Assembly: GCA_034421335.1 (NCBI GenBank)
Contig: DAOUKL010000030.1
Coordinates: 8,753 to 72,752, forward strand
From: Dehalococcoidia bacterium
Lineage (GTDB): Bacteria > Chloroflexota > Dehalococcoidia > Lucifugimonadales > Australimonadaceae
Length of the DNA stretch: 64,000 nucleotides
Direction of reading: 5' to 3'
Shown: one piece after another, positions 1-64,000 of the stretch
Position numbering within the stretch: position 1 is the first letter of the stretch
Layout: each line of letters opens with the position of its first letter
Position numbers and translations under genes: made by a program
The notes under the pieces: model-generated
Database searches by the model: none
What the model was told of the DNA's origin: nothing
Seen by the model: only the letters and a program-made list of their open reading frames with translations

Positions 1-1137
1 GAAGTACGTTTGCAGGCGCTGGATTGCCGCCTCGTCCTCGGAGGACTGCAGGTAATCGCGGAGTTGATCCGGCGTTAGCTGGCTTTCCGCCCAGCCCTTC
101 CGCTCGCTCCAGAACGCATCCCTGTCGATGAAGATGCCGAGGTCATCATAGTTGGCGTAAAGGATGCTGAATAGATCGCATGCCTTGCTCACATCGACCC
201 AACGCACGGTTTGACTGGGCATATGCTCGATATGCTCGATACCGCTACCGACACGACCGCTACCCAGCCAAGGAGCAGCCACCCAACTTATTTCACTCGA
301 ACTCAAAGCCGTGAAAGCGCCATATCCGTCGCGCTCCAGGATGTCGAGGTCGGGCTTACAGATAAAATAGATGGATTTGGCCTTGCTCAGGAGCGCATCC
401 ACATAATCGCCCCTTTGGTAAGCCAATGCTGCCGTTAGATATTCCGAGAGGGACCGGATGCGAGGAAGCGTGTAGGCGTCAGATTCGTCGTAGTCCGCAT
501 AAGCTGACTCCAGACCTGCGCCGTCGCATCTGGCGAGCAGCGAGCGGACTTCGCGGTGCGTTTCCGGCCAGTCGTCTTCATAGTCCAGCAGGTACTCGAC
601 CAGGAGCGTCGCCGCGCGAATGATGAGGGCGGTGATCAGCTCGTCGCCCCGCTCGTTTGCGTCCGGCTGATAGGAAGTGTCCGGGAGTTTGAGAGCCCTC
701 AGCCGCTCCAACATGTCAGGAATAGGAGGATAGATGGGCGCACCGACCTCCACCACCAGAGATGGTATCCACACCTCTTCTCTGGATCCGACACTGTTCA
801 GAGGGGGAGGTGGGGGCTCCCCGGGGCCCAACCAACGTTTCTTCTGATGATAGTGTACTGGGCAGTGCTCAAATAGCGAATTGAATAGCCCAATAGCAAC
901 GCCAATCAGTTCCGACGCTATGCGCTCATCATTGTTCTCGTTTGCACCGACAACACTAGCAATGCGAAATAATTCGCTATACCGACTTACGAGTGGGCCG
1001 ATGTCTCTATCCGCGGTCGCCGCACGACGAAATTCTTCCCTAGGCTCCTCTAGAAGCCTATTCATCTCCCTTACTACGTCCGAACTCGTTAGGGCTTCGT
1101 AGAGCCCCAACGCCTCCCAGAACCGCTCGTACGCCAT
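1..1137 (-). CDS. Hypothetical protein, partial (>=379 aa, runs off the left edge), lower GC than neighbours
   Basis: Manually read frame: ATG at 1137 (MAYERFWEALGLYEALTSSDVVREMNRLLEEP...) with no stop down to position 1. Starts 4 nt after the ispG stop. Missing from the track because no stop lies in the window. Confidence 0.75.
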   Translation of the reverse strand, partial: MAYERFWEALGLYEALTSSDVVREMNRLLEEPREEFRRAATADRDIGPLVSRYSELFRIASVVGANENNDERIASELIGVAIGLFNSLFEHCPVHYHQKKRWLGPGEPPPPPLNSVGSREEVWIPSLVVEVGAPIYPPIPDMLERLRALKLPDTSYQPDANERGDELITALIIRAATLLVEYLLDYEDDWPETHREVRSLLARCDGAGLESAYADYDESDAYTLPRIRSLSEYLTAALAYQRGDYVDALLSKAKSIYFICKPDLDILERDGYGAFTALSSSEISWVAAPWLGSGRVGSGIEHIEHMPSQTVRWVDVSKACDLFSILYANYDDLGIFIDRDAFWSERKGWAESQLTPDQLRDYLQSSEDEAAIQRLQTYF

Positions 1138-1141
1138 CCCC

Positions 1142-2293
1142 CTACGCCCCTACCGACTCCATCTCGGCGGCGACGGCCTCGACCTCTTCGAGGAGGGCCG
1201 TGAGCATGTCGGCCTCCTCGACGATGCGGGCCTTGCGGCCCTTGCGGAAAATGACGGCCCGGCCCGCGCCGGCGGCGATGCCCACGTCGGCGTCCTTCGC
1301 CTCGCCGGGGCCGTTCACCTCGCAGCCCATCACGGCGACCTTCACGCTCGTCTCCATGCCCTTCAGCATGTCGTCGACGGTGTTCGCCAGCTTGCGGATG
1401 TCGACGTCGGCGCGCCCGCACGAGGGGCAGGCGACCATCTGCGCGCCCTTCTTGCGAAGGTCGAGCGCCTTCAGAATCTCGTAGCCGACCTCGACCTCCT
1501 CGCGGGACTCGTCGCTGAGCGACACGCGAATGGTGTCGCCGATGCCCTCGTACAGCAGCATTCCGAGGCCGATGGCGCTGCGGACGGAGCCGGAGCGCGC
1601 CGTGCCCGCCTCGGTGATGCCGAGGTGGAACGGGTAGGGCACCATCGGCGCGAGTTTGCGGTAGGCCTCGACGGTGGTGTCGATGTCGTACGCCTTCAGC
1701 GAAATCTTGATGAGGTCGAAGTCGAGGTCTTCAAGCACCTGGATCTCCCAGAGGCCGGTGGCGACCATGTGGTCGACCGTCGAGACCTCCTCGCCCTCGC
1801 CGGAGGCTTCGGAGCCCTTGGCGAGCCGGTTGACGCCGTCGTCGTGGCGATGCTGCCCTCGCGTGACGCCGATGGCGCCGACGGGCGGCAGGCTTCCGAA
1901 GTTGACGCCGATGCGGATGGGGACCTGGCGCGCCTTCGCCTCTCGCACCACCTGCCGCACCTTCTCCGCGTCGCGGATGTTGCCGGGGTTCAGGCGCAGG
2001 CAGTCCACGCCCTGGTTGAGGGCTTCCAACGCCAACTGGTAGTGGAAGTGGATGTCGGCGACGATGGGAATCCCGACCTGGCGCTTGATGGCGCCGAGCG
2101 CCTGCGCGGCCTCCATGTCGGGGACGGCGCAGCGGATGATTTCGCAGCCGACCTCTTCGAGCTCGCGTATCTGGCGGGCGGTCGCCTCCACGTTGCGCGT
2201 GTCGGTCTTGGTCATCGACTGCACGCTGATGGGGGCGTCTCCGCCGACCTTCACGTCGCCCACCCAAACCGGTTTGGTCATTCGGCGTCGCAT
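1142..2293 (-). CDS. ispG: 4-hydroxy-3-methylbut-2-en-1-yl diphosphate synthase (flavodoxin/ferredoxin)
   Basis: VGGDAPISVQSMT, IVADIHF, LRLNPGNI, HLGITEAG, CPSCGR and VMGCEVNGPGEA motifs; MEP-cluster context. Confidence 0.97.
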   Translation of the reverse strand: MRRRMTKPVWVGDVKVGGDAPISVQSMTKTDTRNVEATARQIRELEEVGCEIIRCAVPDMEAAQALGAIKRQVGIPIVADIHFHYQLALEALNQGVDCLRLNPGNIRDAEKVRQVVREAKARQVPIRIGVNFGSLPPVGAIGVTRGQHRHDDGVNRLAKGSEASGEGEEVSTVDHMVATGLWEIQVLEDLDFDLIKISLKAYDIDTTVEAYRKLAPMVPYPFHLGITEAGTARSGSVRSAIGLGMLLYEGIGDTIRVSLSDESREEVEVGYEILKALDLRKKGAQMVACPSCGRADVDIRKLANTVDDMLKGMETSVKVAVMGCEVNGPGEAKDADVGIAAGAGRAVIFRKGRKARIVEEADMLTALLEEVEAVAAEMESVGA

Positions 2294-2379
2294 CGTTCTT
2301 CTCCTCCGTCAGGCGGCTGCGAACTCTATTGTACTCCGCCCGTCTCGCCCCCTCCGCCCCTCGGGGAGAACAAAGTTAG

Positions 2380-2430
2380 GCGCTTACGCGCAAACCCTCT
2401 CCCCAGCCCTCCCCCGTCTTTCGGGGGAGG
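2380..2430. repeat. REP-like palindromic element (CCCTCTCCCCAGCCCTCCCCC...GGGGGAGG family)
   Basis: Near-identical copy in the opposite orientation at 60851-60914; intergenic hairpin. Confidence 0.7.
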
Positions 2431-2473
2431 CGGTCAGACCGCCCGGCGCGCAGGCGCTTCCCCAGGGGGTTCG

Positions 2474-3775
2474 TTACTCGCCGAAGATGCTGCCTCCGGC
2501 TATCACCCGCTGAATGTCGTTCACCGAGATGGCCACGATCATCGCGACGAGCGCCGCAAACCCGATGAGGTGCGCCATTCGCTCCTTCCCGGGAGCAAGC
2601 CGGCGCCCTCCGCGGGCCAGTTCGAGCAACACCAGCGCTATCCGCCCGCCGTCGAGCGCGGGAATCGGCAGCAGGTTGATGATGGCGAGGTTCATCGACA
2701 GCAGCGCCGTCCATGTAACGAGCGGACTGAGGCCGGCGCGCGTAATCTCGTTCGTCGCCTGCGCGATGCCCACCGGCCCCGACAGCTCGATCCGCCCCGC
2801 TCCGCCCAGCCAGCGCGAGACCTCGTTGCGGAACAGCACGAGGACCTCCCACATCTGGCGAAGGCTCGACCCCACGGCCCCGACCGGCCCCTGCGACCGC
2901 GACTCCGTGGGCCGCGCCTGCACAGTCAGGCCATCGAGCCCGCCGGCCTCCGGCGGCAACTCCAGCGTAACGAGCGTCCCCCGCCGGAGCACGTCGATCC
3001 GGACCGGTGAACCCGGCGACGCCGCGAGGGCCGCCGTCACAACCGCCTCCGGGTCGCCCTCGTTGAGCACGCGCGAGCCGCCGACACGCAGCAGCAGGTC
3101 GCCTTCCTGCAGTCCGGCAACCGCGGCCCCCGTTCCCGGCGCCGCAGCCGCAACCGTCAGCCGGCCCTCCGACAGCAGGACGCCGACGGCGCCCTCGCCC
3201 GGCGGTGGGGCGACCCGCGCCTCGGGTATCCGCACCTCGACGAGCCTGCCCTGGCGCTCAACCTCTAACGTGACGTCGGCCCCAAGCCGCAGCTGGATCG
3301 CCTTCTGCAGCGTCGTCGAATTGTCGACGGGGCGCCCGCTCGCCGTTCGCACCACGTCGCCGGGGAGCACGCCCGCCTCCTGCGCCGGCGACCCGGGCGC
3401 CACTCCCAGCACTGCTACGTCCGTAACGACGACTTGCTGTGGCGTGAGGAAAAGGGCGGTGAACAGCAGCACCGGGAGGAGCGCGTTCATCCCCGAACCC
3501 GCCCCCAGGATGGCGAGGCGGCGCCACGCGCTCTTCGCCGCGAAGCTCTCCGGTCCGCGCGGGTCCTCCTCCCCTAACAGCCGCACGAACCCGCCGAGCG
3601 GCAGCAGGTTGAGCGAGTACAGGGTGCCCCCTCGCGTGAAACTGAACAGGCGGGGCGGGTAGCCGACTCCGAACTCCAGCACCCGCACGCCGGACAGCTT
3701 CGCCACGGCGAAGTGGCCCAACTCGTGCACGACCACGAGCACAACCAGCACCGCGATGAAGGCGAGGATGCCCAC
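2474..3775 (-). CDS. rseP: RIP (site-2) zinc metalloprotease RseP with PDZ domains
   Basis: HELGH, NLLPLGGFVRL and NLLPIPALDGG motifs; start trimmed to GTG 3775; lies between dxr and ispG. Confidence 0.95.
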   Translation of the reverse strand: MGILAFIAVLVVLVVVHELGHFAVAKLSGVRVLEFGVGYPPRLFSFTRGGTLYSLNLLPLGGFVRLLGEEDPRGPESFAAKSAWRRLAILGAGSGMNALLPVLLFTALFLTPQQVVVTDVAVLGVAPGSPAQEAGVLPGDVVRTASGRPVDNSTTLQKAIQLRLGADVTLEVERQGRLVEVRIPEARVAPPPGEGAVGVLLSEGRLTVAAAAPGTGAAVAGLQEGDLLLRVGGSRVLNEGDPEAVVTAALAASPGSPVRIDVLRRGTLVTLELPPEAGGLDGLTVQARPTESRSQGPVGAVGSSLRQMWEVLVLFRNEVSRWLGGAGRIELSGPVGIAQATNEITRAGLSPLVTWTALLSMNLAIINLLPIPALDGGRIALVLLELARGGRRLAPGKERMAHLIGFAALVAMIVAISVNDIQRVIAGGSIFGE

Positions 3776-3788
3776 GCCCGCGCCGCCG

Positions 3789-4895
3789 CTAGCCGCCGGG
3801 GGCGACGGCGTCCGCCTGTCGCCGCGCCCACTCGTCCGCCTCCAGCACCGCCTCCGGCGTCGCGACGTCGAACGGCTCGTGGCGTTCGAGCACGCCCTCG
3901 ACGACCCGCCGGATGTCGCCGAAACCGATGCGTCCGCCGAGGAACATGTGCACCGCTTCCTCATCCGCCGCGCTCAGCACCGACGGATAGCTCCGCTGCT
4001 TGCGTCCCGCCTCGACGCCGAGCGCGAAGCACGGGTAGCGCGCAGCGTCCATCTCCTCGAACGTGAGCGACGGGTATGCGAGCGGGTTGTACTTCGCGAG
4101 CGACGCATTGGGCGCCCTCGCCGGGTACGTCAGCGCGACCTGGATGGGCAGCCGCATGTCCGGCGGGCCCATCTGGGCCTTCACCGAGCCGTCCGCGAAC
4201 TCCACCATCGAGTGAATGACGCTCTGCGGGTGCACCACGACGTCGATCTGCTCGAACGGCATGTCGAACAGCCACCGGCTCTCGATGACCTCGAACGCCT
4301 TGTTCATCAGCGTCGAGGAGTCGACCGTGATTTTCCGGCCCATCACCCACGTCGGGTGCGCGAGCGCTTCCGCCGGCGTCACGCTCGCTATCTCGTCGAG
4401 CGGACGCTTGCGGAACGGCCCGCCGGACGCCGTGATGATGAGCCTGCTCACCGGCTCGTGCTCCCCGCGCAGGCACTGCCAGATGGCCGACGGCTCGCTG
4501 TCCACGGGCAGGAGCGGCGCGCCGTGCTCGGCGGCGGCGCGGGCGACCATTTCGCCGGCCATCACGATGACTTCCTTGTTCGAGAGGGCGACCTCCTTGC
4601 CGGCGTGCAGTGCGTTGAGCGTCGGGGCCAGCCCCGCCCGGCCCGTCGTCGCCACCATCACGACATCGACGTCCGGCGCGACGACCATCTCCTCCATCGG
4701 CGTCAGCCGCGCGTCGCCGACGGCCTCCGGCCAGGTCATGCGCGGAGCGAACTCCGCGGCCTGACGCCTCAGCAGGTCGACGTTGCGCCCTACGGCGAGT
4801 CCGACGACGTTGAACTCGCCGGGCAGCGTCCGGACGACGTCCAGCGTCTGGGTTCCAATCGAGCCCGTTGAGCCAAGCACTACGAGGTTCTTCAT
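3789..4895 (-). CDS. dxr: 1-deoxy-D-xylulose-5-phosphate reductoisomerase
   Basis: LGSTGSIGTQTLDV, LLPVDSEPSAIWQ, ITASGGPFR, HPTWVMGRKITVDS; start at ATG 4895. Confidence 0.97.
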   Translation of the reverse strand: MKNLVVLGSTGSIGTQTLDVVRTLPGEFNVVGLAVGRNVDLLRRQAAEFAPRMTWPEAVGDARLTPMEEMVVAPDVDVVMVATTGRAGLAPTLNALHAGKEVALSNKEVIVMAGEMVARAAAEHGAPLLPVDSEPSAIWQCLRGEHEPVSRLIITASGGPFRKRPLDEIASVTPAEALAHPTWVMGRKITVDSSTLMNKAFEVIESRWLFDMPFEQIDVVVHPQSVIHSMVEFADGSVKAQMGPPDMRLPIQVALTYPARAPNASLAKYNPLAYPSLTFEEMDAARYPCFALGVEAGRKQRSYPSVLSAADEEAVHMFLGGRIGFGDIRRVVEGVLERHEPFDVATPEAVLEADEWARRQADAVAPGG

Positions 4896-4922
4896 GCCGC
4901 CCTCCGCCCTGCCCATAGCCTA

Positions 4923-5612
4923 TCAGGCGGGCCAGACTTGCGCCGCCGCGTAGACGACCACAAACACGGGCAACAGACTGTCGAGGCGATCGAGGAGCCC
5001 CCCGTGCCCGGGAATCAGCGCGCCGGAGTCCTTCACGCCCGCCTTTCGCTTCAACCACGACTCGAGCAAATCGCCGGCCTGCGCGGCGACGCCGACGCCC
5101 ACCCCCAGCGCAACTGCGGGGAGCAGGCGGCTCTCGACGCCTTCGAGGAGAGCGACGAGCGCAACGGACGCGGCGACGGCGCCGAGCAGGCCGCCGGCAG
5201 CGCCTTCCCACGTCTTGCCGGGCGAGACGGTCGGGGCCATGCGGCGGCGCCCGGCGAGTCTCCCGACGACGTAGGCGCTCGTGTCCGTCGCGAATGTTGC
5301 GAGGAACGCCAGCGCCGTCCATTGCAGGCCGGCGTCGCCGAGCCGCAGGGAGATGAGCGCGGCGAACGGGAGAACGACGTATGCGGCGCCCGACAGGGCG
5401 AATGCGCCGTCGCGCAGGGCCGGTCCCGGGCCGCGCAGAGCCCGGGCGCGGCGGAGCAGGTCCAGCATCTCGCGGAGAGCCAGCACGGCGGTCGCCGAGG
5501 CGACGCCTATGAACCATGGCCCTCCCGCCCAGAGCACGAGGAAGAGGACCGGCAGGCCCACGGCGGCGCTGACGAGGCGAGTGCGCAGTTCGGACCGGGG
5601 CGCGCCGGCCAT
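4923..5612 (-). CDS. cdsA: Phosphatidate cytidylyltransferase
   Basis: SPGKTWEG, GDLLESWLKRKAGVKDSG and PGHGGLLDRLDS motifs. Confidence 0.95.
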   Translation of the reverse strand: MAGAPRSELRTRLVSAAVGLPVLFLVLWAGGPWFIGVASATAVLALREMLDLLRRARALRGPGPALRDGAFALSGAAYVVLPFAALISLRLGDAGLQWTALAFLATFATDTSAYVVGRLAGRRRMAPTVSPGKTWEGAAGGLLGAVAASVALVALLEGVESRLLPAVALGVGVGVAAQAGDLLESWLKRKAGVKDSGALIPGHGGLLDRLDSLLPVFVVVYAAAQVWPA

Positions 5613-6352
5613 CAGTCTTCTTTCGGAAGCGCTCCGAACCGGCGGGACCGCCGCCGGTACTCGGCGAGCGCCTGCTCAACCTCCGCGCCGTCGAAGTCCG
5701 GCCAGTACGTGGAGGTCTGGTAGTACTCGCTGTAGGCGGCCTGCCAGATGAGGAAGTTGCTCAGCCGCTGCTCGCCCGCCGTGCGGATGATTAGGTCGGG
5801 GTCGGGCACGTCCGGCAGGCACAGGTTCGCCCGCACCAGCTCCTCCGTAACGTCCTCGGGGGCCGCGCCGGCCGCGACTATTCCCCGCACCGCCTCCACG
5901 ATCTCCGCGCGGCCTCCGTAGTTGAGCGCCACGCATAGCTCGAGGCCCGTGTTGTCCGCGGTGAGCGCGACGGCGTCCTCGATGGCGTCGGCGATGTCCG
6001 GCGGCAGCTGGCGCCGCGCGCCCATGTGCCGGATGCGGACGTTGCGCCGGTGAAGCTCCTCCGTCTCCTGGCTGATGGCGTAGCGCAGGAGAGCGAAGAG
6101 GCTGTCGACCTCGCCGTTGGGCCGGCGCCAGTTCTCCGTGGAGAACGCGAAAAGAGTCAGGAACTCCACGCCCGCCAGGTGCATCGCCTGTACGACCGGG
6201 CGGAGGTTGCGTGTCCCAGCCTCGTGGCCCTCCAGGCGGGAAAGCCCGCGCTCGGCAGCCCAGCGGCCGTTGCCGTCCATGATGATGGCGACGTGGCGCG
6301 GCGACGACGTCGCGCTGCTCGGCGCCTGCTCGCGGGAAGAGCCGATGGTCAC
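5612..6352 (-). CDS. uppS: Undecaprenyl/polyprenyl diphosphate synthase
   Basis: HVAIIMDGNGRWA, AFSTENWRRP, NYGGRAEI, DLIIRTAGEQRLSNFLIWQ. Confidence 0.97.
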   Translation of the reverse strand: MTIGSSREQAPSSATSSPRHVAIIMDGNGRWAAERGLSRLEGHEAGTRNLRPVVQAMHLAGVEFLTLFAFSTENWRRPNGEVDSLFALLRYAISQETEELHRRNVRIRHMGARRQLPPDIADAIEDAVALTADNTGLELCVALNYGGRAEIVEAVRGIVAAGAAPEDVTEELVRANLCLPDVPDPDLIIRTAGEQRLSNFLIWQAAYSEYYQTSTYWPDFDGAEVEQALAEYRRRSRRFGALPKED

Positions 6353-6356
6353 GCGC

Positions 6357-6929
6357 CTAGACCTCCATCAATTCGGCCTCTTTCTTCGAGGCCACTTCGT
6401 CAGCGAGGGCGATGTGCGCGTCCGTTATCTTCTGCAGCGCGTCCTGCTCCCTGTGCAGGTCGTCCTGCGAAATCTCCTTGTTCTTCTCGAGGCTCCGCAG
6501 GTGCTCCAGCGCGTCGCGCCGGATGTTGCGCACGGCGACGTGCGCGTCCTCCTGCTGCCGCTTCAGGCGCTTCACCATCTCCCGCCGGCGTTCCTGCGTC
6601 ATCGCGGGGATCGGCAACCGGATGACCGACCCGTCGATGTTCGGCGTCAGCCCGAGGTCCGCCTTTTGCAGCCCCTTGCCGATGACGTTCAGGGCGTTCT
6701 TGTCGAACGGCTGCACCATCAGGAGACGCGGGTCCGGCGCCGTCACCGTCGCCAGTTGATTGAGCGGCATCTCCGTCCCGTACGCCTCGATGCGCACCGA
6801 ATCGAGCATCGACGGGTTCGCCCGGCCAGTGCGGATGCTGTCCGACTCGTGCCGCAGCACTTCCACGCTCTTGTCCATGCGCTCGGCGGCGTCTTCCAGG
6901 ATCAGTTCGACTTCCTCGTTCTCAGCCAT
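6357..6929 (-). CDS. frr: Ribosome recycling factor
   Basis: IRTGRANPSML, LGLTPNIDGSVIRLPIP, VAVRNIRRDA; start at ATG 6929. Confidence 0.97.
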   Translation of the reverse strand: MAENEEVELILEDAAERMDKSVEVLRHESDSIRTGRANPSMLDSVRIEAYGTEMPLNQLATVTAPDPRLLMVQPFDKNALNVIGKGLQKADLGLTPNIDGSVIRLPIPAMTQERRREMVKRLKRQQEDAHVAVRNIRRDALEHLRSLEKNKEISQDDLHREQDALQKITDAHIALADEVASKKEAELMEV

Positions 6930-6972
6930 GGTCGAGGACCTCTCTTCTAGGCATCGCCTTTGGGCCGGGGAG

Positions 6973-8256
<1,284 letters not shown>

Positions 8257-9138
8257 TTACGTCTCGCCGGCGCTGGGCTCCTCGGCCTCGACGCCCGCCT
8301 CATCCGCCGTCGCTTCCGCCGTTTCCGCCTCGGCCTCCTCGTCGTCAACCGGCTCGCTCAGCGGCTCCTCTCCCACTGCGCTGTACCCGCCTCGCGTCGC
8401 GAGCCACTGGTTGTGGCCGTCCAGCGCCGCGCGCGCAATGTGGCTCGACACCAGCCGTATCGACCGGATCGCGTCGTCATTCCCCGGCACAGGCCAGCTT
8501 ATCGGCGTCGGATTGCAGTCCGTGTCGACCAACGCGATGATCGGCACCCCGGCCCGCTCCGCCTCCGCCACTGCGATGTTCTCCCGCCCCACGTCGACGA
8601 TGAACATTGCGCCGGGCAGGCCGGTCATCTCCTTGATGCCGCCCAGGTAGCGATTGAGCTTCACGATGGAGGCTTCGAGCTTCAGCGCCTCCTTCTTAGG
8701 CAGGCGCGAAAACTCGCCGCGCGCCTGCCGCTCCTCGAGCCGCACCAGGTAGTCGATGCGCTTCTCGATGGTGGCGAAGTTCGTGAGGGTGCCGCCCAGC
8801 CACCGCTGGTTGACAAAGTACTGCCCGGCGCGCATCGCCTCCTCGCGGATGGCGTCCTGCGCCTGCTTCTTCGTGCCCACCATCAGGATGCGCTTGCCGC
8901 TCGCGGTCACCTCGCGCGCAAACTCGCACGCCTGCTCCAGCAGGCCCATCGTCTGCTGCAAGTCGACTATGTGAATGCCGTTTCGCTGCGCAAAGATGAA
9001 CCGCCGCATCTGCGGGTTCCACCTGTGCGTCTGGTGACCGAAATGGACGCCCGCTTCGAGCAACGACTTCATGCTGAGGGGCTCGTCTCCCTGAGGAGGG
9101 GTTTCTCGCGCGGGAATGGGCGGTGCTTGCTGGACCAT
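8257..9138 (-). CDS. rpsB: 30S ribosomal protein S2
   Basis: [30 protein letters not shown]; alternative start at 9072. Confidence 0.98.
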
Positions 9139-9204
9139 GGGCCTGCCTTTCTGTCGATCTGAGATATCCCGCGGGGCTCGACGTTCCCCGCGACTGCGAG
9201 GGGG

Positions 9205-9213
9205 ATTCTACCA
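9205..9213 (-). promoter_or_regulatory. Putative extended -10 promoter (TGgTAGAAT) of the rpsB operon
   Basis: Reverse strand reads ggctgTGGTAGAATcccc about 70 nt upstream of rpsB. Confidence 0.45.
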
Positions 9214-9271
9214 CAGCCGCGCCCTGCCCTCTCCCCCGGGGAGAGTCCCGCGAGGGACCGATGGCCTCGCC

Positions 9272-9787
9272 CTAGTAGTGAATCAGCGCCACGATGTCCC
9301 GGCCGCCCAGGCGGGCGCGACCGCCGAGGGCGTCCAGTTCGATGAGTGTGGCGACGCCCGCGACTTCCGCGCCCGAGCGGGTCACCAGTTCAATGGCCGC
9401 CGCCATCGTGCCTCCCGTCGCCAACACGTCGTCCACCACCAGGGCGCGGCGCCCCGGGGCCAGCGCGTCGATGTGCATCTCGATTGCCGCGGCGCCGTAC
9501 TCCAGCGAGTACTCCGCAGAGTAAGTCTCGTACGGCAGTTTCCCCCGCTTGCGGATTGGCACGAGTCCCGCGCCGAGCGCGACGGCCAGCGGCGCTCCGA
9601 GCAGGTAACCCCGCGCCTCAATGGCCACCACCCGGTCGATGGCGGCGTCCCGGAACGGCGCCGCCAGGTCGTCGACCGCGGCGCGAAGCGCGGAAGCGTC
9701 GCCCAGCAGTGGCGTGATGTCGCGGAAGAGAATGCCCGGCGTCGGAAAGTCCGGGATGTCGCGGATGAGGTGCTCGTAAGCGGCCAT
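9272..9787 (-). CDS. apt: Adenine phosphoribosyltransferase
   Basis: IRDIPDFPTPGILFRDITPLL, IEARG, VVDDVLATGGT; start at ATG 9787. Confidence 0.96.
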   Translation of the reverse strand: MAAYEHLIRDIPDFPTPGILFRDITPLLGDASALRAAVDDLAAPFRDAAIDRVVAIEARGYLLGAPLAVALGAGLVPIRKRGKLPYETYSAEYSLEYGAAAIEMHIDALAPGRRALVVDDVLATGGTMAAAIELVTRSGAEVAGVATLIELDALGGRARLGGRDIVALIHY

Positions 9788-9893
9788 AGGGCGCCCCAGT
9801 ATAGCGGGCTCTCCCCAAGGAGCGATGAAAAGGCGTACACTAGTTGCGCCCGGAACGCCCGTCCCAACGGCGAGCGTCCGCGCGGAGCGCCCC

Positions 9894-11480
9894 ATGGCCA
9901 ACGTTTCCCTGTACGACACCACCCTGCGCGACGGCACGCAGATGGAAGGCGTGAGCTTGTCGGCGTTCGACAAACTCCGCATCGCCGAGCGCCTCGACCA
10001 ACTCGGCGTCCATTTCATTGAGGGCGGCTGGCCCGGCTCCAACGCAACGGACAAGGAGTTCTTCCAGCGAGCGAGGTCGCTCCCGCTGCAGCATGCCGCC
10101 ATCGTCGCTTTCGGCAGCACCCGCCGCGCCAACACGACCGCCGAGGCCGACGACAACATCAAGGCTCTGCTCGATAGCGAAGCCTCCGTCGTCACCCTCG
10201 TGGGCAAGGCCTCCGAGGACCAGGCGACGCGCGCCCTCGGAACCTCCCTCGATGAAAACCTCGCCATGATCCGCGACTCCGTCGCCTACCTGAAGGACAA
10301 GGGCCGCCGCGTCTTCTTCGACGCCGAGCACTTCTTCGACGGCTACCGCGCGAACCCCGAGTACTCCCTCCAGTGCATCCGTACCGCCGCAGAGGCCGGC
10401 GCTGAGTACGTCGTCCTCTGCGACACGAACGGCGGCACGATGCCCATCGACGTGTTCGCCACCGTCAAGGCGGTCAGCCAGGCGGTCGATTGCCCGCTCG
10501 GCATCCACGCCCACAACGATTCCGACGTGGCGGTCGCCAACACCATCGCCGCCATCGAGGCGGGCGCCACGCAGGCGCAGGCGTCCATCAACGGCTACGG
10601 CGAGCGCTGCGGGAACGCCAACCTTCTCTCCGTGATCGCCAACCTCAAACTGAAACTCGGCATCGACGTCGTCACGGACGAGCAGCTCAGCGGCCTCACC
10701 GAAGTCCACCGCTTCACCGCCGAAATCGCCAACATGCCCCGCGACCGCTACCAGCCCTACGTCGGCGAAAGCGCCTTCGCCCATAAGGGGGGCCTCCACG
10801 TCTCGGCGGTGATCAAAGACGAGGCGATGTACCAGCACGTCCAACCCGAACTGGTCGGCAACGCCAACCACATCGTCATCTCCGAGCTCTCGGGGCGCAG
10901 TAACGTCGCCATCAAACTCGAAGAGGTCGGCCTCGCCGCCGATGTTCCCAGGGAACGCCACGCCGAACTGCTGATGCGGTTGAAGGAGCGCGAGAGCCAG
11001 GGCTTCCAGTACGACGGCGCCGAGGCGTCGTTCAGCCTGCTAGTTCGTCGGACGTTGCCGGACTACAAGGCCCCGTTCGAACTGGTCGACCTCATGGTGG
11101 TAATGGAGAAGCGACGGCGCGAGAGCAGTTCCGGCGACGACTCTCTCTGCGAGGCCGTCGTCAAACTCGCTGTCGACGGCGACGTCCTCCACACGGTCGC
11201 GGCGGGCAACGGTCCCGTCAACGCGCTCGACCAGGCAATGCGCAAGGCGTTGCTGGAGTCCTACCCGCGCCTCCACCGCGTCAAGCTCACCGACTACAAG
11301 GTCCGCGTCGTGCCGCTCGGCCCGGAGAGCGACGGCACCGGCGCCGTCGTCCGAGTCCTCGTCGATTCAACCGACGGCGAGCGCGCCTGGTCCACCGTCG
11401 GCGCGTCCACGAACATCATCGAAGCCTCCTGGCAGGCGCTCGCCGACAGCCTCGAGTACGCGCTGCTGCTTCCCGCGTAG
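9894..11480 (+). CDS. cimA: Citramalate synthase (LeuA/CimA family)
   Basis: YDTTLRDGTQMEG, FIEGGWPGSN, FDAEHFFDGY, HAHND, HKGGLHVSAV, GNGPVNALD, DYKVR. Confidence 0.9.
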   Translation: MANVSLYDTTLRDGTQMEGVSLSAFDKLRIAERLDQLGVHFIEGGWPGSNATDKEFFQRARSLPLQHAAIVAFGSTRRANTTAEADDNIKALLDSEASVVTLVGKASEDQATRALGTSLDENLAMIRDSVAYLKDKGRRVFFDAEHFFDGYRANPEYSLQCIRTAAEAGAEYVVLCDTNGGTMPIDVFATVKAVSQAVDCPLGIHAHNDSDVAVANTIAAIEAGATQAQASINGYGERCGNANLLSVIANLKLKLGIDVVTDEQLSGLTEVHRFTAEIANMPRDRYQPYVGESAFAHKGGLHVSAVIKDEAMYQHVQPELVGNANHIVISELSGRSNVAIKLEEVGLAADVPRERHAELLMRLKERESQGFQYDGAEASFSLLVRRTLPDYKAPFELVDLMVVMEKRRRESSSGDDSLCEAVVKLAVDGDVLHTVAAGNGPVNALDQAMRKALLESYPRLHRVKLTDYKVRVVPLGPESDGTGAVVRVLVDSTDGERAWSTVGASTNIIEASWQALADSLEYALLLPA

Positions 11481-11490
11481 CTTCGCGGTC

Positions 11491-12042
11491 ATGCCCACCG
11501 ACGTCTTCCACATCGACGCCAACGGCGTTCGCATCTCCGCCGACCGCGCGGTGTTCGCTGAACACACGTACGCCACGCGCAACATCCAGAGCATCGTGAC
11601 GGTGACCGACAAGGGCGTCCGCTGGCCCGGCATGGCCATGCTGTTCACCGGGTTCGGCCTCGTCGCGGTGGGGCTCGTCATCGGGCACACGATCACGCTC
11701 ATGTTCGGCGCCGTCGCCATTCTCTCCGGCTCCCTCAACCTCGCCCGCAAGCGCCCGAAGTATGGAGTCCGCATCGTCACGCAGCGCGGCCCCGTCTACG
11801 TTCTCGCCTCCCAGGACAAGCCGTACGTCGAAACCGTCTCCGCGGCCCTCAGCAAAGCCGTCGACGCCTCCCGTCGCCGCCGGAGGGCCGCCCCAAGCGA
11901 CGCTGCGGCTCCCGGCGACGGAGAGCCTGCCGCCGTGTCCGACTCGTCATCTCCGTCGAGGCGGGAATCCCGCCCCGGCGCCGGCTCCTCCGCGCCTCGG
12001 CCCCGCGGCCAACCCGCGCGGTTTCGCAGGAGACGGAGGTAG
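11491..12042 (+). CDS. DUF6232-like membrane protein with a low-complexity C-terminal tail
   Basis: VRISADRAVFAEHTYATRNIQSI followed by two hydrophobic helices; family assignment from recall. Confidence 0.55.
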   Translation: MPTDVFHIDANGVRISADRAVFAEHTYATRNIQSIVTVTDKGVRWPGMAMLFTGFGLVAVGLVIGHTITLMFGAVAILSGSLNLARKRPKYGVRIVTQRGPVYVLASQDKPYVETVSAALSKAVDASRRRRRAAPSDAAAPGDGEPAAVSDSSSPSRRESRPGAGSSAPRPRGQPARFRRRRR

Positions 12043-12126
12043 AGGAACACGCGCACGTTGGCGTTTGCGCCGCCCGCCCGTGTAGGCTGTCGCCTGCCTG
12101 TGGAGCGCGTCGGGACCGAAGAAGCC

Positions 12127-13623
12127 ATGCGTTCGTTGCGAATACTCATACCCTCCCTTCTACTCGGGGCCGCCGTGGCGCTGTCCGCGTGCTCGAATGA
12201 CGAGGGCGCGGCGTGTCCCTCCGCCGGGGGCCCGACGCCAACGCCGACGAGCGCGCCCTCTCCGGCGCCCACGAGCACGCCTCCGGCCTTCGCGGAGTCG
12301 TACGACTCGAACGCGACGATGTGGGCCATCTTCTCCGACCCCGCCCAGCCGCTCGAGTCGTCCTTGGCGGCGGTCGAAGAAGCAGCCGCCCAGGGCGACG
12401 TCTCCATGGTCCCGATCATCGTCGAGATCATGCGGTTCCAGCGGAGTCCGACCCTGTACGCCGCGTACCTCGACGCCCTGGAGACGCTCACCGGCCAGGA
12501 CTTCAGCGGAGCGGACTCGTGGAACGACGCCATGGAGTGGCTGGGCTCCCGGCGCGACCAGTTCCGTCCGCCTTCCGAATACCTGGAGTGGAAGACGAAC
12601 ATCCTGGGGCTGATCGACCCCAGGATGGCGGCGTTCTTCACCGCCGCTCCGGGCTCCGAGCGCATCGACCTGACGGAGGCCGTTTGGGGCGGCGTTCGCA
12701 CCGACGGCATCCCTGACCTGCAGTTTCCGGAGACCCTCTCGCCGGAGGAAGCAACCTACCTCGACCCCCGCGACCGGGTGTTCGGCGTGTCGATCAACGG
12801 GGAGCACCGCGCCTACCCCCTGCGCATCGTGAACGCGCACGAGATGGCGAACGACATACTGGGAGGCGAGCAGATAGCGCTCGCCTACTGAACGCTCTGC
12901 GGCGCCGGAATCGTGTATTCCGCAAACATCGACGGGGAGCCAACCACCTTCGGCACGTCCGGGATGCTCTACCAGAGCAACAAGCTGATGTACGACCGCG
13001 CCACGAACTCGATATGGAACCAGTTCACCGGGGAGCCCGTCGTCGGCCCCCTCGCCCAGAGCGGCATACAGCTCTCCTTCTTCCCGTCCGTTCTCACCGT
13101 CTGGGAGGACTGGCTGGCGGAGCATCCGGACACCACGGTCATCAGCCAGGAGACGGGCCTCTACCCGGCGCAGTTCTACGTGAACGAGTGGGAACCCGAG
13201 GCCATCTACTACAACTACTTCGCGTCCCCCGGCACGATGTTCCCCGTCTTCAACCGCGACGACACGCTGCGGCCCAAGGAGACCGTCATCGGAGTGTCGG
13301 CAGGGGGACGCCACAAGGCCTATCCGGTCAGCGTCTTCTCCAGCGAACCGGTCATCAACGACGAAGTGGGCGGCTGCAACGTGGTGGTTGTCGCGTCCAA
13401 CCTGTTCGGCGAGGCGCGCGTCTACGAGCGCGGCGGCCGGACGTTCTCCGGTGACCCCGATGGCTCGGTCCGGGACAGCGGCGGGGCGCTATGGACCGCC
13501 GGAGAGAACGCGCTGGAGGAATCGGACGGCGAGAGTTCCCTTCCGCGCATCCCGACCGTCACCTCGTTCTGGCACGGCTGGTTCAGCTTCCACCCCGACA
13601 CCGCCCTCTACGGGGAGGAGTGA
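12127..13623 (+). CDS. DUF3179-family selenolipoprotein (498 aa, Sec at codon 255, UxxC)
   Basis: Lipobox LSAC. Track ORFs 12058-12891 and 12913-13623 are in the same frame, joined by TGA 12889-12891 and reading LAY-U-TLC-GAGIVYS at the family CxxC position. DUF3179 motifs RAYPLRIV...HE..ND and FGTSGMLYQSNKLMYDRAT.S.W.Q are present. Confidence 0.88.
12906..12922 (+). promoter_or_regulatory. Putative bacterial SECIS hairpin for the DUF3179 UGA
   Basis: Stem CGGAAT/ATTCCG, loop CGTGT with GU near the loop start, loop beginning 20 nt after the UGA. Confidence 0.6.
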
Positions 13624-13643
13624 CGGGGGCGAAGCGCCACCCC

Positions 13644-16571
13644 CTACCGCAGCGCGTCGGCGAGGTGCTCCGCCCAGTGGCGCGGGGTCTTGCTCGTGAA
13701 GTGGCCTATCTGCTGGCGGCAGGAAATGCCGGAGACGGCGACGGGCCAGCCGCGCTTCTCCTCCGCCTCGATGGCCGGGAAGAGCTTGAGCGACCCCATC
13801 GCCTTCGACGTCTCGTAGTGCTCCTTCTCGAACCCGAACGTCCCCGCCATGCCGCAGCACGCCGAGTCGATCAGTTCCGGCTCGTAGCCGGCGAGCGAGA
13901 GCGCCGTCAGCGTCGGCCCGGCGCCCACCAGCGCCTTCTGGTGACAGTGCCCGTGCACCTGCACTGGACCCCTGTCCCGCGCCACAAAGACGTTCCGAAC
14001 GGCGTCTGGCTCGTTCGCGGCGAGTTGCGCCAGCAGTTCGTCCAGCATCACGGCCTGACCTGCCACCAGCCGTGACTCGTCGTCGCGCAGCAGTTCCGGG
14101 TACTCGTCGCGCAGCGTCAGCAGGCATGACGGCTCGGTGCCGACGATGAGCGCGCCCGCGGCGGCGTGCGGCGCGAGCGCGCGAACGTTCTCGCGCGCCC
14201 ACCCCTTCGCCTTGGCGAGCTGCCCCTTCGAGATGAGCGGACGCCCGCAGCAGCCCCGCCGCGTCTCGATCTTCACGTTGTAGCCGAGCGCTTCGAGCAC
14301 CCGCACGGCGGCGCGCCCGACCTCCGGGTGCATGTACTCCGTGAACGTGTCGTGGAAATACACGGCGTCGCCCCGCGCGCCGTCCGTTCGCGGCTTGCGC
14401 TTGCGGAACCACGACGAGAAGCGGCGCAGGGCGAACCTCGGCAGCGGGCGCTCCCGCGAAATCCCGGCGAAGCGCTCGGCCAGCGCGCGCGCCGGCGGAA
14501 GGTCGGCCATGAAGTTCGTGAACGGCGCCAGCGCCTGCCCGACCCTGCTGAGGCGGGCAACCTCGCCGAACAGCCGCGCCCGCAGCGGCAGCCCGTGCTC
14601 CTCGTAGTACTTGCTCAGCACCTCGGACTTGAGTTTCGCCATATCGACGTTCGAGGGGCACTCCGCCTTGCACGCTTTGCACTCGATGCACAGGTCCATC
14701 GTTTCGTATAGCCGCTTCCCCGTCAGCTCCTCGGCGGGGAGTTTCCCGCTCAGCACCATCCGCAGCATCGTCGCCCGCGCCCGCGTCGAGTGCTCCTCCT
14801 CGCGCGTCGCCATGAACGACGGGCACATTCCGCCGTCGAGCTTCCGGCACGCGCCCTGGCTGTTGCACATCTCCACGTGGGCGGCGAACCCGCCGTCGTC
14901 CGAGAAGTCGAGGTAGGTGGGGATGTCGAACGCCTTGTAGTCCGGGCTTATGCGCAGGTTCTCGCGAATGCCGGGCGTCTCGATTATCTTGCCGGGGTTC
15001 ATTATCGAGTCCGGGTCGAACGCGGCCTTCAGCTCCTTGAACGCCTGGTAGATATCCGAGCCGAACATCTTCTCGGTGAAGACGCCGCGAACGATGCCGT
15101 CGCCGTGCTCGCCAGTGAGGCTCCCTCCGAACTCCAGCACCAGGTCGGAGATCTCCTCCGCGATCGAGGCCATCGTCTCTACGCCGTCGCGCTCCTTGAG
15201 GTTCACCACGGGGCGAATGTGCAGGCAGCCCGTCGACGCGTGGCCGTAGTAAGCGGACTCGGTGCCGTGCCGCGCCACGATCTCCTCGAACCGGCGCACG
15301 TACTCCGGCAACTGCTCCGGCGAGACGGCGGTGTCCTCCACGTAGGGCAGAGGTTTGGCGTCGCCTTTCAGCGCCATCGCGAGCCCGAGGCCGGCCTCGC
15401 GCAGCGCGTACCAGCGGCGCTGCTCGTCCGGGTCGTTGGTGATCATCGTCGCGTAGCCGAGCCGCCGATGCTCCATGTCCGCCTTGAGCGCTTCGAGCTT
15501 CGACCGCACTTCGCGGGGCGATTCGCCGTAGAACTCGACGAACAGCAGTTCCCGCGGCTCGCCGATGAAGTAGTTGAGCAGGTGGCGGTAGCCCGCGTTC
15601 ACCTTGCAGTTGTCGATGATCATGTGCCCGATGAGCTCGACCGCCGACGGGCTGTGTTCGAGGATGGGCGGCGCGGCTTCCATGCACTCGATGAGGTCCG
15701 TGAAGTGCACGACCCCCAGTCCCTTGTACTCCGGCACGGGCACCAGGTTCACTCGCGCCTCGGTTACGGCCACGAGCGTTCCCTCGGAGCCGACGACCGC
15801 CCGCGTGAGGTTCATCGGCCCGTCGCTCATGAAGTCGTCGAGGTTGTAGCCCATCACGCGCCGGAGAATGCGCGGGAACCGCTGCGCTATCTCGTCGGCG
15901 TGCTCCCACGCCAGGCGCCGCGTCTCCCTGTAGACGGCGCCCTCGAGGTCGGACTGGGACATCTTGTCCTCGAGCGCCGCGCCCGTCGTGGGCGCGAAGT
16001 GAACGCGGCTGCCGTCCGAGAGGATGGCGTCGACTTCGAGGATGTGGTCGAGCGTCTTGCCGTATATCACCGAGTGCGGCCCGCAGGAGTTGTTGCCGAT
16101 GCCGCCGCCCACGGTCGCGCGGGCGCTCGTAACCGGGTCGGGGCCGTACATCAGTCCGTGCCGGCGCACGGCGGCGGAGAGGTGGTTGTTGACGATTCCC
16201 GGCTGCACCCGCGCCCAGCGTTCCTCGGGCGACACTTCGAGCACGTTCCGCATGTACTTCGAGAAGTCGATGACGATCGCGTGGTTCGTCGTCTGACCCG
16301 CCAGCGCGGTGCCTCCGCCCCGGGGCATCACCGGCACGCCGTGGCTGCGGGCGACATGGATCGCCGCCTCGACGTCGTCGGCGTTGCGCGGCACGACCAC
16401 CCCCACCGGCGTCATCTGGTAGATCGACGCGTCGGTGGAGTACATCAGGCGGTTGTAGCGGTCCATGCGGACTTCGCCGGAGATCTGGCCGCGCAGTTCC
16501 TCGGAGATGGCGCCAATCTCTCTCTCGGAGATGGCGGCGCCTTTGCGAGCGGTCTCGTACAGAAGCGGCAT
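13644..16571 (-). CDS. FAD-binding/Fe-S oxidoreductase (GlcD/GlcF-type fusion, YdiJ-like 2-hydroxyacid dehydrogenase)
   Basis: YSTDASIY, PRGGGTALAGQ, GSEGTL, GEHGDG, CPSF, CIECKACKAECP, CCGRP, HGHCHQ, CCGMAGTFG. Confidence 0.88.
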   Translation of the reverse strand: MPLLYETARKGAAISEREIGAISEELRGQISGEVRMDRYNRLMYSTDASIYQMTPVGVVVPRNADDVEAAIHVARSHGVPVMPRGGGTALAGQTTNHAIVIDFSKYMRNVLEVSPEERWARVQPGIVNNHLSAAVRRHGLMYGPDPVTSARATVGGGIGNNSCGPHSVIYGKTLDHILEVDAILSDGSRVHFAPTTGAALEDKMSQSDLEGAVYRETRRLAWEHADEIAQRFPRILRRVMGYNLDDFMSDGPMNLTRAVVGSEGTLVAVTEARVNLVPVPEYKGLGVVHFTDLIECMEAAPPILEHSPSAVELIGHMIIDNCKVNAGYRHLLNYFIGEPRELLFVEFYGESPREVRSKLEALKADMEHRRLGYATMITNDPDEQRRWYALREAGLGLAMALKGDAKPLPYVEDTAVSPEQLPEYVRRFEEIVARHGTESAYYGHASTGCLHIRPVVNLKERDGVETMASIAEEISDLVLEFGGSLTGEHGDGIVRGVFTEKMFGSDIYQAFKELKAAFDPDSIMNPGKIIETPGIRENLRISPDYKAFDIPTYLDFSDDGGFAAHVEMCNSQGACRKLDGGMCPSFMATREEEHSTRARATMLRMVLSGKLPAEELTGKRLYETMDLCIECKACKAECPSNVDMAKLKSEVLSKYYEEHGLPLRARLFGEVARLSRVGQALAPFTNFMADLPPARALAERFAGISRERPLPRFALRRFSSWFRKRKPRTDGARGDAVYFHDTFTEYMHPEVGRAAVRVLEALGYNVKIETRRGCCGRPLISKGQLAKAKGWARENVRALAPHAAAGALIVGTEPSCLLTLRDEYPELLRDDESRLVAGQAVMLDELLAQLAANEPDAVRNVFVARDRGPVQVHGHCHQKALVGAGPTLTALSLAGYEPELIDSACCGMAGTFGFEKEHYETSKAMGSLKLFPAIEAEEKRGWPVAVSGISCRQQIGHFTSKTPRHWAEHLADALR

Positions 16572-16648
16572 GAAGCCTCCCTAACCCCAGGTTCAACCCG
16601 AGCGCCCATTGTATGCCAAGCCGAGGAGTGGTTCGTGGCGTCCCTTCT

Positions 16649-16675
16649 GTCATTCTGAGCACGGCGAAGAATATC
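16649..16675. repeat. REP-like element (GTCATTCTGAGC...GCGAAGAAT family)
   Basis: gtcattctgagcacggcgaagaatatc in an intergenic region matches a recalled widespread REP consensus; single copy in this window. Confidence 0.45.
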
Positions 16676-16745
16676 GAGCCCCGCGGGTATGGCGCCCTTA
16701 CGCGCTGTGCGATAGCCTCCACCCCGTAAGACTCAGGAGGCCGTC

Positions 16746-17291
16746 ATGGTTGACCGGAACGACTCCACCGCGGACGACAAGCCCCCCGTCAAGTCGCTCG
16801 GACCCCTGGAGCTCCAGCTCATGGACGCCCTGTGGGACGCCCCCGAGCCCCTTTCCGTCCAGGGCGTCGTCGATTCCCTTGGGCCCGGCCGCAACTACAA
16901 GACCGTGATGACCGTCCTCAACCGGCTCGTCGCCAAGGGCCTGCTCGACCGCGAACTCGACGGCCGCGCTTACCGCTATCACGCCCGGCAGCCCCGGGCG
17001 GACTTCCTCCGCGCAGCCGCCGACGAACTCGTCCATGACTACCTGGCCTCGTACGGGGACGGCGCAGAGGCCAGCCTGGCCGAGGCCCTCGGCGTTCGCG
17101 CACCGACGGACGGAGAACAGCGGGAGCAACCCGCCGCGCCTCCGCCCGTCGTCGCGCAAGTCTTCTCCCTTGGGGACTCGCAGCCGCAACCCGCGCGGGA
17201 ACGGAGGTCGCTCGCGGCGTTCATCTTTGTCGCGCTTGCCCTGGAGACCGCCATCCTCCTTCTCACCCTCGCCCGGCGCGGCGTCCGCTGA
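16746..17291 (+). CDS. BlaI/MecI/CopY-family transcriptional regulator with a C-terminal hydrophobic helix
   Basis: LGPLELQLMDALW...YKTVMTVLNRLVAKGLLDR...GRAYRY; C-terminal LAAFIFVALALETAILLLTL. Confidence 0.85.
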   Translation: MVDRNDSTADDKPPVKSLGPLELQLMDALWDAPEPLSVQGVVDSLGPGRNYKTVMTVLNRLVAKGLLDRELDGRAYRYHARQPRADFLRAAADELVHDYLASYGDGAEASLAEALGVRAPTDGEQREQPAAPPPVVAQVFSLGDSQPQPARERRSLAAFIFVALALETAILLLTLARRGVR

Positions 17292-17301
17292 CGGGCGGCC
17301 A

Positions 17302-18021
17302 GTGGACTGGGACGCTTTCCGTACGGCGGCGGCTGGGCTTTCCGTCGACCTCGACGACCGCCAGATGGCGCAATTCCAGCGCCTGCTCGCGCATCTGCAT
17401 GACGCCAATCGCGCTGCCGCCATCACCTCCGAGGCCGCGCTCCACGACGCCCTCCGCGTCCACTTCCTCGACGCCCTTGCCCTCGTCCCCATCATCCGCG
17501 AGGCGGGCCTCGACAACGGCCGCCTCGTCGACATCGGCTCGGGCGGAGGCTTCCCCGGCATCCCGCTCAAGATCGCCCTGCCCGACATCGACCTCACGCT
17601 CATCGACGCGGCGCGCAAGAAGACGGAGGCGCTCGAGCGCGCTGTCGACGCCCTTGGCGTCGAGGCCCGCGTGCTCCAGCTCCGCGCAGAGAACGCGGGG
17701 CGCGACCCCGCACTGCGCGAGGCATTCGACCTCGCGACGGCCCGCGCGATTGGCCCATGGCCCGTCGTGCTCGAGCTCGCGCTTCCGCTCTGCGCCCTTG
17801 GAGGACGCCTTCTCGGTCAGCGCGGCGCCGACGGCCCCGCTGAATCGGCGCGCTGCGAGCCCGTCGCCGCCGCGCTGGGCGGACGCGTGATGCGGGTCGA
17901 TGCGGTCGGCGCTCCGGCGGGGCTGGACGCCCGCCACGTCGTTATAGTCGAGAAAGTCGGACCGACGCCGGAGCGCTACCCGCGCAGGCAGGGGATACCG
18001 GCGAAGCGTCCGCTGGGCTAA
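17302..18021 (+). CDS. rsmG: 16S rRNA (guanine(527)-N7)-methyltransferase
   Basis: HFLDAL, VDIGSGGGFPGIPLKI, RAE, ARA, RRQGIPAKRPL; start trimmed to GTG 17302. Confidence 0.93.
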   Translation: MDWDAFRTAAAGLSVDLDDRQMAQFQRLLAHLHDANRAAAITSEAALHDALRVHFLDALALVPIIREAGLDNGRLVDIGSGGGFPGIPLKIALPDIDLTLIDAARKKTEALERAVDALGVEARVLQLRAENAGRDPALREAFDLATARAIGPWPVVLELALPLCALGGRLLGQRGADGPAESARCEPVAAALGGRVMRVDAVGAPAGLDARHVVIVEKVGPTPERYPRRQGIPAKRPLG

Positions 18022-18032
18022 CCTGTGTAGCC

Positions 18033-19064
18033 GTGCCGGATCCTGCGCTCCAGCCCCCGGGCAACGTATCGCTGCGGCGACGCTTCCTGTCGCCGCAGAC
18101 CGTCGTGTCGCTCGCCGTCCTCCCGGTCGCCCTCGCCCTCGTCATCTGGCGGTTCGACATCGCATGGAGCGACACTTGGGAGATCATCCGGGCGCTCGAT
18201 TTCCGGTGGTACGCAGCCGGCTTTGTCATCCACTACGCCACCTTCATCTTCCGCGGCGCGCGATGGCGCGCGCTCCTGCAGAACGCCAGCCGCAAGGACG
18301 GCGGCCCTGTCCCCGGCGCCTTCTACGCCGCGCGCGTCATCCTGCTCAGCTGGTTCGCAAACTCCGTAACCTGGTTCCGCATGGGCGACGCCTACCGCGC
18401 CTACGTCTTCGCCGAGGACAGCAAGTCGAGTTTCCTCCGCAGCATGGGCAGCGTCCTCGCCGACCGCCTCGTCGACCTCTCCGTCGTCGCGTTCCTTATG
18501 ACGCTCGGCATGGCTGTCCTGCTCGTCGGAGGGCAGGTCAACCCCCCGCTGTTTCTCATGGTTATCGCGGCGGGGCTGCTCGTCGCGGTCGCCGTCGCTC
18601 TCGGCGCCATGGTCGTCGCCCGGCGCTGGGTCACCCCGCGCCTCCCGCGCCGCGCCCGCGACATCTACCTGCGCTTCCACGACGGCGCTCTCGGCAGCTT
18701 CGGCCGGATGCACGTCGTATTCGCCCTCGGCGTCGCCGGCTGGCTCTGCGAGGTCGGACGCCTCTTCTGCGTCGTCATGGCCGTCGGAACCCCCATAGCC
18801 CTCGGGCTCGTGCTCTTCGTGCCGATGGCTAACGGCCTGCTCAGCGCCCTGCCGCTCACTCCCGGCGGGCTGGGCGTCGTCGAGACCGGCATCACCGGAC
18901 TGCTGGGGCTCGAACTCGCCGTCGAGGCGGCTATCGCCGTCGCGCTTGTCGACCGCACCATCAGCTACGTTAGCATCGTGCTCGTCGGGGGCATCGTATT
19001 CGTCGCCAGGCAAATCGGAACGGCGAGGCGCGCAGGCGCCCCGCCCATTGGAGGAAACGCATGA
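18033..19064 (+). CDS. Lysylphosphatidylglycerol synthase TM-region / flippase-like protein (UPF0104)
   Basis: RGARWRALL, FRMGDAYRAY, DRLVD, LPLTPGGLGVVE, DRTISY. Confidence 0.85.
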   Translation: MPDPALQPPGNVSLRRRFLSPQTVVSLAVLPVALALVIWRFDIAWSDTWEIIRALDFRWYAAGFVIHYATFIFRGARWRALLQNASRKDGGPVPGAFYAARVILLSWFANSVTWFRMGDAYRAYVFAEDSKSSFLRSMGSVLADRLVDLSVVAFLMTLGMAVLLVGGQVNPPLFLMVIAAGLLVAVAVALGAMVVARRWVTPRLPRRARDIYLRFHDGALGSFGRMHVVFALGVAGWLCEVGRLFCVVMAVGTPIALGLVLFVPMANGLLSALPLTPGGLGVVETGITGLLGLELAVEAAIAVALVDRTISYVSIVLVGGIVFVARQIGTARRAGAPPIGGNA

Positions 19065-19828
19065 TAGACGGCGCATTCAGAGCCAGGTTGAAGGCGGGCG
19101 ACCCCCTCGTCGGCGTCTTCGTCAGCATCGAGTCGCCCACCACCGCCGAGTTGCTCGCTCTCGCGGGGGTCGACTACCTCATGATCGACGGCGAGCACAA
19201 CCCCATCGGTCCCGCCGAGGCGGTGGACATGGTGCGCGCCGCCGAGGCGCGCCGCGTTCCGGTGATGGCCCGCGTCGGCGAAAACACGCAGCAGGTCATC
19301 GCCAAGTACCTCGACGCCGGCGCCCTCGGGGTGATGACCCCCATGGTCAACAACGCCGCCGACGCACAACGCGTCGTTGACTCCGTCAAGTACCCGCCCG
19401 ACGGCAAGCGGGGGCTCGCGGGCGTCCGCGCCAACGACTTCGCGACCGGCCCCGATTACACGGCCCACGCCAACGACGCCACCATCGTGATGGTCCAGAT
19501 AGAGACGCTCGGCGGCATCAAGAACGCCGACGAGATCATCGCGACCGACGGCGTCGACGCCGTCTTCCTCGGCCCCTCCGACCTATCGGTCGCCTTGGGG
19601 GTCCCCGGCCAGGCCAAGCACCAAAGCGTGCTCGACTGCATCGAGCAGCTGACCGCAAAGATAACCAGGGCCGGCAAGACAGCCGGCACCATCGCCCGCG
19701 CCCCCGAAGACTACGCCTACTGGCGCGACCGCGGCGTGCAACTCTTCCTCACCGGCGCCAACGGTCTGCTGCTCGCCGCCGCCAAGTCGTACGTCGACGG
19801 CGCCCGGGCTGCTGAGGAGGGACGCTGA
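19061..19828 (+). CDS. HpcH/HpaI (GarL-like) class II aldolase
   Basis: IDGEHNP, LDAGALGVMTPMV, KYPPDGKRG, VQIET, FLGPSDLS. Confidence 0.9.
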   Translation: MIDGAFRARLKAGDPLVGVFVSIESPTTAELLALAGVDYLMIDGEHNPIGPAEAVDMVRAAEARRVPVMARVGENTQQVIAKYLDAGALGVMTPMVNNAADAQRVVDSVKYPPDGKRGLAGVRANDFATGPDYTAHANDATIVMVQIETLGGIKNADEIIATDGVDAVFLGPSDLSVALGVPGQAKHQSVLDCIEQLTAKITRAGKTAGTIARAPEDYAYWRDRGVQLFLTGANGLLLAAAKSYVDGARAAEEGR

Positions 19829-20733
19829 TGACCTCCAAGCCCGAAACCGTGGGAGTCGTCGGCACGGGCATCATGGGAGCGCCCATGGCGCGCAATCTGG
19901 CGAAGGCCGGTTTCGACGTCATCGCGTACAACCGCACTCCGGCCAAGGCGGAGGTCCTGCGCGGCGACGGCGTAACCGTCGTCGAGTCGATCGCCGAAGT
20001 CGGGCGGCGAGCCTCGATCGTCATCACCATGGTTCCGGACACCCCCGACGTGCTGGCCGTCGTCGAGGGCGAGGGCGGGCTCATAGGCGCGATGGCCCCG
20101 GGTTCCGTCCTCGTCGATATGAGCACCATCTCCCCCGGTGAGACGCGCGCCCTCGCCTCGCGTCTTGCCGCTTCGGGCGTCGCCATGCTCGACGCTCCGG
20201 TGAGCGGCGGGTCGTGGGGCGCGCAGCAGGCCACGCTCACGATTATGGTCGGCGGCGAGCAGGAGACGTTCGAGCGCTGCCTGCCGGTGTTCGAGGCGAT
20301 GGGCAAGAGCATTACCCTCATGGGTCCGTCCGGCATGGGGCAGACCACCAAGCTCGTGAACCAGATCCTCGTCGCAGGCACGGCCTCCGCCGTCGCGGAG
20401 GCGCTCGTTTTCGCCGCCGCGCAGGGCGCCGACCTGCTGAAGACGATCGAGGCGGTCTCCGGCGGCGCCGCCGGCTCGTGGCAGCTCGCCAATCTCGGCC
20501 CCCGCATGGTCAAGGGCGACTTCGCCCCCGGCTTCATGGTGAAGCTGCAACAGAAGGACCTCCGCCTCATTCTCGAGGCCGCCCAGGAACAGCGCGTTCC
20601 CCTCCCCGTAATCGGTCTCGCCCGGCAGTACTTCACCGCGCTGGAGGCGCTCGGACTCGGCGACGAGGGGACCCAGGCCATAATCAAGGCCGTCGAGCAG
20701 TTGGCCGGACGCGAGGCGCGGCAGCAGGCATGA
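19828..20733 (+). CDS. 2-hydroxy-3-oxopropionate reductase / 3-hydroxyisobutyrate dehydrogenase family
   Basis: GVVGTGIMGAPMARNL, VDMSTISP, LDAPVSGG, FAPGFMVKLQQKDL. Confidence 0.9.
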   Translation: MTSKPETVGVVGTGIMGAPMARNLAKAGFDVIAYNRTPAKAEVLRGDGVTVVESIAEVGRRASIVITMVPDTPDVLAVVEGEGGLIGAMAPGSVLVDMSTISPGETRALASRLAASGVAMLDAPVSGGSWGAQQATLTIMVGGEQETFERCLPVFEAMGKSITLMGPSGMGQTTKLVNQILVAGTASAVAEALVFAAAQGADLLKTIEAVSGGAAGSWQLANLGPRMVKGDFAPGFMVKLQQKDLRLILEAAQEQRVPLPVIGLARQYFTALEALGLGDEGTQAIIKAVEQLAGREARQQA

Positions 20734-21407
20734 GCCGCACGACCAGCTTCGACGCTGTCGTCTTCGACTACGACGACACGATCGCCGACACCATACCCGC
20801 CCGCATCGAGGCCACCCGCCTCGCTTTTGACGAAGCGGGCCTCGCCTGCGACGCGGCCCAATTCGTCCAGGCCACCCGCGGGATACCCCTCCAGACCGCC
20901 CTCGACGCCGTCGACGGCGGACGCGGTAAGCTCCTCGGCCTCACCGCCATCTACCGCCGCCACTACTGGGGCAAAGAGCCCGGCCTCATCCGGCTCTTCG
21001 ACGGCGTGCGCGACCTGCTGGACGCGCTCGCCGAACGCGCCGTTCCCCTCGGTATTCTCACCTCCAAGCTCCGCGACACTCCTATCGAGGGGCGTCGGGC
21101 CGGCGCTGTCGTCGAGCTCGAAGAGCTCGGAGTCGATGGGCGCTTTCCCTGCGTCGTCGGGTTCGAGGACGTCGCCAACGCCAAGCCTCACCCCGAGGGG
21201 CTTGAGCGTGTGATTGCCTGCCTCGGCGCCGACCCTGCCCGTACGCTTGTCGTCGGCGACAGCTGGGCCGACATGGAGGTTGCGCTGAACGGCGGCGCGA
21301 AAAGCTGCCTGGCGACCTGGGGGCTGGACGATCCCGCGGAGCAACTCGCCCGCGCCGTCCCCGATTTCACCATCAGCGCCCCCGCTCAGCTCCTCGACCT
21401 CCTCTGA
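20730..21407 (+). CDS. HAD-family hydrolase (phosphatase)
   Basis: VVFDYDDTIADT, TSK, KPHPEG, VGDSWADME; start at ATG 20730. Confidence 0.88.
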   Translation: MSRTTSFDAVVFDYDDTIADTIPARIEATRLAFDEAGLACDAAQFVQATRGIPLQTALDAVDGGRGKLLGLTAIYRRHYWGKEPGLIRLFDGVRDLLDALAERAVPLGILTSKLRDTPIEGRRAGAVVELEELGVDGRFPCVVGFEDVANAKPHPEGLERVIACLGADPARTLVVGDSWADMEVALNGGAKSCLATWGLDDPAEQLARAVPDFTISAPAQLLDLL

Positions 21408-21586
21408 CGGTCGGCTCGGATCCCCCTCGCGCGTTGGGCTGCGGGAATCCCGCCTGCGGGGGATTGATGGGCAGGGCGGACTGCGACATTTGCCTGTTGC
21501 GCGGTCGCGCAGGCGAAATGGACACTCTTTGGCGTCCGATCGCCACGGAACACGCGGAGCGGCGTGTGGTAAGATAGTAATAGGCA

Positions 21587-22678
21587 GTGGCGGCCAAGAG
21601 ACGAGGCCAAACAGTGTCTGATAAAGAAGTAGCCCTGGAACTCGCAGTCGGTCAGATCAAGCGCCAGTACGGCCCGGGAGCGATCATGCGCATGGGCGAA
21701 GTCTCCCAGCGCATGCAGGTAGAGGCCATTCCCACGGGCTCCATCGCCCTCGACCTGGCCCTCGGGGTTGGCGGCATCCCCCGCGGGCGCATCGTCGAAA
21801 TCTTCGGAGCGGAGTCCGCAGGCAAGTCCACCCTGTGCCATCACATCGCGGCGGAGGCCCAGCGCCTCGGCGGCGTCGCCGCATACATCGACGCCGAGCA
21901 CGCGATGGACCCGAGTTACGCGGCCCAGTGCGGCATGGACATCGACGCTCTTCTGGTGTCTCAGCCCGATTCCGGCGAACAGGCCCTCGAAATCGTCGAG
22001 GCCCTGGTCCGCAGCGGCGCCGTCGACGTGGTCATCGTCGACAGCGTCGCCGCGCTCGTGCCGCGGGCCGAGCTCGAAGGGGATATGGGCGACGCCCACG
22101 TCGGGCTGCAGGCGCGGCTCATGTCGCAGGCGTTGCGCAAGCTCACCGCCGTAACGAACCACTCCCGAACGGCCGTGGTGTTCGTCAACCAGCTGCGAGA
22201 GAAGGTGGGCGTCTTCTTTGGAAGCCCGGAGGTGACTCCCGGCGGGCGGGCGCTCAAGTTCTACAGCTCCGTCCGCATCGACCTGCGCCGTGTCGAGACC
22301 ATCAAGCAGCACGCCGACCCGGTCGGCGCCCGCGTGCGGGCGAAGATTGTCAAGAACAAGGTGGCTCCCCCCTTCCGACAGGTGGAGTTCGACATCATGT
22401 TCGGGTCCGGCATCAGCAAGGCGGGCGACTTGATCGATCTGGGCACGGAGATGCAGATCCTCCGCAAGGCCGGCGCGAACTACTCGTACGGCGAGACGCG
22501 CCTGGGCCAAGGACGCGAGAACGCCAAGGCGTTCCTCATCGAGCACCCGGAGATAGCGGCGCAGATCGAGGCCGAGGTCCGCGGGCGGGACTCCGCCCGG
22601 CAGGCGACCAACGGCCACAGCGGCGCCGGCATCCCGGAAACCGAGATCGGGGAGCCTGTCGGCCTCTCGGCGCAGTAG
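21587..22678 (+). CDS. recA: Recombinase RecA
   Basis: [55 protein letters not shown]; a TGgTAAGAT extended -10 lies at 21567-21575. Confidence 0.99.
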
Positions 22679-22958
22679 AGCCTGCGGAACAAGGCCTCGT
22701 CTCTTTCGGCCGCTGCCGCCCACGCCAACACGAAAGGCGGACGGCAGCCAATGCCAACGCGCGACAAACGCCCCATAGGGAGCAATCGGGCTGGCCCGCG
22801 TTCAGCGGACCGGCCCGTTGCGCTTGCCGCCGTGCGGCTCTCCCCCGAGACGGGAGGGCCGCCTCGGAGGGCGGGAAAGCGCAGATAGATGCGACCAGCT
22901 TGTCCGGTCCCCCTCGGACGGGGACGCGCGCGCAGGCTGAGTCTGAAAGGAGACGCTC

Positions 22959-24485
22959 ATGGAAGCGTTAGTGACAGTGGTGGTGGCGGCCGGCGGGGTC
23001 GCTCTCGGAATCCTGGGCGCTATCGTCGCCCGCAACATGACCCAGAACAGGAGGGTCGGACAGGCAAGGAACGAGGCCGATCAGATTCTCGGGGAGGCTG
23101 GCGAAGAGAAGAAGCGCCTGCTCCTCGAGGCCAAGGAGGAAGCGCTCAAGACCCGCCAGGAGATGGAGAACGAGCTGCGCGACCGCCGCCGTGAGGTTCA
23201 GCGCGCCGAGGACCGGCTCGCTTCCCGTGAGGAAAGCGTCGATAGTCGCCAGTCCGGCCTTGAAGTCCGTGAGCAGCGGCTTACCGAACGCGAGGAGGAG
23301 GTAGAGCAGGAGCATTCGGAGGTCGCGTCGCTCAAGAGCGAGCAGACCCGCCGCCTGGAGGAGGTCGCCAATCTCACGGAGCAGGAGGCGCGCGACCAGG
23401 TGATGCGCACGGCGGAGGACGACATGAAGCACGAACTCGCCAAGCGCTACTACGCCCTCGAACAGAAGATGCACTCGGAGGCTGACGAGAAGGCGAGGAA
23501 AGTCGTCGCCCTCTCCATTCAGCGGCTCGCCGCCGACGTCGTCAACGAGTCGACCACCTCGCAGGTTGCGCTCCCGAACGACGAGATGAAGGGTCGCCTG
23601 ATCGGACGCGAGGGGCGCAACATCCGCGCCATCGAGGCCGCCACGGGCGTCGACATCATCATCGACGACACGCCGGAGGCCGTGACGATTTCCTGCTTCG
23701 ACCCCATCCGGCGGGAGGTCGCCAAGATCGCGCTCACCAACCTGGTGGCCGACGGGCGCATCCATCCCGCGCGCATCGAAGAGGCCGTGACCAAGGCGCA
23801 GAAGGAGGTGGAGGAGACCATCGCCCGCTGCGGCGAACAGGCCGTCCTCGACGCCGGCGTGCGCGGTCTGAGCCCCGACCTCATCAAGCTCCTGGGACGG
23901 CTCCAGTACCGTTACAGCTACGGCGAGAACGTGCTCCAGCACTCCGTAGAGGTCGCCCGCATCGCCGGCATGCTCGCCGGCGAGATCGAGGCTGATGTCC
24001 AGACATCCAAGGCCGGCGGCCTCCTCCACGACATCGGCAAGGCGCTCACGCACGAGTTCGAGGGCACACACATCGAGCTCGGCGAGGAAGTCGCCCGGCG
24101 CTACAGCCTCTCCGCGGGGGTCACTGCCGCCATTAACGAGCACCACGACGACGACCGCGGTTCGGTCGAGGCCTTCATCGTCGCCGCCGCCGACGCCATC
24201 AGCGCCGCAAGGCCCGGCTCCCGCCGGGACACCGTCGAACTCTACTTGAAGCGGCTCGAAGCCCTCGAAGACGTCGCTAACAGTTTCGACGGCGTCCAGA
24301 AGTCCTACGCCATCCAGGCCGGGCGCGAGGTCCGCATCCTCGTCCAACCCGATCAGGTCGACGACGTGGAAGCCTCCGACCTCGCCCGGAAAGTGGTGCG
24401 CAAGATCGAAGAGAACCTCGTCTACCCCGGCGAAATCATGGTCACCGTCGTGCGCGAGACCCGCGTCACCGAAGTGGCCCGCTAG
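22959..24485 (+). CDS. rny: Ribonuclease Y
   Basis: N-terminal TM helix, coiled coil, KH domain (KGRLIGREGRNIR), HD domain (LLHDIGK), YAIQAGREVR. Confidence 0.97.
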   Translation: MEALVTVVVAAGGVALGILGAIVARNMTQNRRVGQARNEADQILGEAGEEKKRLLLEAKEEALKTRQEMENELRDRRREVQRAEDRLASREESVDSRQSGLEVREQRLTEREEEVEQEHSEVASLKSEQTRRLEEVANLTEQEARDQVMRTAEDDMKHELAKRYYALEQKMHSEADEKARKVVALSIQRLAADVVNESTTSQVALPNDEMKGRLIGREGRNIRAIEAATGVDIIIDDTPEAVTISCFDPIRREVAKIALTNLVADGRIHPARIEEAVTKAQKEVEETIARCGEQAVLDAGVRGLSPDLIKLLGRLQYRYSYGENVLQHSVEVARIAGMLAGEIEADVQTSKAGGLLHDIGKALTHEFEGTHIELGEEVARRYSLSAGVTAAINEHHDDDRGSVEAFIVAAADAISAARPGSRRDTVELYLKRLEALEDVANSFDGVQKSYAIQAGREVRILVQPDQVDDVEASDLARKVVRKIEENLVYPGEIMVTVVRETRVTEVAR

Positions 24486-24494
24486 GAGAGAGCC

Positions 24495-25277
24495 TTGCGC
24501 ATCCTCATGGTCGGCGACGTCGTCGGACGGCTCGGCCGTCGCGCCGTCAAACAAGTCCTGCCCGGGCTCCGCAGGGAGCTCGGGCTCGACTTCGTCGTCG
24601 TCAACGCCGAGAACGCCGCCGGAGGGTTCGGCCTCACCGCCGACACCGCCGACGAGCTGCTCGCCGCCGGCGCCGACGTGCTCACCGGAGGGAACCACAC
24701 CTTCGACAAGCAAGAGGTGATCTCCATCATGGATGGCGAACTGCCCATCCTGCGGCCCGCCAACTATCCGCCGGGGACCCCCGGACGCGGGCATCTGCGC
24801 GTCGGCCCAGTCGCCGTCATCAACCTGCAGGGGCGCGTTTTCATGCCCGAAGGACTGGACTCTCCCTTCGCCGTCGCGGACGCCATCCTCGACGAGGTAG
24901 CCGACTCGGCCCCGAAGGCCATCCTCATCGACTTCCACACGGAGGCCACCTCCGAGCAGGCCGCCTTGGCATGGCGTCTCGATGGCCGAGTCAGCGCCGT
25001 CGTCGGCACCCACACCCACGTCCCCACCGCCGACGCCCGGGTGCTTCCCGAAGGCACGGCGTTCGTCACCGACCTCGGCATGACCGGACCGCGCGACTCC
25101 ATCATCGGCAGCAAGATCGACGACGTTCTCTACCGCTTCCTCACGGCCATGCCCCGGCGGCTCAACATCGAGGAGCGGCGCGGCCCCGCGCAGTTCAACT
25201 CCCTCTTCATCGAGACCGACGACCTCACCGGGCTCGCCAGGCGGGTCGACCGCGTCGACCGCATCGCCGAGGCGTAA
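24495..25277 (+). CDS. TIGR00282/YmdB-family metallophosphoesterase
   Basis: GDVVG, NAENAAGG, TGGNHTFD, DFHTEATSE, VGTHTHVPTAD, TDLGMTGP; downstream of rny. Confidence 0.93.
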   Translation: MRILMVGDVVGRLGRRAVKQVLPGLRRELGLDFVVVNAENAAGGFGLTADTADELLAAGADVLTGGNHTFDKQEVISIMDGELPILRPANYPPGTPGRGHLRVGPVAVINLQGRVFMPEGLDSPFAVADAILDEVADSAPKAILIDFHTEATSEQAALAWRLDGRVSAVVGTHTHVPTADARVLPEGTAFVTDLGMTGPRDSIIGSKIDDVLYRFLTAMPRRLNIEERRGPAQFNSLFIETDDLTGLARRVDRVDRIAEA

Positions 25278-25284
25278 CCCCGTC

Positions 25285-26139
25285 ATGAAGATCGACCTGC
25301 ACATGCACTCGACGCTCTCTGATGGACGCCTCACGCCCACGGAGCTCGTCCGTCTGCTCGAACGCGAGCAGGTCGCCGTGGCGGCTCTCACCGACCACGA
25401 CTCCACCGAGGGCGTGGCGGAGGCGCTCGCCGCCGCCGAGCGCGTCCCCGGGTTGCGGGTGGTTTCCGGCATCGAGATCAGCGCCAGCCATCCCGATATC
25501 CCCAACGCTGAGGTGCACGTGCTCGGCTACTTCGTCGACCACCGCGACGAGGAACTCCAGCGTAGGCTGAGGGCCTTCCGCCAGGACCGCGACGTTCGCG
25601 GACGCAAAATGGCCGAACGCCTCGGCGCCCTCGGCTACCCACTCGATTGGGAGCGCGTGAAGGAGATCGCCGGCGACGCGGGCGTCGGACGCCCCCACAT
25701 CGCCCTCGCAATGGTCGAGCGGGGACACGTCGCCGAGTATCGCCAGGCCTTCGACGGCTTACTGAACGACGGCGGCGCCGCCTACGTCGGCCAGTCCCAT
25801 CTCACCGCGCCCGACGCCGCGGAGATGATCCACGCCGCAGGCGGCGCCGCCGTGCTCGCGCACCCGCTGTACGTCGCCGATTACCGGCGCATGATTCCGC
25901 GCCTCGTCGAGTGGGGTTTCGCGGGCATCGAGGCGCACTACGCCAAGTTCACGCTGGAGGAGCGCGAACAACTCCTCGCGCTCGCCGCCGAGCATGACCT
26001 GCTCCCCTGCGGGGGCAGCGACTTTCACGGCATCGACGCGCAGCGCGAGCAGCCGCCCGGCTCGACCGGTCCTCCGCCGGACGTGTTCGAGGAGCTCGAA
26101 CGCCGCGCCGGGGCACAGCAGGGCTCACGGCGAACATGA
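25285..26139 (+). CDS. PHP-domain metal-dependent phosphoesterase (TrpH/YciV-like)
   Basis: DLHMHSTLSDG, LTDHDS, GIEIS, GRPHIA, VLAHP, GGSDFHG. Confidence 0.92.
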   Translation: MKIDLHMHSTLSDGRLTPTELVRLLEREQVAVAALTDHDSTEGVAEALAAAERVPGLRVVSGIEISASHPDIPNAEVHVLGYFVDHRDEELQRRLRAFRQDRDVRGRKMAERLGALGYPLDWERVKEIAGDAGVGRPHIALAMVERGHVAEYRQAFDGLLNDGGAAYVGQSHLTAPDAAEMIHAAGGAAVLAHPLYVADYRRMIPRLVEWGFAGIEAHYAKFTLEEREQLLALAAEHDLLPCGGSDFHGIDAQREQPPGSTGPPPDVFEELERRAGAQQGSRRT

Positions 26140-26828
26140 GCGAGCCCGTTCTCGTCGCCCTGACCCTCGCCTACGCCTATCTGCTGGGGTCGGTGTCCAG
26201 CGCCTACCTCGTAGGGCGCCTCATCAAAGGGATCGACCTTCGGCGCGTCGGCACAGGGACCCTGGGCGCCTCCAACGTGTACTACAACGTCGGACGGTTC
26301 TGGATCGTGCCCGTCGGCGTTTTCGATCTCTTCGTCAAGGGCCTCACTCCTGCGTACCTCGCCATGTTGCTCGATCTCGATATCGCCGTGCAGGCCGCCG
26401 CGAGCATGCTCGTCATCGTCGGGCACAACTGGCCCCTCTACCTTGGCTTCAAGGGGGGACGCGGCGTCGCGCCGACGGTGGGAGTGCTCCTTGCTATGGG
26501 CCGGCTGGAGCTGGCGTACTTCATGGTGCTCGGCGCCGCCGGCTGGCAGTTCACCCGCGCCTCGGCGGTATGGGTGCTGCTCGCGTTCGCGTCGCTCCCG
26601 CTCGCGTCCCTCTACTTCCAGCGCCCCGCGCCGGTCGTCCTGCTCATGGTCGGCCTGCTGCTCGTAACGGTGGTCAAGAGGCTCACCGCGAACTCCGTCA
26701 GCGGCGCGTCGGACGACGCCGGAGGCGTGCTCCGTCTCCTCTACAACCGCCTCCTCTTCGACCGCGATATCGCCGATCACGGCGATTGGGTGCGCCGGAA
26801 CGCCAACGGCCCGGAGGCGCTGGAATGA
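26136..26828 (+). CDS. plsY: Glycerol-3-phosphate acyltransferase PlsY
   Basis: AYLLGSVS, GTGTLGASNV, GHNWPLYLGFKGGRGVA. Confidence 0.88.
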   Translation: MSEPVLVALTLAYAYLLGSVSSAYLVGRLIKGIDLRRVGTGTLGASNVYYNVGRFWIVPVGVFDLFVKGLTPAYLAMLLDLDIAVQAAASMLVIVGHNWPLYLGFKGGRGVAPTVGVLLAMGRLELAYFMVLGAAGWQFTRASAVWVLLAFASLPLASLYFQRPAPVVLLMVGLLLVTVVKRLTANSVSGASDDAGGVLRLLYNRLLFDRDIADHGDWVRRNANGPEALE

Positions 26829-27325
26829 CGGCGCTCGCGCATTGCCATTGGCATCCCGACCGCGAGACCGGCCTGCGCTGCAGCAGTTGCGGGCGCTCCG
26901 TTTGCGTCGAGTGCATGCGCCAGCACCCCGTCGGCGTCCGCTGCAGGGAGTGTATCAGCATTACCCAGTTGCCTATGTATCAGGCGACGCCGAGCTACAT
27001 TGCGCGCGGAGTCGGCGCCGCCGTCGGCCTGGGGCTCACCGGCGCGGTGGGGCTCGCTCTTGTCCTGGGCTTTTTCCCGGGCGCCGGATTCTTCTACATC
27101 CCGCTCATGATGGGCCTCGGCTACCTTCTGGGCGAAGGGGTCGGCGCGGCGGTCAACCGCCGGCGAGGCCGCCCGTACCAGTACGTCGCGCTGCTCGCGG
27201 TCGCGCTTGCCACGTCGCCCGTGTGGCTCTCCGCGGACTCCGCCGTCCTGAGCATCGGCGGACTCATCCGCCTTGGGGGCGTCGTCTGCGCCGCCCTCTT
27301 CGCCTGGCGACGGCTCGAACCCTAG
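26825..27325 (+). CDS. B-box-type zinc finger membrane protein
   Basis: CHWHPDRETGLRCSSCGRSVCVECM...CREC followed by hydrophobic helices; start at ATG 26825. Confidence 0.8.
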   Translation: MTALAHCHWHPDRETGLRCSSCGRSVCVECMRQHPVGVRCRECISITQLPMYQATPSYIARGVGAAVGLGLTGAVGLALVLGFFPGAGFFYIPLMMGLGYLLGEGVGAAVNRRRGRPYQYVALLAVALATSPVWLSADSAVLSIGGLIRLGGVVCAALFAWRRLEP

Positions 27326-27406
27326 CTATCCCCCTCTCCACAAGTGTGGGGAGGGCCGGAAGGGCCGGTGGACGCCCGCCGCCCTCCCTCCTACAATGGC
27401 ATCGGC

Positions 27407-27481
27407 GCGGGCGTAGCTCAGGGGTAGAGCATCTGCTTCCCAAGCAGAGGGTCGTGGGTTCGAATCCCATCGCCCGCTCCA
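27407..27481 (+). tRNA. tRNA-Gly (anticodon CCC)
   Basis: Acceptor GCGGGCG/CGCCCGC, anticodon arm TCTGC-TTCCCAA-GCAGA, GGTTCGAATCC, encoded CCA; TACAAT -10 just upstream. Confidence 0.97.
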
Positions 27482-27505
27482 GCAGGCATCCCTGGAGGAA
27501 CAGCC

Positions 27506-28633
27506 ATGACAACCTTCAACCCCGAAGCCCGGCCGGAGCAGGAACGCATCGTCAAGGTCGACGCCTATCGGGCGTTCCAGGCGCGGGAGGGCATACCCGT
27601 CGTCACCGGTTTCGCCGTCGACGACCTCCGCACCCTGGAGCTCGGCGACTGGGCCCGCCTCGATTGCCGTGGCGCCTACATCAACCTCGACGGCGCCGGC
27701 GACACGAACGACGCCTACGTCGCCGAGATACCGCCGGGCGGCAAGATGGCCCCCGAGCGCCACATCTTCGAGAAGAACATCTACGTCCTCGCCGGACGGG
27801 GCGCCACGCTCGTCGGCGACGACCCCAACAGCAGGGTCAGCTTCGAGTGGAAGAAGGGCAGCATCTTCTCCATCCCCATCAACGTCTGGCACCAGCACCT
27901 GAACGGCAGTGGCGCCGAGCCCGCCCGCTTCGTCGCCGTCACCACCGCCCCCATCACCCTGAACCTCTTCCACAACGAGGGCTTCATCTTTGACAACCCC
28001 TACGTCTTCGAGGACCGCATCGGCAACCCCAAGAGCTTCCAGGGCGAGGGGAAGATGTGGACCGCCACCACCGGACGCACCAACGCCTGGGAGACCAACT
28101 TCGTGCCTGACGTCGAGACGTTCACCACCTTCACCTGGGCGGAGCGCGGTGCCGGCGGAGCGCACATCAAATTCGAACTCGCAGACCAGACGCAGACCGC
28201 CCACATCTCCGAGTTTCCCGTGGGCACCTACAAGAAGGCGCACCGCCACGGCCCCGGCGCCCACGTCATCATTCTCAAGGGCGACGGCTACTCGCTGCTG
28301 TGGCCGTCGCACGGCAGCCCGCACGACGGCATGGAGCGCGTCGACTGGAAGCCCGGCTCCATGGTCGTTCCCCCGAACGGATGGTTCCACCAGCACTTCA
28401 ACGGGGGCGCCACGCCCGCGCGTTACCTCGCGTTCCGATGGGGCAGCCAGAAGCACTACTTCTCCCTCGGCGTCGCCATGGAGGGCGAGACCGACGTCGA
28501 CGTCAACCTCGGCGGCGGCCAGATCGAGTACGAGAACGAGGATCCCGTCATCCACGACATCTTCCTCGAGGCGCTGACCCGCACGGGCGCTGAGTCCCGC
28601 ATGGCCGAGTTCATCCCCCGCCTGCGGGGATAA
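27506..28633 (+). CDS. Bicupin (two cupin domains) protein, substrate unknown
   Basis: ERHIFEKNIYVLAGRG...WHQH and KAHRHGPGAH.IILKGDG...WFHQHFN. Confidence 0.8.
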   Translation: MTTFNPEARPEQERIVKVDAYRAFQAREGIPVVTGFAVDDLRTLELGDWARLDCRGAYINLDGAGDTNDAYVAEIPPGGKMAPERHIFEKNIYVLAGRGATLVGDDPNSRVSFEWKKGSIFSIPINVWHQHLNGSGAEPARFVAVTTAPITLNLFHNEGFIFDNPYVFEDRIGNPKSFQGEGKMWTATTGRTNAWETNFVPDVETFTTFTWAERGAGGAHIKFELADQTQTAHISEFPVGTYKKAHRHGPGAHVIILKGDGYSLLWPSHGSPHDGMERVDWKPGSMVVPPNGWFHQHFNGGATPARYLAFRWGSQKHYFSLGVAMEGETDVDVNLGGGQIEYENEDPVIHDIFLEALTRTGAESRMAEFIPRLRG

Positions 28634-28711
28634 CCGGCGGCTTTCGCGGCGCATGGACCGGACGCCTGCAGGGACGTGGGCAACGGCTTCGTCCGACGAA
28701 CGGGCGCAAGC

Positions 28712-29599
28712 ATGACCGCTCCCTTTCGCAGCGGGCTCGTCGCCATCGTGGGGCGCGCCAACGTAGGCAAGTCCACCCTGCTCAACGCGCTGATCGGCCA
28801 GAAAGTGTCCATCGTCAGCGCCAAGCCTCACACCACCCGGCACAAGCTGCTGGGAGTGCTCGCCGGCGACGGATTCCAGGCGGGATTGCTCGATACGCCG
28901 GGATTTCTGCGCAAGGGCCGCGACCAGCTCGACGCGGCCATGTCGCGCCAGCTGTCGTCGGCCTTGAGCGACGCGCACGTTGTGACGCTCGTCGCGGAGC
29001 CGCGCAACCCCGGTGACGTGGAGCAGGAGCTGATGCGCCAGATCAAGGCGTCCGGCGCGCCGTCCGTGCTCGCCCTGAACAAGATAGACGCCGTCGCCAA
29101 GCGACGCCTGCTTCCCGTCATCGCGCGCTACGCCGAAGCGCACGATTTCGCCGCCGTCGTGCCCATCAGCGGCCTCGCGAGCGACGGTCTCGACAGGCTC
29201 GTCGAGGCTATCCGCGACGCGCTGCCGGAGCGCAGCCCGCTTTTCCCCGACGAAATGCTCACCGACCGCCCGGTGCGGTTTCTCGCGGGGGAGGTAGTGC
29301 GCGAGAAAGTATTTCAGCTCTACGCTCACGAGGTCCCCTACGACGCTGTGGTCGAGGTCGACGAGTTCGAGGAGCGCGACGGCGACGCGCCCGACTACGT
29401 GCGGGCGGTCGTCTACGTCGACAAGCCGTCGCAGAAGCAACTGCTCATAGGGAAGGGCGGCGCCGCGCTCAAGGAGGTCGGGGTGCTAGCGCGCCCCGAG
29501 ATCGAGGCGTTGACGGGGCGTCCCGTGTACCTCGAGCTGTGGGTGAAGGTGAACCCGAAGTGGCGGCGCAAAGCCGGCTTCATCCAGCGCACGTTGTGA
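28712..29599 (+). CDS. era: GTPase Era
   Basis: GRANVGKSTLLN, TTR, DTPG, NKID, ISG; KH-like C-terminus (LIGKGG..LK); start at ATG 28712. Confidence 0.96.
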   Translation: MTAPFRSGLVAIVGRANVGKSTLLNALIGQKVSIVSAKPHTTRHKLLGVLAGDGFQAGLLDTPGFLRKGRDQLDAAMSRQLSSALSDAHVVTLVAEPRNPGDVEQELMRQIKASGAPSVLALNKIDAVAKRRLLPVIARYAEAHDFAAVVPISGLASDGLDRLVEAIRDALPERSPLFPDEMLTDRPVRFLAGEVVREKVFQLYAHEVPYDAVVEVDEFEERDGDAPDYVRAVVYVDKPSQKQLLIGKGGAALKEVGVLARPEIEALTGRPVYLELWVKVNPKWRRKAGFIQRTL

Positions 29600-29602
29600 G
29601 CC

Positions 29603-30064
29603 ATGGGCGCCCTCATCGTCTTCATTCTCGTGATGTTGGTCGTCGCGACTGCGGTGGCGGCGCCGTGGGCGTGGATGGGCGGCGACCGCCGGCGTGAGGC
29701 CGACGCGCTCGCCATGGGCTCCGCGCTGCTCGGCGGCGGCTGCGGGATCGTTGGGTTGGGCCTGGCCGTCTACTTCCACGCAGCGGGTGAAGGGTACGCG
29801 GAGACCACGGTGGCGCTCTTCGCATACTCGTCGCTGCTGCCCGTGCTGGGAGCGGTGGTGGGGCTGCACGCCGCGCTGCGAAGCCGGTCGCGGCTTGCGC
29901 GACGCGCGTTGCTTGTCGCCGCGTCCGTTCTCACGCTTGCGGGCGCGCCGATGGTCGTGGTGTTCTCGGTCGGCGGGATGCTGGCGTTCCTGGCCGCGCT
30001 GGGCTACCTGGCGGCGTTGTGCAGCCCCCGCGACGTCCTTCGCAAGCTCGACCCTCGGTTCTAG
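29603..30064 (+). CDS. Hypothetical membrane protein
   Basis: Four to five hydrophobic segments, 3 nt after era, typical codon usage. Confidence 0.65.
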   Translation: MGALIVFILVMLVVATAVAAPWAWMGGDRRREADALAMGSALLGGGCGIVGLGLAVYFHAAGEGYAETTVALFAYSSLLPVLGAVVGLHAALRSRSRLARRALLVAASVLTLAGAPMVVVFSVGGMLAFLAALGYLAALCSPRDVLRKLDPRF

Positions 30065-30162
30065 GTCCCAGGGGCGCTCCTGGTCGTGATGAGCCTGCCG
30101 GACCGCGAACCAGACCGGACGCGGCCACGAGACGGCTATACTCCCCGTAGGATGGGAGACGC

Positions 30163-31278
30163 ATGACGACCGACGACCGCCACCAGCGCTATATGCAGCG
30201 CGCCATCGACCTTGCGCGTTCGGCGAGAGGGACGACGAGCCCGAACCCGCCGGTGGGCGCGGTGCTCGTAAAGGACGGGCGCATCGTCGGCGAGGGCTAC
30301 ACGCTCCCGCCTGGTCAGGGCCACGCGGAGTTCATCGCCCTCGACATGGCCGGCGGCGACGCCCGGGGCGCCGACCTGTACGTAACGCTCGAACCGTGCG
30401 CTCATCACGGGCGCACGCCGCCGTGCGCCGACGCTCTCATAGCAGCGGGCGTCGCGTCCGCGCGCATCGCCGTCATGGACCCCGCGCCGCACACCGCCGG
30501 GCGCGGCGCACAGCGGTTGCGCGAGGCCGGCTTGAGCGTGATTGTCGACGACGGCCCTCCCGAGGCCTACCGGCTCATCGAGGCCTTCGCAAAGCACGTT
30601 GCGACCGGCCTGCCGTTCGTGACAGCCAAGTTCGCCATGAGCCTCGATGGCAAGATCGCGACGCGCACGGGCGATTCGCGCTGGATATCGAACGAGGCCT
30701 CCCGCCGGGAGGCGCACCGGCTGCGCGCCGAGGCCGATGCTGTGATGGTCGGCATCGGCACGGCGCTCGCCGACAACCCGCAACTGACGGCGCGGGACCT
30801 TCCGCTTGCCCAACCCGCCCCCTCGGATGAGGGGCAGCCGCTCCGCGTCGTGGTCGACAGCTCCGGGCGGCTTCCGGCAAGCGCGGCGATGCTGTCGGCG
30901 CCGGGGCGGACGCTCGTGGCGGTGGCCGGCGCCGAGGGCGCCAGGGCCGCGGGCGCGACCGGCGCCGACGTGTTCGAGGCTGGCGCAGGCGCCGACGGTC
31001 GCGTCGACCTCGCCTGTCTGCTGGCGGAACTGGGCGCGCGCGACGTGACCTCCGTGCTCGTCGAGGGCGGGGCGACGCTGCACGGCGCGTTGTTCGACGC
31101 CGGGCTCGTCGATAAGGTCGTGGCGTTCATCGCGCCGGTCGTCATCGGCGGCGCCGAGGCGCCGGGGTCGGTGGGCGGCCTCGGGCGCGAGCGCATCGCG
31201 GACGCCTTGCGGCTGACGGACGTCGAGCACGTGGAACTGGACGGCGACCTGATGATCGTGGGACGCCCGGCAGGGTGA
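30163..31278 (+). CDS. ribD: Riboflavin biosynthesis deaminase/reductase RibD
   Basis: PNPPVGAV, HAE, VTLEPCAHHGRTPPC, AMSLDGKIA, VLVEGG. Confidence 0.97.
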   Translation: MTTDDRHQRYMQRAIDLARSARGTTSPNPPVGAVLVKDGRIVGEGYTLPPGQGHAEFIALDMAGGDARGADLYVTLEPCAHHGRTPPCADALIAAGVASARIAVMDPAPHTAGRGAQRLREAGLSVIVDDGPPEAYRLIEAFAKHVATGLPFVTAKFAMSLDGKIATRTGDSRWISNEASRREAHRLRAEADAVMVGIGTALADNPQLTARDLPLAQPAPSDEGQPLRVVVDSSGRLPASAAMLSAPGRTLVAVAGAEGARAAGATGADVFEAGAGADGRVDLACLLAELGARDVTSVLVEGGATLHGALFDAGLVDKVVAFIAPVVIGGAEAPGSVGGLGRERIADALRLTDVEHVELDGDLMIVGRPAG

Positions 31279-31289
31279 AGGGGAGAGGC

Positions 31290-31877
31290 ATGTTCACCGG
31301 CATCGTGGAAGAGGTGGGAGAGGTCGTCGCGGCGACGGCGAACAGCCTGCGCATCGCGGGCGGCGCCGCGATGGACGCGCTCGCCGTCAGCGACTCCATC
31401 GCCGTCAACGGCGTCTGCCTCACCGTAACGGCCCGCGACGCTTCCGAGTTCGCGGTCGACGTGGTCGACGAGACGCTTGCGCGAACGAACCTCGGCGCCC
31501 TGCGCCTGGGCGACCCCGTGAACCTGGAGCGCGCGCTCACGCCGGAATCCCGCATGGGCGGGCACATCGTGCAGGGACACGTCGACGGCTGCGCCGAGGT
31601 GACGGAGGTAGGCGGAGCGCCTGAGAGCAGGGTGCTGCGAGCGCGGCTGCCGGAGGAACTGGCGCGCTACGTCGTCGAGAAGGGTTTCATCGCGGTGGAC
31701 GGGACGAGCCTGACGGTGGCCGCCGTGGACGGCCCCGAGTTCGCCGTCGCCGTGATACCGTATACGTGGGAGCATACCGCGCTGCATGCGAGGCGTCCGG
31801 GCGACAGGTTGAACATCGAGGTGGACATCCTGGCGAAGTACGTCGAGCGCCTCGTCGCGCGCGGGCAGGAGGGATAG
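31290..31877 (+). CDS. ribE: Riboflavin synthase
   Basis: MFTGIVEEVG, SIAVNGVCLTV, VNLERA, GGHIVQGHVD, KGFIAVDGTSLTV. Confidence 0.96.
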   Translation: MFTGIVEEVGEVVAATANSLRIAGGAAMDALAVSDSIAVNGVCLTVTARDASEFAVDVVDETLARTNLGALRLGDPVNLERALTPESRMGGHIVQGHVDGCAEVTEVGGAPESRVLRARLPEELARYVVEKGFIAVDGTSLTVAAVDGPEFAVAVIPYTWEHTALHARRPGDRLNIEVDILAKYVERLVARGQEG

Positions 31878-31879
31878 CA

Positions 31880-33085
31880 GTGCCGCAGATCAGCGTCGAG
31901 CAGGCCATAGAAGACATCCGCACGGGGAAGATCGTCATCGTCGTCGACGACGAGAGCCGCGAGAACGAGGGAGACTTCGTGATGGCGGCGGAGTGGGTTA
32001 CGCCTGAGGCGATCAACCTGATGGCGGCGAGGGGCCGCGGCCTGATCTGCGTACCGATGACCGGCGAACGGCTCAGCCAGCTCAAGCTCGACATGATGGT
32101 CGAGCACAACACGTCCAAGCACACCACCGCGTTCACGGTGTCGGTCGACATCGACAACGGAAGCACGGGCATATCGGCGCACGACCGCGCGGCGACGGTG
32201 AAGGCCCTCGTGGACCCGGCGACGAAGCCTGAGGACCTGGCGCGGCCCGGGCACATGTTTCCCCTGCGCGCGCAGGAGGGCGGCGTGCTCGTCCGCGCTG
32301 GCCAGACCGAAGCGAGCGTCGATCTGGCCCGCATGGCAGGGCTCGTCCCCGCGGGCATCGTCTGCGAGATTATGAACGAGGACGGCACGATGGCCCGGAT
32401 GCCCCAGCTCGAGGAGATATCCCGCGAACTCGGCATCGACATCGTCACGGTGGCCGACATCATCGCGTACCGGCTGGAGCACGAGCGCCTCGTGGAGCGC
32501 GTCGCCGAAGCGCGCCTCCCCACCATGTACGGCATGGCGAAGGCCATCGCCTACCGCTCCGACGTCGACCCGGCCGAGCACGTGGCGCTGGTGTTCGGGA
32601 ACATCCGCACGAAGCAGCCTGTGCTCGTCCGCGTACACAGCGAGTGCCTCACGGGCGATGTGTTCGGGAGCATGCGGTGCGACTGCGGCATACAGCGCGA
32701 CATCGCCATCAAGGCGATCGCCGAGGCCGGGCGGGGGGTGTTCCTCTACATGCGGCAGGAGGGCCGGGGAATAGGCCTTCACAACAAGATACGGGCGTAC
32801 GCGTTGCAGGACGGCGGGGCGGATACGGTGGAGGCGAACCAGCGGCTCGGCTTCCCCCCCGACCTGCGCCACTACGGCGTGGGCGCGCAGATACTGGTGG
32901 ACCTCGGCGTGCGCAACATGCGGCTGATGACCAACAACCCCAAGAAGATCGTAGGGCTCGAAAGCTACGGACTGAACATCGTCGAGCGCGTCCCCATCGT
33001 CGTGCCGAGCAACCCCGAGAACGCGAACTACCTCCAGACCAAGCAGGACAAGCTCGGCCACCTGCTTTCCATCCCCGACCACTAG
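31880..33085 (+). CDS. ribBA: Bifunctional DHBP synthase / GTP cyclohydrolase II
   Basis: DDESRENEGD, RAGQTEASVDL, RVHSECLTGD, CDCG, QEGRGIGL, TNNPKK; start at GTG 31880. Confidence 0.97.
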   Translation: MPQISVEQAIEDIRTGKIVIVVDDESRENEGDFVMAAEWVTPEAINLMAARGRGLICVPMTGERLSQLKLDMMVEHNTSKHTTAFTVSVDIDNGSTGISAHDRAATVKALVDPATKPEDLARPGHMFPLRAQEGGVLVRAGQTEASVDLARMAGLVPAGIVCEIMNEDGTMARMPQLEEISRELGIDIVTVADIIAYRLEHERLVERVAEARLPTMYGMAKAIAYRSDVDPAEHVALVFGNIRTKQPVLVRVHSECLTGDVFGSMRCDCGIQRDIAIKAIAEAGRGVFLYMRQEGRGIGLHNKIRAYALQDGGADTVEANQRLGFPPDLRHYGVGAQILVDLGVRNMRLMTNNPKKIVGLESYGLNIVERVPIVVPSNPENANYLQTKQDKLGHLLSIPDH

Positions 33086-33183
33086 TTCTCCCCCTGGGGA
33101 AGATGCCGCGAAGCGACAGAGAGGGTCTGCCCGCCGGGCGAGTGTGCAGACTGCGGGGGCGGCGGTTCGCATACAATGGGGGT

Positions 33184-33681
33184 ATGGCCCAGGAGATTGC
33201 CGGAACCCTCGACGCGCAGTGGATGCGCGTGGGCGTCATCGTGTCGCAGTTCAACGAGGCGGTCACGTCGCGGCTGTTGAGCGGCGCCCGCGAGGCCGCC
33301 GCCAGGCACGGCGTCCGCGAGGAGCGCCTCACGATAGTGCGCGTCCCGGGCTCATTCGAATTGCCGCAGGCCGCCGCCCGCATGGCCGCGAGCGGGCAGT
33401 GGGACGCGCTCGTCGCGCTGGGGTGCGTCATCCGGGGAGAGACGGCGCACTTCGACTTCGTGGCCGCGGAGGCCGCGCGGGGCATCGCGGAGGTCGCGCG
33501 GTCGACGGGGAGGGCGGTGGCGTTCGGGGTGCTGACGACGAACACGGTGGAGCAGGCGATGGCGCGCTCCGGCGGCGCGGCGGGCAACCGCGGGTTCGAC
33601 GCGATGGAGTCGGCGATCAAGATGGCGAACTTGCACAAGGAGCTGGACGGGGCCGGCAGTCCCGCCGCCGCCACGAGTTGA
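33184..33681 (+). CDS. ribH: 6,7-dimethyl-8-ribityllumazine synthase
   Basis: IVSQFN, VPGSFELP, LGCVIRGETAHFD, FGVLTT; TACAAT ends 6 nt before the ATG (leaderless signature). Confidence 0.96.
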   Translation: MAQEIAGTLDAQWMRVGVIVSQFNEAVTSRLLSGAREAAARHGVREERLTIVRVPGSFELPQAAARMAASGQWDALVALGCVIRGETAHFDFVAAEAARGIAEVARSTGRAVAFGVLTTNTVEQAMARSGGAAGNRGFDAMESAIKMANLHKELDGAGSPAAATS

Positions 33682-33684
33682 GCG

Positions 33685-34128
33685 ATGACGATCCAGGAAC
33701 AGTTGAGCGACGACCTCAAGACCGCCATGAAGGCGCAGGATGCGGTTACGAAGGACACCGTCCGCCTCATCCGCGCCGCGATGAAGAACGCCGAGATCGA
33801 GAAGGGCGATGCGCTCGACGACGCCGGCGCGCTCGACGTGCTGGCCCGAATGGCCAAGCAGTACCGTGACAGCATCACGACGTACCGCGACAACGGACGC
33901 GAGGACCTCGCCGTTCGCGAGGAGGCAGAGCTGGCCGTCGTGGCCCGCTACCTTCCCGAGCAACTCGGCGAGGACGAGGTGCGGGCGCTCGCCGAGCAGG
34001 CCGTGGCCGAGCTGGGAGCGTCCGGCCCTCAGGACCGCGGTAAGGTGATGGGGAAACTCATGCCGCAACTGAAGGGCAAGGCCGACGGCGCCGTCGTGAA
34101 CCGCATCGTCGGCGAACTGCTGGGGTAG
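33685..34128 (+). CDS. GatB/YqeY domain protein
   Basis: DLKTAMKA, YRDNGREDL, YLPEQL, GKVMGKLM, GKADG. Confidence 0.92.
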   Translation: MTIQEQLSDDLKTAMKAQDAVTKDTVRLIRAAMKNAEIEKGDALDDAGALDVLARMAKQYRDSITTYRDNGREDLAVREEAELAVVARYLPEQLGEDEVRALAEQAVAELGASGPQDRGKVMGKLMPQLKGKADGAVVNRIVGELLG

Positions 34129-34165
34129 CGGACGGCGGCGCGCGCACTAACGGCGAGGGGAAGGC

Positions 34166-34879
34166 ATGGCGCCAAGGTACGGCATCATCGTGTTTCCGGG
34201 CACTTGGTCGGATGTGGACTGGCGGGACGCGCTCGCGGGAGTGATGGGCGCCGACGCCGAGTATGTCTTCCACAAGGAGACGAGCGTCGCCGGGTTTGAC
34301 TGCCTCATCGTGCCGGGCGGCTTCTCGTACGGCGACTATCTGCGCCCCGGCGCGATTGCGCGCTTCTCGCCCGTGATGCCGGCCGTGGTCGAGTTCGCTA
34401 ACTCTGGAGGGCCGGTGCTCGGCAGCTGCAACGGGTTCCAGGCGCTGTGCGAGGCGGGACTGCTGCCGGGGGCGCTTATGCGCAACGCGAGCCTCGAGTT
34501 CCGGTGTCAGCCGCAGCATCTGCGCGTCGAGCGCGCCGCCGCCCCGTTCACGTCGCTCGCCCGCGCGGGCGACGTGCTCTCGGTGCCCGTATCGCATGGC
34601 GACGGCAACTACTACGTGGACGACGCCGCGCTCGAACGCATGGAGGCGAACGGGCAGATCGCGTTCCGCTACTGCGACGCGAACGGCGCGGTTACGCCGG
34701 AGGCCAACCCCAACGGGTCACGCGCCAACATCGCGGGAGTCACGAACGAGGCAGGCAACGTGCTTGGGCTGATGCCGCACCCGGAGCGGGTCGTCGAGCC
34801 CGCGCTTGGGGGGACGGACGGGCTGACGCTGCTGCGGTCGCTCGACGAGGCGCTCCACGAGCGCGCGGGCGCAGTCTAA
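34166..34879 (+). CDS. purQ: Phosphoribosylformylglycinamidine synthase subunit PurQ
   Basis: VFPGT, PGGFSYGDYLR, GSCNGFQ, HGDGNY, NPNGS, GLMPHPER. Confidence 0.96.
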   Translation: MAPRYGIIVFPGTWSDVDWRDALAGVMGADAEYVFHKETSVAGFDCLIVPGGFSYGDYLRPGAIARFSPVMPAVVEFANSGGPVLGSCNGFQALCEAGLLPGALMRNASLEFRCQPQHLRVERAAAPFTSLARAGDVLSVPVSHGDGNYYVDDAALERMEANGQIAFRYCDANGAVTPEANPNGSRANIAGVTNEAGNVLGLMPHPERVVEPALGGTDGLTLLRSLDEALHERAGAV

Positions 34880-34897
34880 GACGCGAAAGGACTGAGG

Positions 34898-35863
34898 ATG
34901 GAAGAAAACAAGGGACAGCAGCAACTGGCGAGAACGTTGACTATTGTCAACCTCGTGCTGCTGGCTGCGCTGGTGGTAATAGCGTTCATCGTTTACGCCA
35001 ACGTCAGGAACACGATTCAGACCGTCGACGAGAAAGTCGAGGATGTCACAGGCGTCGTTCAGAACTTGGTGGGCGGCGACGAATTGCAGGCGGCGCTGGA
35101 AGGACTAGACCTGGAAGGCGGCGACACGTCTGAGTTGGAGGCGCGGCTGAAGGCTATTGAAGCGCAGGTCGGCTCTACGGTAGGCGGCAGCCAGCCTAGC
35201 GACGCGAGCACGTCTGGCTTGGAGGCGCGGCTGAAGTCTGTCGAAGCGCGGGTCGGTTCTACGGCAAACGGTAGTCAGCCTGGGGATGCCGACGTCTTGT
35301 TCCAGGTCTTCCCTGAACTCCGGTTCGACGGGATGCTCTCGGATGGGTGCGTTGACGCTATGCGAGCAGATGTCGCGCGCATCTATTCCGACGACCACGG
35401 CTACTCCATATCTGACCGCAGACAGGCTCGAGCGACGATTGATGCGTGGGGCGCCTACCCGTACTCGCAGTTGAGCAACCAGATGCTCGACGAAATCGGC
35501 GACTTGATAGACGCGATGGCGTACTGGCGCGGGTGGAGCGACTGGCAGGGAGACAGCTATAGAGTGTACGACCGTTCATACGATGAGGGTGGAGCAGGCG
35601 CTTCGGGCACGCTGCCATGCATATCCGAACGGGAGGGAGTCAGCGTCTTTATTGCCATTCGCAACGAGAGCCCGATGAGCGACTTTAGGGAAGATGTCGT
35701 CGACGACTATTGGGACTGTGTAGAACGCTTCCAGCCGCCCCCGCCGCCAACGCCAACCCCCGATTACTCCGAAAGAGATACACAGGGATGCAGGCTTCTC
35801 CACGAAAAGTACGCTCACTGGCTGCTGCCCCTTCCCGCCGGGCCGCTCACGGCAGGCGGTTAG
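34898..35863 (+). CDS. Hypothetical membrane-anchored protein with an internal 28-aa duplication
   Basis: N-terminal TM (TLTIVNLVLLAALVVIAFIVY), duplicated TSxLEARLK...GSQP segment, lower GC by eye. Confidence 0.7.
   Translation: MEENKGQQQLARTLTIVNLVLLAALVVIAFIVYANVRNTIQTVDEKVEDVTGVVQNLVGGDELQAALEGLDLEGGDTSELEARLKAIEAQVGSTVGGSQPSDASTSGLEARLKSVEARVGSTANGSQPGDADVLFQVFPELRFDGMLSDGCVDAMRADVARIYSDDHGYSISDRRQARATIDAWGAYPYSQLSNQMLDEIGDLIDAMAYWRGWSDWQGDSYRVYDRSYDEGGAGASGTLPCISEREGVSVFIAIRNESPMSDFREDVVDDYWDCVERFQPPPPPTPTPDYSERDTQGCRLLHEKYAHWLLPLPAGPLTAGG
35126..35293 (+). repeat. 84-bp imperfect tandem duplication within a CDS
   Basis: acgtctgagttggaggcgcggctgaag at 35126 and acgtctggcttggaggcgcggctgaag at 35210. 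Confidence 0.85.
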
Positions 35864-35914
35864 CCGGCGCGCGTATCGCAGGGCAGCCGAAGGCAAGAAG
35901 GTAGAAGAGACAAC

Positions 35915-36358
35915 GTGGGCGTCGGCATTCTGCTGGCCATAGTGGCGACGATGGCGTGGGGCGCGGGCGATGTGTTCGTCCGCCGTGCCATGTTCAGCGC
36001 ATCGGCGGAGTCAGTCGTCATCGTCGTGGTTGGCATGGTGGCGACGTCGTTGGGCGTAGTGATCATGGCGACCGAGGGCGCAGCCGCGTTCCTGGCCCTC
36101 CCCCTTTCGGTGGTGGCGACGGCGGCGCTGATGGGGGCGCTCGCGTGGGTTACGGGCAACCTGTTCTACTTTCACGGGATGCGGAGGGCCGGCGTTACGC
36201 TCGCGGCTCCCATCCTGGGCACGGGGCCGCTGGCCGCCATCGCGCTCGCGGTCGTGTTCGCCGGCGAGCGTCCCAACCTGCCGACGGTCGCGGGCGCCGT
36301 AGCGGTCGTCGTGGGCGTCATCGTCATACTCACCGACCGGAACCGGGTGCTGCGGTGA
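35915..36358 (+). CDS. DMT/EamA-family transporter (single domain)
   Basis: AWGAGDVFVRRA, FYFHGMRRAG, PLAAIALAVVFAGERP. Confidence 0.8.
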   Translation: MGVGILLAIVATMAWGAGDVFVRRAMFSASAESVVIVVVGMVATSLGVVIMATEGAAAFLALPLSVVATAALMGALAWVTGNLFYFHGMRRAGVTLAAPILGTGPLAAIALAVVFAGERPNLPTVAGAVAVVVGVIVILTDRNRVLR

Positions 36359-36819
36359 GCGCAGCGGGGGAGCGCGCCGACAGCCGCCGCGTGACGCTGG
36401 GCCTGACGTTCGCGACGCTGGCGATGCTGTCGTTCGTAACGGCGGGGCTGTTCGCGAACCACTTGGTGGGCGGTGGAGCGTCGCCTCTCGTCATCGCGTT
36501 CTACGAGGCGCTGTTCGGCCTGCTCTTCACGCTCGGCGTGAAGGCGCGGTCGCTGCGGGGCGGCCAGGCGCCCGACCGGACGGCGGTGGCGTGGATGGTC
36601 GCGGCGGGCGCGCTGTTCGCGCTGGCGTCGGCCAGCTTCTACTCCGCGCTCGTGCGGGTGGATTTCAGCGTCGCGGCCCCGGTAACGGGAGCGGTGCCGC
36701 TCGTCTCGTACGTGTTCGTGCTTTTCATGCTGCGCGGCTACGAACGGCTGACGCCGCGCGTCGTGTTCGGGGCGGCGCTGGTGGTCGCCGGCGTGGGCGT
36801 CATAGGAGCGGCAAACTGA
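36355..36819 (+). CDS. DMT/EamA-family transporter (single domain)
   Basis: FYSALVRVDFSVAAPV, PLVSYV...LRGYERLT; GTG 36355 overlaps the upstream stop. Confidence 0.75.
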   Translation: MSAAGERADSRRVTLGLTFATLAMLSFVTAGLFANHLVGGGASPLVIAFYEALFGLLFTLGVKARSLRGGQAPDRTAVAWMVAAGALFALASASFYSALVRVDFSVAAPVTGAVPLVSYVFVLFMLRGYERLTPRVVFGAALVVAGVGVIGAAN

Positions 36820-39026
36820 TGCCCGTGTCGCAAGAGACGCTGGACCGGATCGCGCTGAAGCGCAGCGAGTACGAAATCATCGTCGAGCGCCTCGGGCGCG
36901 AACCGAACGAGTTGGAGTTGGGCCTGTTCGGCGCCCTGTGGAGCGAGCACTGCGGCTACAAGCACTCGAAACCGCTCCTCAAGAACTTCCCTGCGACGGG
37001 GCCCGCCGTGCGGGTGCAGGCCGGCGAGGAGAACGCCGGCGTCGTCGATATCGGCGACGGGCTGTCGGTCGTGTTCAAGATCGAGTCGCACAACCACCCG
37101 TCGGCAGTCGAGCCTCATCAGGGCGCGGCGACGGGCGTAGGCGGCATCGTCCGCGACATCCTGGCGATGGGAGCGAGGCCAATCGCCCTCCTCAACTCAC
37201 TGCGGTTCGGCCCGCCCGACGACGCCCGGAACCGCTACCTGTTCGAGGGCGTCGTCGCCGGCATATCGAGCTACGGCAACTGCATCGGCGTGCCGGACGT
37301 GGGCGGCGAAATCGCGTTCGCGCCCAGTTACAGCGGCAACCCTCTCGTGAACGCGATGTGCGTCGGGCTCCTGCCGCCGGGGGGACTCGTGCGCGCGGCG
37401 GCCACCGTCCCGGGCTCCACCCTGATGGTGGTCGGCTCGGCGACGGGGCGGGACGGCATTCACGGAGCGTCCGGGCTGGCGTCGCGGTCGTTCGAGGAGG
37501 AGCGGGAGATGCGCCCGACCGTGCAGGTGGGCGACCCGTTCCTGGAGAAGGTGCTCATCGAGGCGTGCTTGGAAGCGGCGGCGAGCGGCTGCCTCGAAGC
37601 GATGCAGGACCTGGGCGCCGCCGGGCTGACGAGCTCGGTGATGGAGTGCGCGGCGCGCGGCGGCACGGGCGTCGAGATCGACGTGGCCAAGGCGCCCCGC
37701 CGCGAGGAGGGCATGACCCCCTACGAGATCATGCTGTCGGAATCGCAGGAGCGGATGCTGCTCGTGGTGAAACAGGGGCACGAGGAGGCTGTCGCCGCGC
37801 TCTTCGAAAGGTGGGACCTCTCCGTTTCGGCCATTGGCGCAGTAACCGGCGACGGCATGGCGAGGATCTACGACAGAGGCCGTCTCGTGTCGGAGACGCC
37901 GATCGAAGTGCTGGTCGACGCTCCACGCTATGAGCCGCCGGGCCGGCGTCCGGCGTACCTCGACGCGCTGCAGTCGGCGCCGATGCCGCCGCTTCCGCCG
38001 GCGTCCGAAGCCGGCCCGATGCTGCTGCGCCTCCTTGCGTCGCCCAACGTAGCCAGCAAGCGGGTGGTGTACCGCCGGTACGACCACGAGGTGCAGACGC
38101 GGACGATTGCGAAGCCGGGCGCGGGGGACGCTGCGGTGCTGCGCCTGCGGGAGTCGGCGAAGGGGCTTGCGCTCGCGGTCGACGGCAACGGCCGGCTCGC
38201 GTATCTCGACCCCTACGCGGGAGGCGCGATAGCGGTGGCGGAGGCGTGCAGGAACGTCGCGGCGACCGGCGCGTCGCCTCTTGCGGTTACCGACTGTCTG
38301 AATTTCGGCAACCCGGAGAAGCCGGAGGTGTACTACCAGCTTTCGGAGTGCGTGCGAGGCATGGCCGACGCCTGCCGCGCGCTCGGCGTCCCGGTCGTCA
38401 GCGGCAACGTGTCGCTCTACAACGAGACGCAGGGCGAGGCGGTCTACCCCACGCCGGTCGTCGGCGCGGTGGGACTGCTCGACGACGCGTCGGCGCGCGT
38501 TGGCGCGGCGTTCGCGGACGGAAGCGTCGTCCTCCTGCTGGGCGCGTCCCTCGACGCCGACGAGTCATCGCTCGGCGGGAGCGAGCACCTCGCGGTTGAG
38601 TACGGCATGGTCGCGGGGGCGCCCCGCATCGACTTCGACGCGGAGGCGCGGCTGCAACGGCTGCTCGTCGAGCTCGCGCGGGCGCGGCTGCTGCGGTCGG
38701 CGCACGATTGTTCGGACGGCGGGCTCGCTACGGCGCTTGCGGAGAGCGCGCTTTGGGGAGGCGTCGGCTTCTCCGGCGAGGGCGGTTGGTCGGCGGGCCG
38801 GTGGGACGCGCTGCTGTTCGGCGAAGCGCCGTCGCGGGCGGTGGTCAGTTGCGCCGAGGCGGACGTCGCGGCGGTGTCGGCTGCGGCGGCCTCGGCGGGA
38901 GTTCCTACGGTCAGGCTGGGAATAACGGGAGGCTTGCGGTTCACGCTGCCCGGGCTGGCGGATGAGCCTCTCGACGCGCTGGCCGATGCGTACGAGGGCG
39001 GTCTGGAGCGCGCGTTGGGGCGGTAG
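36819..39026 (+). CDS. purL: Phosphoribosylformylglycinamidine synthase subunit PurL
   Basis: WSEHCGYKHS, KIESHNHPS, AATGVGGIVRD, QDLGAAGL, LSESQERM, VSGNVSLYN, HDCSDGG; start at ATG 36819. Confidence 0.97.
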   Translation: MPVSQETLDRIALKRSEYEIIVERLGREPNELELGLFGALWSEHCGYKHSKPLLKNFPATGPAVRVQAGEENAGVVDIGDGLSVVFKIESHNHPSAVEPHQGAATGVGGIVRDILAMGARPIALLNSLRFGPPDDARNRYLFEGVVAGISSYGNCIGVPDVGGEIAFAPSYSGNPLVNAMCVGLLPPGGLVRAAATVPGSTLMVVGSATGRDGIHGASGLASRSFEEEREMRPTVQVGDPFLEKVLIEACLEAAASGCLEAMQDLGAAGLTSSVMECAARGGTGVEIDVAKAPRREEGMTPYEIMLSESQERMLLVVKQGHEEAVAALFERWDLSVSAIGAVTGDGMARIYDRGRLVSETPIEVLVDAPRYEPPGRRPAYLDALQSAPMPPLPPASEAGPMLLRLLASPNVASKRVVYRRYDHEVQTRTIAKPGAGDAAVLRLRESAKGLALAVDGNGRLAYLDPYAGGAIAVAEACRNVAATGASPLAVTDCLNFGNPEKPEVYYQLSECVRGMADACRALGVPVVSGNVSLYNETQGEAVYPTPVVGAVGLLDDASARVGAAFADGSVVLLLGASLDADESSLGGSEHLAVEYGMVAGAPRIDFDAEARLQRLLVELARARLLRSAHDCSDGGLATALAESALWGGVGFSGEGGWSAGRWDALLFGEAPSRAVVSCAEADVAAVSAAAASAGVPTVRLGITGGLRFTLPGLADEPLDALADAYEGGLERALGR

Positions 39027-39310
39027 CATGGCCGCGTAGTGGCGCACGGGCGCTTCCGTCGATTGCAAGTGGGGCGGGTTGAAGATATTGACCGATTGCC
39101 TGCGCTTGGGGCGACCCTGACGGACGCGGATAATGCCCGCCTGCCCGGATGACCGCGTTGGCGTGGCGCTCCAAGGGCTGCGACAGTTGGGGGTTGCGCG
39201 TTCGCCCCGTCGAGCCCACGGTTATCCGGTATCATTACATGTGGCTTTGCGCCGCATCCTTGCCCGCAGCGAACAGCGGCGGAAGTATCCAGTCCCAAGA
39301 GGAAGTCAGC

Positions 39311-39919
39311 ATGAAGGTCATCTTTCTGGAAGACGTAGCCGGCACGGCGGACGCCGGCGACGTGAAGGACGTGAAGAACGGGTTCGCGCGGAACTACCTG
39401 TTGCCGCGCTCGCTCGCAGCGCCCGCGACGCCCGACCAATTGCAGCGGATCCGCGCCATCGAGAAGGCCGCGCGTGAGAAGCGTGTCAAGTACTCTCAGG
39501 AGTGGGGCGAGGTCGCCGAACTCATCAACGGCACGTCGGTCGCCGTCGAAGTGCGCGTGGGGCCCTCGGGCAGGCTGTTCGGCTCGGTCACGAGCCGCGC
39601 CATCGCCGAGAAGCTCACCGAGGCCACCGGGCGGATGTTCGACCACAAGCAGGTGCTGCTCGGCTCGTCTATCCACGAGATCGGCGACTACCCCGTAACG
39701 CTGCGTCTCTACCGGGAGGTCACCGCCGAGGTGCAGGTCTCGGTCGTGCCGGAAGGCTATCGGCCCGCGGAAGAGGAACCGTCGGAGGACGCCGCGGAGG
39801 ACTTGGCGGAAGGCGGCTGGGGCGAGGAGCCGTACGAGGACGAGCCGGCCGACGAGTCGGACGAGGACTACTACGAGGACGACGAAGACGAGGGCGAGGA
39901 CGAAGAGGAAGGACGATAG
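39311..39919 (+). CDS. rplI: 50S ribosomal protein L9 with an acidic tail
   Basis: MKVIFLEDV, VKNGFARNYLLP, GRLFGSVT; start at ATG 39311. Confidence 0.96.
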   Translation: MKVIFLEDVAGTADAGDVKDVKNGFARNYLLPRSLAAPATPDQLQRIRAIEKAAREKRVKYSQEWGEVAELINGTSVAVEVRVGPSGRLFGSVTSRAIAEKLTEATGRMFDHKQVLLGSSIHEIGDYPVTLRLYREVTAEVQVSVVPEGYRPAEEEPSEDAAEDLAEGGWGEEPYEDEPADESDEDYYEDDEDEGEDEEEGR

Positions 39920-39931
39920 CGGCAGGACTCG

Positions 39932-41296
39932 ATGTACGCGGAGAAGCTGCCTCCTCATGACCCGAATGCCGAAGAAGCAGTTGTCGGCTCCCTGCTGATA
40001 GATGGGGAGGCGATCAACCGGGTCGCGCCGCTCGTCAAGCCGGAGGACTTCTACCGCGAACGCAATCGCTGGTGCTACGAGGCTTGCCAGTCGCTCTACC
40101 AGCGGGGCGAGACGATAGACCAGATCAGCGTCGCCCGTGAACTGTCCCTCAAGGAGCGGCTCGACGGCGTTGGCGGGTTCGGGTATCTCAGTCACCTCAT
40201 CTCCGCCGTCCCCACGTCGCTCCACGCGGAGCATTTCGCCCAGATCGTCAATCGCACCGCGACGATGCGTCGCCTCATACAGGCGGCGGGCGACATCGCG
40301 GCCATCGGCTACGCCGACGCGCCGGACGTGGACCAGGCCCTGGAGCAGGCCGAAGACCTGCTGTTCCGCGTGCGGAACACCCACGCAACGCGCGACTTCG
40401 TCACCATCCGGGAGGTGCTCGACCAGTACCTCGAAGAGACCGCCGACCTGGGAGCGCTCACACGGAGCGTTGCGCCGGTCCCCAGCGGCTTCATCGATCT
40501 CGACAACGCGCTCGGACGGCTCCAGCGGGGAGACCTCTTCATCCTTGCGGCGCGGCCCTCCATCGGGAAGTCGACGCTCGCCATCAACATCGCGCGCTAC
40601 GCCGCCGGACAGGGGGCCGTAGCCGCCGTGTTCAGCCTCGAAATGAGCAATGACCAGCTTGCACTGCGGCTGCTCTCCGCCGAGGCGGAGATCGACAGCC
40701 ACCGGTTGCGCATGGGGCTGCTGGGCGAGCGCGACAACGACCGTATGCTCAACGCGGTGGGCGCCCTTTCCGACCTCCCCATCTACATGGATGACTCGCC
40801 GGCGCAGACCGCGCTGGAGATGCGCTCGAAGCTGCGCAGGCTCCACACCAACCGCAACCTCGACCTCGTTGTCGTCGACTACCTCCAGCTCATCTCGGGG
40901 CGCGGCAACCGGGGGGAGAACCGTGTGCAGGAGTTGAGCGAGATCACCCGGCAGCTGAAGGCGATTGCGCGCGACCTGAACGTGCCGCTCATCGCCATCT
41001 CGCAGCTCTCGCGCGCCATCGAGCAACGCCCCGACCACCGGCCGCAGCTCTCCGACCTGCGGGAGTCAGGCTCGATTGAGCAGGACGCCGACGTGGTCGT
41101 CTTCATCCACCGGGAGGACAAGTACCTCACCGCCGAGCAGTGGGAGCAGCGCCATCCCACCGAGGCCTACCCCGAGAACCTCGTGCAGCTCGTCATCGCC
41201 AAGAACCGTCACGGCCCGACGAACACGGTGCAACTCTACTTCAGGGGGAGCTTCTCGCGGTTCGAGAACCTTGAGTCCGAGCTGGCGCGGCGATGA
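39932..41296 (+). CDS. dnaB: Replicative DNA helicase
   Basis: PPHDPNAEEAV, AARPSIGKST, FSLEMS, VVDYLQL, SQLSR, LSDLRESGSIEQDAD, AKNRHGP. Confidence 0.98.
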   Translation: MYAEKLPPHDPNAEEAVVGSLLIDGEAINRVAPLVKPEDFYRERNRWCYEACQSLYQRGETIDQISVARELSLKERLDGVGGFGYLSHLISAVPTSLHAEHFAQIVNRTATMRRLIQAAGDIAAIGYADAPDVDQALEQAEDLLFRVRNTHATRDFVTIREVLDQYLEETADLGALTRSVAPVPSGFIDLDNALGRLQRGDLFILAARPSIGKSTLAINIARYAAGQGAVAAVFSLEMSNDQLALRLLSAEAEIDSHRLRMGLLGERDNDRMLNAVGALSDLPIYMDDSPAQTALEMRSKLRRLHTNRNLDLVVVDYLQLISGRGNRGENRVQELSEITRQLKAIARDLNVPLIAISQLSRAIEQRPDHRPQLSDLRESGSIEQDADVVVFIHREDKYLTAEQWEQRHPTEAYPENLVQLVIAKNRHGPTNTVQLYFRGSFSRFENLESELARR

Positions 41297-41940
41297 ACGC
41301 GCGCCGGGCCAGGTTCGACGCCTGCGAGAAAGCGCTGCCGGTCCCTGCGTCGCTGCTGGGGTCGCTTCTCGCCGAGATCGACGACGTCGCGGAATTGAAG
41401 TGCGCCCTGCGCGTGGCGGGGCTCGCGGCGCGGGCGAGCGGCGCCCCCAAGCGCGTCGCCGCCTCCCGCCTGGAGACGGACTCGGCGCTGCTCGCCGCCC
41501 TTGGTTCGCCGGAAGAGATCAGGCGGGGGGTGGAGCGCGCCGTGGAGCGCGGCGTCCTGCTGGAGGCGTCGGGCTGGCTGCTGCTGCGGACCCCGCAGAA
41601 TGAGCAGGCGGCGGAGCGGCTCGGCCTGGCCCCGGAGTTCTACGGCGAAGAGAGGGCGGAGCGCCCGAACGTCTACGAACTGTACGAGCAGAACATCGGC
41701 ATGCTGACGCCGTTGGTGGCCGACGAGTTGCGGGACGCGGAGAGGGAGTACCCTGCGGGGTGGGTGGAAGCGGCCATCAGGGAAGCGGCGGCGGGCAACG
41801 TCCGCAACTGGCGTTACGTCGCCGCGGTGCTGGAGCGGTGGAAGAACAGAGGCAGGGGAGCAAAGCGCCGTGGAGAGCCTGGGCGACATCCTGAGACGCT
41901 TACAGCAGCAGAGTATGACGCGCTCCGGCGACGCTCCTGA
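41293..41940 (+). CDS. DnaD-domain protein
   Basis: NVYELYEQNIGMLTPLVA...WVEAAIREAA..NVRNWRYVAAVLERW; lies between dnaB and a DnaC-like ATPase. Confidence 0.85.
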   Translation: MNARRARFDACEKALPVPASLLGSLLAEIDDVAELKCALRVAGLAARASGAPKRVAASRLETDSALLAALGSPEEIRRGVERAVERGVLLEASGWLLLRTPQNEQAAERLGLAPEFYGEERAERPNVYELYEQNIGMLTPLVADELRDAEREYPAGWVEAAIREAAAGNVRNWRYVAAVLERWKNRGRGAKRRGEPGRHPETLTAAEYDALRRRS

Positions 41941-43255
41941 GTGGCTGAAGGAGTTGGACGCCGAGCCGGAGGCGCCGGTCTGCCCGCTGTGCGCGGGGCG
42001 CGGGTGGGTGCGGCGCGACGTTCCGGTGACGCACCCGGACTTTGGCCGCGCGTTCCCTTGCTCATGCCAGGAGGAGGCGAGCGCCGGTCAGCGGCTGGCG
42101 CGCCTGCTGCGGTTCAGCAATCTCGGCATGCTGGCGAGCGTGCGCTTCGACGACCTCAACCCGCAGGGTCCGGGCGCGGGCCCCGAGGCCCAGGCGCGGT
42201 ACGGCATCGCGCTCGACGTTGCGCGGAAGTTCGCCGAAGCCTCCGCCGGCGTGCTGCTGCTCACCGGGGGCCACGGCGTCGGCAAGACGCACCTCGCCGC
42301 CGCCGCCGCCAACCGGCTGATCGAGCGCGGGCAACCCGTGTTCTTCGCCTTCGTGCCGGACCTGCTCGACCAGTTGCGCGGCAGCTACAGCCCGGACTCG
42401 GAGTTGAGCTTCGACGAACTGTTCGACCTCGTGAAGAACGTGCCGACACTGGTGCTGGACGACCTCGGCGGCCACAGCGGCGCGGCATGGGCGGAAGAGA
42501 AGCTCTTCCAGATAATCAACCACCGCTACGTATCCAACCTGCCGACCATCGTCACCTCCTCCGTTCCTGTCGACCGGCTCGACGGCCGGCTGCAGACCCG
42601 GCTGACCGACTCGCGGTGGTCGCGGGTGATCGACCTTGGCGGCAGCGCGCGAGCAGGGACGACGGCTATGGGGGCCATCGAACCCGCGATGCGTCAGTCG
42701 ATGACCTTCGCCTCGTTCTCGCCGGAGGGAAGAAACCTCAGGGGTTACGCGCGGGAGACCCTGAAGGCGGCCTACGACGCCGCGTGGTCGTTCGCGGAAG
42801 ACCCCAGGAGCTGGCTGGTGCTGTTGGGGGACACAGGCTGCGGCAAGACCCACCTGGCAGTCGCGGTGGCGAACGTTCAACTCGAGCGGGGGCGTGAAGT
42901 CTTCTATGCCCTCGTATCCGACCTGCTGGACGACCTTCGCGAGACGTACAGCCCGGACAGCCGGGTCACGTACGACGAGCAGTTCGATCGGGTGAAGCAG
43001 GCCCCGCTGCTCATCCTGGACGACTGGGGGGTCCAGAGCTCGACGCCGTGGGCGCAGGAGAAGCTCTACCAGATCGTCGTCCACAGGCATCACGCCAGGC
43101 TGCCGACGATCTTCACGATGCGCGAGATTCCCAACGGTGAGAACGACCCTATCGCGTCGCGCCTGAACGACTCGCGCGTTTCAACGGTCTGCATCATCCA
43201 GGCGCCGGACTACCGGCCCTCCGGCAACCGCGGCAGGGGCCGATCGTCCCGATGA
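41870..43255 (+). CDS. DnaC/DnaI/IstB-like helicase-loader ATPase with two tandem AAA+ domains
   Basis: N-terminal CPLCAGRG...PCSC zinc motif; Walker A GGHGVGKT and GDTGCGKT; Walker B LVLDDLG and LILDDWG. Confidence 0.88.
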   Translation: MESLGDILRRLQQQSMTRSGDAPEWLKELDAEPEAPVCPLCAGRGWVRRDVPVTHPDFGRAFPCSCQEEASAGQRLARLLRFSNLGMLASVRFDDLNPQGPGAGPEAQARYGIALDVARKFAEASAGVLLLTGGHGVGKTHLAAAAANRLIERGQPVFFAFVPDLLDQLRGSYSPDSELSFDELFDLVKNVPTLVLDDLGGHSGAAWAEEKLFQIINHRYVSNLPTIVTSSVPVDRLDGRLQTRLTDSRWSRVIDLGGSARAGTTAMGAIEPAMRQSMTFASFSPEGRNLRGYARETLKAAYDAAWSFAEDPRSWLVLLGDTGCGKTHLAVAVANVQLERGREVFYALVSDLLDDLRETYSPDSRVTYDEQFDRVKQAPLLILDDWGVQSSTPWAQEKLYQIVVHRHHARLPTIFTMREIPNGENDPIASRLNDSRVSTVCIIQAPDYRPSGNRGRGRSSR

Positions 43256-43692
43256 CGGGGGAGAGGGGCGCGGGGGAACGCTGCGATTTCTGCGCGATCA
43301 TCGCCGGTGAGCTGCCGCGCGAGATTCGCTACGAGGACGACGAGTTCGTCGTGTTCCGCAACAAGCTCGAGTGGGCGCCGGTCATGTGGCTCGTCGTTCC
43401 CCGCCGCCACATGGGCCAGATGGAGTTCTGGACGTCGCCGCTGTTCGAGCAGGGGGCGCGTCTCGCCGTCGCGGTTGGCGAGCAGGATGCGCCCGGGGGC
43501 TTCCGCATCGTCTCCAACTTCGGCGACGACGCCGCGCAGTCGCAGTCCCACGGACATCTGCACGTGCTAGGCGGCGCCGACCTCGGGCTGTACATGGACT
43601 GGCCCGGCAAGGGCGACTACCGGCGCATCGTGTACGGCGGGCGGCGGGCGTCCGCTCCGGCGCCGCAGGCGGAGGCGGAGCGGCGGAAATGA
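43252..43692 (+). CDS. HIT-family protein
   Basis: CDFCAII N-terminus and HGHLHVL histidine triad. Confidence 0.88.
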   Translation: MTGERGAGERCDFCAIIAGELPREIRYEDDEFVVFRNKLEWAPVMWLVVPRRHMGQMEFWTSPLFEQGARLAVAVGEQDAPGGFRIVSNFGDDAAQSQSHGHLHVLGGADLGLYMDWPGKGDYRRIVYGGRRASAPAPQAEAERRK

Positions 43693-44069
43693 CCGACGTG
43701 CTGCTGGTGGGCGCGGGAGGCTTCATCGGCGCGGCGTCGCGCTACGGTGTGCTGGTGGCCGTCAGCCGTCTCCTGGGTCAGCCGGCGTTCCCATGGGGAG
43801 TGCTCGCCGCGAACGTGCTCGGATCGCTCCTCATCGGCGTTCTTGCGGGCCTGGCCGAGACGCGTCAGGTGTTCAGCGCCGAGACGCGGCTCTTCCTGTT
43901 CATCGGCGTCCTCGGAGGGTTCACGACGTTCTCGTCGGTGAGCAACGACACCTTCATCCTGCTGCGCAACGCCGAGTACGCGTCGGCCGCGGCCAACATC
44001 GCGCTGTCGGTGGCGCTTGGCCTCGCCGCCGTGGCCGCTGGCTACGCCGGGGCGCGCGCGTTGTCGTAG
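43689..44069 (+). CDS. crcB: Fluoride efflux channel FluC/CrcB
   Basis: GGFIGAASRY, FPWGVLAANVLGS, GVLGGFTTFSS; start at ATG 43689. Confidence 0.95.
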   Translation: MTDVLLVGAGGFIGAASRYGVLVAVSRLLGQPAFPWGVLAANVLGSLLIGVLAGLAETRQVFSAETRLFLFIGVLGGFTTFSSVSNDTFILLRNAEYASAAANIALSVALGLAAVAAGYAGARALS

Positions 44070-44126
44070 GTCCCACCCTCCCCGCAGGAGTGGGGAGGGT
44101 CGAGCGCGAAGCGCGAGGGGAGAGGT
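44070..44126. repeat. REP-like palindrome (CCCTCCCC...GGGGAGGG with a GCGCGAAGCGCG hairpin)
   Basis: Between convergent genes; similar motifs at 9221-9245, 27330-27355, 33086-33128 and 58764-58910. Confidence 0.6.
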
Positions 44127-45194
44127 TTACGCGCCGATGCTCGCGATGCCGTAGAGCTTCGAGACGTTCTCGCGGAGCAGCTTGGCGCGCACGTCTGCGG
44201 GCAGGGCGCCCATGTCGCGTGCGACGATCCGCCGGGAGTCGGGCCATGTGGAGTTGCCATGCGGGTAGTCGCTGGACCACATGCAGTTGTCGGCGCCCCA
44301 CCAGGAGAGGAGCCTGCCGCCGACCGCGTCGTTGAAGAAGGTTGCGTACACCTGCCTGTTGAAGTACTCGCTGGGAAGCATCGTGAGGTCCAGGGCGGCC
44401 CGGTCCTTGCCGTGGCGCTGGTAGTAGTAGTCCCACTGCTCCAGGATGAAGGGCAGCCAGCCGATCTCGTTCTCAACGAGCACCAGCTTGAGCCGGGGGA
44501 AACGCTCCAGCACGCCGGAGAATATGAAGTCGTACAGGGCGTCCATCGCATAAACGAGCTTCAGATTCACGCTGGTCCGTTCCTGTTCGATGCCCCTGTC
44601 CCCTTCGCCGAAGGCCTGCCGCAGGTTGTAGCCGTGGCCGCTGAGGATGTGCAGGGAGACGGGCATGTCCAGGTCCTGGGCGCGCGCCCACAGGGGGTCG
44701 TAGTGGCGCGACGTGAAGGGAAGCTCCGGGGCGGGTACCTGCCACACCACCACTCCGGACATCCCGGCCTTGCGGCAGCGCTCCATCTCTTCGACGGCCG
44801 CCTCGATCCGGTACGTTGAGAGCAGGCCGAGGCCGATGAGCCTGTCCGGGTCCGCCGAACAGTAGTCCGCCAGCCAGTCGTTGTAGACCCTGGCGCACGC
44901 CTCTTCCAGGTCGCGGTCGCCGAGGACGAGCGTCTTCAAGCCGTGCGTCGGATACAGCACCTCGGCGCTGACCCCGTCGCGGGCCATCTCGTTGACCCGT
45001 TCCGACTTGTTCATCCCGCCGGGAGCGTCGTTCCTCCGTGCTCCTCCCAGGTTGGGAGCGCGGTCGCGGAGCGCCCTGGGAAGGTTCTCCTTCCACAGGC
45101 CCGCAGGCTCGATCACGTGAGAGTCCGCCGAGATGAGCGCCTCATCGACCGCAGGGCCGACCTCGGGAGCGTAGGTGCGTTCGAGGATCCCCAT
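44127..45194 (-). CDS. Amidohydrolase-family (amidohydro_2) protein
   Basis: ISADSHVIEP, PVSLHI, ENEIGW, MWSSDYPH. Confidence 0.9.
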   Translation of the reverse strand: MGILERTYAPEVGPAVDEALISADSHVIEPAGLWKENLPRALRDRAPNLGGARRNDAPGGMNKSERVNEMARDGVSAEVLYPTHGLKTLVLGDRDLEEACARVYNDWLADYCSADPDRLIGLGLLSTYRIEAAVEEMERCRKAGMSGVVVWQVPAPELPFTSRHYDPLWARAQDLDMPVSLHILSGHGYNLRQAFGEGDRGIEQERTSVNLKLVYAMDALYDFIFSGVLERFPRLKLVLVENEIGWLPFILEQWDYYYQRHGKDRAALDLTMLPSEYFNRQVYATFFNDAVGGRLLSWWGADNCMWSSDYPHGNSTWPDSRRIVARDMGALPADVRAKLLRENVSKLYGIASIGA

Positions 45195-45393
45195 GACAAG
45201 CCTCCTCGCGAAACAGGCTACGGGCCATTCATGTCATCGCTGGCGCGAGTGTACCGCAGCAGCAGATGACTCACGACGAGCAGCGTATGAGCGGCGATGA
45301 GCGCGTTCTGCGCGCCCGCGAGCGCCGATGGCACGGAATGACTACGCCGTTTCACTCCTGCGGACGGGACTGCCGGAGGAGTGCCGCGAAAAA

Positions 45394-45500
45394 TTGTGGC
45401 TCATTTCTGCTCATTCAGCCTCATTGCACCTCTGACAACGCGTCTCCGCCAGCGCACCAAGTGGGACATTCCGGGACATTGTGAGCCACTGCACCTCTGA
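45394..45500. repeat. Cluster of short periodic direct and inverted repeats (att/arm-site-like)
   Basis: CTCATT x3 at 10-bp period (45400, 45410, 45420); GGGACATT x2 at 10-bp period (45463, 45473); TGCACCTCTGA x2 (45425, 45490); GTGGCTCA/TGAGCCAC inverted (45396, 45482). Confidence 0.6.
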
Positions 45501-45662
45501 GCCGCGCCAGACGGTCCGCGCCGGTTCCGGGCCTCGCAGCCAAACCATGGTAGGGCGGATGAGGACGATTGCGTAAGGGGCGCGTGTCAGTGATGTGGGG
45601 TATCCGCGCAGTTTGCTCTGGGTCACGGGAGTGACTGGATGAGGCTGCGGATGTATACTGAC

Positions 45663-45735
45663 TGGTGGAGCGGTGGGGAATCGAACCCCATGGGTGAGGG
45701 TGTCAAGGCCTACCTGGGAACCATCCCTCCGCCCC
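45663..45735 (-). ncRNA. Compact 73-nt tRNA-like RNA with an alanine-type acceptor (G3-U70, A discriminator, CCA) and non-canonical D/anticodon arms
   Basis: GGGGCGG/CCGCTCC acceptor, T arm TGGGG-TTCGATT-CCCCA, encoded ACCA, D-like hairpin GGGA-TGGT-TCCC, bulged middle stem. Confidence 0.7.
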
Positions 45736-45737
45736 AT

Positions 45738-45768
45738 GACCCCAAGGTGTTATCCTCACCTTGGGGTC
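45738..45768. other. Perfect 12-bp hairpin immediately 5' of the tRNA-like RNA
   Basis: GACCCCAAGGTG-ttatcct-CACCTTGGGGTC. Confidence 0.85.
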
Positions 45769-45777
45769 TCGCTCTCT

Positions 45778-45806
45778 AATCTAACCCGGAGTCTCTAGTG
45801 TGTCAA
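45778..45806 (-). promoter_or_regulatory. sigma70-type promoter for the hairpin plus tRNA-like RNA
   Basis: Minus strand TTGACA (45806-45801), 17-nt spacer, TAGATT (45783-45778). Confidence 0.7.
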
Positions 45807-45837
45807 CACAAGACAGATATACAGAGAGCTATGTCTA

Positions 45838-45867
45838 TTGACGTATCTCTGGGTGCAGTAGTAGTAT
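45838..45867 (+). promoter_or_regulatory. sigma70-type promoter for the 45889 gene (divergent)
   Basis: TTGACG, 18-nt spacer, TAGTAT. Confidence 0.55.
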
Positions 45868-45888
45868 CTGGCTGAGAACACACCCGAG

Positions 45889-46728
45889 GTGCCCTCTATG
45901 ACTGAATATGTACAGCAACAGAGTGCTAGGAAGAAGCCCCGGAGTCCTGCGTACCCCGCCATAGACCTGCCGGAAGCTCTGCAGAAGGCGGAAATTATCC
46001 GCGTGGCTGAGGGCAAGAACGCCACCAACGTGGAGACGGCTCTTGAGCACTGGGGCTACAGTGCCAAGAGCGGGCCAGGCAAGGCGGCCTTGTCAGCACT
46101 AATCAAGCACGGTCTCCTCGAAGACGAAGGGAAGGGCGACGAGCGCAGGGTGAACCTTACTCCGTTGGCTATGACCATTCTGCTGGACGACAGGCCTGAA
46201 TCGGTGGAGCGCTTGCATGCGATTCGGGAAGCTGCATTGCTACCAACCATCTACGGCGAGGTCTGGCGAAAGTATCAAGGTGCACTGCCATCCGACCCTA
46301 CTCTTCGGTACTACCTCCGGCATGACCGCAACTTTCTCGATGACGCTGCCGGTGAATGTATCAAGAATCTCAGATCTTCATTGGCCTATGCACGACTGCC
46401 TGAATCTGACCATGTGTCATCTGAGGTCGCTGACATGTCAGATCAGGTATCCCATACATCTGAAGATCTACAGTGGTCCGATGAAGAACCCTCGTTGGCA
46501 CCACCGTCCACTGTGATCCAACGCCGCCAGCCTGCACCCGAAGCAGCAGATGAGACAGCAACGATGCGAACGTTGCAGATTCCTCTCACGGATGCACCTT
46601 GGGCAACGATTCAAATTCCTTATCCAATGACAGCGCAAGACTGGGAGGAACTCAGAGCCTGGCTCGACTCCAACGCAAGCCCCCTCACCAAGGGCGCCGT
46701 GAAACCGATGCGTAACCCGCTAAACTGA
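45889..46728 (+). CDS. Hypothetical protein, possibly winged-helix DNA-binding, lower GC
   Basis: RSPAYPAIDLPEAL...WGY...AALSALIKHGLLE...VNLTPLA resembles a wHTH; more A/T-ending codons than neighbours; start may be 45898. Confidence 0.7.
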   Translation: MPSMTEYVQQQSARKKPRSPAYPAIDLPEALQKAEIIRVAEGKNATNVETALEHWGYSAKSGPGKAALSALIKHGLLEDEGKGDERRVNLTPLAMTILLDDRPESVERLHAIREAALLPTIYGEVWRKYQGALPSDPTLRYYLRHDRNFLDDAAGECIKNLRSSLAYARLPESDHVSSEVADMSDQVSHTSEDLQWSDEEPSLAPPSTVIQRRQPAPEAADETATMRTLQIPLTDAPWATIQIPYPMTAQDWEELRAWLDSNASPLTKGAVKPMRNPLN

Positions 46729-46761
46729 TACTTCACAGTCCCTCTCGCAGGAATCCGCGCC

Positions 46762-49239
46762 ATGACCACCCGCAGCCATACGTCGCCCCTCCGCTACGAC
46801 CCCCGCGAACTCGACCGAAAGTGGCAGCAGCGATGGGCCGACGACGACCTCTACCGCGTGGAGGACGACGACCCTCGTCCGCGCTGGTACGCCCTCACCA
46901 TGTACCCCTACCCCTCCGGCGACCTGCACATCGGGCACTGGTACGCCATGGCCCCGTCGGACGCCCACGCGCGGTTCATGCGGATGCGCGGCTACAACGT
47001 GCTTCACCCCATGGGGTTCGACGCGTTCGGCCTGCCTGCGGAGAACGCCGCCATTCAGCGCGGCATCCACCCCGCCGTGTGGACCATGGACAACATCGAG
47101 CGGATGCGGTCGCAGTTGCGCTCGATGGGGGCCACCTACGACTGGGGCAGGGAGGTGGTGACCTGCCTGCCGGAGTACTACAAGTGGAACCAGTGGTTCT
47201 TCCTCCGCATGTACGAGCGGGGGCTCGCCTACCGCGCAGCCGCGCCCGTGAACTGGTGCCCCACCTGCCAGACCGTCCTCGCCAACGAGCAGGTCGTCGA
47301 CGGCAAGTGCGAGCGCACCGGCGACGTCGTCATTCGCCGCGAGATGGACCAGTGGTTCTTCCGCATCACCGACTACGCGGACGAACTGCTCGACTTCTCC
47401 GGTCTCGTCGACTGGCCGGAGCGCATCAAGACGATGCAGACGAACTGGATCGGCCGCAGCGTGGGGGTCGACATCTCGTTCGACATCTCCGAGCACGGGC
47501 TCGACGAACACGAGATCCGCACTTTCACTACCCGCATCGACACCATCTACGGCGTGACGTTCGTTGCGCTCGCGCCCGAGCATCCCCTCGTCGAGCAGCT
47601 CACGACCCCCGACCACGCCGGCGCCGTGCGTGAGTACGTCGCTCAGGCGCGGGAAGCGTCGGAGATCGACAGGCTCTCCGCCGAGCGCGAGAAGACCGGC
47701 GTGTTCACCGGCGCCTACGCGGTGAACCGCCTCAACGGCGAGCGCGTGCCGATATGGGTGGGAGACTACGTGCTGCTCACCTACGGCACTGGCGCCGTGA
47801 TGGGCGTCCCTGCTCACGACTCGCGGGACTTCGAGTTCGCCAACAAGTTCGGGCTCGACATCCGCGTCGTCGTCGCGCCGCCGGAGTGGGACGGCGCCGC
47901 GCTCCCTGAGGCATGGGTCGAGAAGGATGGAACGCAGGTCAACTCCGGGCAGTTCGACGGCCTCCCGAATGCCGAGGGTTACGAGGCTATCGCCGACCAC
48001 GTCGAGCGGCAGGGCTACGGCAAGCGAACGGTCGGCTACCGGATGCGCGACTGGCTCATCAGCCGTCAGCGTTACTGGGGTACGCCCATCCCCATCGTGT
48101 ACTGCGACTCGTGCGGGGCGCAGCCCACGCCCGATGACCAGTTGCCGGTGCTGCTGCCCGGCGACGCCGAGTTCAGGCCCACCGGCGAGTCGCCGCTGCG
48201 CTATCATGAGGGATTCCTGCACACGACGTGCCCGAAGTGCGGCGGACCAGCGACCCGCGAGACGGACACGATGGACACGTTCGTGGACTCGTCGTGGTAT
48301 TTCTTACGCTATGTAAGCCCTTCCTACGACGGCGCCCCGTTCGACCCTGACAGGGCGGGCGTCTGGAACCCCGTCGACCAGTACACGGGCGGCGCAGAGC
48401 ACGCGGTGATGCACCTGCTCTACGCCCGCTTCTTCACGAAGGTCATCCGCGACCTGGGCCTCATCGACTTCGGTGAGCCGTTCCTGCGCCTCTTCAATCA
48501 GGGCGTCGTGCTCTCAGACCACATGAAGATGAGCAAGAGCCGCGGCAACGTCATCGCCCCCGACGAGTACGTGCAGGAAGTCGGCGCCGACGTCGTGCGG
48601 CTCTACCTCATGTTCATGGGCCCCTGGGAGGGCGGCGGCGACTGGAGCGACACCGGCATCAACGGCGTCGCCCGCTGGGTGAACCGGCTGTGGGACCTCT
48701 GCTCCGCGTCCGACGGAGAGTTGCCGCCGGAGGAGGGCGAGGCCGACCGCGCCATTCTCCGCAAGACGCACCAGACGATCCGCAGCGTCGTCGAGGACTA
48801 CGAGCGCTTCAAGTACAACACGGCGCTCGCCGCGATGATGGAGCTCACCAACGAGCTGGCCCCGGCTTTCGAGAGCCGCAGCGTTTCGCAGGGCGTCTTC
48901 CGCGAGGCGGTCGGCGACCTGCTGCTGCTGATCGCGCCGATGGCCCCTCACCTCGCCGAAGAGCTGTGGGAGCGCACCGGAGGCTCCTACAGCATCCACC
49001 TCCAGCCGATGCCGGAGTTCGACGAGGAGCTCGCCGCCGCTGACGAGGCGACGCTCGTCGTACAGGTGAACGGCCGCGTGCGCGACCGCATCGCCGTCCC
49101 CGCCGACGTCGGCGAGGACGCCGCCAAGGAGACTGCGCTGGCGTCCGGCAAGGTCCGCGCCCACACCGACGGCAAGCAGGTCGGGAAGGTCATCTTCGTG
49201 CCGGGGCGTTACCTGGTGAACATCGTTGTAAGGGAGTAG
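46762..49239 (+). CDS. leuS: Leucine--tRNA ligase
   Basis: PYPSGDLHIGH, GFDAFGLPAENAA, WLISRQRYWG, DTFVDSSWY, GGAEHAVMHLLYARF, KMSKS. Confidence 0.98.
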   Translation: MTTRSHTSPLRYDPRELDRKWQQRWADDDLYRVEDDDPRPRWYALTMYPYPSGDLHIGHWYAMAPSDAHARFMRMRGYNVLHPMGFDAFGLPAENAAIQRGIHPAVWTMDNIERMRSQLRSMGATYDWGREVVTCLPEYYKWNQWFFLRMYERGLAYRAAAPVNWCPTCQTVLANEQVVDGKCERTGDVVIRREMDQWFFRITDYADELLDFSGLVDWPERIKTMQTNWIGRSVGVDISFDISEHGLDEHEIRTFTTRIDTIYGVTFVALAPEHPLVEQLTTPDHAGAVREYVAQAREASEIDRLSAEREKTGVFTGAYAVNRLNGERVPIWVGDYVLLTYGTGAVMGVPAHDSRDFEFANKFGLDIRVVVAPPEWDGAALPEAWVEKDGTQVNSGQFDGLPNAEGYEAIADHVERQGYGKRTVGYRMRDWLISRQRYWGTPIPIVYCDSCGAQPTPDDQLPVLLPGDAEFRPTGESPLRYHEGFLHTTCPKCGGPATRETDTMDTFVDSSWYFLRYVSPSYDGAPFDPDRAGVWNPVDQYTGGAEHAVMHLLYARFFTKVIRDLGLIDFGEPFLRLFNQGVVLSDHMKMSKSRGNVIAPDEYVQEVGADVVRLYLMFMGPWEGGGDWSDTGINGVARWVNRLWDLCSASDGELPPEEGEADRAILRKTHQTIRSVVEDYERFKYNTALAAMMELTNELAPAFESRSVSQGVFREAVGDLLLLIAPMAPHLAEELWERTGGSYSIHLQPMPEFDEELAAADEATLVVQVNGRVRDRIAVPADVGEDAAKETALASGKVRAHTDGKQVGKVIFVPGRYLVNIVVRE

Positions 49240-49287
49240 TCGGCGTCAGTAGTCGTTGGAGGAGCGGTTCGCCAAGGAGCAATTCCA

Positions 49288-49668
49288 GTGCTGGACCCAA
49301 CTGAACGTACGAAGTTTCACCTGCTCGTGCGCGGAATGCTGCCCGCGCCGTTCATCTACATCGTCATCGCCTGGGGGTATCTTGCGCTGGTGGACGCCGA
49401 GCCGTTCTTCAGCGGCGGCGCCGCCACGGCGATGGCCGCCGCCGTGGGCATCGCCGCGCCCGTGTGGGCGGTCGTCACGTACAGGGTCGCCCAGGCGCGG
49501 GGCCGCGCCGACGCCCGGCTGGCGCAGGCGTTGCTGGCCCTCGCCCACGGCCCCGGCGCGGCGGGCTTCATCCTCGCTATCGGGTCGACGCTGCTCTGGC
49601 CCGCCGTCGTCCTCGGCGCGGAAGCGTTGGCGGTGCTCCTGATAGTCAGGGCGAAGGTGGGCCGGTAG
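49288..49668 (+). CDS. Hypothetical membrane protein
   Basis: About four hydrophobic segments, operon-like spacing between leuS and the GNAT gene. Confidence 0.6.
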   Translation: MLDPTERTKFHLLVRGMLPAPFIYIVIAWGYLALVDAEPFFSGGAATAMAAAVGIAAPVWAVVTYRVAQARGRADARLAQALLALAHGPGAAGFILAIGSTLLWPAVVLGAEALAVLLIVRAKVGR

Positions 49669-49675
49669 GAGCCTA

Positions 49676-50101
49676 GTGGAGACTGAACGCGTCCGGATCC
49701 GCGATTGCCAGGTGGAAGACATCGAGCAGGTGCTGTCGATCTGGGAGACTTCCAGCGCGGGCCACACGCCTACGGACAATGCCCAGGATGTGCGGCGGGC
49801 GATTGCGGCGCCCCAGCTCGAGTTCCTCGTCGCCGAAGTGGACGGCCGAGTGGTCGGAACCATCATGGGCGGCTACGACGGCTGGCGCGGGGCGATATCG
49901 AGGCTGGCCGTCGAAGAATCCTACCGGCGCAGGGGAATCGGTCGGGCGCTTCTGGCGGAAGTGGAGAAGCGTTTCGATGCCAACGGCGTGAGGGTGGTTG
50001 GCGCTCTGGTCGAGAAAGACCACCCCTGGGCCATGGATTTCTGGGACTCCACGGATTTCACGCTCGATGAGCGCTTCGTCCTGTTCAAGCGCGGCATGTG
50101 A
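49676..50101 (+). CDS. GNAT-family N-acetyltransferase
   Basis: LVAEVDGRVVGTIMGGYDGWRG, LAVEESYRRRGIGRALL. Confidence 0.9.
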   Translation: METERVRIRDCQVEDIEQVLSIWETSSAGHTPTDNAQDVRRAIAAPQLEFLVAEVDGRVVGTIMGGYDGWRGAISRLAVEESYRRRGIGRALLAEVEKRFDANGVRVVGALVEKDHPWAMDFWDSTDFTLDERFVLFKRGM

Positions 50102-50118
50102 CGGGATAGCCCTCGCCC

Positions 50119-50772
50119 CTACCCAACCCGCAGCACCCACACCCGGGCGGACGGGTGCGGCGCCGAGGTTTCCGCCTCGACCGTCATGCCCGACTCCCGC
50201 AGCACCCACTCCCAATCATCCAGCGTGTACTTGTTGTGGATGCGGAACTGTTCGAGCGCGCGCTCGTACCGCGTCGCCTCCGGCTCCCCCGGCTCCACGA
50301 GGCGTCGCGCGATGTACTCCCGCATCGGCTCCCGGAGCCAGTCGAAGAGCATCATGCGCCCGCCGGGCTTGAGCACGCGCGCCGCCTGCTCTCGCAGGAA
50401 CGTGAACGGGTCGTCAAACGTGTGAAGCACCGCGGTCATCGCCAGCAGGTCCACCGACCCTTCGTCGAACGGGAGGGGGTTGGCCTCGACGTCGAGCAGG
50501 CTCAGCGTGGGGACAGGCCCCGCGTAGTCGAGCGAGCGGGCGTTCTCGATCATCGCCTCGTTGGAGTCGACGCCGTATAGGTGGGCGTCCGGCAGGCGCG
50601 CGGAGAGGTCGCGCAGGAAGAGGCCCGGTCCGGGGCCGATGTCGGCGATGACCGGCGCCGGCGGGAGCGTGGGGGCGATGCGCTCGTCCCAGAACTCCCA
50701 GAACGCCGGGTTGAACCGCAACTCGTACCGTTCGAGCTGGCGGCGCAGCGCGCGGTCGTCGCGGGAGGTCAT
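50119..50772 (-). CDS. Class I SAM-dependent methyltransferase (paralog A)
   Basis: IADIGPGPG, YGVDSNEAMI, LPFDEGSVDL, RVLKPGG; start at ATG 50772. Confidence 0.88.
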   Translation of the reverse strand: MTSRDDRALRRQLERYELRFNPAFWEFWDERIAPTLPPAPVIADIGPGPGLFLRDLSARLPDAHLYGVDSNEAMIENARSLDYAGPVPTLSLLDVEANPLPFDEGSVDLLAMTAVLHTFDDPFTFLREQAARVLKPGGRMMLFDWLREPMREYIARRLVEPGEPEATRYERALEQFRIHNKYTLDDWEWVLRESGMTVEAETSAPHPSARVWVLRVG

Positions 50773-51407
50773 CGCGGCGCGCACGCGAGGGCGACGTGGC
50801 TGACGCGCGGATGCGCCTCGCCGGCGACGTCGAACCCGGCCTCCGCCAGCAGCCACCGCCACTCCTCCGCCGTGAAACGGTTGTGGTGCGGCTGCAGGCT
50901 CATCATTGCCGTAGGATCGTCGCCGAGCCCGCCCCGGTTCTCGATGTAGTCGGTGAGCGATTGCCGCTTCCAGTCGTACAGCAGGTACACGCCGCCGGGC
51001 CGGAGCATCCGGCGCGCCTCTGCGAACAGCACGAGCGGATTGTCGAGGAAACAGACAACGTTCGCAGAGATGCAGAGGTCGAACGACGCGTCCTCCACCG
51101 GGTACGGCGCCTCGTTCAGGTCGTGCTTCGTGAACGACGGTGCGCCCGTCGCGTAGTCGAGATCCCGGGCGTTCGCGAGCATCGCGTCGGACACGTCCAC
51201 ACCGCGCAGTGCGGCGTCCGGAAGCCTCGACGCCAGTTCCTGCAGCAGCAGCCCCGGCCCGCAACCCAGGTCGGCAATCGCAGGCGCCGCGCTGATGCGC
51301 GGGCGGACGGCGGACTCGAAGAACTCCCAGAACGCGGGCGGGTAGCGGCGTCCGGTGTTCGACGACATCCGCTCCACCATAGCGCTCTGGTTCCACCGGG
51401 TGGTCAT
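50769..51407 (-). CDS. Class I SAM-dependent methyltransferase (paralog B)
   Basis: IADLGCGPG, RGVDVSDAML, YPVEDASFDL, RMLRPGG; start at ATG 51407. Confidence 0.88.
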   Translation of the reverse strand: MTTRWNQSAMVERMSSNTGRRYPPAFWEFFESAVRPRISAAPAIADLGCGPGLLLQELASRLPDAALRGVDVSDAMLANARDLDYATGAPSFTKHDLNEAPYPVEDASFDLCISANVVCFLDNPLVLFAEARRMLRPGGVYLLYDWKRQSLTDYIENRGGLGDDPTAMMSLQPHHNRFTAEEWRWLLAEAGFDVAGEAHPRVSHVALACAPR

Positions 51408-51409
51408 CG

Positions 51410-51820
51410 CTACTCCGCCATGTTCACTGTGACGCCCTGCTCCTTGAAGATGTCGCTGGCCGCCTGCATGCCGTTGAACGCCGCCGGAAGCCCCGCGTAC
51501 GGAACGGCCTGCAGCAGCACCTCGGCTATCTCCTCCGGCGTGATGCCGAGGTGGAGCGCGTAGCGGGTGTAGGCGGCGACCTGCGGAGTCCGGCCCATCG
51601 CCGTACACATCCCCAGCACGATCATGCACCGCGTTCGAAGGTCGAGCCGCTCCCGCGACCATATCTCGCCGAAGTTGTACCCGATGACGAACTCCTCGAG
51701 CCCCGGGATCATGTCCAGCCCGGCGGCGTTCCCCGTGCTGCGCGACCCCTCCGACCCGCTGATCGCCTTGCGCACGGCCCTGCCCCGCGCCTTGCTCTCC
51801 TCTGCCTGATGCAGCGACAT
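51410..51820 (-). CDS. Carboxymuconolactone decarboxylase (CMD/AhpD-like) family protein
   Basis: FGEIWSRERLDLRTRCMIV, GITPEEIAEVLLQAVPYAGLPAA; start at ATG 51820. Confidence 0.88.
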   Translation of the reverse strand: MSLHQAEESKARGRAVRKAISGSEGSRSTGNAAGLDMIPGLEEFVIGYNFGEIWSRERLDLRTRCMIVLGMCTAMGRTPQVAAYTRYALHLGITPEEIAEVLLQAVPYAGLPAAFNGMQAASDIFKEQGVTVNMAE

Positions 51821-51935
51821 ACCGACCTCCTCGCACGCCACAAGTTTCCGGGGATGCTACACGACGGAAGGGCCGCGCCGCGCGCCCTTCTTGAAGGACC
51901 GACGACGGCGGGTGCGCGCCCCGGCGATTCGCCGC

Positions 51936-51941
51936 TATAAT
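51936..51941 (+). promoter_or_regulatory. TATAAT -10 element 6 nt before the selD ATG (leaderless mRNA)
   Basis: gccgcTATAATcccaccATG, with no Shine-Dalgarno. Confidence 0.65.
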
Positions 51942-51947
51942 CCCACC

Positions 51948-52997
51948 ATGCAACAGGAAGAGATTCGACTAACCAGTCTGGCCACCTGCGCGGGCTGAGC
52001 CGGCAAGTTCAGCCCCGAGGACCTCGGCGAGGTCCTGAGCCACCTCCCCCACGTGCGGCACGACGACCTGCTCGTGGGGTTCGACACGAGCGACGACGCC
52101 GCCGTCTACCGCCTGGCGGACGACCTCGCCGTCGTCCAGACGATCGATTTCTTCCCGCCCATCGTCGACGATCCGTACGACTTCGGCGCCATCGCCGCGG
52201 TGAACGCCCTGAGCGACGTGTACGCGATGGGAGGAACCCCCCTCCTGGCGCTCAACATCGTCTGCTTCCCCGAAGACCTGCCCAAGGAGATCCTCGGGAG
52301 CATCCTCCTCGGCGGCATGGACGTCGCCAGGGAGGCCGGCATCGTCATCGCCGGCGGCCACACCGTGAAGGACCGCGAGCCCAAGTACGGGCTCTCCGTC
52401 ACCGGCGTCGTACACCCCGACCACATCGTCACGAACGCCGCCGCCGAGGTCGGCGACGAACTGGTGCTGACGAAGCCGCTCGGCTCCGGCATCATCACGA
52501 CGGCGGCCAAGGCCGGCGTTGCTGACGACGCCACGATTGCCGGCGCTATCGCCACGATGCGGCAGCTCAACCGCGCGGGCGGCGAGGCGATGGTGGAGGT
52601 CGGCGTGAAGTCCGCGACCGACATCACTGGATTCGGACTCGTCGGCCACCTTCTCGGGATGCTGCGCGCCAGCGGGACCGCCGCCAAGCTGAACCTCGCC
52701 GACATCCCCCTGCTCCCCGGCGTCCGCGACATAGTCGAACGCGGCGTCGTCCCCGGAGGCACGGGCAACAACCTCGAGGCGTTCCGGAACGACGTCGCCT
52801 GGGGCCCCGGCATAACCGAGGAGGACCGGATCATCCTCTCCGACGCCCAGACGTCGGGCGGGCTGCTGATAGCGGCGCCGCCCGGATCGACGCAGACGCT
52901 GCTCGACGCCCTGGCCCGGCGCGGCGCCCCCGGCGTCGTGGTAGGGCGCGTCGTGGCCCGCGAGGACGTTGCCAACACCATCGAGGTCGCGTCGTAG
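51948..52997 (+). CDS. selD: Selenophosphate synthetase (selenide, water dikinase), Sec-containing (SenC of the selenoneine cluster)
   Basis: ATG 51948 reads MQQEEIRLTSLATCAG-U-AGKFSP with TGA 51996-51998 as codon 17, in frame with track ORF 52053-52997. Motifs DDAAVY, QTIDFF, NALSDVYAMGG, GGHT, TDITGFGL, DAQTSGGLL. Confidence 0.96.
52018..52036 (+). promoter_or_regulatory. Putative bacterial SECIS hairpin for the selD UGA
   Basis: 8-bp stem AGGACCTC/GAGGTCCT, loop GGC beginning 27 nt after the UGA. Confidence 0.65.
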
Positions 52998-53019
52998 CAG
53001 GCGCAGGTTCTCCCGCGGA

Positions 53020-54333
53020 ATGAGCGCTTTCGATCTGCCAGCCGCGCCTCCCCGCAGCGCGCGAGAACTCGCCGCCGACGCGTGGGACGCCGCGCAGACC
53101 GTCCTCGCGCTGACGGCGGACCTCGACTCCGCCCAGCAGCAGGGCCCCATGATCCCCATCGTAAACCCCGCCCTCTGGGAGGTCGGCCACGTCGGGTGGT
53201 TCTTCGAGAAGTGGACGCTGCGCAATCTGTACGAGGCCTCGGCGATGATCGACCGCGCCGACGAGCTGTACGACTCCGCCGCCATCGCCCATGACACCCG
53301 CTGGCGTCTCGCTTTCCCGACGTGGGAGCAGACCCGGGAGTTCGTGACTGAGGTCGTGCGCAACGCCACCGGGCCGATAGAGCGCCGCGAGCCGAACGCC
53401 CTGGAGCAGTACTTCCTGCAACTCGCTGCGTTCCACACCGATATGCATGCCGAAGCGTTTACCTACACCCGCCAGACGCTGGGCTTCAGCGAGGTGAGCC
53501 TTACGGCGCCCGTCGTGCTTCCCTCCCCCGAGCCCGGCTTCGAGCCGCACGACGTTGCCGTCCCCGGTGGAACGTTCATCCTCGGCCCGGTCGAGGGCGA
53601 ACTGCCGTTCGTGTTCGACAACGAGAAATGGGGCCACGAGACCCGCGTCGAGCCGTTCGCCATCGCCGCAACCGCCGTTACCAACGGCGAGTTCCTCCGG
53701 TTCGTCGAGGCCGGCGGCTACCGCGACCGCTCATGCTGGTCGGACGCCGGGTGGTGGTGGAAGCAGGCGGCCGGCGCGGAGCACCCCGTCTACTGGCGGC
53801 GCGAACGCGACGGCTCCTGGCTGGCGCGGCGCTACGACGCCTGGGGGCCCATCGACCCCCACGCGGCAATCATCCACGTCAACTGGCACGAGGCCAACGC
53901 CTACTGTGCGTGGGCGGGACGCCGTCTGCCGACCGAGGCGGAGTGGGAATTCGCGGCCTCCGGCGGCGCGAACGGCGCCCCCAAGCGGCGCTACCCCTGG
54001 GGCGACGAGCCTCCGTCCCCCGAACGCGCGAACCTCGACTTCCGCGGACGTGGAACGGTCGACGTGCGCGCGCTCCCGGCGGGCGACACTCCGCTCGGCT
54101 GCCGGCAGATGCTCGGCAACGTGTGGGAGTGGACGGCCACCGAGTTCGGCCCGTATCCCGGCTTCACCCCCGACCCCTACAAGGAGTACTCGCAGCCCGC
54201 GTTCAGCGGCCACAGGGTGCTGCGTGGCGGCGCCTGGAGCACCCGCTCCCGCCTCATCCGCAACACCTGGCGGAACTTCTACACCCCCGACCGGCGCGAC
54301 GTGATGTGCGGCTTCCGCACCTGCGCCGCCTGA
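53020..54333 (+). CDS. senA: Selenoneine synthase (EgtB-related non-heme iron enzyme, DinB-like plus FGE-sulfatase domains)
   Basis: IVNPALWEVGHVGWF, YDSAAIAHDTRW, FHTDMHAEAFTYTRQTL, RRLPTEAEWE, GNVWEW, RNFYTPDRRD; directly between selD and senB; start at ATG 53020. Confidence 0.9.
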   Translation: MSAFDLPAAPPRSARELAADAWDAAQTVLALTADLDSAQQQGPMIPIVNPALWEVGHVGWFFEKWTLRNLYEASAMIDRADELYDSAAIAHDTRWRLAFPTWEQTREFVTEVVRNATGPIERREPNALEQYFLQLAAFHTDMHAEAFTYTRQTLGFSEVSLTAPVVLPSPEPGFEPHDVAVPGGTFILGPVEGELPFVFDNEKWGHETRVEPFAIAATAVTNGEFLRFVEAGGYRDRSCWSDAGWWWKQAAGAEHPVYWRRERDGSWLARRYDAWGPIDPHAAIIHVNWHEANAYCAWAGRRLPTEAEWEFAASGGANGAPKRRYPWGDEPPSPERANLDFRGRGTVDVRALPAGDTPLGCRQMLGNVWEWTATEFGPYPGFTPDPYKEYSQPAFSGHRVLRGGAWSTRSRLIRNTWRNFYTPDRRDVMCGFRTCAA

Positions 54334-54349
54334 GCGGCGCGGAGCCGTC

Positions 54350-55306
54350 GTGTACATCGGACTGGCGACCCCCGCGCCGCCCGGAAGCCGCAGCGGCAAC
54401 CGCGTCACCGCCAGCCGGTGGGCCGGCTTCTTCCGCGAACTCGGCCACCGCGTCGCCGTCCGCCAGACCTACGACGGCGAGAACTTCGACCTCCTCGTCG
54501 CCGTCCACGCGCTGCGCAGCGCGCAGTCCGTGCGGGAGTTCAACGCCCGCCGTCCCGGCCGCCCCGTCATCGTCCTGCTCGCCGGCACGGACGTCTACGG
54601 CCCACTCTACGAGGAGGGCGGCGGCCCTGTGCTCGATGTGGCGGCGCGGGTCGTAACGCTGCAGCGCCTCGCCATCGAGGAATTGCGCCCCGAGCACCGG
54701 CCCAAGGTCCGCGCAATCGTCCAGTCCGCCCGGCCCACGCCCACGGCGGGGCCGTCGCCCAACGCCCGCACGTTCGACGTGAGCGTCGTCGGGCACTTGC
54801 GTCCGGTGAAAGACCCCTTCCTCGCCGCCGCCGCAACCCGACGCCTCCCGCGGGAGTCCCACATCCGCATCCTCCAACTCGGCGACGCGATGACGCCAGA
54901 GATGGCGCGCCATGCGAACGCGCTCGCCGCCGCTCATCCTCGCTACGAGTGGCGGCGGGGACTCCCGTCCTGGCGCGCCCGCCGCGTGCTCAAGAGGTCG
55001 CAGGTCATGGTGATATCGTCGATTTCCGAGGGCGGCGCCAACGTGGTATCCGAGGCGGTTGTCGACGGCGTGCCCGTGCTGGCGTCGCGGATGCCTGGCA
55101 ACGTGGGGCTGCTTGGCGACGACTATCCCGGCTACTTTCCCGTGGGCGATGGCGCGGAACTGCGGCGGCTCCTGCTCCGCTGCGAGCGTGAGCCGGCGTT
55201 CCTCGCGCAACTGCGCGACGCTGCAGCCCCGCTCCGCGCCACCCTCAACCCGGAGCGCGAGCGCGACGACTGGCGCTCGCTGCTGGAGGAGCTGGGGTTG
55301 GGGTAG
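54350..55306 (+). CDS. senB: Selenosugar synthase (GT-B glycosyltransferase, TIGR04348-like)
   Basis: GNRVTASRW, HALRS, GTDVY, VGHLRPVK, SEGGANVVSE, LASRMPGNVGLLGDDYPGYFPVGD match the recalled SenB pattern. Confidence 0.92.
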   Translation: MYIGLATPAPPGSRSGNRVTASRWAGFFRELGHRVAVRQTYDGENFDLLVAVHALRSAQSVREFNARRPGRPVIVLLAGTDVYGPLYEEGGGPVLDVAARVVTLQRLAIEELRPEHRPKVRAIVQSARPTPTAGPSPNARTFDVSVVGHLRPVKDPFLAAAATRRLPRESHIRILQLGDAMTPEMARHANALAAAHPRYEWRRGLPSWRARRVLKRSQVMVISSISEGGANVVSEAVVDGVPVLASRMPGNVGLLGDDYPGYFPVGDGAELRRLLLRCEREPAFLAQLRDAAAPLRATLNPERERDDWRSLLEELGLG

Positions 55307-55316
55307 GGGACGCCCG

Positions 55317-56195
55317 TTAACGCGCCAGCCGCCGCATGGCGGCTGCGAAGAGGTCGACCCCGATGACCAGCAGCAGGTACCACGCAAGCAGCAGTGTCAC
55401 CGTCGTGTAGTGGAAGTGGCTCATCGCGAGCCGGAACTCCATGCCGAGTCCGCCCGCAGCGACGAGCCCCACTACGATGGTCGTGCGGATGATCACCTCC
55501 CAGCGGTAGAACAGGTAGGTGACGAACCGGGGCAGCGCCATCGGAAGCACGGCGTAGACGATCACCTGGAACCATCCCGCCCCCGACGTACGGAGCGCGC
55601 GCGCAGGGCGCGTGTCGAGCCCCTCCACGACCTCCGCCGACAGCTTGCCGAGAATGCCGAAATTGTGCGCCGCCAGCGCAATCGCCCCCGGCAGGATCCC
55701 CGGCGAGAAGATGAACACCAGCAGCATCGCCCAGATGAGTTCCGGCACCGAGCGGCTGAGCACGTACGCGAGACGCACCGCGAAGAACCACGCCTGCCAC
55801 ACGGGGTTGCGGTACGGCGCCAGTTCGCCCGACATCACGTTCCGCGCCGCGAACATGAACGTGAGCAGCGCGCCGATCGCCGCAAGTCCCGCCGCCAGTA
55901 CGCTCATCGCCAGCGTGTCCAGCGCCAGCCCCCCGGCCTCCGCCCACGCCGAACCGTCGAGGTACGCCGGCGTCCGCTCGCTTCCCGACCCCGCAAGCTC
56001 GCCGAGGAACGACCACGCCCGCGACCCCGTCTCGCCGGAGAAGAACCCGTGGCTCGGCCAGCGCTGCGCGAACACGATGTACGTCCACGCGCTTGCCGCC
56101 AGCATCGCCGCCGCGATGACCGAACCCGACACGAACGACAGCCGTAGCCCCCGCGGCCCCGGCGCGGAGTAGGCGGGCGTCGGCGGCGCGCTCAC
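55317..56195 (-). CDS. PhnE/PtxC-type ABC transporter permease 2
   Basis: SRSVPELIWAMLL, GILGKLSAEVVE, YRWEVIIRTTIVVGLVAAGGLG; start GTG 56195 approximate. Confidence 0.88.
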   Translation of the reverse strand: MSAPPTPAYSAPGPRGLRLSFVSGSVIAAAMLAASAWTYIVFAQRWPSHGFFSGETGSRAWSFLGELAGSGSERTPAYLDGSAWAEAGGLALDTLAMSVLAAGLAAIGALLTFMFAARNVMSGELAPYRNPVWQAWFFAVRLAYVLSRSVPELIWAMLLVFIFSPGILPGAIALAAHNFGILGKLSAEVVEGLDTRPARALRTSGAGWFQVIVYAVLPMALPRFVTYLFYRWEVIIRTTIVVGLVAAGGLGMEFRLAMSHFHYTTVTLLLAWYLLLVIGVDLFAAAMRRLAR

Positions 56196-56965
56196 GGAAC
56201 GATTCTCCGCCGCACCTGCGAGCTCCACAGGTCCACGAGCACGACCAGTCCCACCAGCACCCACAGGAACGTCCATACGCGGGCGTACGCGAGGTCCTCG
56301 AGGGCGATCTGCACCTGGAACCCCAGCCCGCCGAGCCCGACCCACCCCAGCACCGCCGCCGACCGGATGCCGCACTCGAACCGGTAGAACGTGTACGAGA
56401 GCATGTCCGGCAGCGCCATCGGCAGCCTGCCGAACAGGAACACGCGCCATTCCGAGGCCCCGGAGCGCCGTAGAGCCTCCAGCGGCGCCTGCGGCACGTC
56501 TTGCAGCAGCTCCGAGTAGATGCGCCCAAGGATGCCCCCGTAAGGAATCCCCAGCGCCAGCACCGCCGCCATCGGCGACAACCCGATGGCCGCGACGAAC
56601 AACAGCGCCCACACCAGCTCGTGGATCGCCCGGAAGAACGCCAGCGCCCCCCGGGCCGTGCCGATCTGCGCCGCGGCGCCCCGGCGCGATTTCGCCAGCG
56701 CTCCCGACGCGATCACGCCCAGTGGAATGCCGATGCACAGCGCGACCGTCATGCCCGCCACTGCGTACGCCACGGTCTGCCACGCGGCGCCGGCGGCCTT
56801 CGCAAGAAGGTCCGGCGAGAGGTCAGGCCGGAAAAGTGCCCCGAGCGTGTCGACTACCGCGCTCAGGCCCCGGGGCTTGAACACCCCCTCGCTCCAATCG
56901 ACGCCCAGCAGGCTCAGTGCGAACGCGCCGATGAGGATGAGGGTTATGACGCGCCGGCCCTCCAT
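56192..56965 (-). CDS. PhnE/PtxC-type ABC transporter permease 1
   Basis: RAIHELVWALLF, GGILGRIYSELL, YRFECGIRSAAVLGWVGLGGLG; start at ATG 56965. Confidence 0.88.
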   Translation of the reverse strand: MEGRRVITLILIGAFALSLLGVDWSEGVFKPRGLSAVVDTLGALFRPDLSPDLLAKAAGAAWQTVAYAVAGMTVALCIGIPLGVIASGALAKSRRGAAAQIGTARGALAFFRAIHELVWALLFVAAIGLSPMAAVLALGIPYGGILGRIYSELLQDVPQAPLEALRRSGASEWRVFLFGRLPMALPDMLSYTFYRFECGIRSAAVLGWVGLGGLGFQVQIALEDLAYARVWTFLWVLVGLVVLVDLWSSQVRRRIVP

Positions 56966-57008
56966 CGTCCGCGGGCCTTCCCGGGGAGGCGTCGATGTCG
57001 CCGGCGGG

Positions 57009-57752
57009 TCAGACCTCACTCCGCAGGCCTTCGATTTCGTACAGCTCCGCCAGCATGCCGTCGTGCACGTCGCACGCCGGCGCGTCGAACTGCACCACTC
57101 CGTTGCGTAGACCGATGATGCGGTCGAAGCGTTCGCGCGCCAGATCCACGGAGTGCAGGCTCGCTATGAGCGTCTCGCCGCGCTCGTCGGTAACCGCCGT
57201 CAACAAGCCCAGCGCCTCCCGCGCGCGCGCCGGATCGAGCGACGCCACCGGCTCGTCCGCGAGCACCACGGTCGGGTTCTGCACGAGCACGCGCGCGATG
57301 GCGACGCGCTGCTGCTCGCCTCCGGAGAGGCGCCCGGCGCTCTGGTGCGCGAGTTGGGCGACGCCCACCCGGTCGAGCGCCTCCATGGCCACGCGGCGCT
57401 CCTGCGGCCACACGAGCGAGAGGAGCGACCGCGCCAGGCTCCAGTCGCCGAGCCTCCCCGCCAGCACGTTGTGCAGCGCCGAGAGGTTGGGCACGAGGTC
57501 GAACTGCTGCGCAATCATGCCGACGAGCCTGGCCAGCTCGCGCCCGGGCCGGAGCCGCGCGAGGTCGCGCCCGCAAAGCTCGACCACGCCGGTCGTCGGG
57601 GCGATGGCGCCCGCCATGAGCCGCAGCAGCGTCGTCTTCCCGGCGCCGCTCGGCCCTATCACCGCCACCCGTTCGCCGCGCTCAATGGCGAAATCCAACG
57701 GCGCCAGCACGATCGTTTGACCGTAGCGCATCGATGCGCCGTCGAACCGCAC
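57009..57752 (-). CDS. PhnC-type ABC transporter ATP-binding protein
   Basis: GPSGAGKTT, LSGGEQQRVAIAR, LADEPVASLDP; start uncertain (GTG 57752 or up to 57830). Confidence 0.92.
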   Translation of the reverse strand: MRFDGASMRYGQTIVLAPLDFAIERGERVAVIGPSGAGKTTLLRLMAGAIAPTTGVVELCGRDLARLRPGRELARLVGMIAQQFDLVPNLSALHNVLAGRLGDWSLARSLLSLVWPQERRVAMEALDRVGVAQLAHQSAGRLSGGEQQRVAIARVLVQNPTVVLADEPVASLDPARAREALGLLTAVTDERGETLIASLHSVDLARERFDRIIGLRNGVVQFDAPACDVHDGMLAELYEIEGLRSEV

Positions 57753-57792
57753 GGCCGGCGCCGCCGCCGGCGCCTCCGATGGATAGAGGGCG

Positions 57793-58668
57793 CTACTCGA
57801 TAATGCCGAATTCGCGTGCGGCATCCTCAATCGCCTGGTACCTGTCGTTGCTCGTGCGAACGAACCTTTGGCCGTTGAATGACTCGGCGATCTCCTGCGC
57901 CCGCCCGCCCCGGTCGACGTCGACAGTGAGCAGCGCGTCGGTGATGTTGTCCAACGCGCCCTCGCCGAACTCGTCGTCGATCGAGGGGTGCGCCACCCAG
58001 TGGTAGTTGACGTATGCCGGCGTTCGGTAGAACACGTCGACCTTGGACGTGTCGACGTCGCCGGCCGCGACGCGCCTCTCCCACACGGCCTCGCTGAGCG
58101 CGCCGGCGTCGAACGAGCCGGCCTCCACGAGCTTCCACGTGCGGTCGTGCGAGCCGCTGAAGCTGATGGAGCTGAGCTCCGTCTCCGTGTCGACTCCCGC
58201 CTGGCTCAGGTAGTAGCGGGGCATCAGGTGCCCGGACGTCGAGCTTTCCGAGCCGAACGTCACCGTCTTGCCGCGCAGGTCTTCGAGGCTGTCGATGCCC
58301 GAACCGGGCGCCGAGACGAAGACGGAATGGAACTCGCCGTCGCGCGGGCGGTGCGCGATGGCGTTGGCCTCGGGAACAGCGATGCGCGCCTGCACGCCCG
58401 TGACGGCGCCGTACCACACCAGGTGGATGTCGCCCTGCTTGAACGACGTGACGACGGCGGCGTAGTCGGCCTGCGGCACGTAACGCACGCTGTAGCCGGT
58501 CTCTTCCGCAAGGTGCTCGGCGAGCCTGTTGAAGCGCTCTTCCAGAACGCTGACGTCCTGGTCGGGGATGCCCGCGATGAGCAGCTCCGGCGTGTCGCCG
58601 CCGTCCGAGCACGCGGCGGCGATTCCCAGCAGCGCGACGCTGGCGAGCGCCGTCAATATCTTCCTCAT
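57793..58668 (-). CDS. PhnD-family ABC substrate-binding lipoprotein, putative selenate-transporter subfamily
   Basis: Lipobox AAAC; IPDQD, DYAAVVTSF..GDIHLVWYGAVTGVQAR, FHSVFV, TFGSESSTSGHLMPRYYL, FSGSHD. Confidence 0.8.
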   Translation of the reverse strand: MRKILTALASVALLGIAAACSDGGDTPELLIAGIPDQDVSVLEERFNRLAEHLAEETGYSVRYVPQADYAAVVTSFKQGDIHLVWYGAVTGVQARIAVPEANAIAHRPRDGEFHSVFVSAPGSGIDSLEDLRGKTVTFGSESSTSGHLMPRYYLSQAGVDTETELSSISFSGSHDRTWKLVEAGSFDAGALSEAVWERRVAAGDVDTSKVDVFYRTPAYVNYHWVAHPSIDDEFGEGALDNITDALLTVDVDRGGRAQEIAESFNGQRFVRTSNDRYQAIEDAAREFGIIE

Positions 58669-58734
58669 GTTGCTCCTACCGATGAGAGGGATAGGACGCC
58701 ATGATACTGTCGAGCGACGCCAACCGGCGGTTTC

Positions 58735-58751
58735 GATTACAATTCTGCATC
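58735..58751. promoter_or_regulatory. Candidate LysR box (GA-T-N11-A-TC) in the ABC/LysR divergent region
   Basis: GATtacaattctgcATC, an AT-rich patch in GC-rich DNA, about 30 nt upstream of a TATCAT -10 on the minus strand (58701-58706). Confidence 0.4.
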
Positions 58752-58763
58752 ACAGCGCCTCAG

Positions 58764-58910
58764 TGCCCCTCCCCACGGGGGGAGGGGCAGGGGAGAGGGA
58801 GGGCTGGCCCCCTCCCCCCGAGGGGGAGAGCCAGGGAGAGGGCCGCGCGCGAAGCGCACCCCCACTCTCCCCCCGAGGGGGAGATGCCCCGAAGGGGCAG
58901 AGAGGGCGGT
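58764..58910. repeat. Composite REP-like cluster
   Basis: Several CCCCT..GGGG hairpins; CCCCCGAGGGGGAGATGCCCCGAAGGGGC is shared with 61966-62008 and is similar to 33086-33128. Confidence 0.75.
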
Positions 58911-58950
58911 TCCGTCAGGGCGCCGAATGAGAAGGGGAGAGGGCGGCACA

Positions 58951-59865
58951 ATGGACATCAGCGCGCTTCGCAGCTTCGTAGCCGTCTGCCGCGCCGGAAG
59001 CTTCCGGGAGGCGGCGCGCGAGCGCCACGTCAGCCAGCCCGGCGTCAGCCGCCACATCAAGCGGCTCGAGGCCGAACTCGGCGTGGCCCTCCTCGCGCGC
59101 AGCCAGCGCCGGGCGACTCCGACAGCCGCCGGAAGCCGCCTCTTCGCCCACGCCGTCGACGCCATCGCCGCGCACGACCGCATCATCGAGTCCCTCGCGC
59201 GCGAGGACGCCGCCGTCCGGGGCGAGCTCCTCATCGCCGCCAGCACCACGCCGGGTGAGTACCTCCTCCCCCGCCTCCTCTCCGACTTCACCGAAATCTA
59301 CCCTGACGTCCGGCCCAACGTCGTCGTCACCGACTCCGCCGCCGCCATCGCCAGCGTCGAAAGCGGCGCCTCCACCCTCGGCTTCGTCGGGATGCGGGCG
59401 CCGCACTCGGACCTGGCGTCGACGCTTTTCACGGAGGATGAACTGGTCCTCGCCGTACCCGGACGCCACCCCTTCGCGGGCAGGGCGTGGATCGACGTAT
59501 CGGAGCTGCGGGGACTGCCCTTCATCGAGCGCGAGCCGGGGTCGGGCGCGTGGGCGGGCTTCCGGCGCGCGCTCGAGCGAGCAGGCTCGCCGGAGCCCGG
59601 CTACCGGCCCGTCATGGTCGTCAATTCGACGCACGCGACGCTCGCAGCCGTGAACAGCGGTTTCGGCTTCAGCGTGGTGTCGTCGCTTGCGGTGCACGAG
59701 CACGAGTTCGAACAGGTCTACCCCGCGCGCCTCACCGGGCTCGACACGCGCCGCAGCCTCTACATGATCAAGCGCCCTTCCTGCACTGCGCCCACCGCCC
59801 TCGCCTTCGGCGACTGGGTGCTCGCACGGCTCGCGCCGGAGCGCGAGACCACCCGAGAGGAGTAG
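58951..59865 (+). CDS. LysR-family transcriptional regulator (CysL / selenium-associated type)
   Basis: LRSFVAVCRAGSFREAARERHVSQPGVSRHIKRLE, IAASTTPGEYLLPRLL; start at ATG 58951. Confidence 0.9.
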   Translation: MDISALRSFVAVCRAGSFREAARERHVSQPGVSRHIKRLEAELGVALLARSQRRATPTAAGSRLFAHAVDAIAAHDRIIESLAREDAAVRGELLIAASTTPGEYLLPRLLSDFTEIYPDVRPNVVVTDSAAAIASVESGASTLGFVGMRAPHSDLASTLFTEDELVLAVPGRHPFAGRAWIDVSELRGLPFIEREPGSGAWAGFRRALERAGSPEPGYRPVMVVNSTHATLAAVNSGFGFSVVSSLAVHEHEFEQVYPARLTGLDTRRSLYMIKRPSCTAPTALAFGDWVLARLAPERETTREE

Positions 59866-59872
59866 TCCCCAA

Positions 59873-60850
59873 ATGCCCCCTGCCTTCACCGTTGCCGTCC
59901 ACATCTCCACCGACGACGAGCGCGCCTCGGCGGTTGACGAGATCGTCCGAGGGCTCACCTCGTCGCCCAAGACGCTCAGCCCCAAGTTCCTCTATCACGA
60001 GGCCGGCGCCGGCCTGTTCGACGAGATAACGCAGCTCGAGGAGTACTACCCCACCCGTATCGAACGGTCGCTCCTCGAGTGTTTCGGCGCCGAGATCGTC
60101 GGCGACGTTCAGCCGCGGGAAATCGTCGAGCTTGGGCCCGGCAACAGCGCCAAGACCGGGCTGCTGCTACGACCGGCCCTTCAGGCGGAAACGCTGCGGC
60201 GGTACATCCCGTTCGACATCAGCGAGTCGGCGGTGCGTGAGGGCGCGGAGGCGCTCGCCGCCGCACACCCCGAACTCCCCGAGATCGCCGCCGTTATCGG
60301 CGACTTCGGGCGGCATCTCCCCTCGGTCCCGCCAGCGGAGGGGCCGCGCCTCGTCGCCTTCCTCGGCTCCACCATCGGCAACCTGCATCCGGACGAGCAG
60401 AGGGAATTCCTCGCCGACGTACGCGGGATGATGCCGGCGTCCGGCGGAGCCCTCCTCATCGGCGCCGACCTCGTAAAGGATGTGAGCGTCATCGAGGCGG
60501 CCTACAACGACGCCAGGGGCGTCACCGCGCAGTTCAACCTCAACTCCCTCAACGCCGTGAACGATCTGCTCGGCGCTCGCATCGACGTCTCCCTCTTCCG
60601 GCATTGCGCCTTCTTCAACGCCGGGCGCTCCCGCATCGAGATGCACCTCGAGGCCCTCGCCGACGTTGCGATTCCGCTGCCGGCGGGCGGCGAGGCGGTC
60701 GTCCGCGCCGGAGAAACAATCTGGACGGAGAGTTCGTACAAGTTCACGAAGGACGGCTTCGCCGCAACGCTCGCGGACGCTGGGTTCGGCAGCGCCCGCT
60801 GGTTCACCGACCCCGACGACCTCTTCGCGCTCGTCCTCGCCAAACCGTAA
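59873..60850 (+). CDS. egtD: L-histidine N(alpha)-trimethyltransferase (hercynine synthase)
   Basis: PKTLSPKFLY, LFDEITQLEEYYPTR, VELGPG, FLGSTIGNL, AYNDARGVTAQFNLN, RIEMHL, TESSYKFT. Confidence 0.93.
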   Translation: MPPAFTVAVHISTDDERASAVDEIVRGLTSSPKTLSPKFLYHEAGAGLFDEITQLEEYYPTRIERSLLECFGAEIVGDVQPREIVELGPGNSAKTGLLLRPALQAETLRRYIPFDISESAVREGAEALAAAHPELPEIAAVIGDFGRHLPSVPPAEGPRLVAFLGSTIGNLHPDEQREFLADVRGMMPASGGALLIGADLVKDVSVIEAAYNDARGVTAQFNLNSLNAVNDLLGARIDVSLFRHCAFFNAGRSRIEMHLEALADVAIPLPAGGEAVVRAGETIWTESSYKFTKDGFAATLADAGFGSARWFTDPDDLFALVLAKP

Positions 60851-60914
60851 CCCCTCCGGCCCCCTCCCTCGAAGTCGGGGGAGGGCTGGGGTGAGGGTTT
60901 GCGCGCGCAAGCGC
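60851..60914. repeat. REP-like palindrome (inverted copy of the 2380-2430 element)
   Basis: Reverse complement gcgcttgcgcgcgcaaaccctcaccccagccctcccccgacttcgagggagg aligns with 2380-2430. Confidence 0.7.
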
Positions 60915-60930
60915 GCATCCGCCGGCGTTC

Positions 60931-61890
60931 TCACCCGCGCGCCTTGAGCCTCCGGTAGGCCGCGGCTACCGCCGCCCACGCCTCGCGCGGACGCTCCGAA
61001 CGGATGGCGGTCATTTGCTCGCCCGCGCCGTAGCACCACGTCGAGATGGTTGCGACGCCGGCGTCCGCCATCGCCTCGACGGCCTGGGCTATCTCCCCCT
61101 CCCGTCCGGCCGGGAGCCCGAACGCTTGGAGCCACGCCATCGGCTCCTGGCCGCTCTCGCGGCAGGCGGCGACGACGCGCGCGCAGGCGTCGGCGACGTA
61201 GGGCGCGACGGGCTGGCCGTGCGCTCGCCACAGCGGTGAGACAGCGACGATGTCGGCAGCCCGCGCCGCGACCAGCTGCTGTTCTAGGACGTCCGCGCCC
61301 TGCTCCGGCGAGCCCGGCAGCACGCCCACCACGGCGCGCATGCCTCGCGCCCGCGCGTCGGCGCAGGCCTCGCTGATGAGGCGGGCGATGCTCCATTGCG
61401 GGAACGTCTGTCCGGCCTCGCGCTCGCGCAGGTACGCCGACATTGCCTGCTCGCAGGCGCCGCAGGCGCAGGCCTCGTCAGCCCCCGGTGGCATCGGATC
61501 GTCGAAGAACGCCGCGTCGGCCCCCGCCGCAGCCGCAGCCTCGACCCATCCGCCGAGCAGCTCCCGGAAGGCGGGCGCGTTGGGGCAGGCCACGGGGACG
61601 CGCTCGCCATTGGGCCGCGTTCGCCACGACTCGGGATGCCGCACGAGGAAGTCGCTGAACGCCTCACCGGCAAACAGGCCGCCCAGCCCCCAGCAGTCGG
61701 CCCACGCCTCCAGCCCCGCCTCGTGCGTGGCCGCGATGAGCCCGGCGCTCTCGCCGCTGTGGAACGCGAGATCGTGCTCGCTCAGCGTATGGACCACGAA
61801 ATCGCAGCCCGCATCGACGACCTCCGGCAGGTCGCGCTCGGCGAAGTGCCGGACGAACCGGTTGCCGAGATACGTGACGCCTAGCTTCAT
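60931..61890 (-). CDS. Putative TIM-barrel glycoside-hydrolase-like protein
   Basis: DCWGLGGLFAGE, HPESW, ACPNAPAF, FFDDP, CACGAC, WLQAF pattern; start at ATG 61890; family from recall only. Confidence 0.55.
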   Translation of the reverse strand: MKLGVTYLGNRFVRHFAERDLPEVVDAGCDFVVHTLSEHDLAFHSGESAGLIAATHEAGLEAWADCWGLGGLFAGEAFSDFLVRHPESWRTRPNGERVPVACPNAPAFRELLGGWVEAAAAAGADAAFFDDPMPPGADEACACGACEQAMSAYLREREAGQTFPQWSIARLISEACADARARGMRAVVGVLPGSPEQGADVLEQQLVAARAADIVAVSPLWRAHGQPVAPYVADACARVVAACRESGQEPMAWLQAFGLPAGREGEIAQAVEAMADAGVATISTWCYGAGEQMTAIRSERPREAWAAVAAAYRRLKARG

Positions 61891-61902
61891 GCGCGCAGCA
61901 TA

Positions 61903-62062
61903 CCCCCTCCCCCGAAGACGGGGGGAGGGCTCCGTCGCCCGCGAAGGCGGGAATCCATCCCCATGTCTCCCCCCGAGGGGGAGATGCCCCGAAGGGGCGG
62001 AGAGGGCGCATCCGTCGCCTGCGAAAGCAGGAATCTCGCCCCCTCCGTCGTTCGGGAGACGG
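61903..62062. repeat. Composite REP cluster (BIME-like)
   Basis: GTCGCCCGCGAAGGCGGGAATCCA (61934) and GTCGCCTGCGAAAGCAGGAATC (62014) flank the element shared with 58866-58907. Confidence 0.8.
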
Positions 62063-63343
62063 CTAGGGTGAAGAGGAGACCCCCTGCCTCTTGAGCGGCG
62101 CGAAGAGGAAGATGAGCGCGCCGGGGGCTGCAACCACGCCGCCGAGCCAGAAGATACTTTCGTACATTCCGGTAAGCCTGACTACCGCGCCCATCACGAG
62201 AGCGCCGACCGTCGCGCCGCTGAGGCTGCTGAGGAACATGATGCCGACCGTCGAGCCCTGCAGGCCGGGCGGCGAGGCGTCCATGGCGGTGGCGTTGACT
62301 ACGTCCTGGCTCGACCAGAGGAAGAGTCCAATGACCGCCAGGGTGAGGGTGATGACGAGGAACTCCGCGTGAAGGGCGACGGATGTGAACGGCACAGTGA
62401 AGTCCAACACGAGGTTGGTTTCCCCGGCGGCGGCGATGACGAGCAGGCCCGCGCCTATGACGAGCATGGCGGCGGCGATGGGGAGCCGTCGTCCGACACG
62501 GTCCGAGAAGTAGCCGAAGACCGGCCCGAAGACGACGCCGAGGAGCGTGAGCAGTCCGACGTGGAAACCGACGCCGAAGCTGTCCATGTCGAGGTCCTGT
62601 GCTAGGTAGACCGGCATGAAGCTGATGAGCCCGAAGTGCGAGAAGGAGCGGGTGAAATTGGCGTAGGCGAGGCTGACATAGACCGGGTACCGGAGCAGGC
62701 GGATGGGGTCGGTCAGCCGGGGGAGTTGGGCCTGCGCTTCGGGTTGCCTTCTGGGCGCTCCGGACAGGAGCCAGAACATGGCGATGGTGATGACGACGGC
62801 GGGGAAGAAGCTGAGGAGGGTGTAGCGCCGCCAGTCGTCGGCGAGCCAGAAGGCGAGGATGAAACCCACAGCGAGCGGCCCGAGCGCCTCGCCTGCGCCG
62901 GAGCCGGAGCCGTGATAGGCGATGGCCATGCCCTTGCGGTCCGGGAAACGCGTGCTGAGCATGGAGATGGCCGGCGGGTGCCAGAACGAGGCGGCGAGGC
63001 CTCCGAGCGAAGCAAGCGCGATGACTGGCCAGATCCAGGGCGCGAGGCCGGAGAGCATCATGAAGAGCGCGGCGAAGAAGAACGAGAGCGGGAGTATCCA
63101 GTGCCAGTAGCCGCTGAGCCGGTCTGACACGTAGCCGACGAAGAAGTTGGGGAAGCCGCCGCCGAACTGCTTGATGATGGCGATGACGGTGACCCCGGTG
63201 GCCGTCAGTTCGTACTCCTCGACGATCAGCGGGAGGAACACCGCAAACGCGGCGATGTACCAGTGCTTAAGCCCATGTCCGACGGCGATGGTAGCGATGT
63301 ACGTCGGCCCAGCCGTTCGGAAGGAGAAGGACGCCGCCGCCAT
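62063..63343 (-). CDS. MFS transporter (FSR-like)
   Basis: About 12 TM helices, GYVSDRL and GYFSDRVGRR loop motifs, FWHPPA. Confidence 0.88.
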   Translation of the reverse strand: MAAASFSFRTAGPTYIATIAVGHGLKHWYIAAFAVFLPLIVEEYELTATGVTVIAIIKQFGGGFPNFFVGYVSDRLSGYWHWILPLSFFFAALFMMLSGLAPWIWPVIALASLGGLAASFWHPPAISMLSTRFPDRKGMAIAYHGSGSGAGEALGPLAVGFILAFWLADDWRRYTLLSFFPAVVITIAMFWLLSGAPRRQPEAQAQLPRLTDPIRLLRYPVYVSLAYANFTRSFSHFGLISFMPVYLAQDLDMDSFGVGFHVGLLTLLGVVFGPVFGYFSDRVGRRLPIAAAMLVIGAGLLVIAAAGETNLVLDFTVPFTSVALHAEFLVITLTLAVIGLFLWSSQDVVNATAMDASPPGLQGSTVGIMFLSSLSGATVGALVMGAVVRLTGMYESIFWLGGVVAAPGALIFLFAPLKRQGVSSSP

Positions 63344-64000
63344 CAGGCCGCTCCCTCGCCGCAGAGCGCCACCGCCGCGCGCAAGTCCAGCAGCCCCTGG
63401 TGGATGGCTTTCCCCACGATCGCCCCCTCCAGCCCCGGAAGCTCCGCAAGTCGCCGAACGTGCTCGATCTCCGCGACCCCGCCCGACGCGATGAGCGCCG
63501 CGCCCACGCCCGCAGCGCGGGCGAGCATGCGCTCGACCGCCGCATAGTTCGGCTCGGTCAGCGCCCCGTCCCGCCCGATATCGGTGTAGATGAACCGGCG
63601 CACCCCCAGCGCCGCCATAGCGTCCAGCAGCTCCCCCGCGTCCGCCTCCCCGCTCACCGTCCAGCCGTCGACCTTCGCCACGCCGTCCCGCGCGTCGATG
63701 CCGATGGCGATGCGCTCCGGCCCGTGCCGCTCGACGACGGCGCGGACGAGTTGCGGGTCGCGCACGGCGGCGGTGCCGAGCACTACGCGCTCCACGCCGT
63801 CGTCGAACGCGGCGTCGATGTCGTCGAGCGTGCGCAGGCCGCCGCCGAGTTGGATGGGAACGCCGACGGCGCCCGCGATGGCGCGTACCTGCTCCGCCTG
63901 CGTGCGCCGCCCCTCCCGCGCACCGTCGAGATCGACTACGTGGATGCGCTCCGCGCCCTCGGCCTCGAAGCGGCGCGCCGCCGCCGCCGGGTCGCGCCCG
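63343..64000 (-). CDS. hisA: ProFAR isomerase HisA, partial (5' end outside the window)
   Basis: Frame continues to the edge: DPAAAARRFEAEGAERIHVVDLDGA, QLGGGLR, VVLGT, TDIGRDG, ASGG, GKAI. Confidence 0.95.
   Translation of the reverse strand, partial: GRDPAAAARRFEAEGAERIHVVDLDGAREGRRTQAEQVRAIAGAVGVPIQLGGGLRTLDDIDAAFDDGVERVVLGTAAVRDPQLVRAVVERHGPERIAIGIDARDGVAKVDGWTVSGEADAGELLDAMAALGVRRFIYTDIGRDGALTEPNYAAVERMLARAAGVGAALIASGGVAEIEHVRRLAELPGLEGAIVGKAIHQGLLDLRAAVALCGEGAA

Follow-up and report, generated by a model that had tools for sequence, protein, structure and literature searches.

A compact tRNA-like RNA and its surroundings

The window analysed here is a 64,000-nt stretch of a Dehalococcoidia contig (DAOUKL010000030.1). 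Its minus strand carries, from 45806 to 45663, a promoter, a leader hairpin and a tRNA-like RNA; a protein gene, here called the partner gene, diverges from them on the plus strand. Locus handles (L003 and so on) denote related sequences elsewhere. The features are as follows.

45195..45652, minus strand: stretch where complete copies carry the transposase gene; no detectable remnant of it and no insertion sequence (IS) end
45653..45659, minus strand: AGTATAC, the window form of the TTATAC motif, which lies 0–12 nt past A73/CCA across the family
45663..45735, minus strand: tRNA-like RNA, 73 nt including the encoded CCA, read base for base
45735-45729 with 45673-45667, minus strand: acceptor stem, with G3.U70
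45728, minus strand: linker A
45727-45716, minus strand: D arm
45715, minus strand: single A at the junction of D arm and middle arm
45714-45693, minus strand: middle arm, with 9-nt loop at 45708-45700 and bulged C at 45696
45692-45691, minus strand: variable CA
45690-45674, minus strand: T arm
45666, minus strand: A73
45665-45663, minus strand: CCA
45738..45768, minus strand: leader hairpin, 12-bp perfect stem and 7-nt loop, 2 nt before G1
45778..45783, minus strand: -10 hexamer TAGATT, the same in seven copies
45801..45806, minus strand: -35 hexamer TTGACA, kept in the window, L003, L004, L024, L026, L028 and L029
45807..45888, no strand: divergent control region, from the RNA promoter to the partner gene
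45889..46728, plus strand: partner gene, 279 aa (276 aa from the ATG at 45898), divergent from the RNA

The 5' part of the RNA body reads GGGGCGG-A-GGGA-TGGT-TCCC-A-GGTAGG-CCTTGACAC-CCTCACC-CA, and the 3' part, after the variable CA, TGGGG-TTCGATT-CCCCA-CCGCTCC-A-CCA. The acceptor has G3.U70 and an A discriminator, and a single nucleotide links it to a 4-bp D stem with a 4-nt loop. The middle stem has 6 bp, one bulged C and a 9-nt loop, the variable region is 2 nt, and the T arm is canonical. A preliminary description had read this anatomy from the letters of the window, along with a TTGACA-N17-TAGATT promoter and a perfect 12-bp hairpin leader, and each element was found there as claimed. A 20-mer of the RNA has one exact match in the window. 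The folding energy of the 73-mer is ordinary (z = -1.2) and its minimum free energy structure is not the cloverleaf, so the case against chance rests on conservation and covariation in nine other copies.

A family defined by covariation

We found 10 distinct copies, and with them the RNA proves to belong to a hitherto undescribed family: compact, tRNA-like and ~70 nt long plus CCA. We found no published description of such an RNA. The family plan is a 7-bp acceptor with G3.U70 and A73, a linker of 0–1 nt and a 4-bp D stem with a loop of 3–5 nt; the middle stem of 6 bp, in most cases bulged once, carries a 9-nt loop, and a variable region of 2 nt leads into a canonical T arm.

Across the 10 copies 97.7% of cells in the cloverleaf columns are paired. 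Both sides have changed in 12 of 22 pairs, a level reached in 0 of 500 shuffles, and slid registers gave at most 4. Covariation is present in all four helices, with the count for helix 3 inflated because the bulge columns of the middle stem were aligned manually or with a model trained on the manual placement. RNAalifold alone predicts three of the four (acceptor, D and T). Acceptor pairs 1–5 are invariant in 10/10 copies, as is A73, while pairs 6 and 7 covary; the G52-G54 pairs are likewise invariant, and the T loop reads TTCRAnT in every copy. Covariance model R1 gave 73.9 bits for the window RNA and 20.2 bits for the genuine tRNA-Gly of the window. That promoter hexamers, hairpin and cloverleaf are kept with compensatory changes over 10 copies bears out the earlier view that this is not a random relic.

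The identity set of bacterial AlaRS consists of A73, G2-C71, G3.U70 and G4-C69 (PMC9976931), and all of it is invariant in 10/10 copies. The alanine identity first proposed from the window thus extends to the family: the RNA carries an alanine-charging signature and is a predicted AlaRS substrate.

L024 and L028 do not encode the CCA, and L035 lacks both promoter and hairpin, so that some features are dispensable or these copies are dead. Our first scan pattern demanded A at position 8, and its genome and metagenome scans found only L008 and L009; because several true members have no linker, these scans under-sampled the family. A relaxed pattern, run on viral contigs, found L035. When the locus was compared with phages and plasmids by BLAST, it matched only through the generic T-arm/3'-acceptor segment.

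Promoter, leader and control region

The window promoter has a 17-nt spacer and hexamers matching at 10/12 positions, and the surrounding 1.5 kb holds 3 promoter-like sites where 0.6 would be expected. Its hexamers are fixed in seven copies while the spacer letters vary. L009 has its own promoter, TTGACA-16-TATTAT, and an extended -10 TG is additionally present in L003, L024 and L026.

The arms of the window leader hairpin are GACCCCAAGGTG and CACCTTGGGGTC. Hairpins of 10–13 bp stand 2–10 nt ahead of G1 in nine copies. Their stems comprise at least four unrelated sequences (one shared by the window, L003 and L004, one in L009, one shared by L024, L026, L028 and L029, and one in L008), so the whole leader stem covaries. 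Most copies have a run of A on the 5' side of this hairpin, and the L003 hairpin reads as an intrinsic terminator on the opposite strand.

Past the 3' end of the RNA, TTATAC occurs in L003, L004, L009, L024, L026, L028 and L035, with TTATAT in L029; we regard the motif as a putative 3' processing site. The control region of the window holds AGATAC twice together with GTATATCT, degenerate forms of (A)GATAA(A)/TTTATCT repeats. One such repeat lies within the promoter spacer in L003, L024, L026, L028 and L029, and most of these five copies have further repeats just upstream of the -35 and near the divergent promoter. The layout of these GATAA-type repeats suggests putative operators.

The RNA belongs to an IS1-family element

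In complete copies the RNA lies inside an IS1-family insertion sequence of 2.2–2.9 kb, with 20-bp terminal inverted repeats (IRs) and a target duplication of 8–10 bp. It sits in the transposase leader, a context that the preliminary description had missed. Four elements are bounded by IRs.

L003, 4897-7139: IR-bounded element
L026, 100-3017: IR-bounded element
L028, 104-2792: IR-bounded element
L029, 333-2774: IR-bounded element

L003 has a 20-bp IR pair, matching cores are present at both ends of L026, L028 and L029, and L023 has a pair of its own. The direct repeat CCGCTGTCAG stands at both junctions of L003 (8–10 bp, given boundary ambiguity). L026 and L027 are one element (98.5% identity) with different flanks.

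The order on the transposase side of complete copies is IR, DDE transposase gene, TTATAC motif, RNA, leader hairpin and strong sigma-70 promoter; the divergent side continues with the winged-helix partner gene, a ~100-aa ORF, optional cargo and the second IR. In L024 and L035 the cargo has a Panacea-type antitoxin domain. The transposase gene encodes 274 aa and starts 17–34 nt past the CCA or its equivalent, on the same strand. Its product matched Pfam DDE_Tnp_IS1 (PF03400) at 35.6 bits against a threshold of 24.1; its best NCBIfam match was IS1, at 63.9 bits and below the cutoff of 100. We saw no terminator in the 17–34 nt between RNA and transposase start codon, so the two should form one transcript. 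Some IS1 relatives do without the RNA, namely L023 and alphaproteobacterial ones.

Two other roles within the element were tried and rejected. Riboswitch-like sequestration of the transposase Shine-Dalgarno sequence was dropped because folds of the transposase leader, with or without the tRNA-like part, gave no consistent pairing. RNA-guided targeting was dropped because the loops show conservation instead of variability and the insertion flanks share no motif. In the IS genes examined we saw neither interruptions nor frameshifts.

The window holds what is left of such an element: it has lost the transposase along with both IS ends and retains promoter, hairpin, RNA and partner ORF in intact form. 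Searching with the L003 transposase by tblastn gave no match in 45195..45652. The IR pattern was absent from the whole window even with up to 3 mismatches allowed, which makes the window copy a remnant and no longer an IS. Past the RNA, resemblance to L003 at the nucleotide level is weak and extends for ~110 nt. An RNA without transposase is also found in L004/L005, L009 and L035; such remnants may have kept it because they decayed recently and not through selection.

A winged-helix partner

The partner adjoins the RNA divergently in the window, L003, L004, L024, L026, L028 and L029, and L009 has a divergent partner at 28% identity. Its sequence found no match in Pfam, NCBIfam, PHROGs, PADLOC or PDB. 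The structure model (mean pLDDT 79.5, residues 20-165 above 93) predicts an N-terminal winged helix with a helical bundle, joined through a disordered acidic linker to a beta-beta-alpha domain at the C-terminus; Foldseek returned for it generic winged helices only, all at E > 0.05. The window's own protein is on record solely from metagenomic/SRA-derived contigs (sample SRR13587046). This fold class and the layout of the motifs suggest a DNA-binding repressor. The partner family comprises 6,813 cluster representatives without any annotation, and no viral relatives were confirmed. Homologs without the RNA occur in Tistrella pTM3, L020 and L023, and in L002 the partner gene is intact and the RNA absent. 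Ideas of a primer or an antitoxin RNA, put forward in the preliminary description, found no toxin-like or RT-like protein to go with them. A type III toxin-antitoxin system, which pairs tandem RNA repeats with an endoribonuclease toxin gene, was likewise rejected: the RNA is present as a single copy, and the winged-helix partner has no nuclease domain and no PADLOC match.

Not a canonical tRNA, nor a tmRNA

ARAGORN called neither tRNA nor tmRNA for the RNA in the window or in nine other member loci, and at the gathering threshold Rfam had no match for the window RNA, so that two of the tools named in the preliminary description agree that this is no ordinary tRNA. In permissive Rfam searches the best matches were mascRNA (24.6 bits, threshold 42.5) and tRNA-Sec (23.2 bits, threshold 47); the former score is so far below threshold that it points to a similar shape and not to common descent. 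The best score in the tRNA clan was 23–24 bits against a threshold of 29 (RF00005). No Yrl match was found in Rfam to E 10, and no Ro/TROVE domain in the neighbouring ORFs scanned, which sets the RNA apart from the Ro-associated Y RNA/YrlA, whose tRNA-like module is flanked by a Ro-binding stem with rsr nearby.

Much of the RNA is nonetheless tRNA-like. With tRNA-Ala it has in common the 7-bp acceptor with G1-C72, G2-C71, G3.U70, G4-C69 and A73, and the 5-bp T stem with its TTCRAnT loop; together with the GG that the D loop has in the window and in most copies (L024, with TGAG, is the clear exception), these are the makings of a tRNA elbow. The dimensions differ. In canonical tRNA-Ala the 8/9 linker is 2 nt, the D loop 7–11 nt, the anticodon stem 5 bp with a loop of 7 nt, and the variable loop 5 nt, tRNAs in general having at least 4 nt in that region; the IS family has a linker of 0–1 nt, a D loop of 3–5 nt, a 6-bp and usually bulged stem with a 9-nt loop, and a variable region of 2 nt. 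That 9-nt loop reads (U/G)AC, not UGC or GGC, and the RNA is embedded in the leader of a transposase gene where a tRNA operon would house a tRNA.

The consensus of the 9-nt loop is (A/C)C-UU(U/G)ACAC, and its ACAC is invariant in 8/10 copies though all stems drift. The last seven bases fit the rules for anticodon loops: Y32, U33 (8/10 copies), U or G at 34, A35, C36, A37 and C38. The UGA anticodon with C37 proposed earlier is a poorer register and was dropped for the one with U33 and A37, which gives a GAC/UAC (Val-type) triplet. No conserved site complementary to the loop was found within the elements. As DNA, the loop resembles the -35 of the RNA's own promoter.

A relative outside the IS family suggests that the body plan can work as a tRNA. 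L040 holds, at 592-661 in a phage array of 13 tRNAs, a compact RNA that has G3.U70 and the loop CUUGCAC (Ala UGC); it shares the short D arm, the 1-nt linker, the 6-bp bulged middle stem and the short variable region, and scores 46.9 bits on the family model. It fills the sole gap in an array otherwise without tRNA-Ala, and is an apparent tRNA-Ala. Finders of tRNA and tmRNA, and Rfam, thus miss a whole class of compact G3.U70 RNAs that includes this one, and model R1 can be used for a census of them.

What the RNA may do

We consider it on balance likely that this RNA of an IS1-family element is processed, charged by AlaRS and trans-acting through its 9-nt loop. The winged-helix partner would repress both divergent promoters through the GATAA-type operators. 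When the promoter fires, host tRNA-processing enzymes would recognise the tRNA-like part, RNase P cutting at G1 and an endonuclease within the A/U-rich TTATAC trailer; CCA would be added where it is not encoded, and the whole would act like a 't-element' or a tRNA punctuation mark. Processing would free the transposase mRNA from the 5' hairpin and release a stable small RNA. This RNA would be an AlaRS substrate and act in trans via the sequence-constrained 9-nt loop, which resembles a Val-type anticodon loop plus two extra 5' bases. A trans-acting role would explain why RNA and promoter persist after the transposase is lost. ARAGORN and Rfam reject the RNA as a tRNA, and host enzymes, too, may be poor at processing it.

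If the RNA is processed and charged, it would be, to our knowledge, the first case of a bacterial transposon with an aminoacylatable tRNA mimic, and a direct link between the host translation apparatus and the control of transposition. A more specific form of this proposal, which we hold only tentatively, is an alanylated trans-acting cofactor of the IS1 lineage that might link the host's translation or aminoacylation state to the production or activity of the transposase, or might act on the ribosome, where its enlarged loop would read GUN as Ala or shift frame. Were it true, it would define a new, non-guide class of functional RNAs encoded by insertion sequences, and would explain why hosts keep the RNA-plus-regulator pair after transposase loss.

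The RNA might instead act solely in cis, as a punctuation mark or leader whose fold supplies processing sites or a stabilising 5' structure and so sets the level of transposase mRNA; once released it would do nothing further, and remnants would have kept it by accident. The short, terminator-free distance to the transposase start fits this reading, as do the tRNA-like 't-elements' that serve as processing signals for RNase P and tRNase Z (PMC7521656) and the IS1 relatives that do without the RNA. Yet such enzymes need the shape of acceptor, T arm and elbow, not a fixed sequence, whereas here the sequence is frozen in acceptor pairs 1–5 (G3.U70 among them), at A73 and in the loop ACAC, with covariation in the other stems. 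The RNA is also kept in the four transposase-less copies (the promoter being absent in L035), and we judge a purely cis role rather unlikely.

Quite unlikely, in our estimate, is a non-canonical elongator tRNA that is charged with alanine and reads GUN through its GAC/UAC triplet, causing low-level Val-to-Ala mistranslation, or frameshifting by way of the 9-nt loop. The anticodon plays no part in recognition by AlaRS, and a G.U pair at 3:70 impairs ValRS (PMC9976931). The last seven loop bases obey the anticodon-loop rules with variation only at 34 (U/G), T loop and D-loop GG can form an elbow in most copies, and the L040 relative offers a precedent. The two extra loop bases, the bulged 6-bp stem, the linker of 0–1 nt and the 2-nt variable region nevertheless make efficient decoding doubtful, and neither tRNA detector accepts the RNA. 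Nor is there an evident benefit to the IS, in whose genes we saw no reading frame in need of a shift.

An addiction or defence module is less probable still. Here RNA and winged-helix protein would form a pair in which the RNA is a decoy or antitoxin that keeps the element stable in its host or shields it, for example as a sponge for a factor that targets tRNA or tmRNA. The pair does survive in remnants and move between contexts; in L004 it sits in a restriction-modification/HicB/NYN island, related elements carry the Panacea-type cargo, and allo-tRNAs are a known case of irregular tRNAs close to toxin-antitoxin systems (PMC5389517). Neither the partner nor the ~100-aa ORF has a toxin-like or nuclease domain, however, L002 keeps an intact partner with no RNA, and the huge partner family is mostly without RNA among the cases inspected.

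Least credible of all is a functionless relic, a decayed pseudo-tRNA or a tmRNA/tRNA-Ala fragment duplicated by an integrating element as an att-site remnant: the 3' half does resemble tmRNA/tRNA-Ala 3' ends, with BLAST matches to phage tmRNA genes there and an L003 copy at 24 bits on Rfam tmRNA, and such duplications exist (one lies beside a real tmRNA in L007), but a complete 5' half covaries with the 3' half (12 compensated pairs), promoter and hairpin are dedicated and conserved, the RNA is internal to the IS and not at its border, and 10–25% divergence with different flanks excludes recent duplicates of one locus. An att-site or tmRNA-fragment origin was accordingly rejected.

Relation to known RNAs

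Insertion sequences were long held to encode little beyond transposase, until the guide RNAs of IS110 and IS200/IS605 changed that view. IS110 bridge RNA and IS200/IS605 omega RNA are conserved non-coding RNAs inside an IS, adjoining the transposase gene; variable guide segments set target or donor DNA, and the enzymes are a DEDD/serine recombinase and TnpB. The RNA described here is alike in being a conserved RNA inside an IS, beside the transposase gene and under the element's own promoter. Because its loops are conserved, the enzyme is of DDE IS1 type and insertion flanks have no common motif, RNA guidance is not indicated. It stands apart from those RNAs as a tRNA mimic supported by covariation, in which both the alanine identity set and the anticodon-like loop are frozen, and which has a near-consensus promoter and lies ahead of a DDE transposase gene.

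Archaeal t-elements, mascRNA/MEN-beta of mammalian lncRNAs and mitochondrial tRNA punctuation place a tRNA-shaped module within a longer transcript, as here, so that the parts on either side would come apart through RNase P and a 3' nuclease. The IS RNA differs from them by its conserved aminoacylation identity set and its anticodon-like loop. We know of no tRNA-like processing signals of this kind in bacterial insertion sequences.

Allo-tRNAs are likewise non-canonical cloverleaves missed by standard tools. They have an 8/4 or 9/3 split of acceptor and T stem and long variable arms; some carry G3:U70, are alanylated in E. coli and lie near toxin-antitoxin or transposon-related genes (Mukai et al., PMC5389517). 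Membership in this class was rejected, since the acceptor/T split of the IS RNA is 7/5, supported by covariation, and its variable region is 2 nt.

With the tRNA-like domain of tmRNA the RNA shares the GGGGC...GCUCCACCA acceptor, G3.U70, A73 and the T arm; presumed alanylation and frequent association with mobile DNA are further likenesses. It lacks the mRNA-like domain with its tag ORF, the pseudoknots and the GGUUUCGAC/GGAC hallmarks, and does have a real D stem and an anticodon-like arm, both absent from the tRNA-like domain of tmRNA. The earlier remark that it is too short for tmRNA stands: 73 nt leave no room for a tag, and the Rfam tmRNA models (RF00023/RF04321) gave at most 24 bits against a threshold of 47. 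A permuted or two-piece tmRNA was rejected as well (13–21 bits), the RNA having its own 5' acceptor strand. Separately, ~80-nt 'TLD-only' elements in L010, L012, L014, L016 and L017 pass Rfam tmRNA at 54–64 bits.

The RNA locus

The preliminary description placed a TTGACA-N17-TAGATT promoter, a 12-bp hairpin and a tRNA-like cloverleaf on the window's minus strand. All are present, and a base-by-base reading bore out its parse of each arm. The features are as follows.

45806-45801, minus strand: −35 hexamer TTGACA
45783-45778, minus strand: −10 hexamer TAGATT, 17-nt spacer from TTGACA
45768-45738, minus strand: perfect 12-bp leader hairpin
45735-45663, minus strand: 73-nt cloverleaf ending ACCA, starting 2 nt past the leader hairpin
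44127-45194, minus strand: Amidohydro_2 gene, one flank of the RNA
45889-46728, plus strand: 279-aa ORF (the partner) with no Pfam domain, the other flank; leuS starts 33 nt past its end

In keeping with the view that this is no ordinary tRNA, the sole ARAGORN call in the window was a tRNA-Gly at 27407-27481, and Rfam at gathering thresholds called that same gene only. At permissive Rfam thresholds the RNA reached 24.6 bits for mascRNA (threshold 42.5) and 23.2 bits for tRNA-Sec (threshold 47), scores that indicate a tRNA shape without family membership. The 73-mer alone folds no better than shuffled sequences (z = −1.2), so a single sequence could not settle whether the RNA is real.

Relatives and covariation

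Partner homologs occupy quite different genomic contexts, with the RNA divergently upstream of them in contigs L003, L004/L005, L024/L025, L026/L027, L028 and L029. Pattern scans added three further copies, in L009 (a Dehalococcoidia MAG), L008 (an Acidimicrobiales MAG) and L035 (an IMG/VR contig). There are ten RNA sequences in all, mostly metagenomic, and the relatives lie in Chloroflexota and Actinomycetota MAGs; the pattern used on large collections was over-strict, so the distribution is underestimated.

In copies carrying the TTGACA/TAGATT promoter both hexamers are invariant and the spacer varies. The leader hairpin is retained, its stem occurring in no fewer than four unrelated sequences. 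A hand-curated alignment of the RNA body (n = 9) and a model-generated one (n = 10) gave the same picture: 98% of cells were paired and 12/22 pairs had changed on both sides, counts that lean towards the chosen structure in helix 3, where the middle-stem bulge drifts among copies and columns were hand-placed. Helices 1, 2 and 4 had no gaps in the hand-curated alignment. None of 500 column shuffles reached any of five measures, slid registers gave at most 4–5 pairs changed on both sides, and RNAalifold unaided recovered the acceptor, D and T helices. The relatives show selection on the RNA; with compensatory changes and a kept promoter and hairpin, it is not a random relic, in agreement with the preliminary description.

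Acceptor end and loop

At two places the RNA is fixed in sequence as well as in structure. Acceptor pairs 1–5 (G-C, G-C, G.U, G-C, C-G) and A73 were identical in 10/10 copies, upholding the alanine determinants (G3.U70 and A73) first noted in the window; pairs 6 and 7 covary (n = 10). In bacteria, alanine identity is set by A73, G2-C71, G3.U70 and G4-C69 (PMC9976931). Over such divergence the G.U was never swapped for G-C or A-U, which argues for selection on recognition by AlaRS.

The 9-nt loop is (A/C)C-U-U-(U/G)-A-C-A-C, with ACAC invariant in 8/10 copies. Divided into a 5′ pair of extra bases and a remaining seven, it conforms to the rules for anticodon loops: position 32 is a pyrimidine, U33 is present in 8/10, and A35, C36, A37 and C38 follow, with wobble position 34 the only common variation in the seven bases. 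In this register the window's triplet is GAC and that of most copies UAC; both are Val-type, one base from the Ala anticodons GGC/UGC. ValRS requires A35/C36 yet is impaired by G.U at 3:70 (PMC9976931). Alanine stays the likely charge. The UGA anticodon with C37 suggested earlier belongs to a weaker register, which puts a pyrimidine at 37 and in which the triplet shifts meaning between copies.

At the DNA level the loop (CCTTGACAC) is a second copy of the −35 region in the promoter that drives the RNA. In the window 45700-45708 matches 45800-45806 (TTGACAC), and in L009 5218-5226 matches 5335-5342 (CCTTGACA). Downstream of the loop copy there is no usable −10, and the resemblance may be coincidence.

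An IS1-family insertion sequence

The RNA and promoter were seen in the preliminary description; their wider setting was not visible to it. Comparison of the contigs shows that the RNA is part of an IS1-family insertion sequence. A gene of ∼274 aa lies on its strand in L003 and L024-L029, and distantly in L023. In the RNA carriers (L003, L024-L029) this gene starts 17–34 nt past the RNA's CCA or equivalent; the gap contains an SD, and no terminator was seen in it. The product is an IS1-family DDE transposase: it scores 35.6 bits against Pfam PF03400 (threshold 24.1), its top NCBIfam match is IS1 (63.9 bits, under that model's cutoff), and plasmid relatives at 45–50% identity are annotated 'IS1 family transposase'.

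Elements of 2.2–2.9 kb in L003, L026, L028 and L029 are delimited by terminal inverted repeats (IRs; GGTAGTGTCCTAATTTGAGA), which in L003 form a perfect pair of 20 bp. Both flanks of the L003 element carry CCGCTGTCAG, a duplication of 8–10 bp depending on the IR end chosen. Target duplications of 8–10 bp are within the range produced by IS1. L026 and L027 hold one element (98.5% identity) in differing flanks, with homology beginning at the IR, which indicates that it transposed recently. Between the IRs come, in order, the transposase; the RNA together with its TTATAC trailer, its hairpin and its promoter; then, divergently, the winged-helix gene and a ∼100-aa ORF; and sometimes cargo.

Cargo includes a ClpP-like protease gene in L026 (2350-2940), and a SocA/Panacea-domain gene with a small ORF in L024 (1016-1982) and L035 (1627-2245). 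A Cas12f/TnpB-like fragment lies just beyond the right IR in L029 (2875-3258). L023 (∼3632-5835) holds a distant IS1-family element, its transposase 40% identical, with its own IR pair (GGGCTAACGGGGTGTTGCTA) and a partner gene again arranged divergently; the element's leader (392 nt) has a different hairpin, and a covariance model found no tRNA-like RNA there.

Transposase-less copies

The window copy is a remnant of the insertion sequence. No transposase similarity is left in the window, and no IR was found at up to 3 mismatches; the promoter hexamers, the hairpin, each RNA base pair and the partner ORF at full length have all survived intact. The RNA-plus-partner pair also occurs without transposase in L004/L005 and L009. 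L035 keeps the RNA intact with both genes reduced to fragments, and L002 retains the partner alone. L004 and L009 are syntenic, with the pair at the same locus in opposite orientation and partners ∼28% identical. The RNAs of L003 and L009 share 98.7% identity across a stretch that coincides exactly with the mature RNA and TTATAC, amid unalignable surroundings, so the RNA is the most constrained piece and has been re-assorted between partner lineages.

The SDR...ABC locus is an insertion hotspot common to L004 (6952-7965) and L009 (3330-5088), with opposite module orientations. At 4861-5088, beside the L009 RNA, a piece from the 5′ end of the adjacent oligopeptide-type ABC ATPase gene is present as a duplicate.

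The winged-helix partner

AlphaFold modelled the partner with mean pLDDT 79.5 (residues 20–165 above 93) as a winged helix, a helical bundle, a disordered acidic linker and a small beta-beta-alpha domain. Foldseek matched generic ArsR/MarR-type winged helices only, and sequence libraries including Pfam, NCBIfam, PHROG and PADLOC gave no match or family model. The family is very large and wholly unannotated; clustered at 50% identity, it comprises 6,813 representatives by exhaustive profile search (2,733 at E up to 1e-30), against just 16 members by word-indexed search. The RNA is absent beside the more distant members inspected (L020, L023 and Tistrella pTM3), so it marks one sub-lineage. (A)GATAA(A)/TTTATCT repeats sit in the promoter spacer and, in most such copies, also just upstream of the −35 and at the divergent promoter. 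We take the partner to be the element's putative repressor.

Related compact RNAs

The RNA resembles a mimic of the tRNA-Ala or tmRNA acceptor, embedded like a t-element. It failed the defining tests for tRNA, tmRNA, allo-tRNA, YrlA and type III antitoxins. Full-text literature searches turned up no account of a tRNA-like RNA in any bacterial insertion sequence, IS1-family ones included; the setting is new, tRNA mimicry as such being already known.

Compact G3.U70 RNAs also occur in L040 (592-661, plus; the same in L041) and L038 (709-781, plus). The L040 RNA, with loop U-CUUGCAC-A (an Ala UGC anticodon loop), was overlooked by ARAGORN and by Rfam tRNA (24.2 bits, threshold 29); in phages, tRNA-Ala genes with this body plan probably go under-annotated. 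Viral contig L037 (2800-2867, plus) encodes an RNA with a G3.U70 acceptor (GGGGCCG/CGGCUCC), a Val-type CUUACAC loop and a different core, scoring 40.6 bits on the family model, R1.

Role of the RNA

The RNA has a conserved near-consensus promoter and is co-linear with the transposase gene. Its fold is that of a tRNA and competent to form the elbow, and both its alanine identity set and its loop are frozen. We propose that host tRNA-processing enzymes would excise the RNA from the transposase leader, on the model of t-elements, which are excised by such enzymes (PMC7521656). Excision would leave the transposase mRNA uncoupled from the 5′ hairpin, and the released RNA would be stable and chargeable by AlaRS. 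The hairpin might also terminate antisense read-through; it was flagged as a terminator in L003, and the imperfect stems of L024 and L026 were not. An additional role in trans, through the 9-nt loop, is favoured. No site complementary to the loop was found within the elements, nor any alternative fold sequestering the SD.

That the RNA is a decoding tRNA is a rival kept alive by the L040 relative, which fills the sole gap in a 13-tRNA phage array lacking tRNA-Ala; RNAs of this compact design can probably work as genuine tRNAs. A processing signal alone is less favoured, since it would need neither fixed identity nucleotides nor a fixed loop and the RNA survives transposase loss in four copies; on these same points we prefer processing with an added role in trans.

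Other observations

Five ∼80-nt tmRNA look-alikes consist of the tRNA-like domain only:

L010 441-520, minus strand
L012 1623-1705, plus strand
L014 3813-3891, minus strand
L016 7542-7624, minus strand
L017 337-423, plus strand, after two tRNA genes

They read GGGGnnGA..GGUUUCGAC, a short closed helix, GGAC, T arm and CUCCACCA, where a tag ORF would not fit, and pass Rfam tmRNA at 54–64 bits (threshold 47) with the model's whole middle deleted. L016 also has a type II hammerhead ribozyme match (3-69, plus; 39.9 bits, threshold 37). About 95 nt beyond a genuine tmRNA gene (6469-6811) in L007, 66 nt from the 3′ part of that gene recur as a partial repeat (6905-6970), a pattern that marks the integration of an element at ssrA. 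In the window, a 461-aa ORF (41870-43255, plus) has an N-terminal CxxC...CxC motif ahead of two tandem IstB/DnaC-like AAA+ modules (IstB_IS21 and Bac_DnaA matches), and a HIT-family gene (43252-43692) follows it.

Follow-up and report, generated by a model that had tools for sequence, protein, structure and literature searches.

A stretch of Dehalococcoidia DNA of 64,000 nucleotides, referred to here as the window, carries at positions 50119-60850 a block of 10.7 kb in which genes for selenoneine biosynthesis lie beside genes for an ABC importer, a LysR-family regulator, a histidine methyltransferase, two further methyltransferases and a CMD-family protein. The question raised by this locus is whether all of these genes belong to one selenium system, as an earlier sequence-only reading had proposed. 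The answer favoured here is that the block is quite likely composed of two independent modules, a selenoneine island and a CMD-methyltransferase operon, which abut in this lineage by chance.

Gene calls were based on GC3 analysis and HMM searches, and the curated cut-offs cited below are the NCBIfam thresholds. The twelve genes claimed in that reading are all present, with the coordinates and orientations it proposed, and the closest relatives agree with its view that the genome is probably one of the Chloroflexota. Both methyltransferase genes and the CMD gene, on the minus strand, are divergent from selD(Sec)-senA-senB on the plus strand; the latter are convergent with a PhnCDE-type ABC importer, which is in turn divergent from LysR-egtD. 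Some details have been amended: the importer has two permeases, the LysR gene likely starts at 58951, and the conserved unit runs one gene further than the block, to 61890. The features of the locus are:

50119-50772, minus strand: MT1, class I SAM methyltransferase (Pfam Methyltransf_11/25)
50769-51407, minus strand: MT2, class I SAM methyltransferase (Pfam Methyltransf_11/25)
51410-51820, minus strand: CMD-family protein (Pfam CMD)
51948-52997, plus strand: selD/senC, selenophosphate synthetase, a predicted selenoprotein (TIGR00476, 392.5 bits against a cut-off of 125)
52018-52036, plus strand: SECIS-like hairpin, GAGGACCUC-GGC-GAGGUCCUC (predicted fold, 19 nt after the UGA)
53020-54333, plus strand: senA, selenoneine synthase, a non-haem iron selenoxide synthase of the hercynine-accepting type (NF041186, 471.2 bits against 420)
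54350-55306, plus strand: senB, selenosugar synthase, a Se-glycosyltransferase (TIGR04348, 355.3 bits against 300)
55317-56195 and 56192-57019, minus strand: two PhnE-like ABC permeases (TIGR01097, 168 and 197 bits, below the cut-off of 216.7; Pfam BPD_transp_1)
57009-57824, minus strand: PhnC-like ABC ATPase (TIGR02315, 230 bits, below the cut-off of 266; Pfam ABC_tran)
57793-58668, minus strand: periplasmic binding lipoprotein of a putative selenate/selenite importer (TIGR04553, 307.6 bits against 250)
58735-58751, no strand assigned: candidate LysR-type box GAT-N11-ATC, which holds T-N11-A, in the divergent promoter region
58951 (or 58927)-59865, plus strand: LysR-family regulator of the selenium-metabolism type (best match NF040786), 8 bp upstream of egtD
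59873-60850, plus strand: egtD, histidine N-alpha-trimethyltransferase, the hercynine maker (TIGR03438, 316.4 bits against 290.9; Pfam Methyltransf_33, PF10017, 319 bits)
60931-61890, minus strand: 319-aa TIM-barrel protein bearing a C...CxCxxC cluster; this conserved gene ends the island and was missed in the sequence-only reading

Enzyme functions have been established for characterised homologues and are assigned here on HMM scores and active-site residues; all functions of the island rest on homology. In an HMM comparison of the kind that the sequence-only reading had suggested, SenA, SenB, SelD, EgtD and the TIGR04553 binding protein each score above their NCBIfam cut-offs, and on HMM score and catalytic motifs senA, senB and selD are judged genuine. 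SenB carries Asn17, Thr20, Lys154, Glu227 and Glu235 at the positions of N20, T23, K158, E231 and E239 of V. paradoxus SenB; Glu227 sits in EGGANV, the reference motif being EGGAHV, and the protein falls within the SenB family. By alignment, SenA has the iron triad His57/His139/His143, the catalytic Tyr387, and the hercynine motif Tyr390/Asn419/Phe420, in the Y366/N395/F396 state of SenA, and the active-site residues of both SenA and SenB agree with published structures and mutagenesis. Homologues in Chloroflexota already bear the name SenA at NCBI.

Two other products could be considered for such an enzyme. Were the selenium annotation misleading, the locus would make a sulfur compound of the ergothioneine type, and the EgtB HMM does match SenA (308 bits, under its cut-off of 360); V. 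paradoxus SenA also accepts thioglucose, though very poorly (Kayrouz et al. 2022, bioRxiv 10.1101/2022.04.13.486033). However, the thiol-binding Arg87/Asp416 of EgtB, replaced by His and Phe/Tyr in SenA proteins (Kayrouz et al. 2022, bioRxiv 10.1101/2022.04.13.486033), align with His91 and Tyr421 here (4X8B alignment), as in all SenA proteins, selD and senB adjoin senA, and an importer and a regulator of selenium type are linked to them. A sulfur product is thus scarcely credible. The second product is ovoselenol (N-pi-methyl-5-selenohistidine), made by an NHISS enzyme (EgtB/OvoA/SenA/OvsA family) of the OvsA type, with a neighbouring methyltransferase as OvsM. In a phmmer ranking of PDB entries, OvsA (8UX5, 305 bits; 8U41, 295) does stand above EgtB (250) and V. 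paradoxus SenA (243), but the top entry, 8UX5, is the engineered OvsA-YNF variant, and the residues M401Y/Q430N/A431F that switch OvsA to SenA are here Tyr390/Asn419/Phe420, the SenA state. Identity with OvsA was rejected on this ground, as its histidine-binding motif Met401/Gln430/Ala431 is absent. The ovs clusters hold an extra methyltransferase and most ovs organisms are without egtD (PMC11030361), whereas egtD lies in the island, the SenA HMM is above its cut-off, and neither MT1 nor MT2 matches an OvoA-type methyltransferase. Ovoselenol is accordingly held to be a highly improbable product, and selenoneine is retained as the predicted one.

The first gene of the island likely encodes a selenoprotein. 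An in-frame TGA at 51996-51998 occupies the position equivalent to Cys17 of SelD, within the motif TCAG-U-AGK, and both Sec/Cys17 and Lys20 are found in the N-terminal loop, as in SelD proteins (TIGR00476). The same position in other sen-linked selD genes is TGA in 10 and Cys in 16. A hairpin is predicted 12-20 nt past the UGA in 11/11 Sec-type selD genes, with stem sequences that vary by lineage; the z-score of the hairpin here is only -1.97, and it overlaps conserved coding sequence. Decoding as Sec is assumed, because no tRNA-Sec, selA or selB was found in the window. As SelD itself needs selenocysteine, production of the full-length protein would depend on the availability of both selenium and the Sec machinery.

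The putative substrate of the importer, selenate/selenite, is taken only from the name of the TIGR04553 family (putative selenate ABC transporter), whose cut-off the binding protein of the window passes. The permeases are 81-87% identical in three related loci (L001, L002 and L081). Alignment of the regulator with its relatives fixes its start at MDISALRSF. The candidate box between regulator and importer keeps its position in six genomes, and another locus (L100) has ATAAC-N5-GTTAT there; binding of LysR to this box may be inferred.

Comparison with related genomes is what separates the two modules. The segment 51931-61895 is collinear with two Dehalococcoidia chromosomes (L001 and L002) at 70-79% DNA identity, the collinearity beginning 17 bp ahead of the selD ATG, and over some 10 kb such an arrangement is far beyond chance. 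A collinear unit of ~10 kb, from selD to egtD plus the 319-aa gene, recurs among Dehalococcoidia genomes at two or more further chromosomal locations. The linkage of senA, senB and selD to importer, LysR and egtD holds in L001, L002, L081 and L088, where the genes form one block, and in L100 the block is kept minus egtD and selD; the island adjoins the CMD-methyltransferase genes in L081 and L088, and its surroundings are different in L001, L002 and L100. Since the island recurs in other contexts, uptake, regulation, hercynine supply and biosynthesis travel together, and this part of the linkage proposed in the sequence-only reading stands; the part concerning downstream modification does not. 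By the criterion that the sequence-only reading had itself set for refutation, co-occurrence with senAB in related genomes, the CMD and methyltransferase genes drop out, as they are found without sen genes and are missing from some sen islands.

That all twelve genes form one system, with MT1, MT2 and the CMD protein tailoring selenoneine, for example by Se-methylation, would accord with the position of CMD-MT2-MT1, divergent from selD across a gap of ~110-130 bp, and with the same adjacency in L081 and L088. Pairing of a methyltransferase with an AhpD/CMD domain is also known in selenium/arsenic contexts from the ArsM/AhpD-domain fusion selenoproteins of NF041537, but that model itself matches weakly (33-35 bits). 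The distribution of the genes argues against such a system. In six related genomes (L084-L087, L093 and L094) leuS has CMD-MT1 or CMD-MT2-MT1 as its neighbour and sen genes are absent from the vicinity, and in L084-L086, L093 and L094 the sen-free CMD orthologues are 84-92% and leuS 82-83% identical; three sen islands (L001, L002 and L100) have no methyltransferase or CMD gene within 10 kb. Among 80 SenA loci examined, CMD matches were found in none and a methyltransferase match in one (26-30%). What lies between CMD and MT1 differs from locus to locus: MT2 is missing in L081 and L084-L087, and a REase-like gene is inserted in L088. In L082 and L083 the MT1 homologues are found on their own, in unrelated surroundings. 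The methyltransferases themselves are generic class I enzymes, under every curated cut-off: their best family is DVU_1556 (54 and 50 bits against a cut-off of 155), ArsM models give 28-35 bits against cut-offs of 240-575, generic class I methyltransferases and no OvoA were matched in the PDB, and no match of OvsM/OvoA or ArsM type exceeds any curated cut-off. A single twelve-gene system is consequently very unlikely. By synteny, CMD-MT2-MT1 is a conserved module of its own whose anchor is near leuS, outside the selenoneine system, and the supposed tailoring genes for a modified product, such as the Se-methylated one that had been suggested as possible, are unrelated neighbours. A functional link of CMD-MT restricted to this lineage is unlikely but conceivable, given the adjacency to selD in the window, L081 and L088.

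The gene that closes the island is possibly the only new element of the locus, a conserved TIM-barrel gene resembling GH42. Its 319-aa product has no sequence match in Pfam, NCBIfam or the PDB, and its 63 homologues are all named hypothetical. In each of the five Dehalococcoidia islands whose flank is long enough (the window, L081, L001, L002 and L100) it adjoins the sen genes, its identity falling as low as 52%; other homologues, 31-44% identical, are located elsewhere, and none is at a sen locus outside the Dehalococcoidia. The structure model (pLDDT 92.4) has a fold like GH35/GH164/GH42, with the (beta/alpha)8 barrel of clan GH-A, and Foldseek matches it to GH35 and GH164 enzymes with TM-scores of 0.65-0.68. 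The only profile match, a weak one to the GH42 enzyme Bga 6LVW (E=0.11), covers both the N-terminus and the C...CxCxxC cluster, which would correspond to the Cys4 zinc site of GH42. Unlike GH42 and GH35 enzymes, the protein has no Pfam GH42 or GH35 match, shares 10-14% identity with them and is of a single domain; by alignment and model, the usual acid/base Asn-Glu would appear as Asp130-Asp131, and the nucleophile strand would carry no invariant Glu. Because of these differences it is unlikely to be a canonical glycosidase, and identity as a GH42 beta-galactosidase was rejected, the likeness being at the level of fold only. It is conceivable, although rather doubtful, that selenoneine biosynthesis in Dehalococcoidia employs this protein as an accessory enzyme that had so far gone unrecognised. 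Such an enzyme could have a role on the sugar side, for example in the hydration or recycling of the 2-acetamidoglucal that is set free once SenA has acted, or could alternatively act on the selenosugar or hercynyl-selenosugar intermediate.

In the two-module reading, module 1 would be the Dehalococcoidia selenoneine island at 51931-61890 and module 2, at 50119-51820, the CMD-MTase-MTase operon of the leuS neighbourhood. A selenium oxyanion would be imported by the PhnCDE-type ABC system with its TIGR04553 binding protein and reduced to selenide through general cell chemistry, from which the Sec-containing SelD would form selenophosphate. SenB would then convert a UDP-sugar into the selenosugar, EgtD would trimethylate histidine to hercynine, and SenA, with Fe(II) and O2, would join C2 of hercynine to the selenosugar, the resulting selenoxide shedding its sugar to give selenoneine. 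The selenium-type LysR, predicted to be co-transcribed with egtD and divergent from the importer operon, probably controls both operons via the conserved T-N11-A box, and the TIM-barrel gene would close the module.

The documented selenoneine pathway is thereby extended to Dehalococcoidia, a lineage in which uptake, regulation, hercynine supply and C-Se chemistry appear to move as a compact island with a predicted selenoprotein SenC. The island is a handy unit for heterologous expression and for probing the cargo of the TIGR04553 importer and the signal of the selenium-type LysR. The locus gives no pointer to a new selenium metabolite; were the TIM-barrel gene functionally connected with it, the pathway would gain a new step or a salvage reaction. 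The novelty of the locus had been overstated in the sequence-only reading, since LysR_Se is a known family of selenium-associated regulators (PMC9312934) and egtD and a transporter have been described as co-localised with sen clusters (Kayrouz et al. 2022, bioRxiv 10.1101/2022.04.13.486033).

Three known systems may be compared with the locus. The ovs ovoselenol cluster (OvsA, OvsM, SenB and SenC; PMC11030361) has the senB/senC selenosugar cassette in common with it, and OvsA is the closest solved structure to the SenA of the window by sequence score; the window differs in its SenA-type Y/N/F motif, in place of M/Q/A, and in having egtD and no OvsM-like methyltransferase. With the LysR_Se/HrsM regulators (PMC9312934; NF040786) the likeness is that NF040786 is the best match of the regulator by a wide margin (228.9 bits, the next family giving 126), although this score is just short of the cut-off of 250; the divergent layout of regulator and transporter is typical of LysR-type regulators. 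The senABC clusters of Variovorax paradoxus and Amycolatopsis palatopharyngis (Kayrouz et al. 2022, bioRxiv 10.1101/2022.04.13.486033) likewise have selD/senC, senA and senB adjacent, and the window shares with them the His and Tyr substitutions and Y/N/F hercynine motif of SenA and the N/T/K/E catalytic residues of SenB. It differs from them in that the host belongs to the Dehalococcoidia (Chloroflexota), SenA is ~50% identical to the proteobacterial enzymes, SenC is a predicted selenoprotein with Sec rather than Cys, and the importer, LysR, egtD and TIM-barrel genes are conserved together as one block of ~10 kb.

The window has a G+C content of about 69% and consequently many long spurious ORFs; genes were called from third-position GC content and cross-checked with NCBIfam and Pfam. 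The calls bear out every gene named in the sequence-only reading, in the same order and orientation. That reading had taken 50119-60850 as one extended selenoneine locus with two methyltransferases and a CMD gene as possible tailoring genes; its range ended directly short of a 319-aa gene that is the last gene of the sen island. The features are as follows.

50119-50772, minus strand: MT1, class I SAM methyltransferase
50769-51407, minus strand: MT2, class I SAM methyltransferase
51410-51820, minus strand: CMD-family protein
51948-52997, plus strand: selD, divergent from the CMD-MT operon; TIGR00476, 392 bits; in-frame TGA at 51996
53020-54333, plus strand: senA; NF041186, 471 bits (cut-off 420)
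54350-55306, plus strand: senB; TIGR04348, 355 bits (cut-off 300)
Convergent with selD-senA-senB: PhnCDE-type importer (two permeases, ATPase, binding lipoprotein); binding protein TIGR04553 ("putative selenate ABC transporter substrate-binding protein"), 308 bits (cut-off 250)
Divergent from the importer: LysR regulator; best family NF040786 (selenium-metabolism LysR), 229 bits, slightly below the cut-off of 250 and about 100 bits ahead of the next family
Divergent from the importer, 8 bp 3' of LysR: egtD; TIGR03438, 316 bits (cut-off 291)
60931-61890, minus strand: 319-aa gene (predicted TIM barrel), convergent with egtD

SenA, SenB, the TIGR04553 binding protein and EgtD all score over their curated cut-offs. 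The MT1, MT2 and CMD genes overlap or almost abut, and so form a single operon; MT1 and MT2 are 38% identical.

A SenA scan limited to one genome per species gave 80 loci, against which all window proteins were compared by tblastn. SenB was matched in 70 of the 80, SelD in 24, the ABC ATPase in 22, EgtD in 18, the binding protein in 11 and LysR in four; MT1/MT2 were matched in a single locus, at 26–30% identity, and CMD in none of the 80. The two best SenA matches (81% identity), L001 and L002, are complete chromosomes of Dehalococcoidia MAGs, in line with the earlier guess of a Chloroflexota genome. At the DNA level the window is collinear with both over 51931-61895, beginning 17 bp 5' of the selD start codon; these limits mark out a conserved block without the methyltransferases and CMD, and with one gene beyond the range first proposed. 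The importer, LysR and egtD are therefore truly linked to senAB, their synteny being conserved as a block. In L100, a divergent Dehalococcoidia island, selD is not adjacent, and in its place a pyridine-nucleotide disulfide oxidoreductase gene (17959-19350; Pyr_redox_2 + Pyr_redox_dim, 463 aa), a candidate diselenide or disulfide reductase, is divergent from senA.

The reverse search from MT1 gave a small family of 58 clusters, mainly from Chloroflexota. Two of the loci that it led to share the window layout: L081 (84% identity), which reads TIM-barrel gene, egtD-LysR, importer, senB-senA-selD and CMD-MT1, with only one methyltransferase beside CMD; and L088 (96% identity), which keeps MT2 and has an extra restriction-endonuclease-like gene between CMD and MT2. 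In four others (L084, L085, L086 and L087; 54–76% identity) the CMD-MT1 pair lies on the leuS side without sen genes, its opposite flank being SbcC or a metallophosphatase, and in L082 and L083 (72–73% identity) a lone methyltransferase lies in unrelated surroundings. Searching metagenomes with MT2 recovered the complete order CMD-MT2-MT1-hyp126-leuS twice (L093 and L094), with no sen gene within 7.5 kb upstream in L093. CMD orthologues are 84–92% identical where LeuRS is 82–83% identical and sen is absent at that site. Since CMD-MT stands beside leuS without sen in these relatives, the operon belongs stably to the leuS neighbourhood; the sen island is a unit of its own, adjoining the operon in one sublineage only. 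The synteny of 13 related loci speaks strongly against the methyltransferases and CMD as selenoneine tailoring genes, a role that the sequence-only reading had itself tied to co-occurrence with senAB: CMD-MT(-MT) occurs without sen, and the sen block without CMD-MT. What stands of the self-contained system is a regulated, self-supplied selenoneine island; the tailoring genes fall outside it.

The surroundings of CMD-MT1 are a variable spot. The additional gene of L088 (8407-9369) is of the REase-ARP/PDDEXK_13 type, in L081, MT1 and leuS are separated by genes for an SNF2 helicase and BrxC/BrxD-like proteins (BREX-type defence; 10665-15814), and a GNAT gene (window 49676-50101) is found only in the window, L088 and L089. 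Integrase, tRNA and direct repeats were sought at the island borders and none was found, the only repeats being short GC-rich hairpins. Directly past the island lie genes for an MFS transporter (62063-63343, minus strand) and hisA (63343-63795, minus strand); they are not kept beside it in L001 or L002, so that this adjacency is probably coincidence. Elsewhere the window carries ordinary core genes (RseP, CimA, RNase Y, RibBA, PurL, PyrH, RecA, IspG, LeuRS).

The identity of SenA has to be weighed against OvsA, the ovoselenol enzyme, which ranks over Variovorax paradoxus SenA in a PDB sequence search with the window protein; the top match is an engineered OvsA-YNF variant. Of the two solved enzymes, OvsA (Halomonas) is the closer one in overall sequence score and V. 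paradoxus SenA the more distant. The choice between histidine-C5 and hercynine-C2 chemistry is set by M401/Q430/A431 in OvsA versus Y366/N395/F396 in SenA (PMC11030361), and the window protein has Tyr390/Asn419/Phe420 at these switch positions. The ovoselenol reading is rejected on this Y/N/F motif, and because egtD is present and no methyltransferase resembles OvsM; because the SenA motif is present though OvsA scores higher, plain best-hit PDB annotation would mislabel the protein. Also present are the three-His triad (His57/139/143) and the catalytic Tyr387, while His91 and Tyr421 occupy the EgtB Arg87 and Asp416 positions, a substitution reported in all SenA proteins (Kayrouz et al. 2022, bioRxiv 10.1101/2022.04.13.486033). 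SenB Asn17/Thr20/Lys154/Glu227/Glu235 correspond to V. paradoxus SenB N20/T23/K158/E231/E239, the importance of which comes from mutagenesis. With these residue matches in both enzymes, the assignment of the core selenoneine pathway is solid at the sequence level.

The selD TGA at 51996 lies in the Sec motif TCAG-U-AGK and is kept in all Dehalococcoidia islands, as well as in Rubrobacter, Gemmatimonadaceae and other loci. Among the sen-linked selD/senC genes sampled (loci L001-L088), 11 are Sec-type (TGA) and 16 Cys-type at the catalytic position; the former come from Dehalococcoidia, Rubrobacter, Gemmatimonadaceae and a few other MAGs, the latter mostly from MAGs labelled proteobacterial. All 11 Sec-type genes have a hairpin 12–20 nt 3' of the UGA with a 3–4-nt G-containing loop and stem sequences that vary by lineage, which fits a SECIS element, even though the hairpin lies over conserved coding sequence. 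Over the whole window, Rfam and ARAGORN found tRNA-Gly only; tRNA-Sec was absent, and the locus matched no curated RNA family. Among ten large ORFs from other parts of the window, NCBIfam identified housekeeping genes only, with no selA/selB. A CTATAAT box lies 7–8 nt 5' of the selD ATG (window 51933-51947), with an equivalent placement in L088, L081, L001 and L002; being so close to the ATG and moving with the island, it suggests a leaderless selD mRNA. Similar CTATAAT-type boxes occur in the Rubrobacter loci L013 and L037. A GAT-N11-ATC sequence overlapping the selD -10 box is not kept in L081, L001 or L002 and was taken as chance.

The importer-LysR intergenic region carries a GAT-N11-ATC / T-N11-A motif (58735-58751) that occupies the same position in six genomes and is a plausible candidate LysR box. 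An insertion of GC-rich hairpin repeats, about 190 bp long, separates this candidate box from the LysR start in the window and in L088; it is absent at that site from L001, L002 and L081. The repeats (CTCCCCC...GGGGGAG) are intergenic, at 58769-58884, 61907-61984, 2409-2430 and 44078-44098.

The 319-aa gene lies next to the sen island in the window, L081, L001 and L002, and the more distant L100 (52% identity), an island without egtD and selD, retains it beside LysR. Homologues of 31–44% identity occur in unrelated contexts. For genome-level co-occurrence by protein searches, only positive overlaps were counted, as clustering at 90% identity hides members. In L090, a SenA cluster (P0150, 58% identical) and a 319-aa homologue (P0113, 44%) are both listed with a 1,713,670-bp contig; P0113 has no sen gene within 10 kb, so both genes can occur unlinked in a single genome. 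Pfam, NCBIfam and PDB sequence searches gave nothing significant, and all 63 homologues are named "hypothetical". An AlphaFold model from a 33-sequence alignment (pLDDT 92.4, pTM 0.91) predicts a (beta/alpha)8 barrel with invariant residues at the C-terminal strand ends. Foldseek matched the model to GH35 and GH164 glycosidases (TM-scores 0.65–0.68, 10–14% identity), and the sole match of a profile search was a GH42 beta-galactosidase (E=0.11), aligning the N-terminus and an invariant C102...C141-x-C143-xx-C146 cluster, which corresponds to the zinc site of GH42 enzymes. No evident counterparts of the canonical acid/base and nucleophile glutamates are seen, and the protein is therefore called a putative glycosidase-like barrel. 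As 2-acetamidoglucal is released after the selenoxide step, one may speculate that the protein has a part in the sugar chemistry of the pathway.

The components of the island have precedents. A putative selenate transporter lies near many of 827 sen clusters, and egtD is co-localised in a small subset (Kayrouz et al. 2022, bioRxiv 10.1101/2022.04.13.486033). The LysR_Se regulators form a family with an established selenium association, which experiments later verified as HrsM (PMC9312934), and a Chloroflexota protein 82% identical to the window SenA is already named "selenoneine synthase SenA" by NCBI. With its self-contained layout, the island is a neat case of a system already described rather than one of a new kind.

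Follow-up and report, generated by a model that had tools for sequence, protein, structure and literature searches.

The window analysed here, a stretch of 64,000 nucleotides from a contig of a Dehalococcoidia bacterium, carries a short run of genes on the forward strand that begins with selD (senC) and continues with senA and senB (Table 1). To judge from the profile matches of its members, selD-senA-senB is a selenoneine cluster with selD as its first gene. The gene for EgtD, which would supply hercynine to SenA, lies 4.6 kb beyond senB, its match to TIGR03438 spanning C30:68685-69590 (59933-60838 of the window), and a transporter is encoded near the sen genes. The segment 51948-52997 is the single selD of the genome and encodes a selenophosphate synthetase of the Sec type, in which an in-frame UGA occupies the place of the catalytic residue.

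Table 1. Features of the selD-senA-senB locus and further probable selenoprotein genes of the genome. Positions are those of the window unless a contig (C10, C66, C73) is given.
Feature	Position	Strand	Remarks
TATAAT -10 box	51936..51941	+	first T 12 nt upstream of the A of the ATG
selD (senC), selenophosphate synthetase	51948..52997	+	349 codons including Sec17; stop codon TAG
Hairpin 1	51992..52015	+	9 bp, GGGCUGAGC / GUUCAGCCC; includes and pairs the UGA
Putative Sec codon UGA, codon 17	51996..51998	+	position of the catalytic Cys17 of E. coli SelD; Lys20 conserved
Candidate bacterial SECIS	52018..52036	+	8-bp stem, apical loop GGC at 52026-52028
senA, selenoneine synthase	53020..54333	+	NF041186, 471 bits (cut-off 420); ends in a TGA stop
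senB, selenosugar synthase	54350..55306	+	TIGR04348, 355 bits (cut-off 300); GTG start, GGAG ahead
egtD, hercynine supply for SenA	59873..60850	+	TIGR03438, 316 bits (cut-off 291)
DUF3179 protein, probable selenoprotein	12127-13623	+	TGA at 12889-12891, motif ALAY-U-TLCG; Pfam match of 253 bits across the stop
AhpC/TSA/deiodinase-like, probable selenoprotein	C10:49571-50491	+	T-U-PPC in thioredoxin-fold domain
AhpC/TSA, probable selenoprotein	C66:22510-23898	+	F-U-GIC in thioredoxin-fold domain
Thioredoxin_3, probable selenoprotein	C73:62632-63618	-	T-U-PHC in thioredoxin-fold domain

Translation from the ATG with TGA read as U gives 349 residues, MQQEEIRLTSLATCAG-U-AGKFSPEDL..., the TGA standing in the context ...LATCAG-U-AGKFSPEDL. 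The product matches NF002098 with 372.6 bits (cut-off 299; residues 1-347 covered) and TIGR00476 with 392.5 bits (cut-off 125), and these full-length profile matches run across the UGA. E. coli SelD (PDB 3U0O) is a homologue from residue 1 over the full length (E 1.1e-74), with U17 and K20 aligned to its Cys17 and Lys20. In the stop-to-stop ORF list the gene appears as 52053..52997, a frame of 314 amino acids with a GTG start whose first codon is codon 36 of selD. The original prediction, made from the letters of the window, had placed a TGA at codon 17 in the context C-A-G-U-A-G-K and had held that the ORF track omits the first 35 codons of selD; the TGA is indeed found there, and the listed frame falls exactly 35 short of 349 codons. 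The practical gain is a corrected annotation, since gene callers cut these 35 codons off selD and thereby lose the catalytic loop, and a truncated call of this kind can make a selenoneine cluster appear to have a defective SenC.

The in-frame TGA is a conserved feature of the gene. Among 40 relatives, ranging from the genus to the order, 38 have a selD match with one in-frame TGA, and in all 30 Dehalococcoidia loci that were read in detail the TGA falls in the identical column, in the context CAG-U-A[GSA]K. In a wider sample from other phyla, the U17 column is Sec-type at 44 loci and Cys-type at 25. Residues 14-20, which form the catalytic loop (window 51987-52007), read C-A-G-U-A-G-K, with a cysteine three residues ahead of the selenocysteine (CxxU), and a CxxU or CxxC variant also occurs in some loci of Gemmatimonadota, Calditrichota and Eremiobacterota.

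The genome, assembled from a metagenome and representing an uncultured organism, is a draft of 2.48 Mb in 102 contigs with 68% G+C and a completeness of about 92%, and it contains the machinery for decoding such a codon. The presence of selA, selB and selC had been proposed as a check on the original prediction, and all three were found: selA with 517.9 bits, selB with 336.7 bits, above its cut-off and with the SECIS-binding SelB winged-helix domains, and selC, the tRNA-Sec, with 70.7 bits (Rfam RF01852). Neither a second selD nor selU was found in the genome; given its completeness of about 92%, a second selD on the missing DNA is still conceivable, though the single-contig genus relatives have one selD each. 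TGA otherwise serves as an ordinary stop, ending 334 of 1092 confident ORFs and also senA. As to stop usage more generally, the confident long ORFs of the whole genome end in TAG 601 times, in TGA 334 times and in TAA 157 times, and TAG as the commonest stop seems unusual for a genome of this G+C content.

If UGA17 were a genuine stop, the locus would be a pseudogene, or a leader peptide of 16 codons followed by a truncated SelD that starts at GTG 52053, and the frame returned by plain ORF calling, 52053-52997, corresponds to the latter. However, residues 1-35 show conservation at the protein level, and the alignments with the SelD models and with E. coli SelD begin at residue 1, while the truncated form would be devoid of the catalytic loop from Sec/Cys17 to Lys20. 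The retention of the TGA at all of the loci and in nearly all of the genomes mentioned above, together with the Sec machinery of this genome, also speaks against a stop, which is extremely unlikely. Selenocysteine insertion at UGA17 can instead be inferred, and selD is almost certainly a selenoprotein gene. This reading is further supported by what follows the codon in the mRNA.

Downstream of the UGA lies a hairpin, AGGACCUC-GGC-GAGGUCCU, with arms at 52018-52025 and 52029-52036 and a dG of -13.1 kcal/mol. The original prediction had described an 8-bp hairpin with a G-starting loop 27 nt downstream of the UGA; stem and loop are as described, while the 27 nt separate the UGA from the loop, the stem itself beginning 19 nt after the codon. 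In the published model of bacterial SECIS elements, the loop has 3-9 nt and the stem 4-16 bp, a G lies within the first two nucleotides of the loop, UGA and loop are 16-37 nt apart, and the minimum free energy is -7.5 kcal/mol or lower (PMC13188914). The candidate falls within all of these limits: its loop is GGC and lies 27 nt from the UGA, its stem has 8 bp, and its energy is -13.1 kcal/mol. Hairpins of this geometry whose stems reach 8 bp or more are found after 4.6% of random genome positions, so that geometry alone is weak evidence and the weight of the candidate comes from its conservation and covariation in relatives. Indeed, 94.8% of cells are paired across 30 relatives, and three pairs show compensatory changes; the closing C-G pair becomes G-C in eight sequences, with the protein changing from G-E to A-Q. 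The covariation is limited because the hairpin sits in conserved coding sequence. In other phyla, the mean best stem after the corresponding selD codon is 7.2 bp for the 44 Sec-type loci, as against 4.8 bp for the 25 Cys-type loci. When 51800-52200 was scanned against Rfam with a permissive E-value, two chance-level matches and no SECIS family came up, which says little either way, since published bacterial SECIS elements show little sequence likeness among themselves (PMC13188914).

A second helix, hairpin 1, encloses the codon itself and pairs the Sec UGA with the UCA of the following Phe-Ser codons. Across the relatives 88.9% of its cells are paired, the changes being mostly synonymous exchanges between G-C and G-U (C or U opposite G), so that the helix is inseparable from coding constraint. 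It was considered as part of the SECIS and set aside, its variation being indistinguishable from synonymous drift. Of the 30 relatives, 17 use GGU for the glycine just ahead of the UGA, an apparently uncommon choice for genomes of high G+C content.

The conserved hairpin also bears on two further explanations of the in-frame TGA. The genome is a draft in 102 contigs, and in principle the codon could be a sequencing or assembly error for TGC or TGT in a Cys-type SelD. The TGA is, however, shared by independently assembled relatives, several of them single-contig, and Cys-type homologues either lack the conserved SECIS-like hairpin or have a weaker one. An error is therefore not credible, its probability being vanishingly small, and the TGA call is supported by conservation across independent assemblies. 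Alternatively, UGA17 might be read through without selenocysteine, through a near-cognate tRNA that inserts Trp or Cys or through Cys-tRNA(Sec), which would make the enzyme effectively Cys- or Trp-type. Low-level read-through of this kind is compatible with the sequence, and after a total loss of SelD the loop could in principle be restarted only by some bypass of this sort (see below). Yet the Sec machinery is complete and the SECIS conserved, and TGA terminates other genes in the ordinary way, senA among them, so that non-Sec read-through as the explanation of the codon is very unlikely.

Selenocysteine does not appear to be confined to SelD in this organism. In a crude scan of the genome, the Pfam domain alignments of four further genes, two of the AhpC/TSA family, one Thioredoxin_3 and one DUF3179, cross a TGA at the UxxC position (Table 1), which indicates that the Sec trait is in general use in the genome. 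The DUF3179 gene, which plain ORF calling splits, is on the evidence of its domain alignment a probable second selenoprotein gene in the window. The scan used codon-bias filters and gave at least four to five candidates. Since it missed selD itself, whose upstream flank is too short and atypical, the count of extra candidates is a lower bound. A further in-frame TGA was seen in the gene for a molybdenum hydroxylase large subunit (C38:6561-8756, forward strand), between MoCoBD_1 and MoCoBD_2 (ERIA-TGA-SSPKRP); the gene may be split, it may be a pseudogene, or the TGA may be recoded.

The start of selD has an unusual setting. As the original prediction had pointed out, TATAAT ends 6 nt before the ATG, the spacer being CCCACC, and no GGAGG-like SD motif precedes the start codon. 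Bacterial leaderless genes carry as a signature a TANNNT box some 12 nt ahead of the start, with a TAtaaT flavour in Chloroflexi (Zheng et al., 2011, PMC3160421). The selD gene resembles the leaderless genes of that study, as the first T of its box lies exactly 12 nt ahead and an SD is missing. The arrangement TATA[AC]T-N6-9-ATG is kept in about 20 family-level relatives, with a spacing of 6-7 nt (9 nt at locus L023), and the spacer and upstream sequence drift among these relatives while the hexamer stays. In a genome-wide survey of the starts of long, high-GC3 ORFs, TANNNT peaks at 6 and 7 nt before the start with 130 and 98 cases over a background of about 50, and strict hexamers with 42 and 25 over about 7, indicating that a -10 box at this distance from the start is an architecture that the organism employs. 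In the fold predicted for the first 93 nt, the selD AUG is left unpaired. SD-led initiation is in use as well, and the organism has the canonical anti-SD CCUCC; a histogram of SD-to-start spacing, though dominated by codon periodicity, has an excess at 5-10 nt and gives no clean rate of SD usage.

On these grounds the selD mRNA is probably leaderless, as had been suggested, with the conserved box of the relatives and the genome-wide peak at 6-7 nt as the main support. The selenoprotein gene might also be transcribed from further upstream as a leadered mRNA, perhaps from within the 106 nt that separate selD from the divergent CMD gene, with TATAAT unused or one of several promoters. No -35 element is recognisable and a sigma-70 promoter scan gave no -35/-10 pair, so that the promoter argument is carried by the -10 box alone. 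Furthermore, an AGGAG-type SD takes the place of the box in three family members (L026, L027 and L030) and in order-level relatives, which shows that leaderless expression is not obligatory for a Sec-type selD. Against a leader stand the conservation of hexamer and spacing amid drifting surroundings, the genome-wide peak at the matching spacing, and the fact that a leadered transcript would have no SD to use here, so that a leadered mRNA is rather unlikely.

Sec-type SelD proteins are a well-known kind of selenoprotein, and the present one adds to them, so that the scientific surprise is modest. Haemophilus influenzae reportedly has a Sec-type SelD, described by Guimaraes and co-workers in 1996. 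Like other Sec-type SelD/SPS2 proteins (TIGR00476), for instance that of Aquifex aeolicus (PDB 2ZOD/2YYE, with Cys replacing Sec in the structure), the protein has its UGA at the catalytic residue of the N-terminal loop with a lysine three residues on, a SECIS inside the coding sequence just downstream, and a reliance of the enzyme on its own product. It differs from E. coli SelD and many Sec-type SelDs in having CxxU where those have U/C-x-C, and from other Sec-type lineages in the distance from UGA to SECIS loop, which is 27 nt here and 17, 20 or 33 nt there. It also differs from the Sec-type SelDs named above in that its mRNA is probably leaderless and heads an operon for a small molecule. 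E. coli SelD (PDB 3U0O), by contrast, has Cys17 in place of Sec17, no SECIS, and an mRNA that is not linked to a sen operon. SelD is the second most widespread selenoprotein family of prokaryotes (PMC13188914).

The sen cluster, composed of senA, senB and senC, is known from Variovorax paradoxus and Amycolatopsis (Kayrouz and Seyedsayamdost, 2022, bioRxiv 10.1101/2022.04.13.486033). As in that cluster, SenA, SenB and a SelD homologue are encoded together here, all with scores above the NCBIfam cut-offs. Unlike there, the SelD is Sec-type and the only SelD of the organism, so that the SelD of the sen cluster also serves Sec synthesis, and the genes follow the order selD-senA-senB with short gaps instead of overlapping ORFs. 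No discussion of a Sec-containing SenC was found in the searchable sen literature. Synteny of Sec-type selD with senA was seen at about 15 loci of relatives (L013-L020, L026, L027 and L042-L045), and senB was also seen at L013-L020 and L042-L045. The selD-senA(-senB) arrangement is one of the genus and a few neighbouring genera, while other family members have a Sec-type selD without sen genes. Among 50 selD-bearing genomes of other phyla a true SenB was found only in a genome of Marinimicrobia, whose selD is Sec-type, and in this sample no sen operon led by a Sec-type selD was demonstrated outside Dehalococcoidia. In the window, 22 nt (52998-53019) separate the selD stop from the start of senA, and senA is not preceded by an SD; the genus-level relatives (L013-L019, L042 and L043) likewise lack an SD there, and with them included the gap ranges from 14 to 24 nt. 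Ahead of senB stands GGAG or GGAGG, both in the window and in two of four relatives that were read.

Taken together, these observations are best explained by a Sec-type selD that is recoded under the direction of a hairpin, heads the operon and is expressed from a leaderless mRNA, a combination that is highly likely as a whole. The operon would most likely be transcribed from the TATAAT box, with an mRNA that begins at the AUG or 1-2 bases from it, and SelB and Sec-tRNA(Sec) would decode UGA17 as selenocysteine under the direction of the hairpin at 52018-52036. As selD is the sole copy, translation of SelD needs the selenophosphate that only SelD makes. The original prediction had the first gene of the operon depend on selenophosphate for its own translation, and this is borne out in so far as the only selD found is Sec-type. 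An autoregulatory loop for Sec-type SelD was already proposed in 1996, as the proposal is cited in a later paper (Guimaraes et al., reference 22 of PMC8659212). In the present organism, the need of SelD for its own product would constitute an autocatalytic loop that also sets the supply of selenophosphate to SenB, and we infer that it could act as a positive-feedback selenium switch.

Failed read-through of the UGA may in addition be polar on senA-senB, and the start of senA without an SD close behind the selD stop would be compatible with coupling by termination and reinitiation. In such a scheme UGA17, 48 nt into the leaderless mRNA, would be the point of decision: SenA would be made by ribosomes that have passed UGA17 and terminate at the end of selD, so that with scarce Sec-tRNA(Sec) neither SelD nor SenA would be produced, while with selenium available the autocatalytic SelD loop would switch on the production of selenoproteins as well as that of selenoneine. 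The hairpin at 51992-52015, which pairs the UGA, could tune the decoding decision. Such a gate on the translation of the selenoneine operon, in which the Sec codon would respond to selenium status, is a speculative proposal and on balance doubtful. Independently of such gating, a single Sec-dependent SelD in this Dehalococcoidia lineage would feed both the selenoproteins and a small-molecule pathway of selenium, which ties selenoneine output to the Sec-decoding machinery. The translational coupling of senA to selD, if true, would be a simple case of a natural recoding event that acts as a nutrient sensor for a biosynthetic operon.

Two observations concern the borders of the gene cluster. Just past senB, at 55326-55345 of the window, a G+C-rich 8-bp hairpin (CAGCCGCC-GCAT-GGCGGCTG) meets a convergent ABC-transporter operon and may be a bidirectional terminator, though it is not followed by a T-run. 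On the other side, a CMD/AhpD-like gene and a methyltransferase gene (window 50119-51841, reverse strand) are divergent from selD, with 106 nt between the start codons; the methyltransferase ORF is listed with 425 amino acids, and its methyltransferase domain match covers only residues 238-408.
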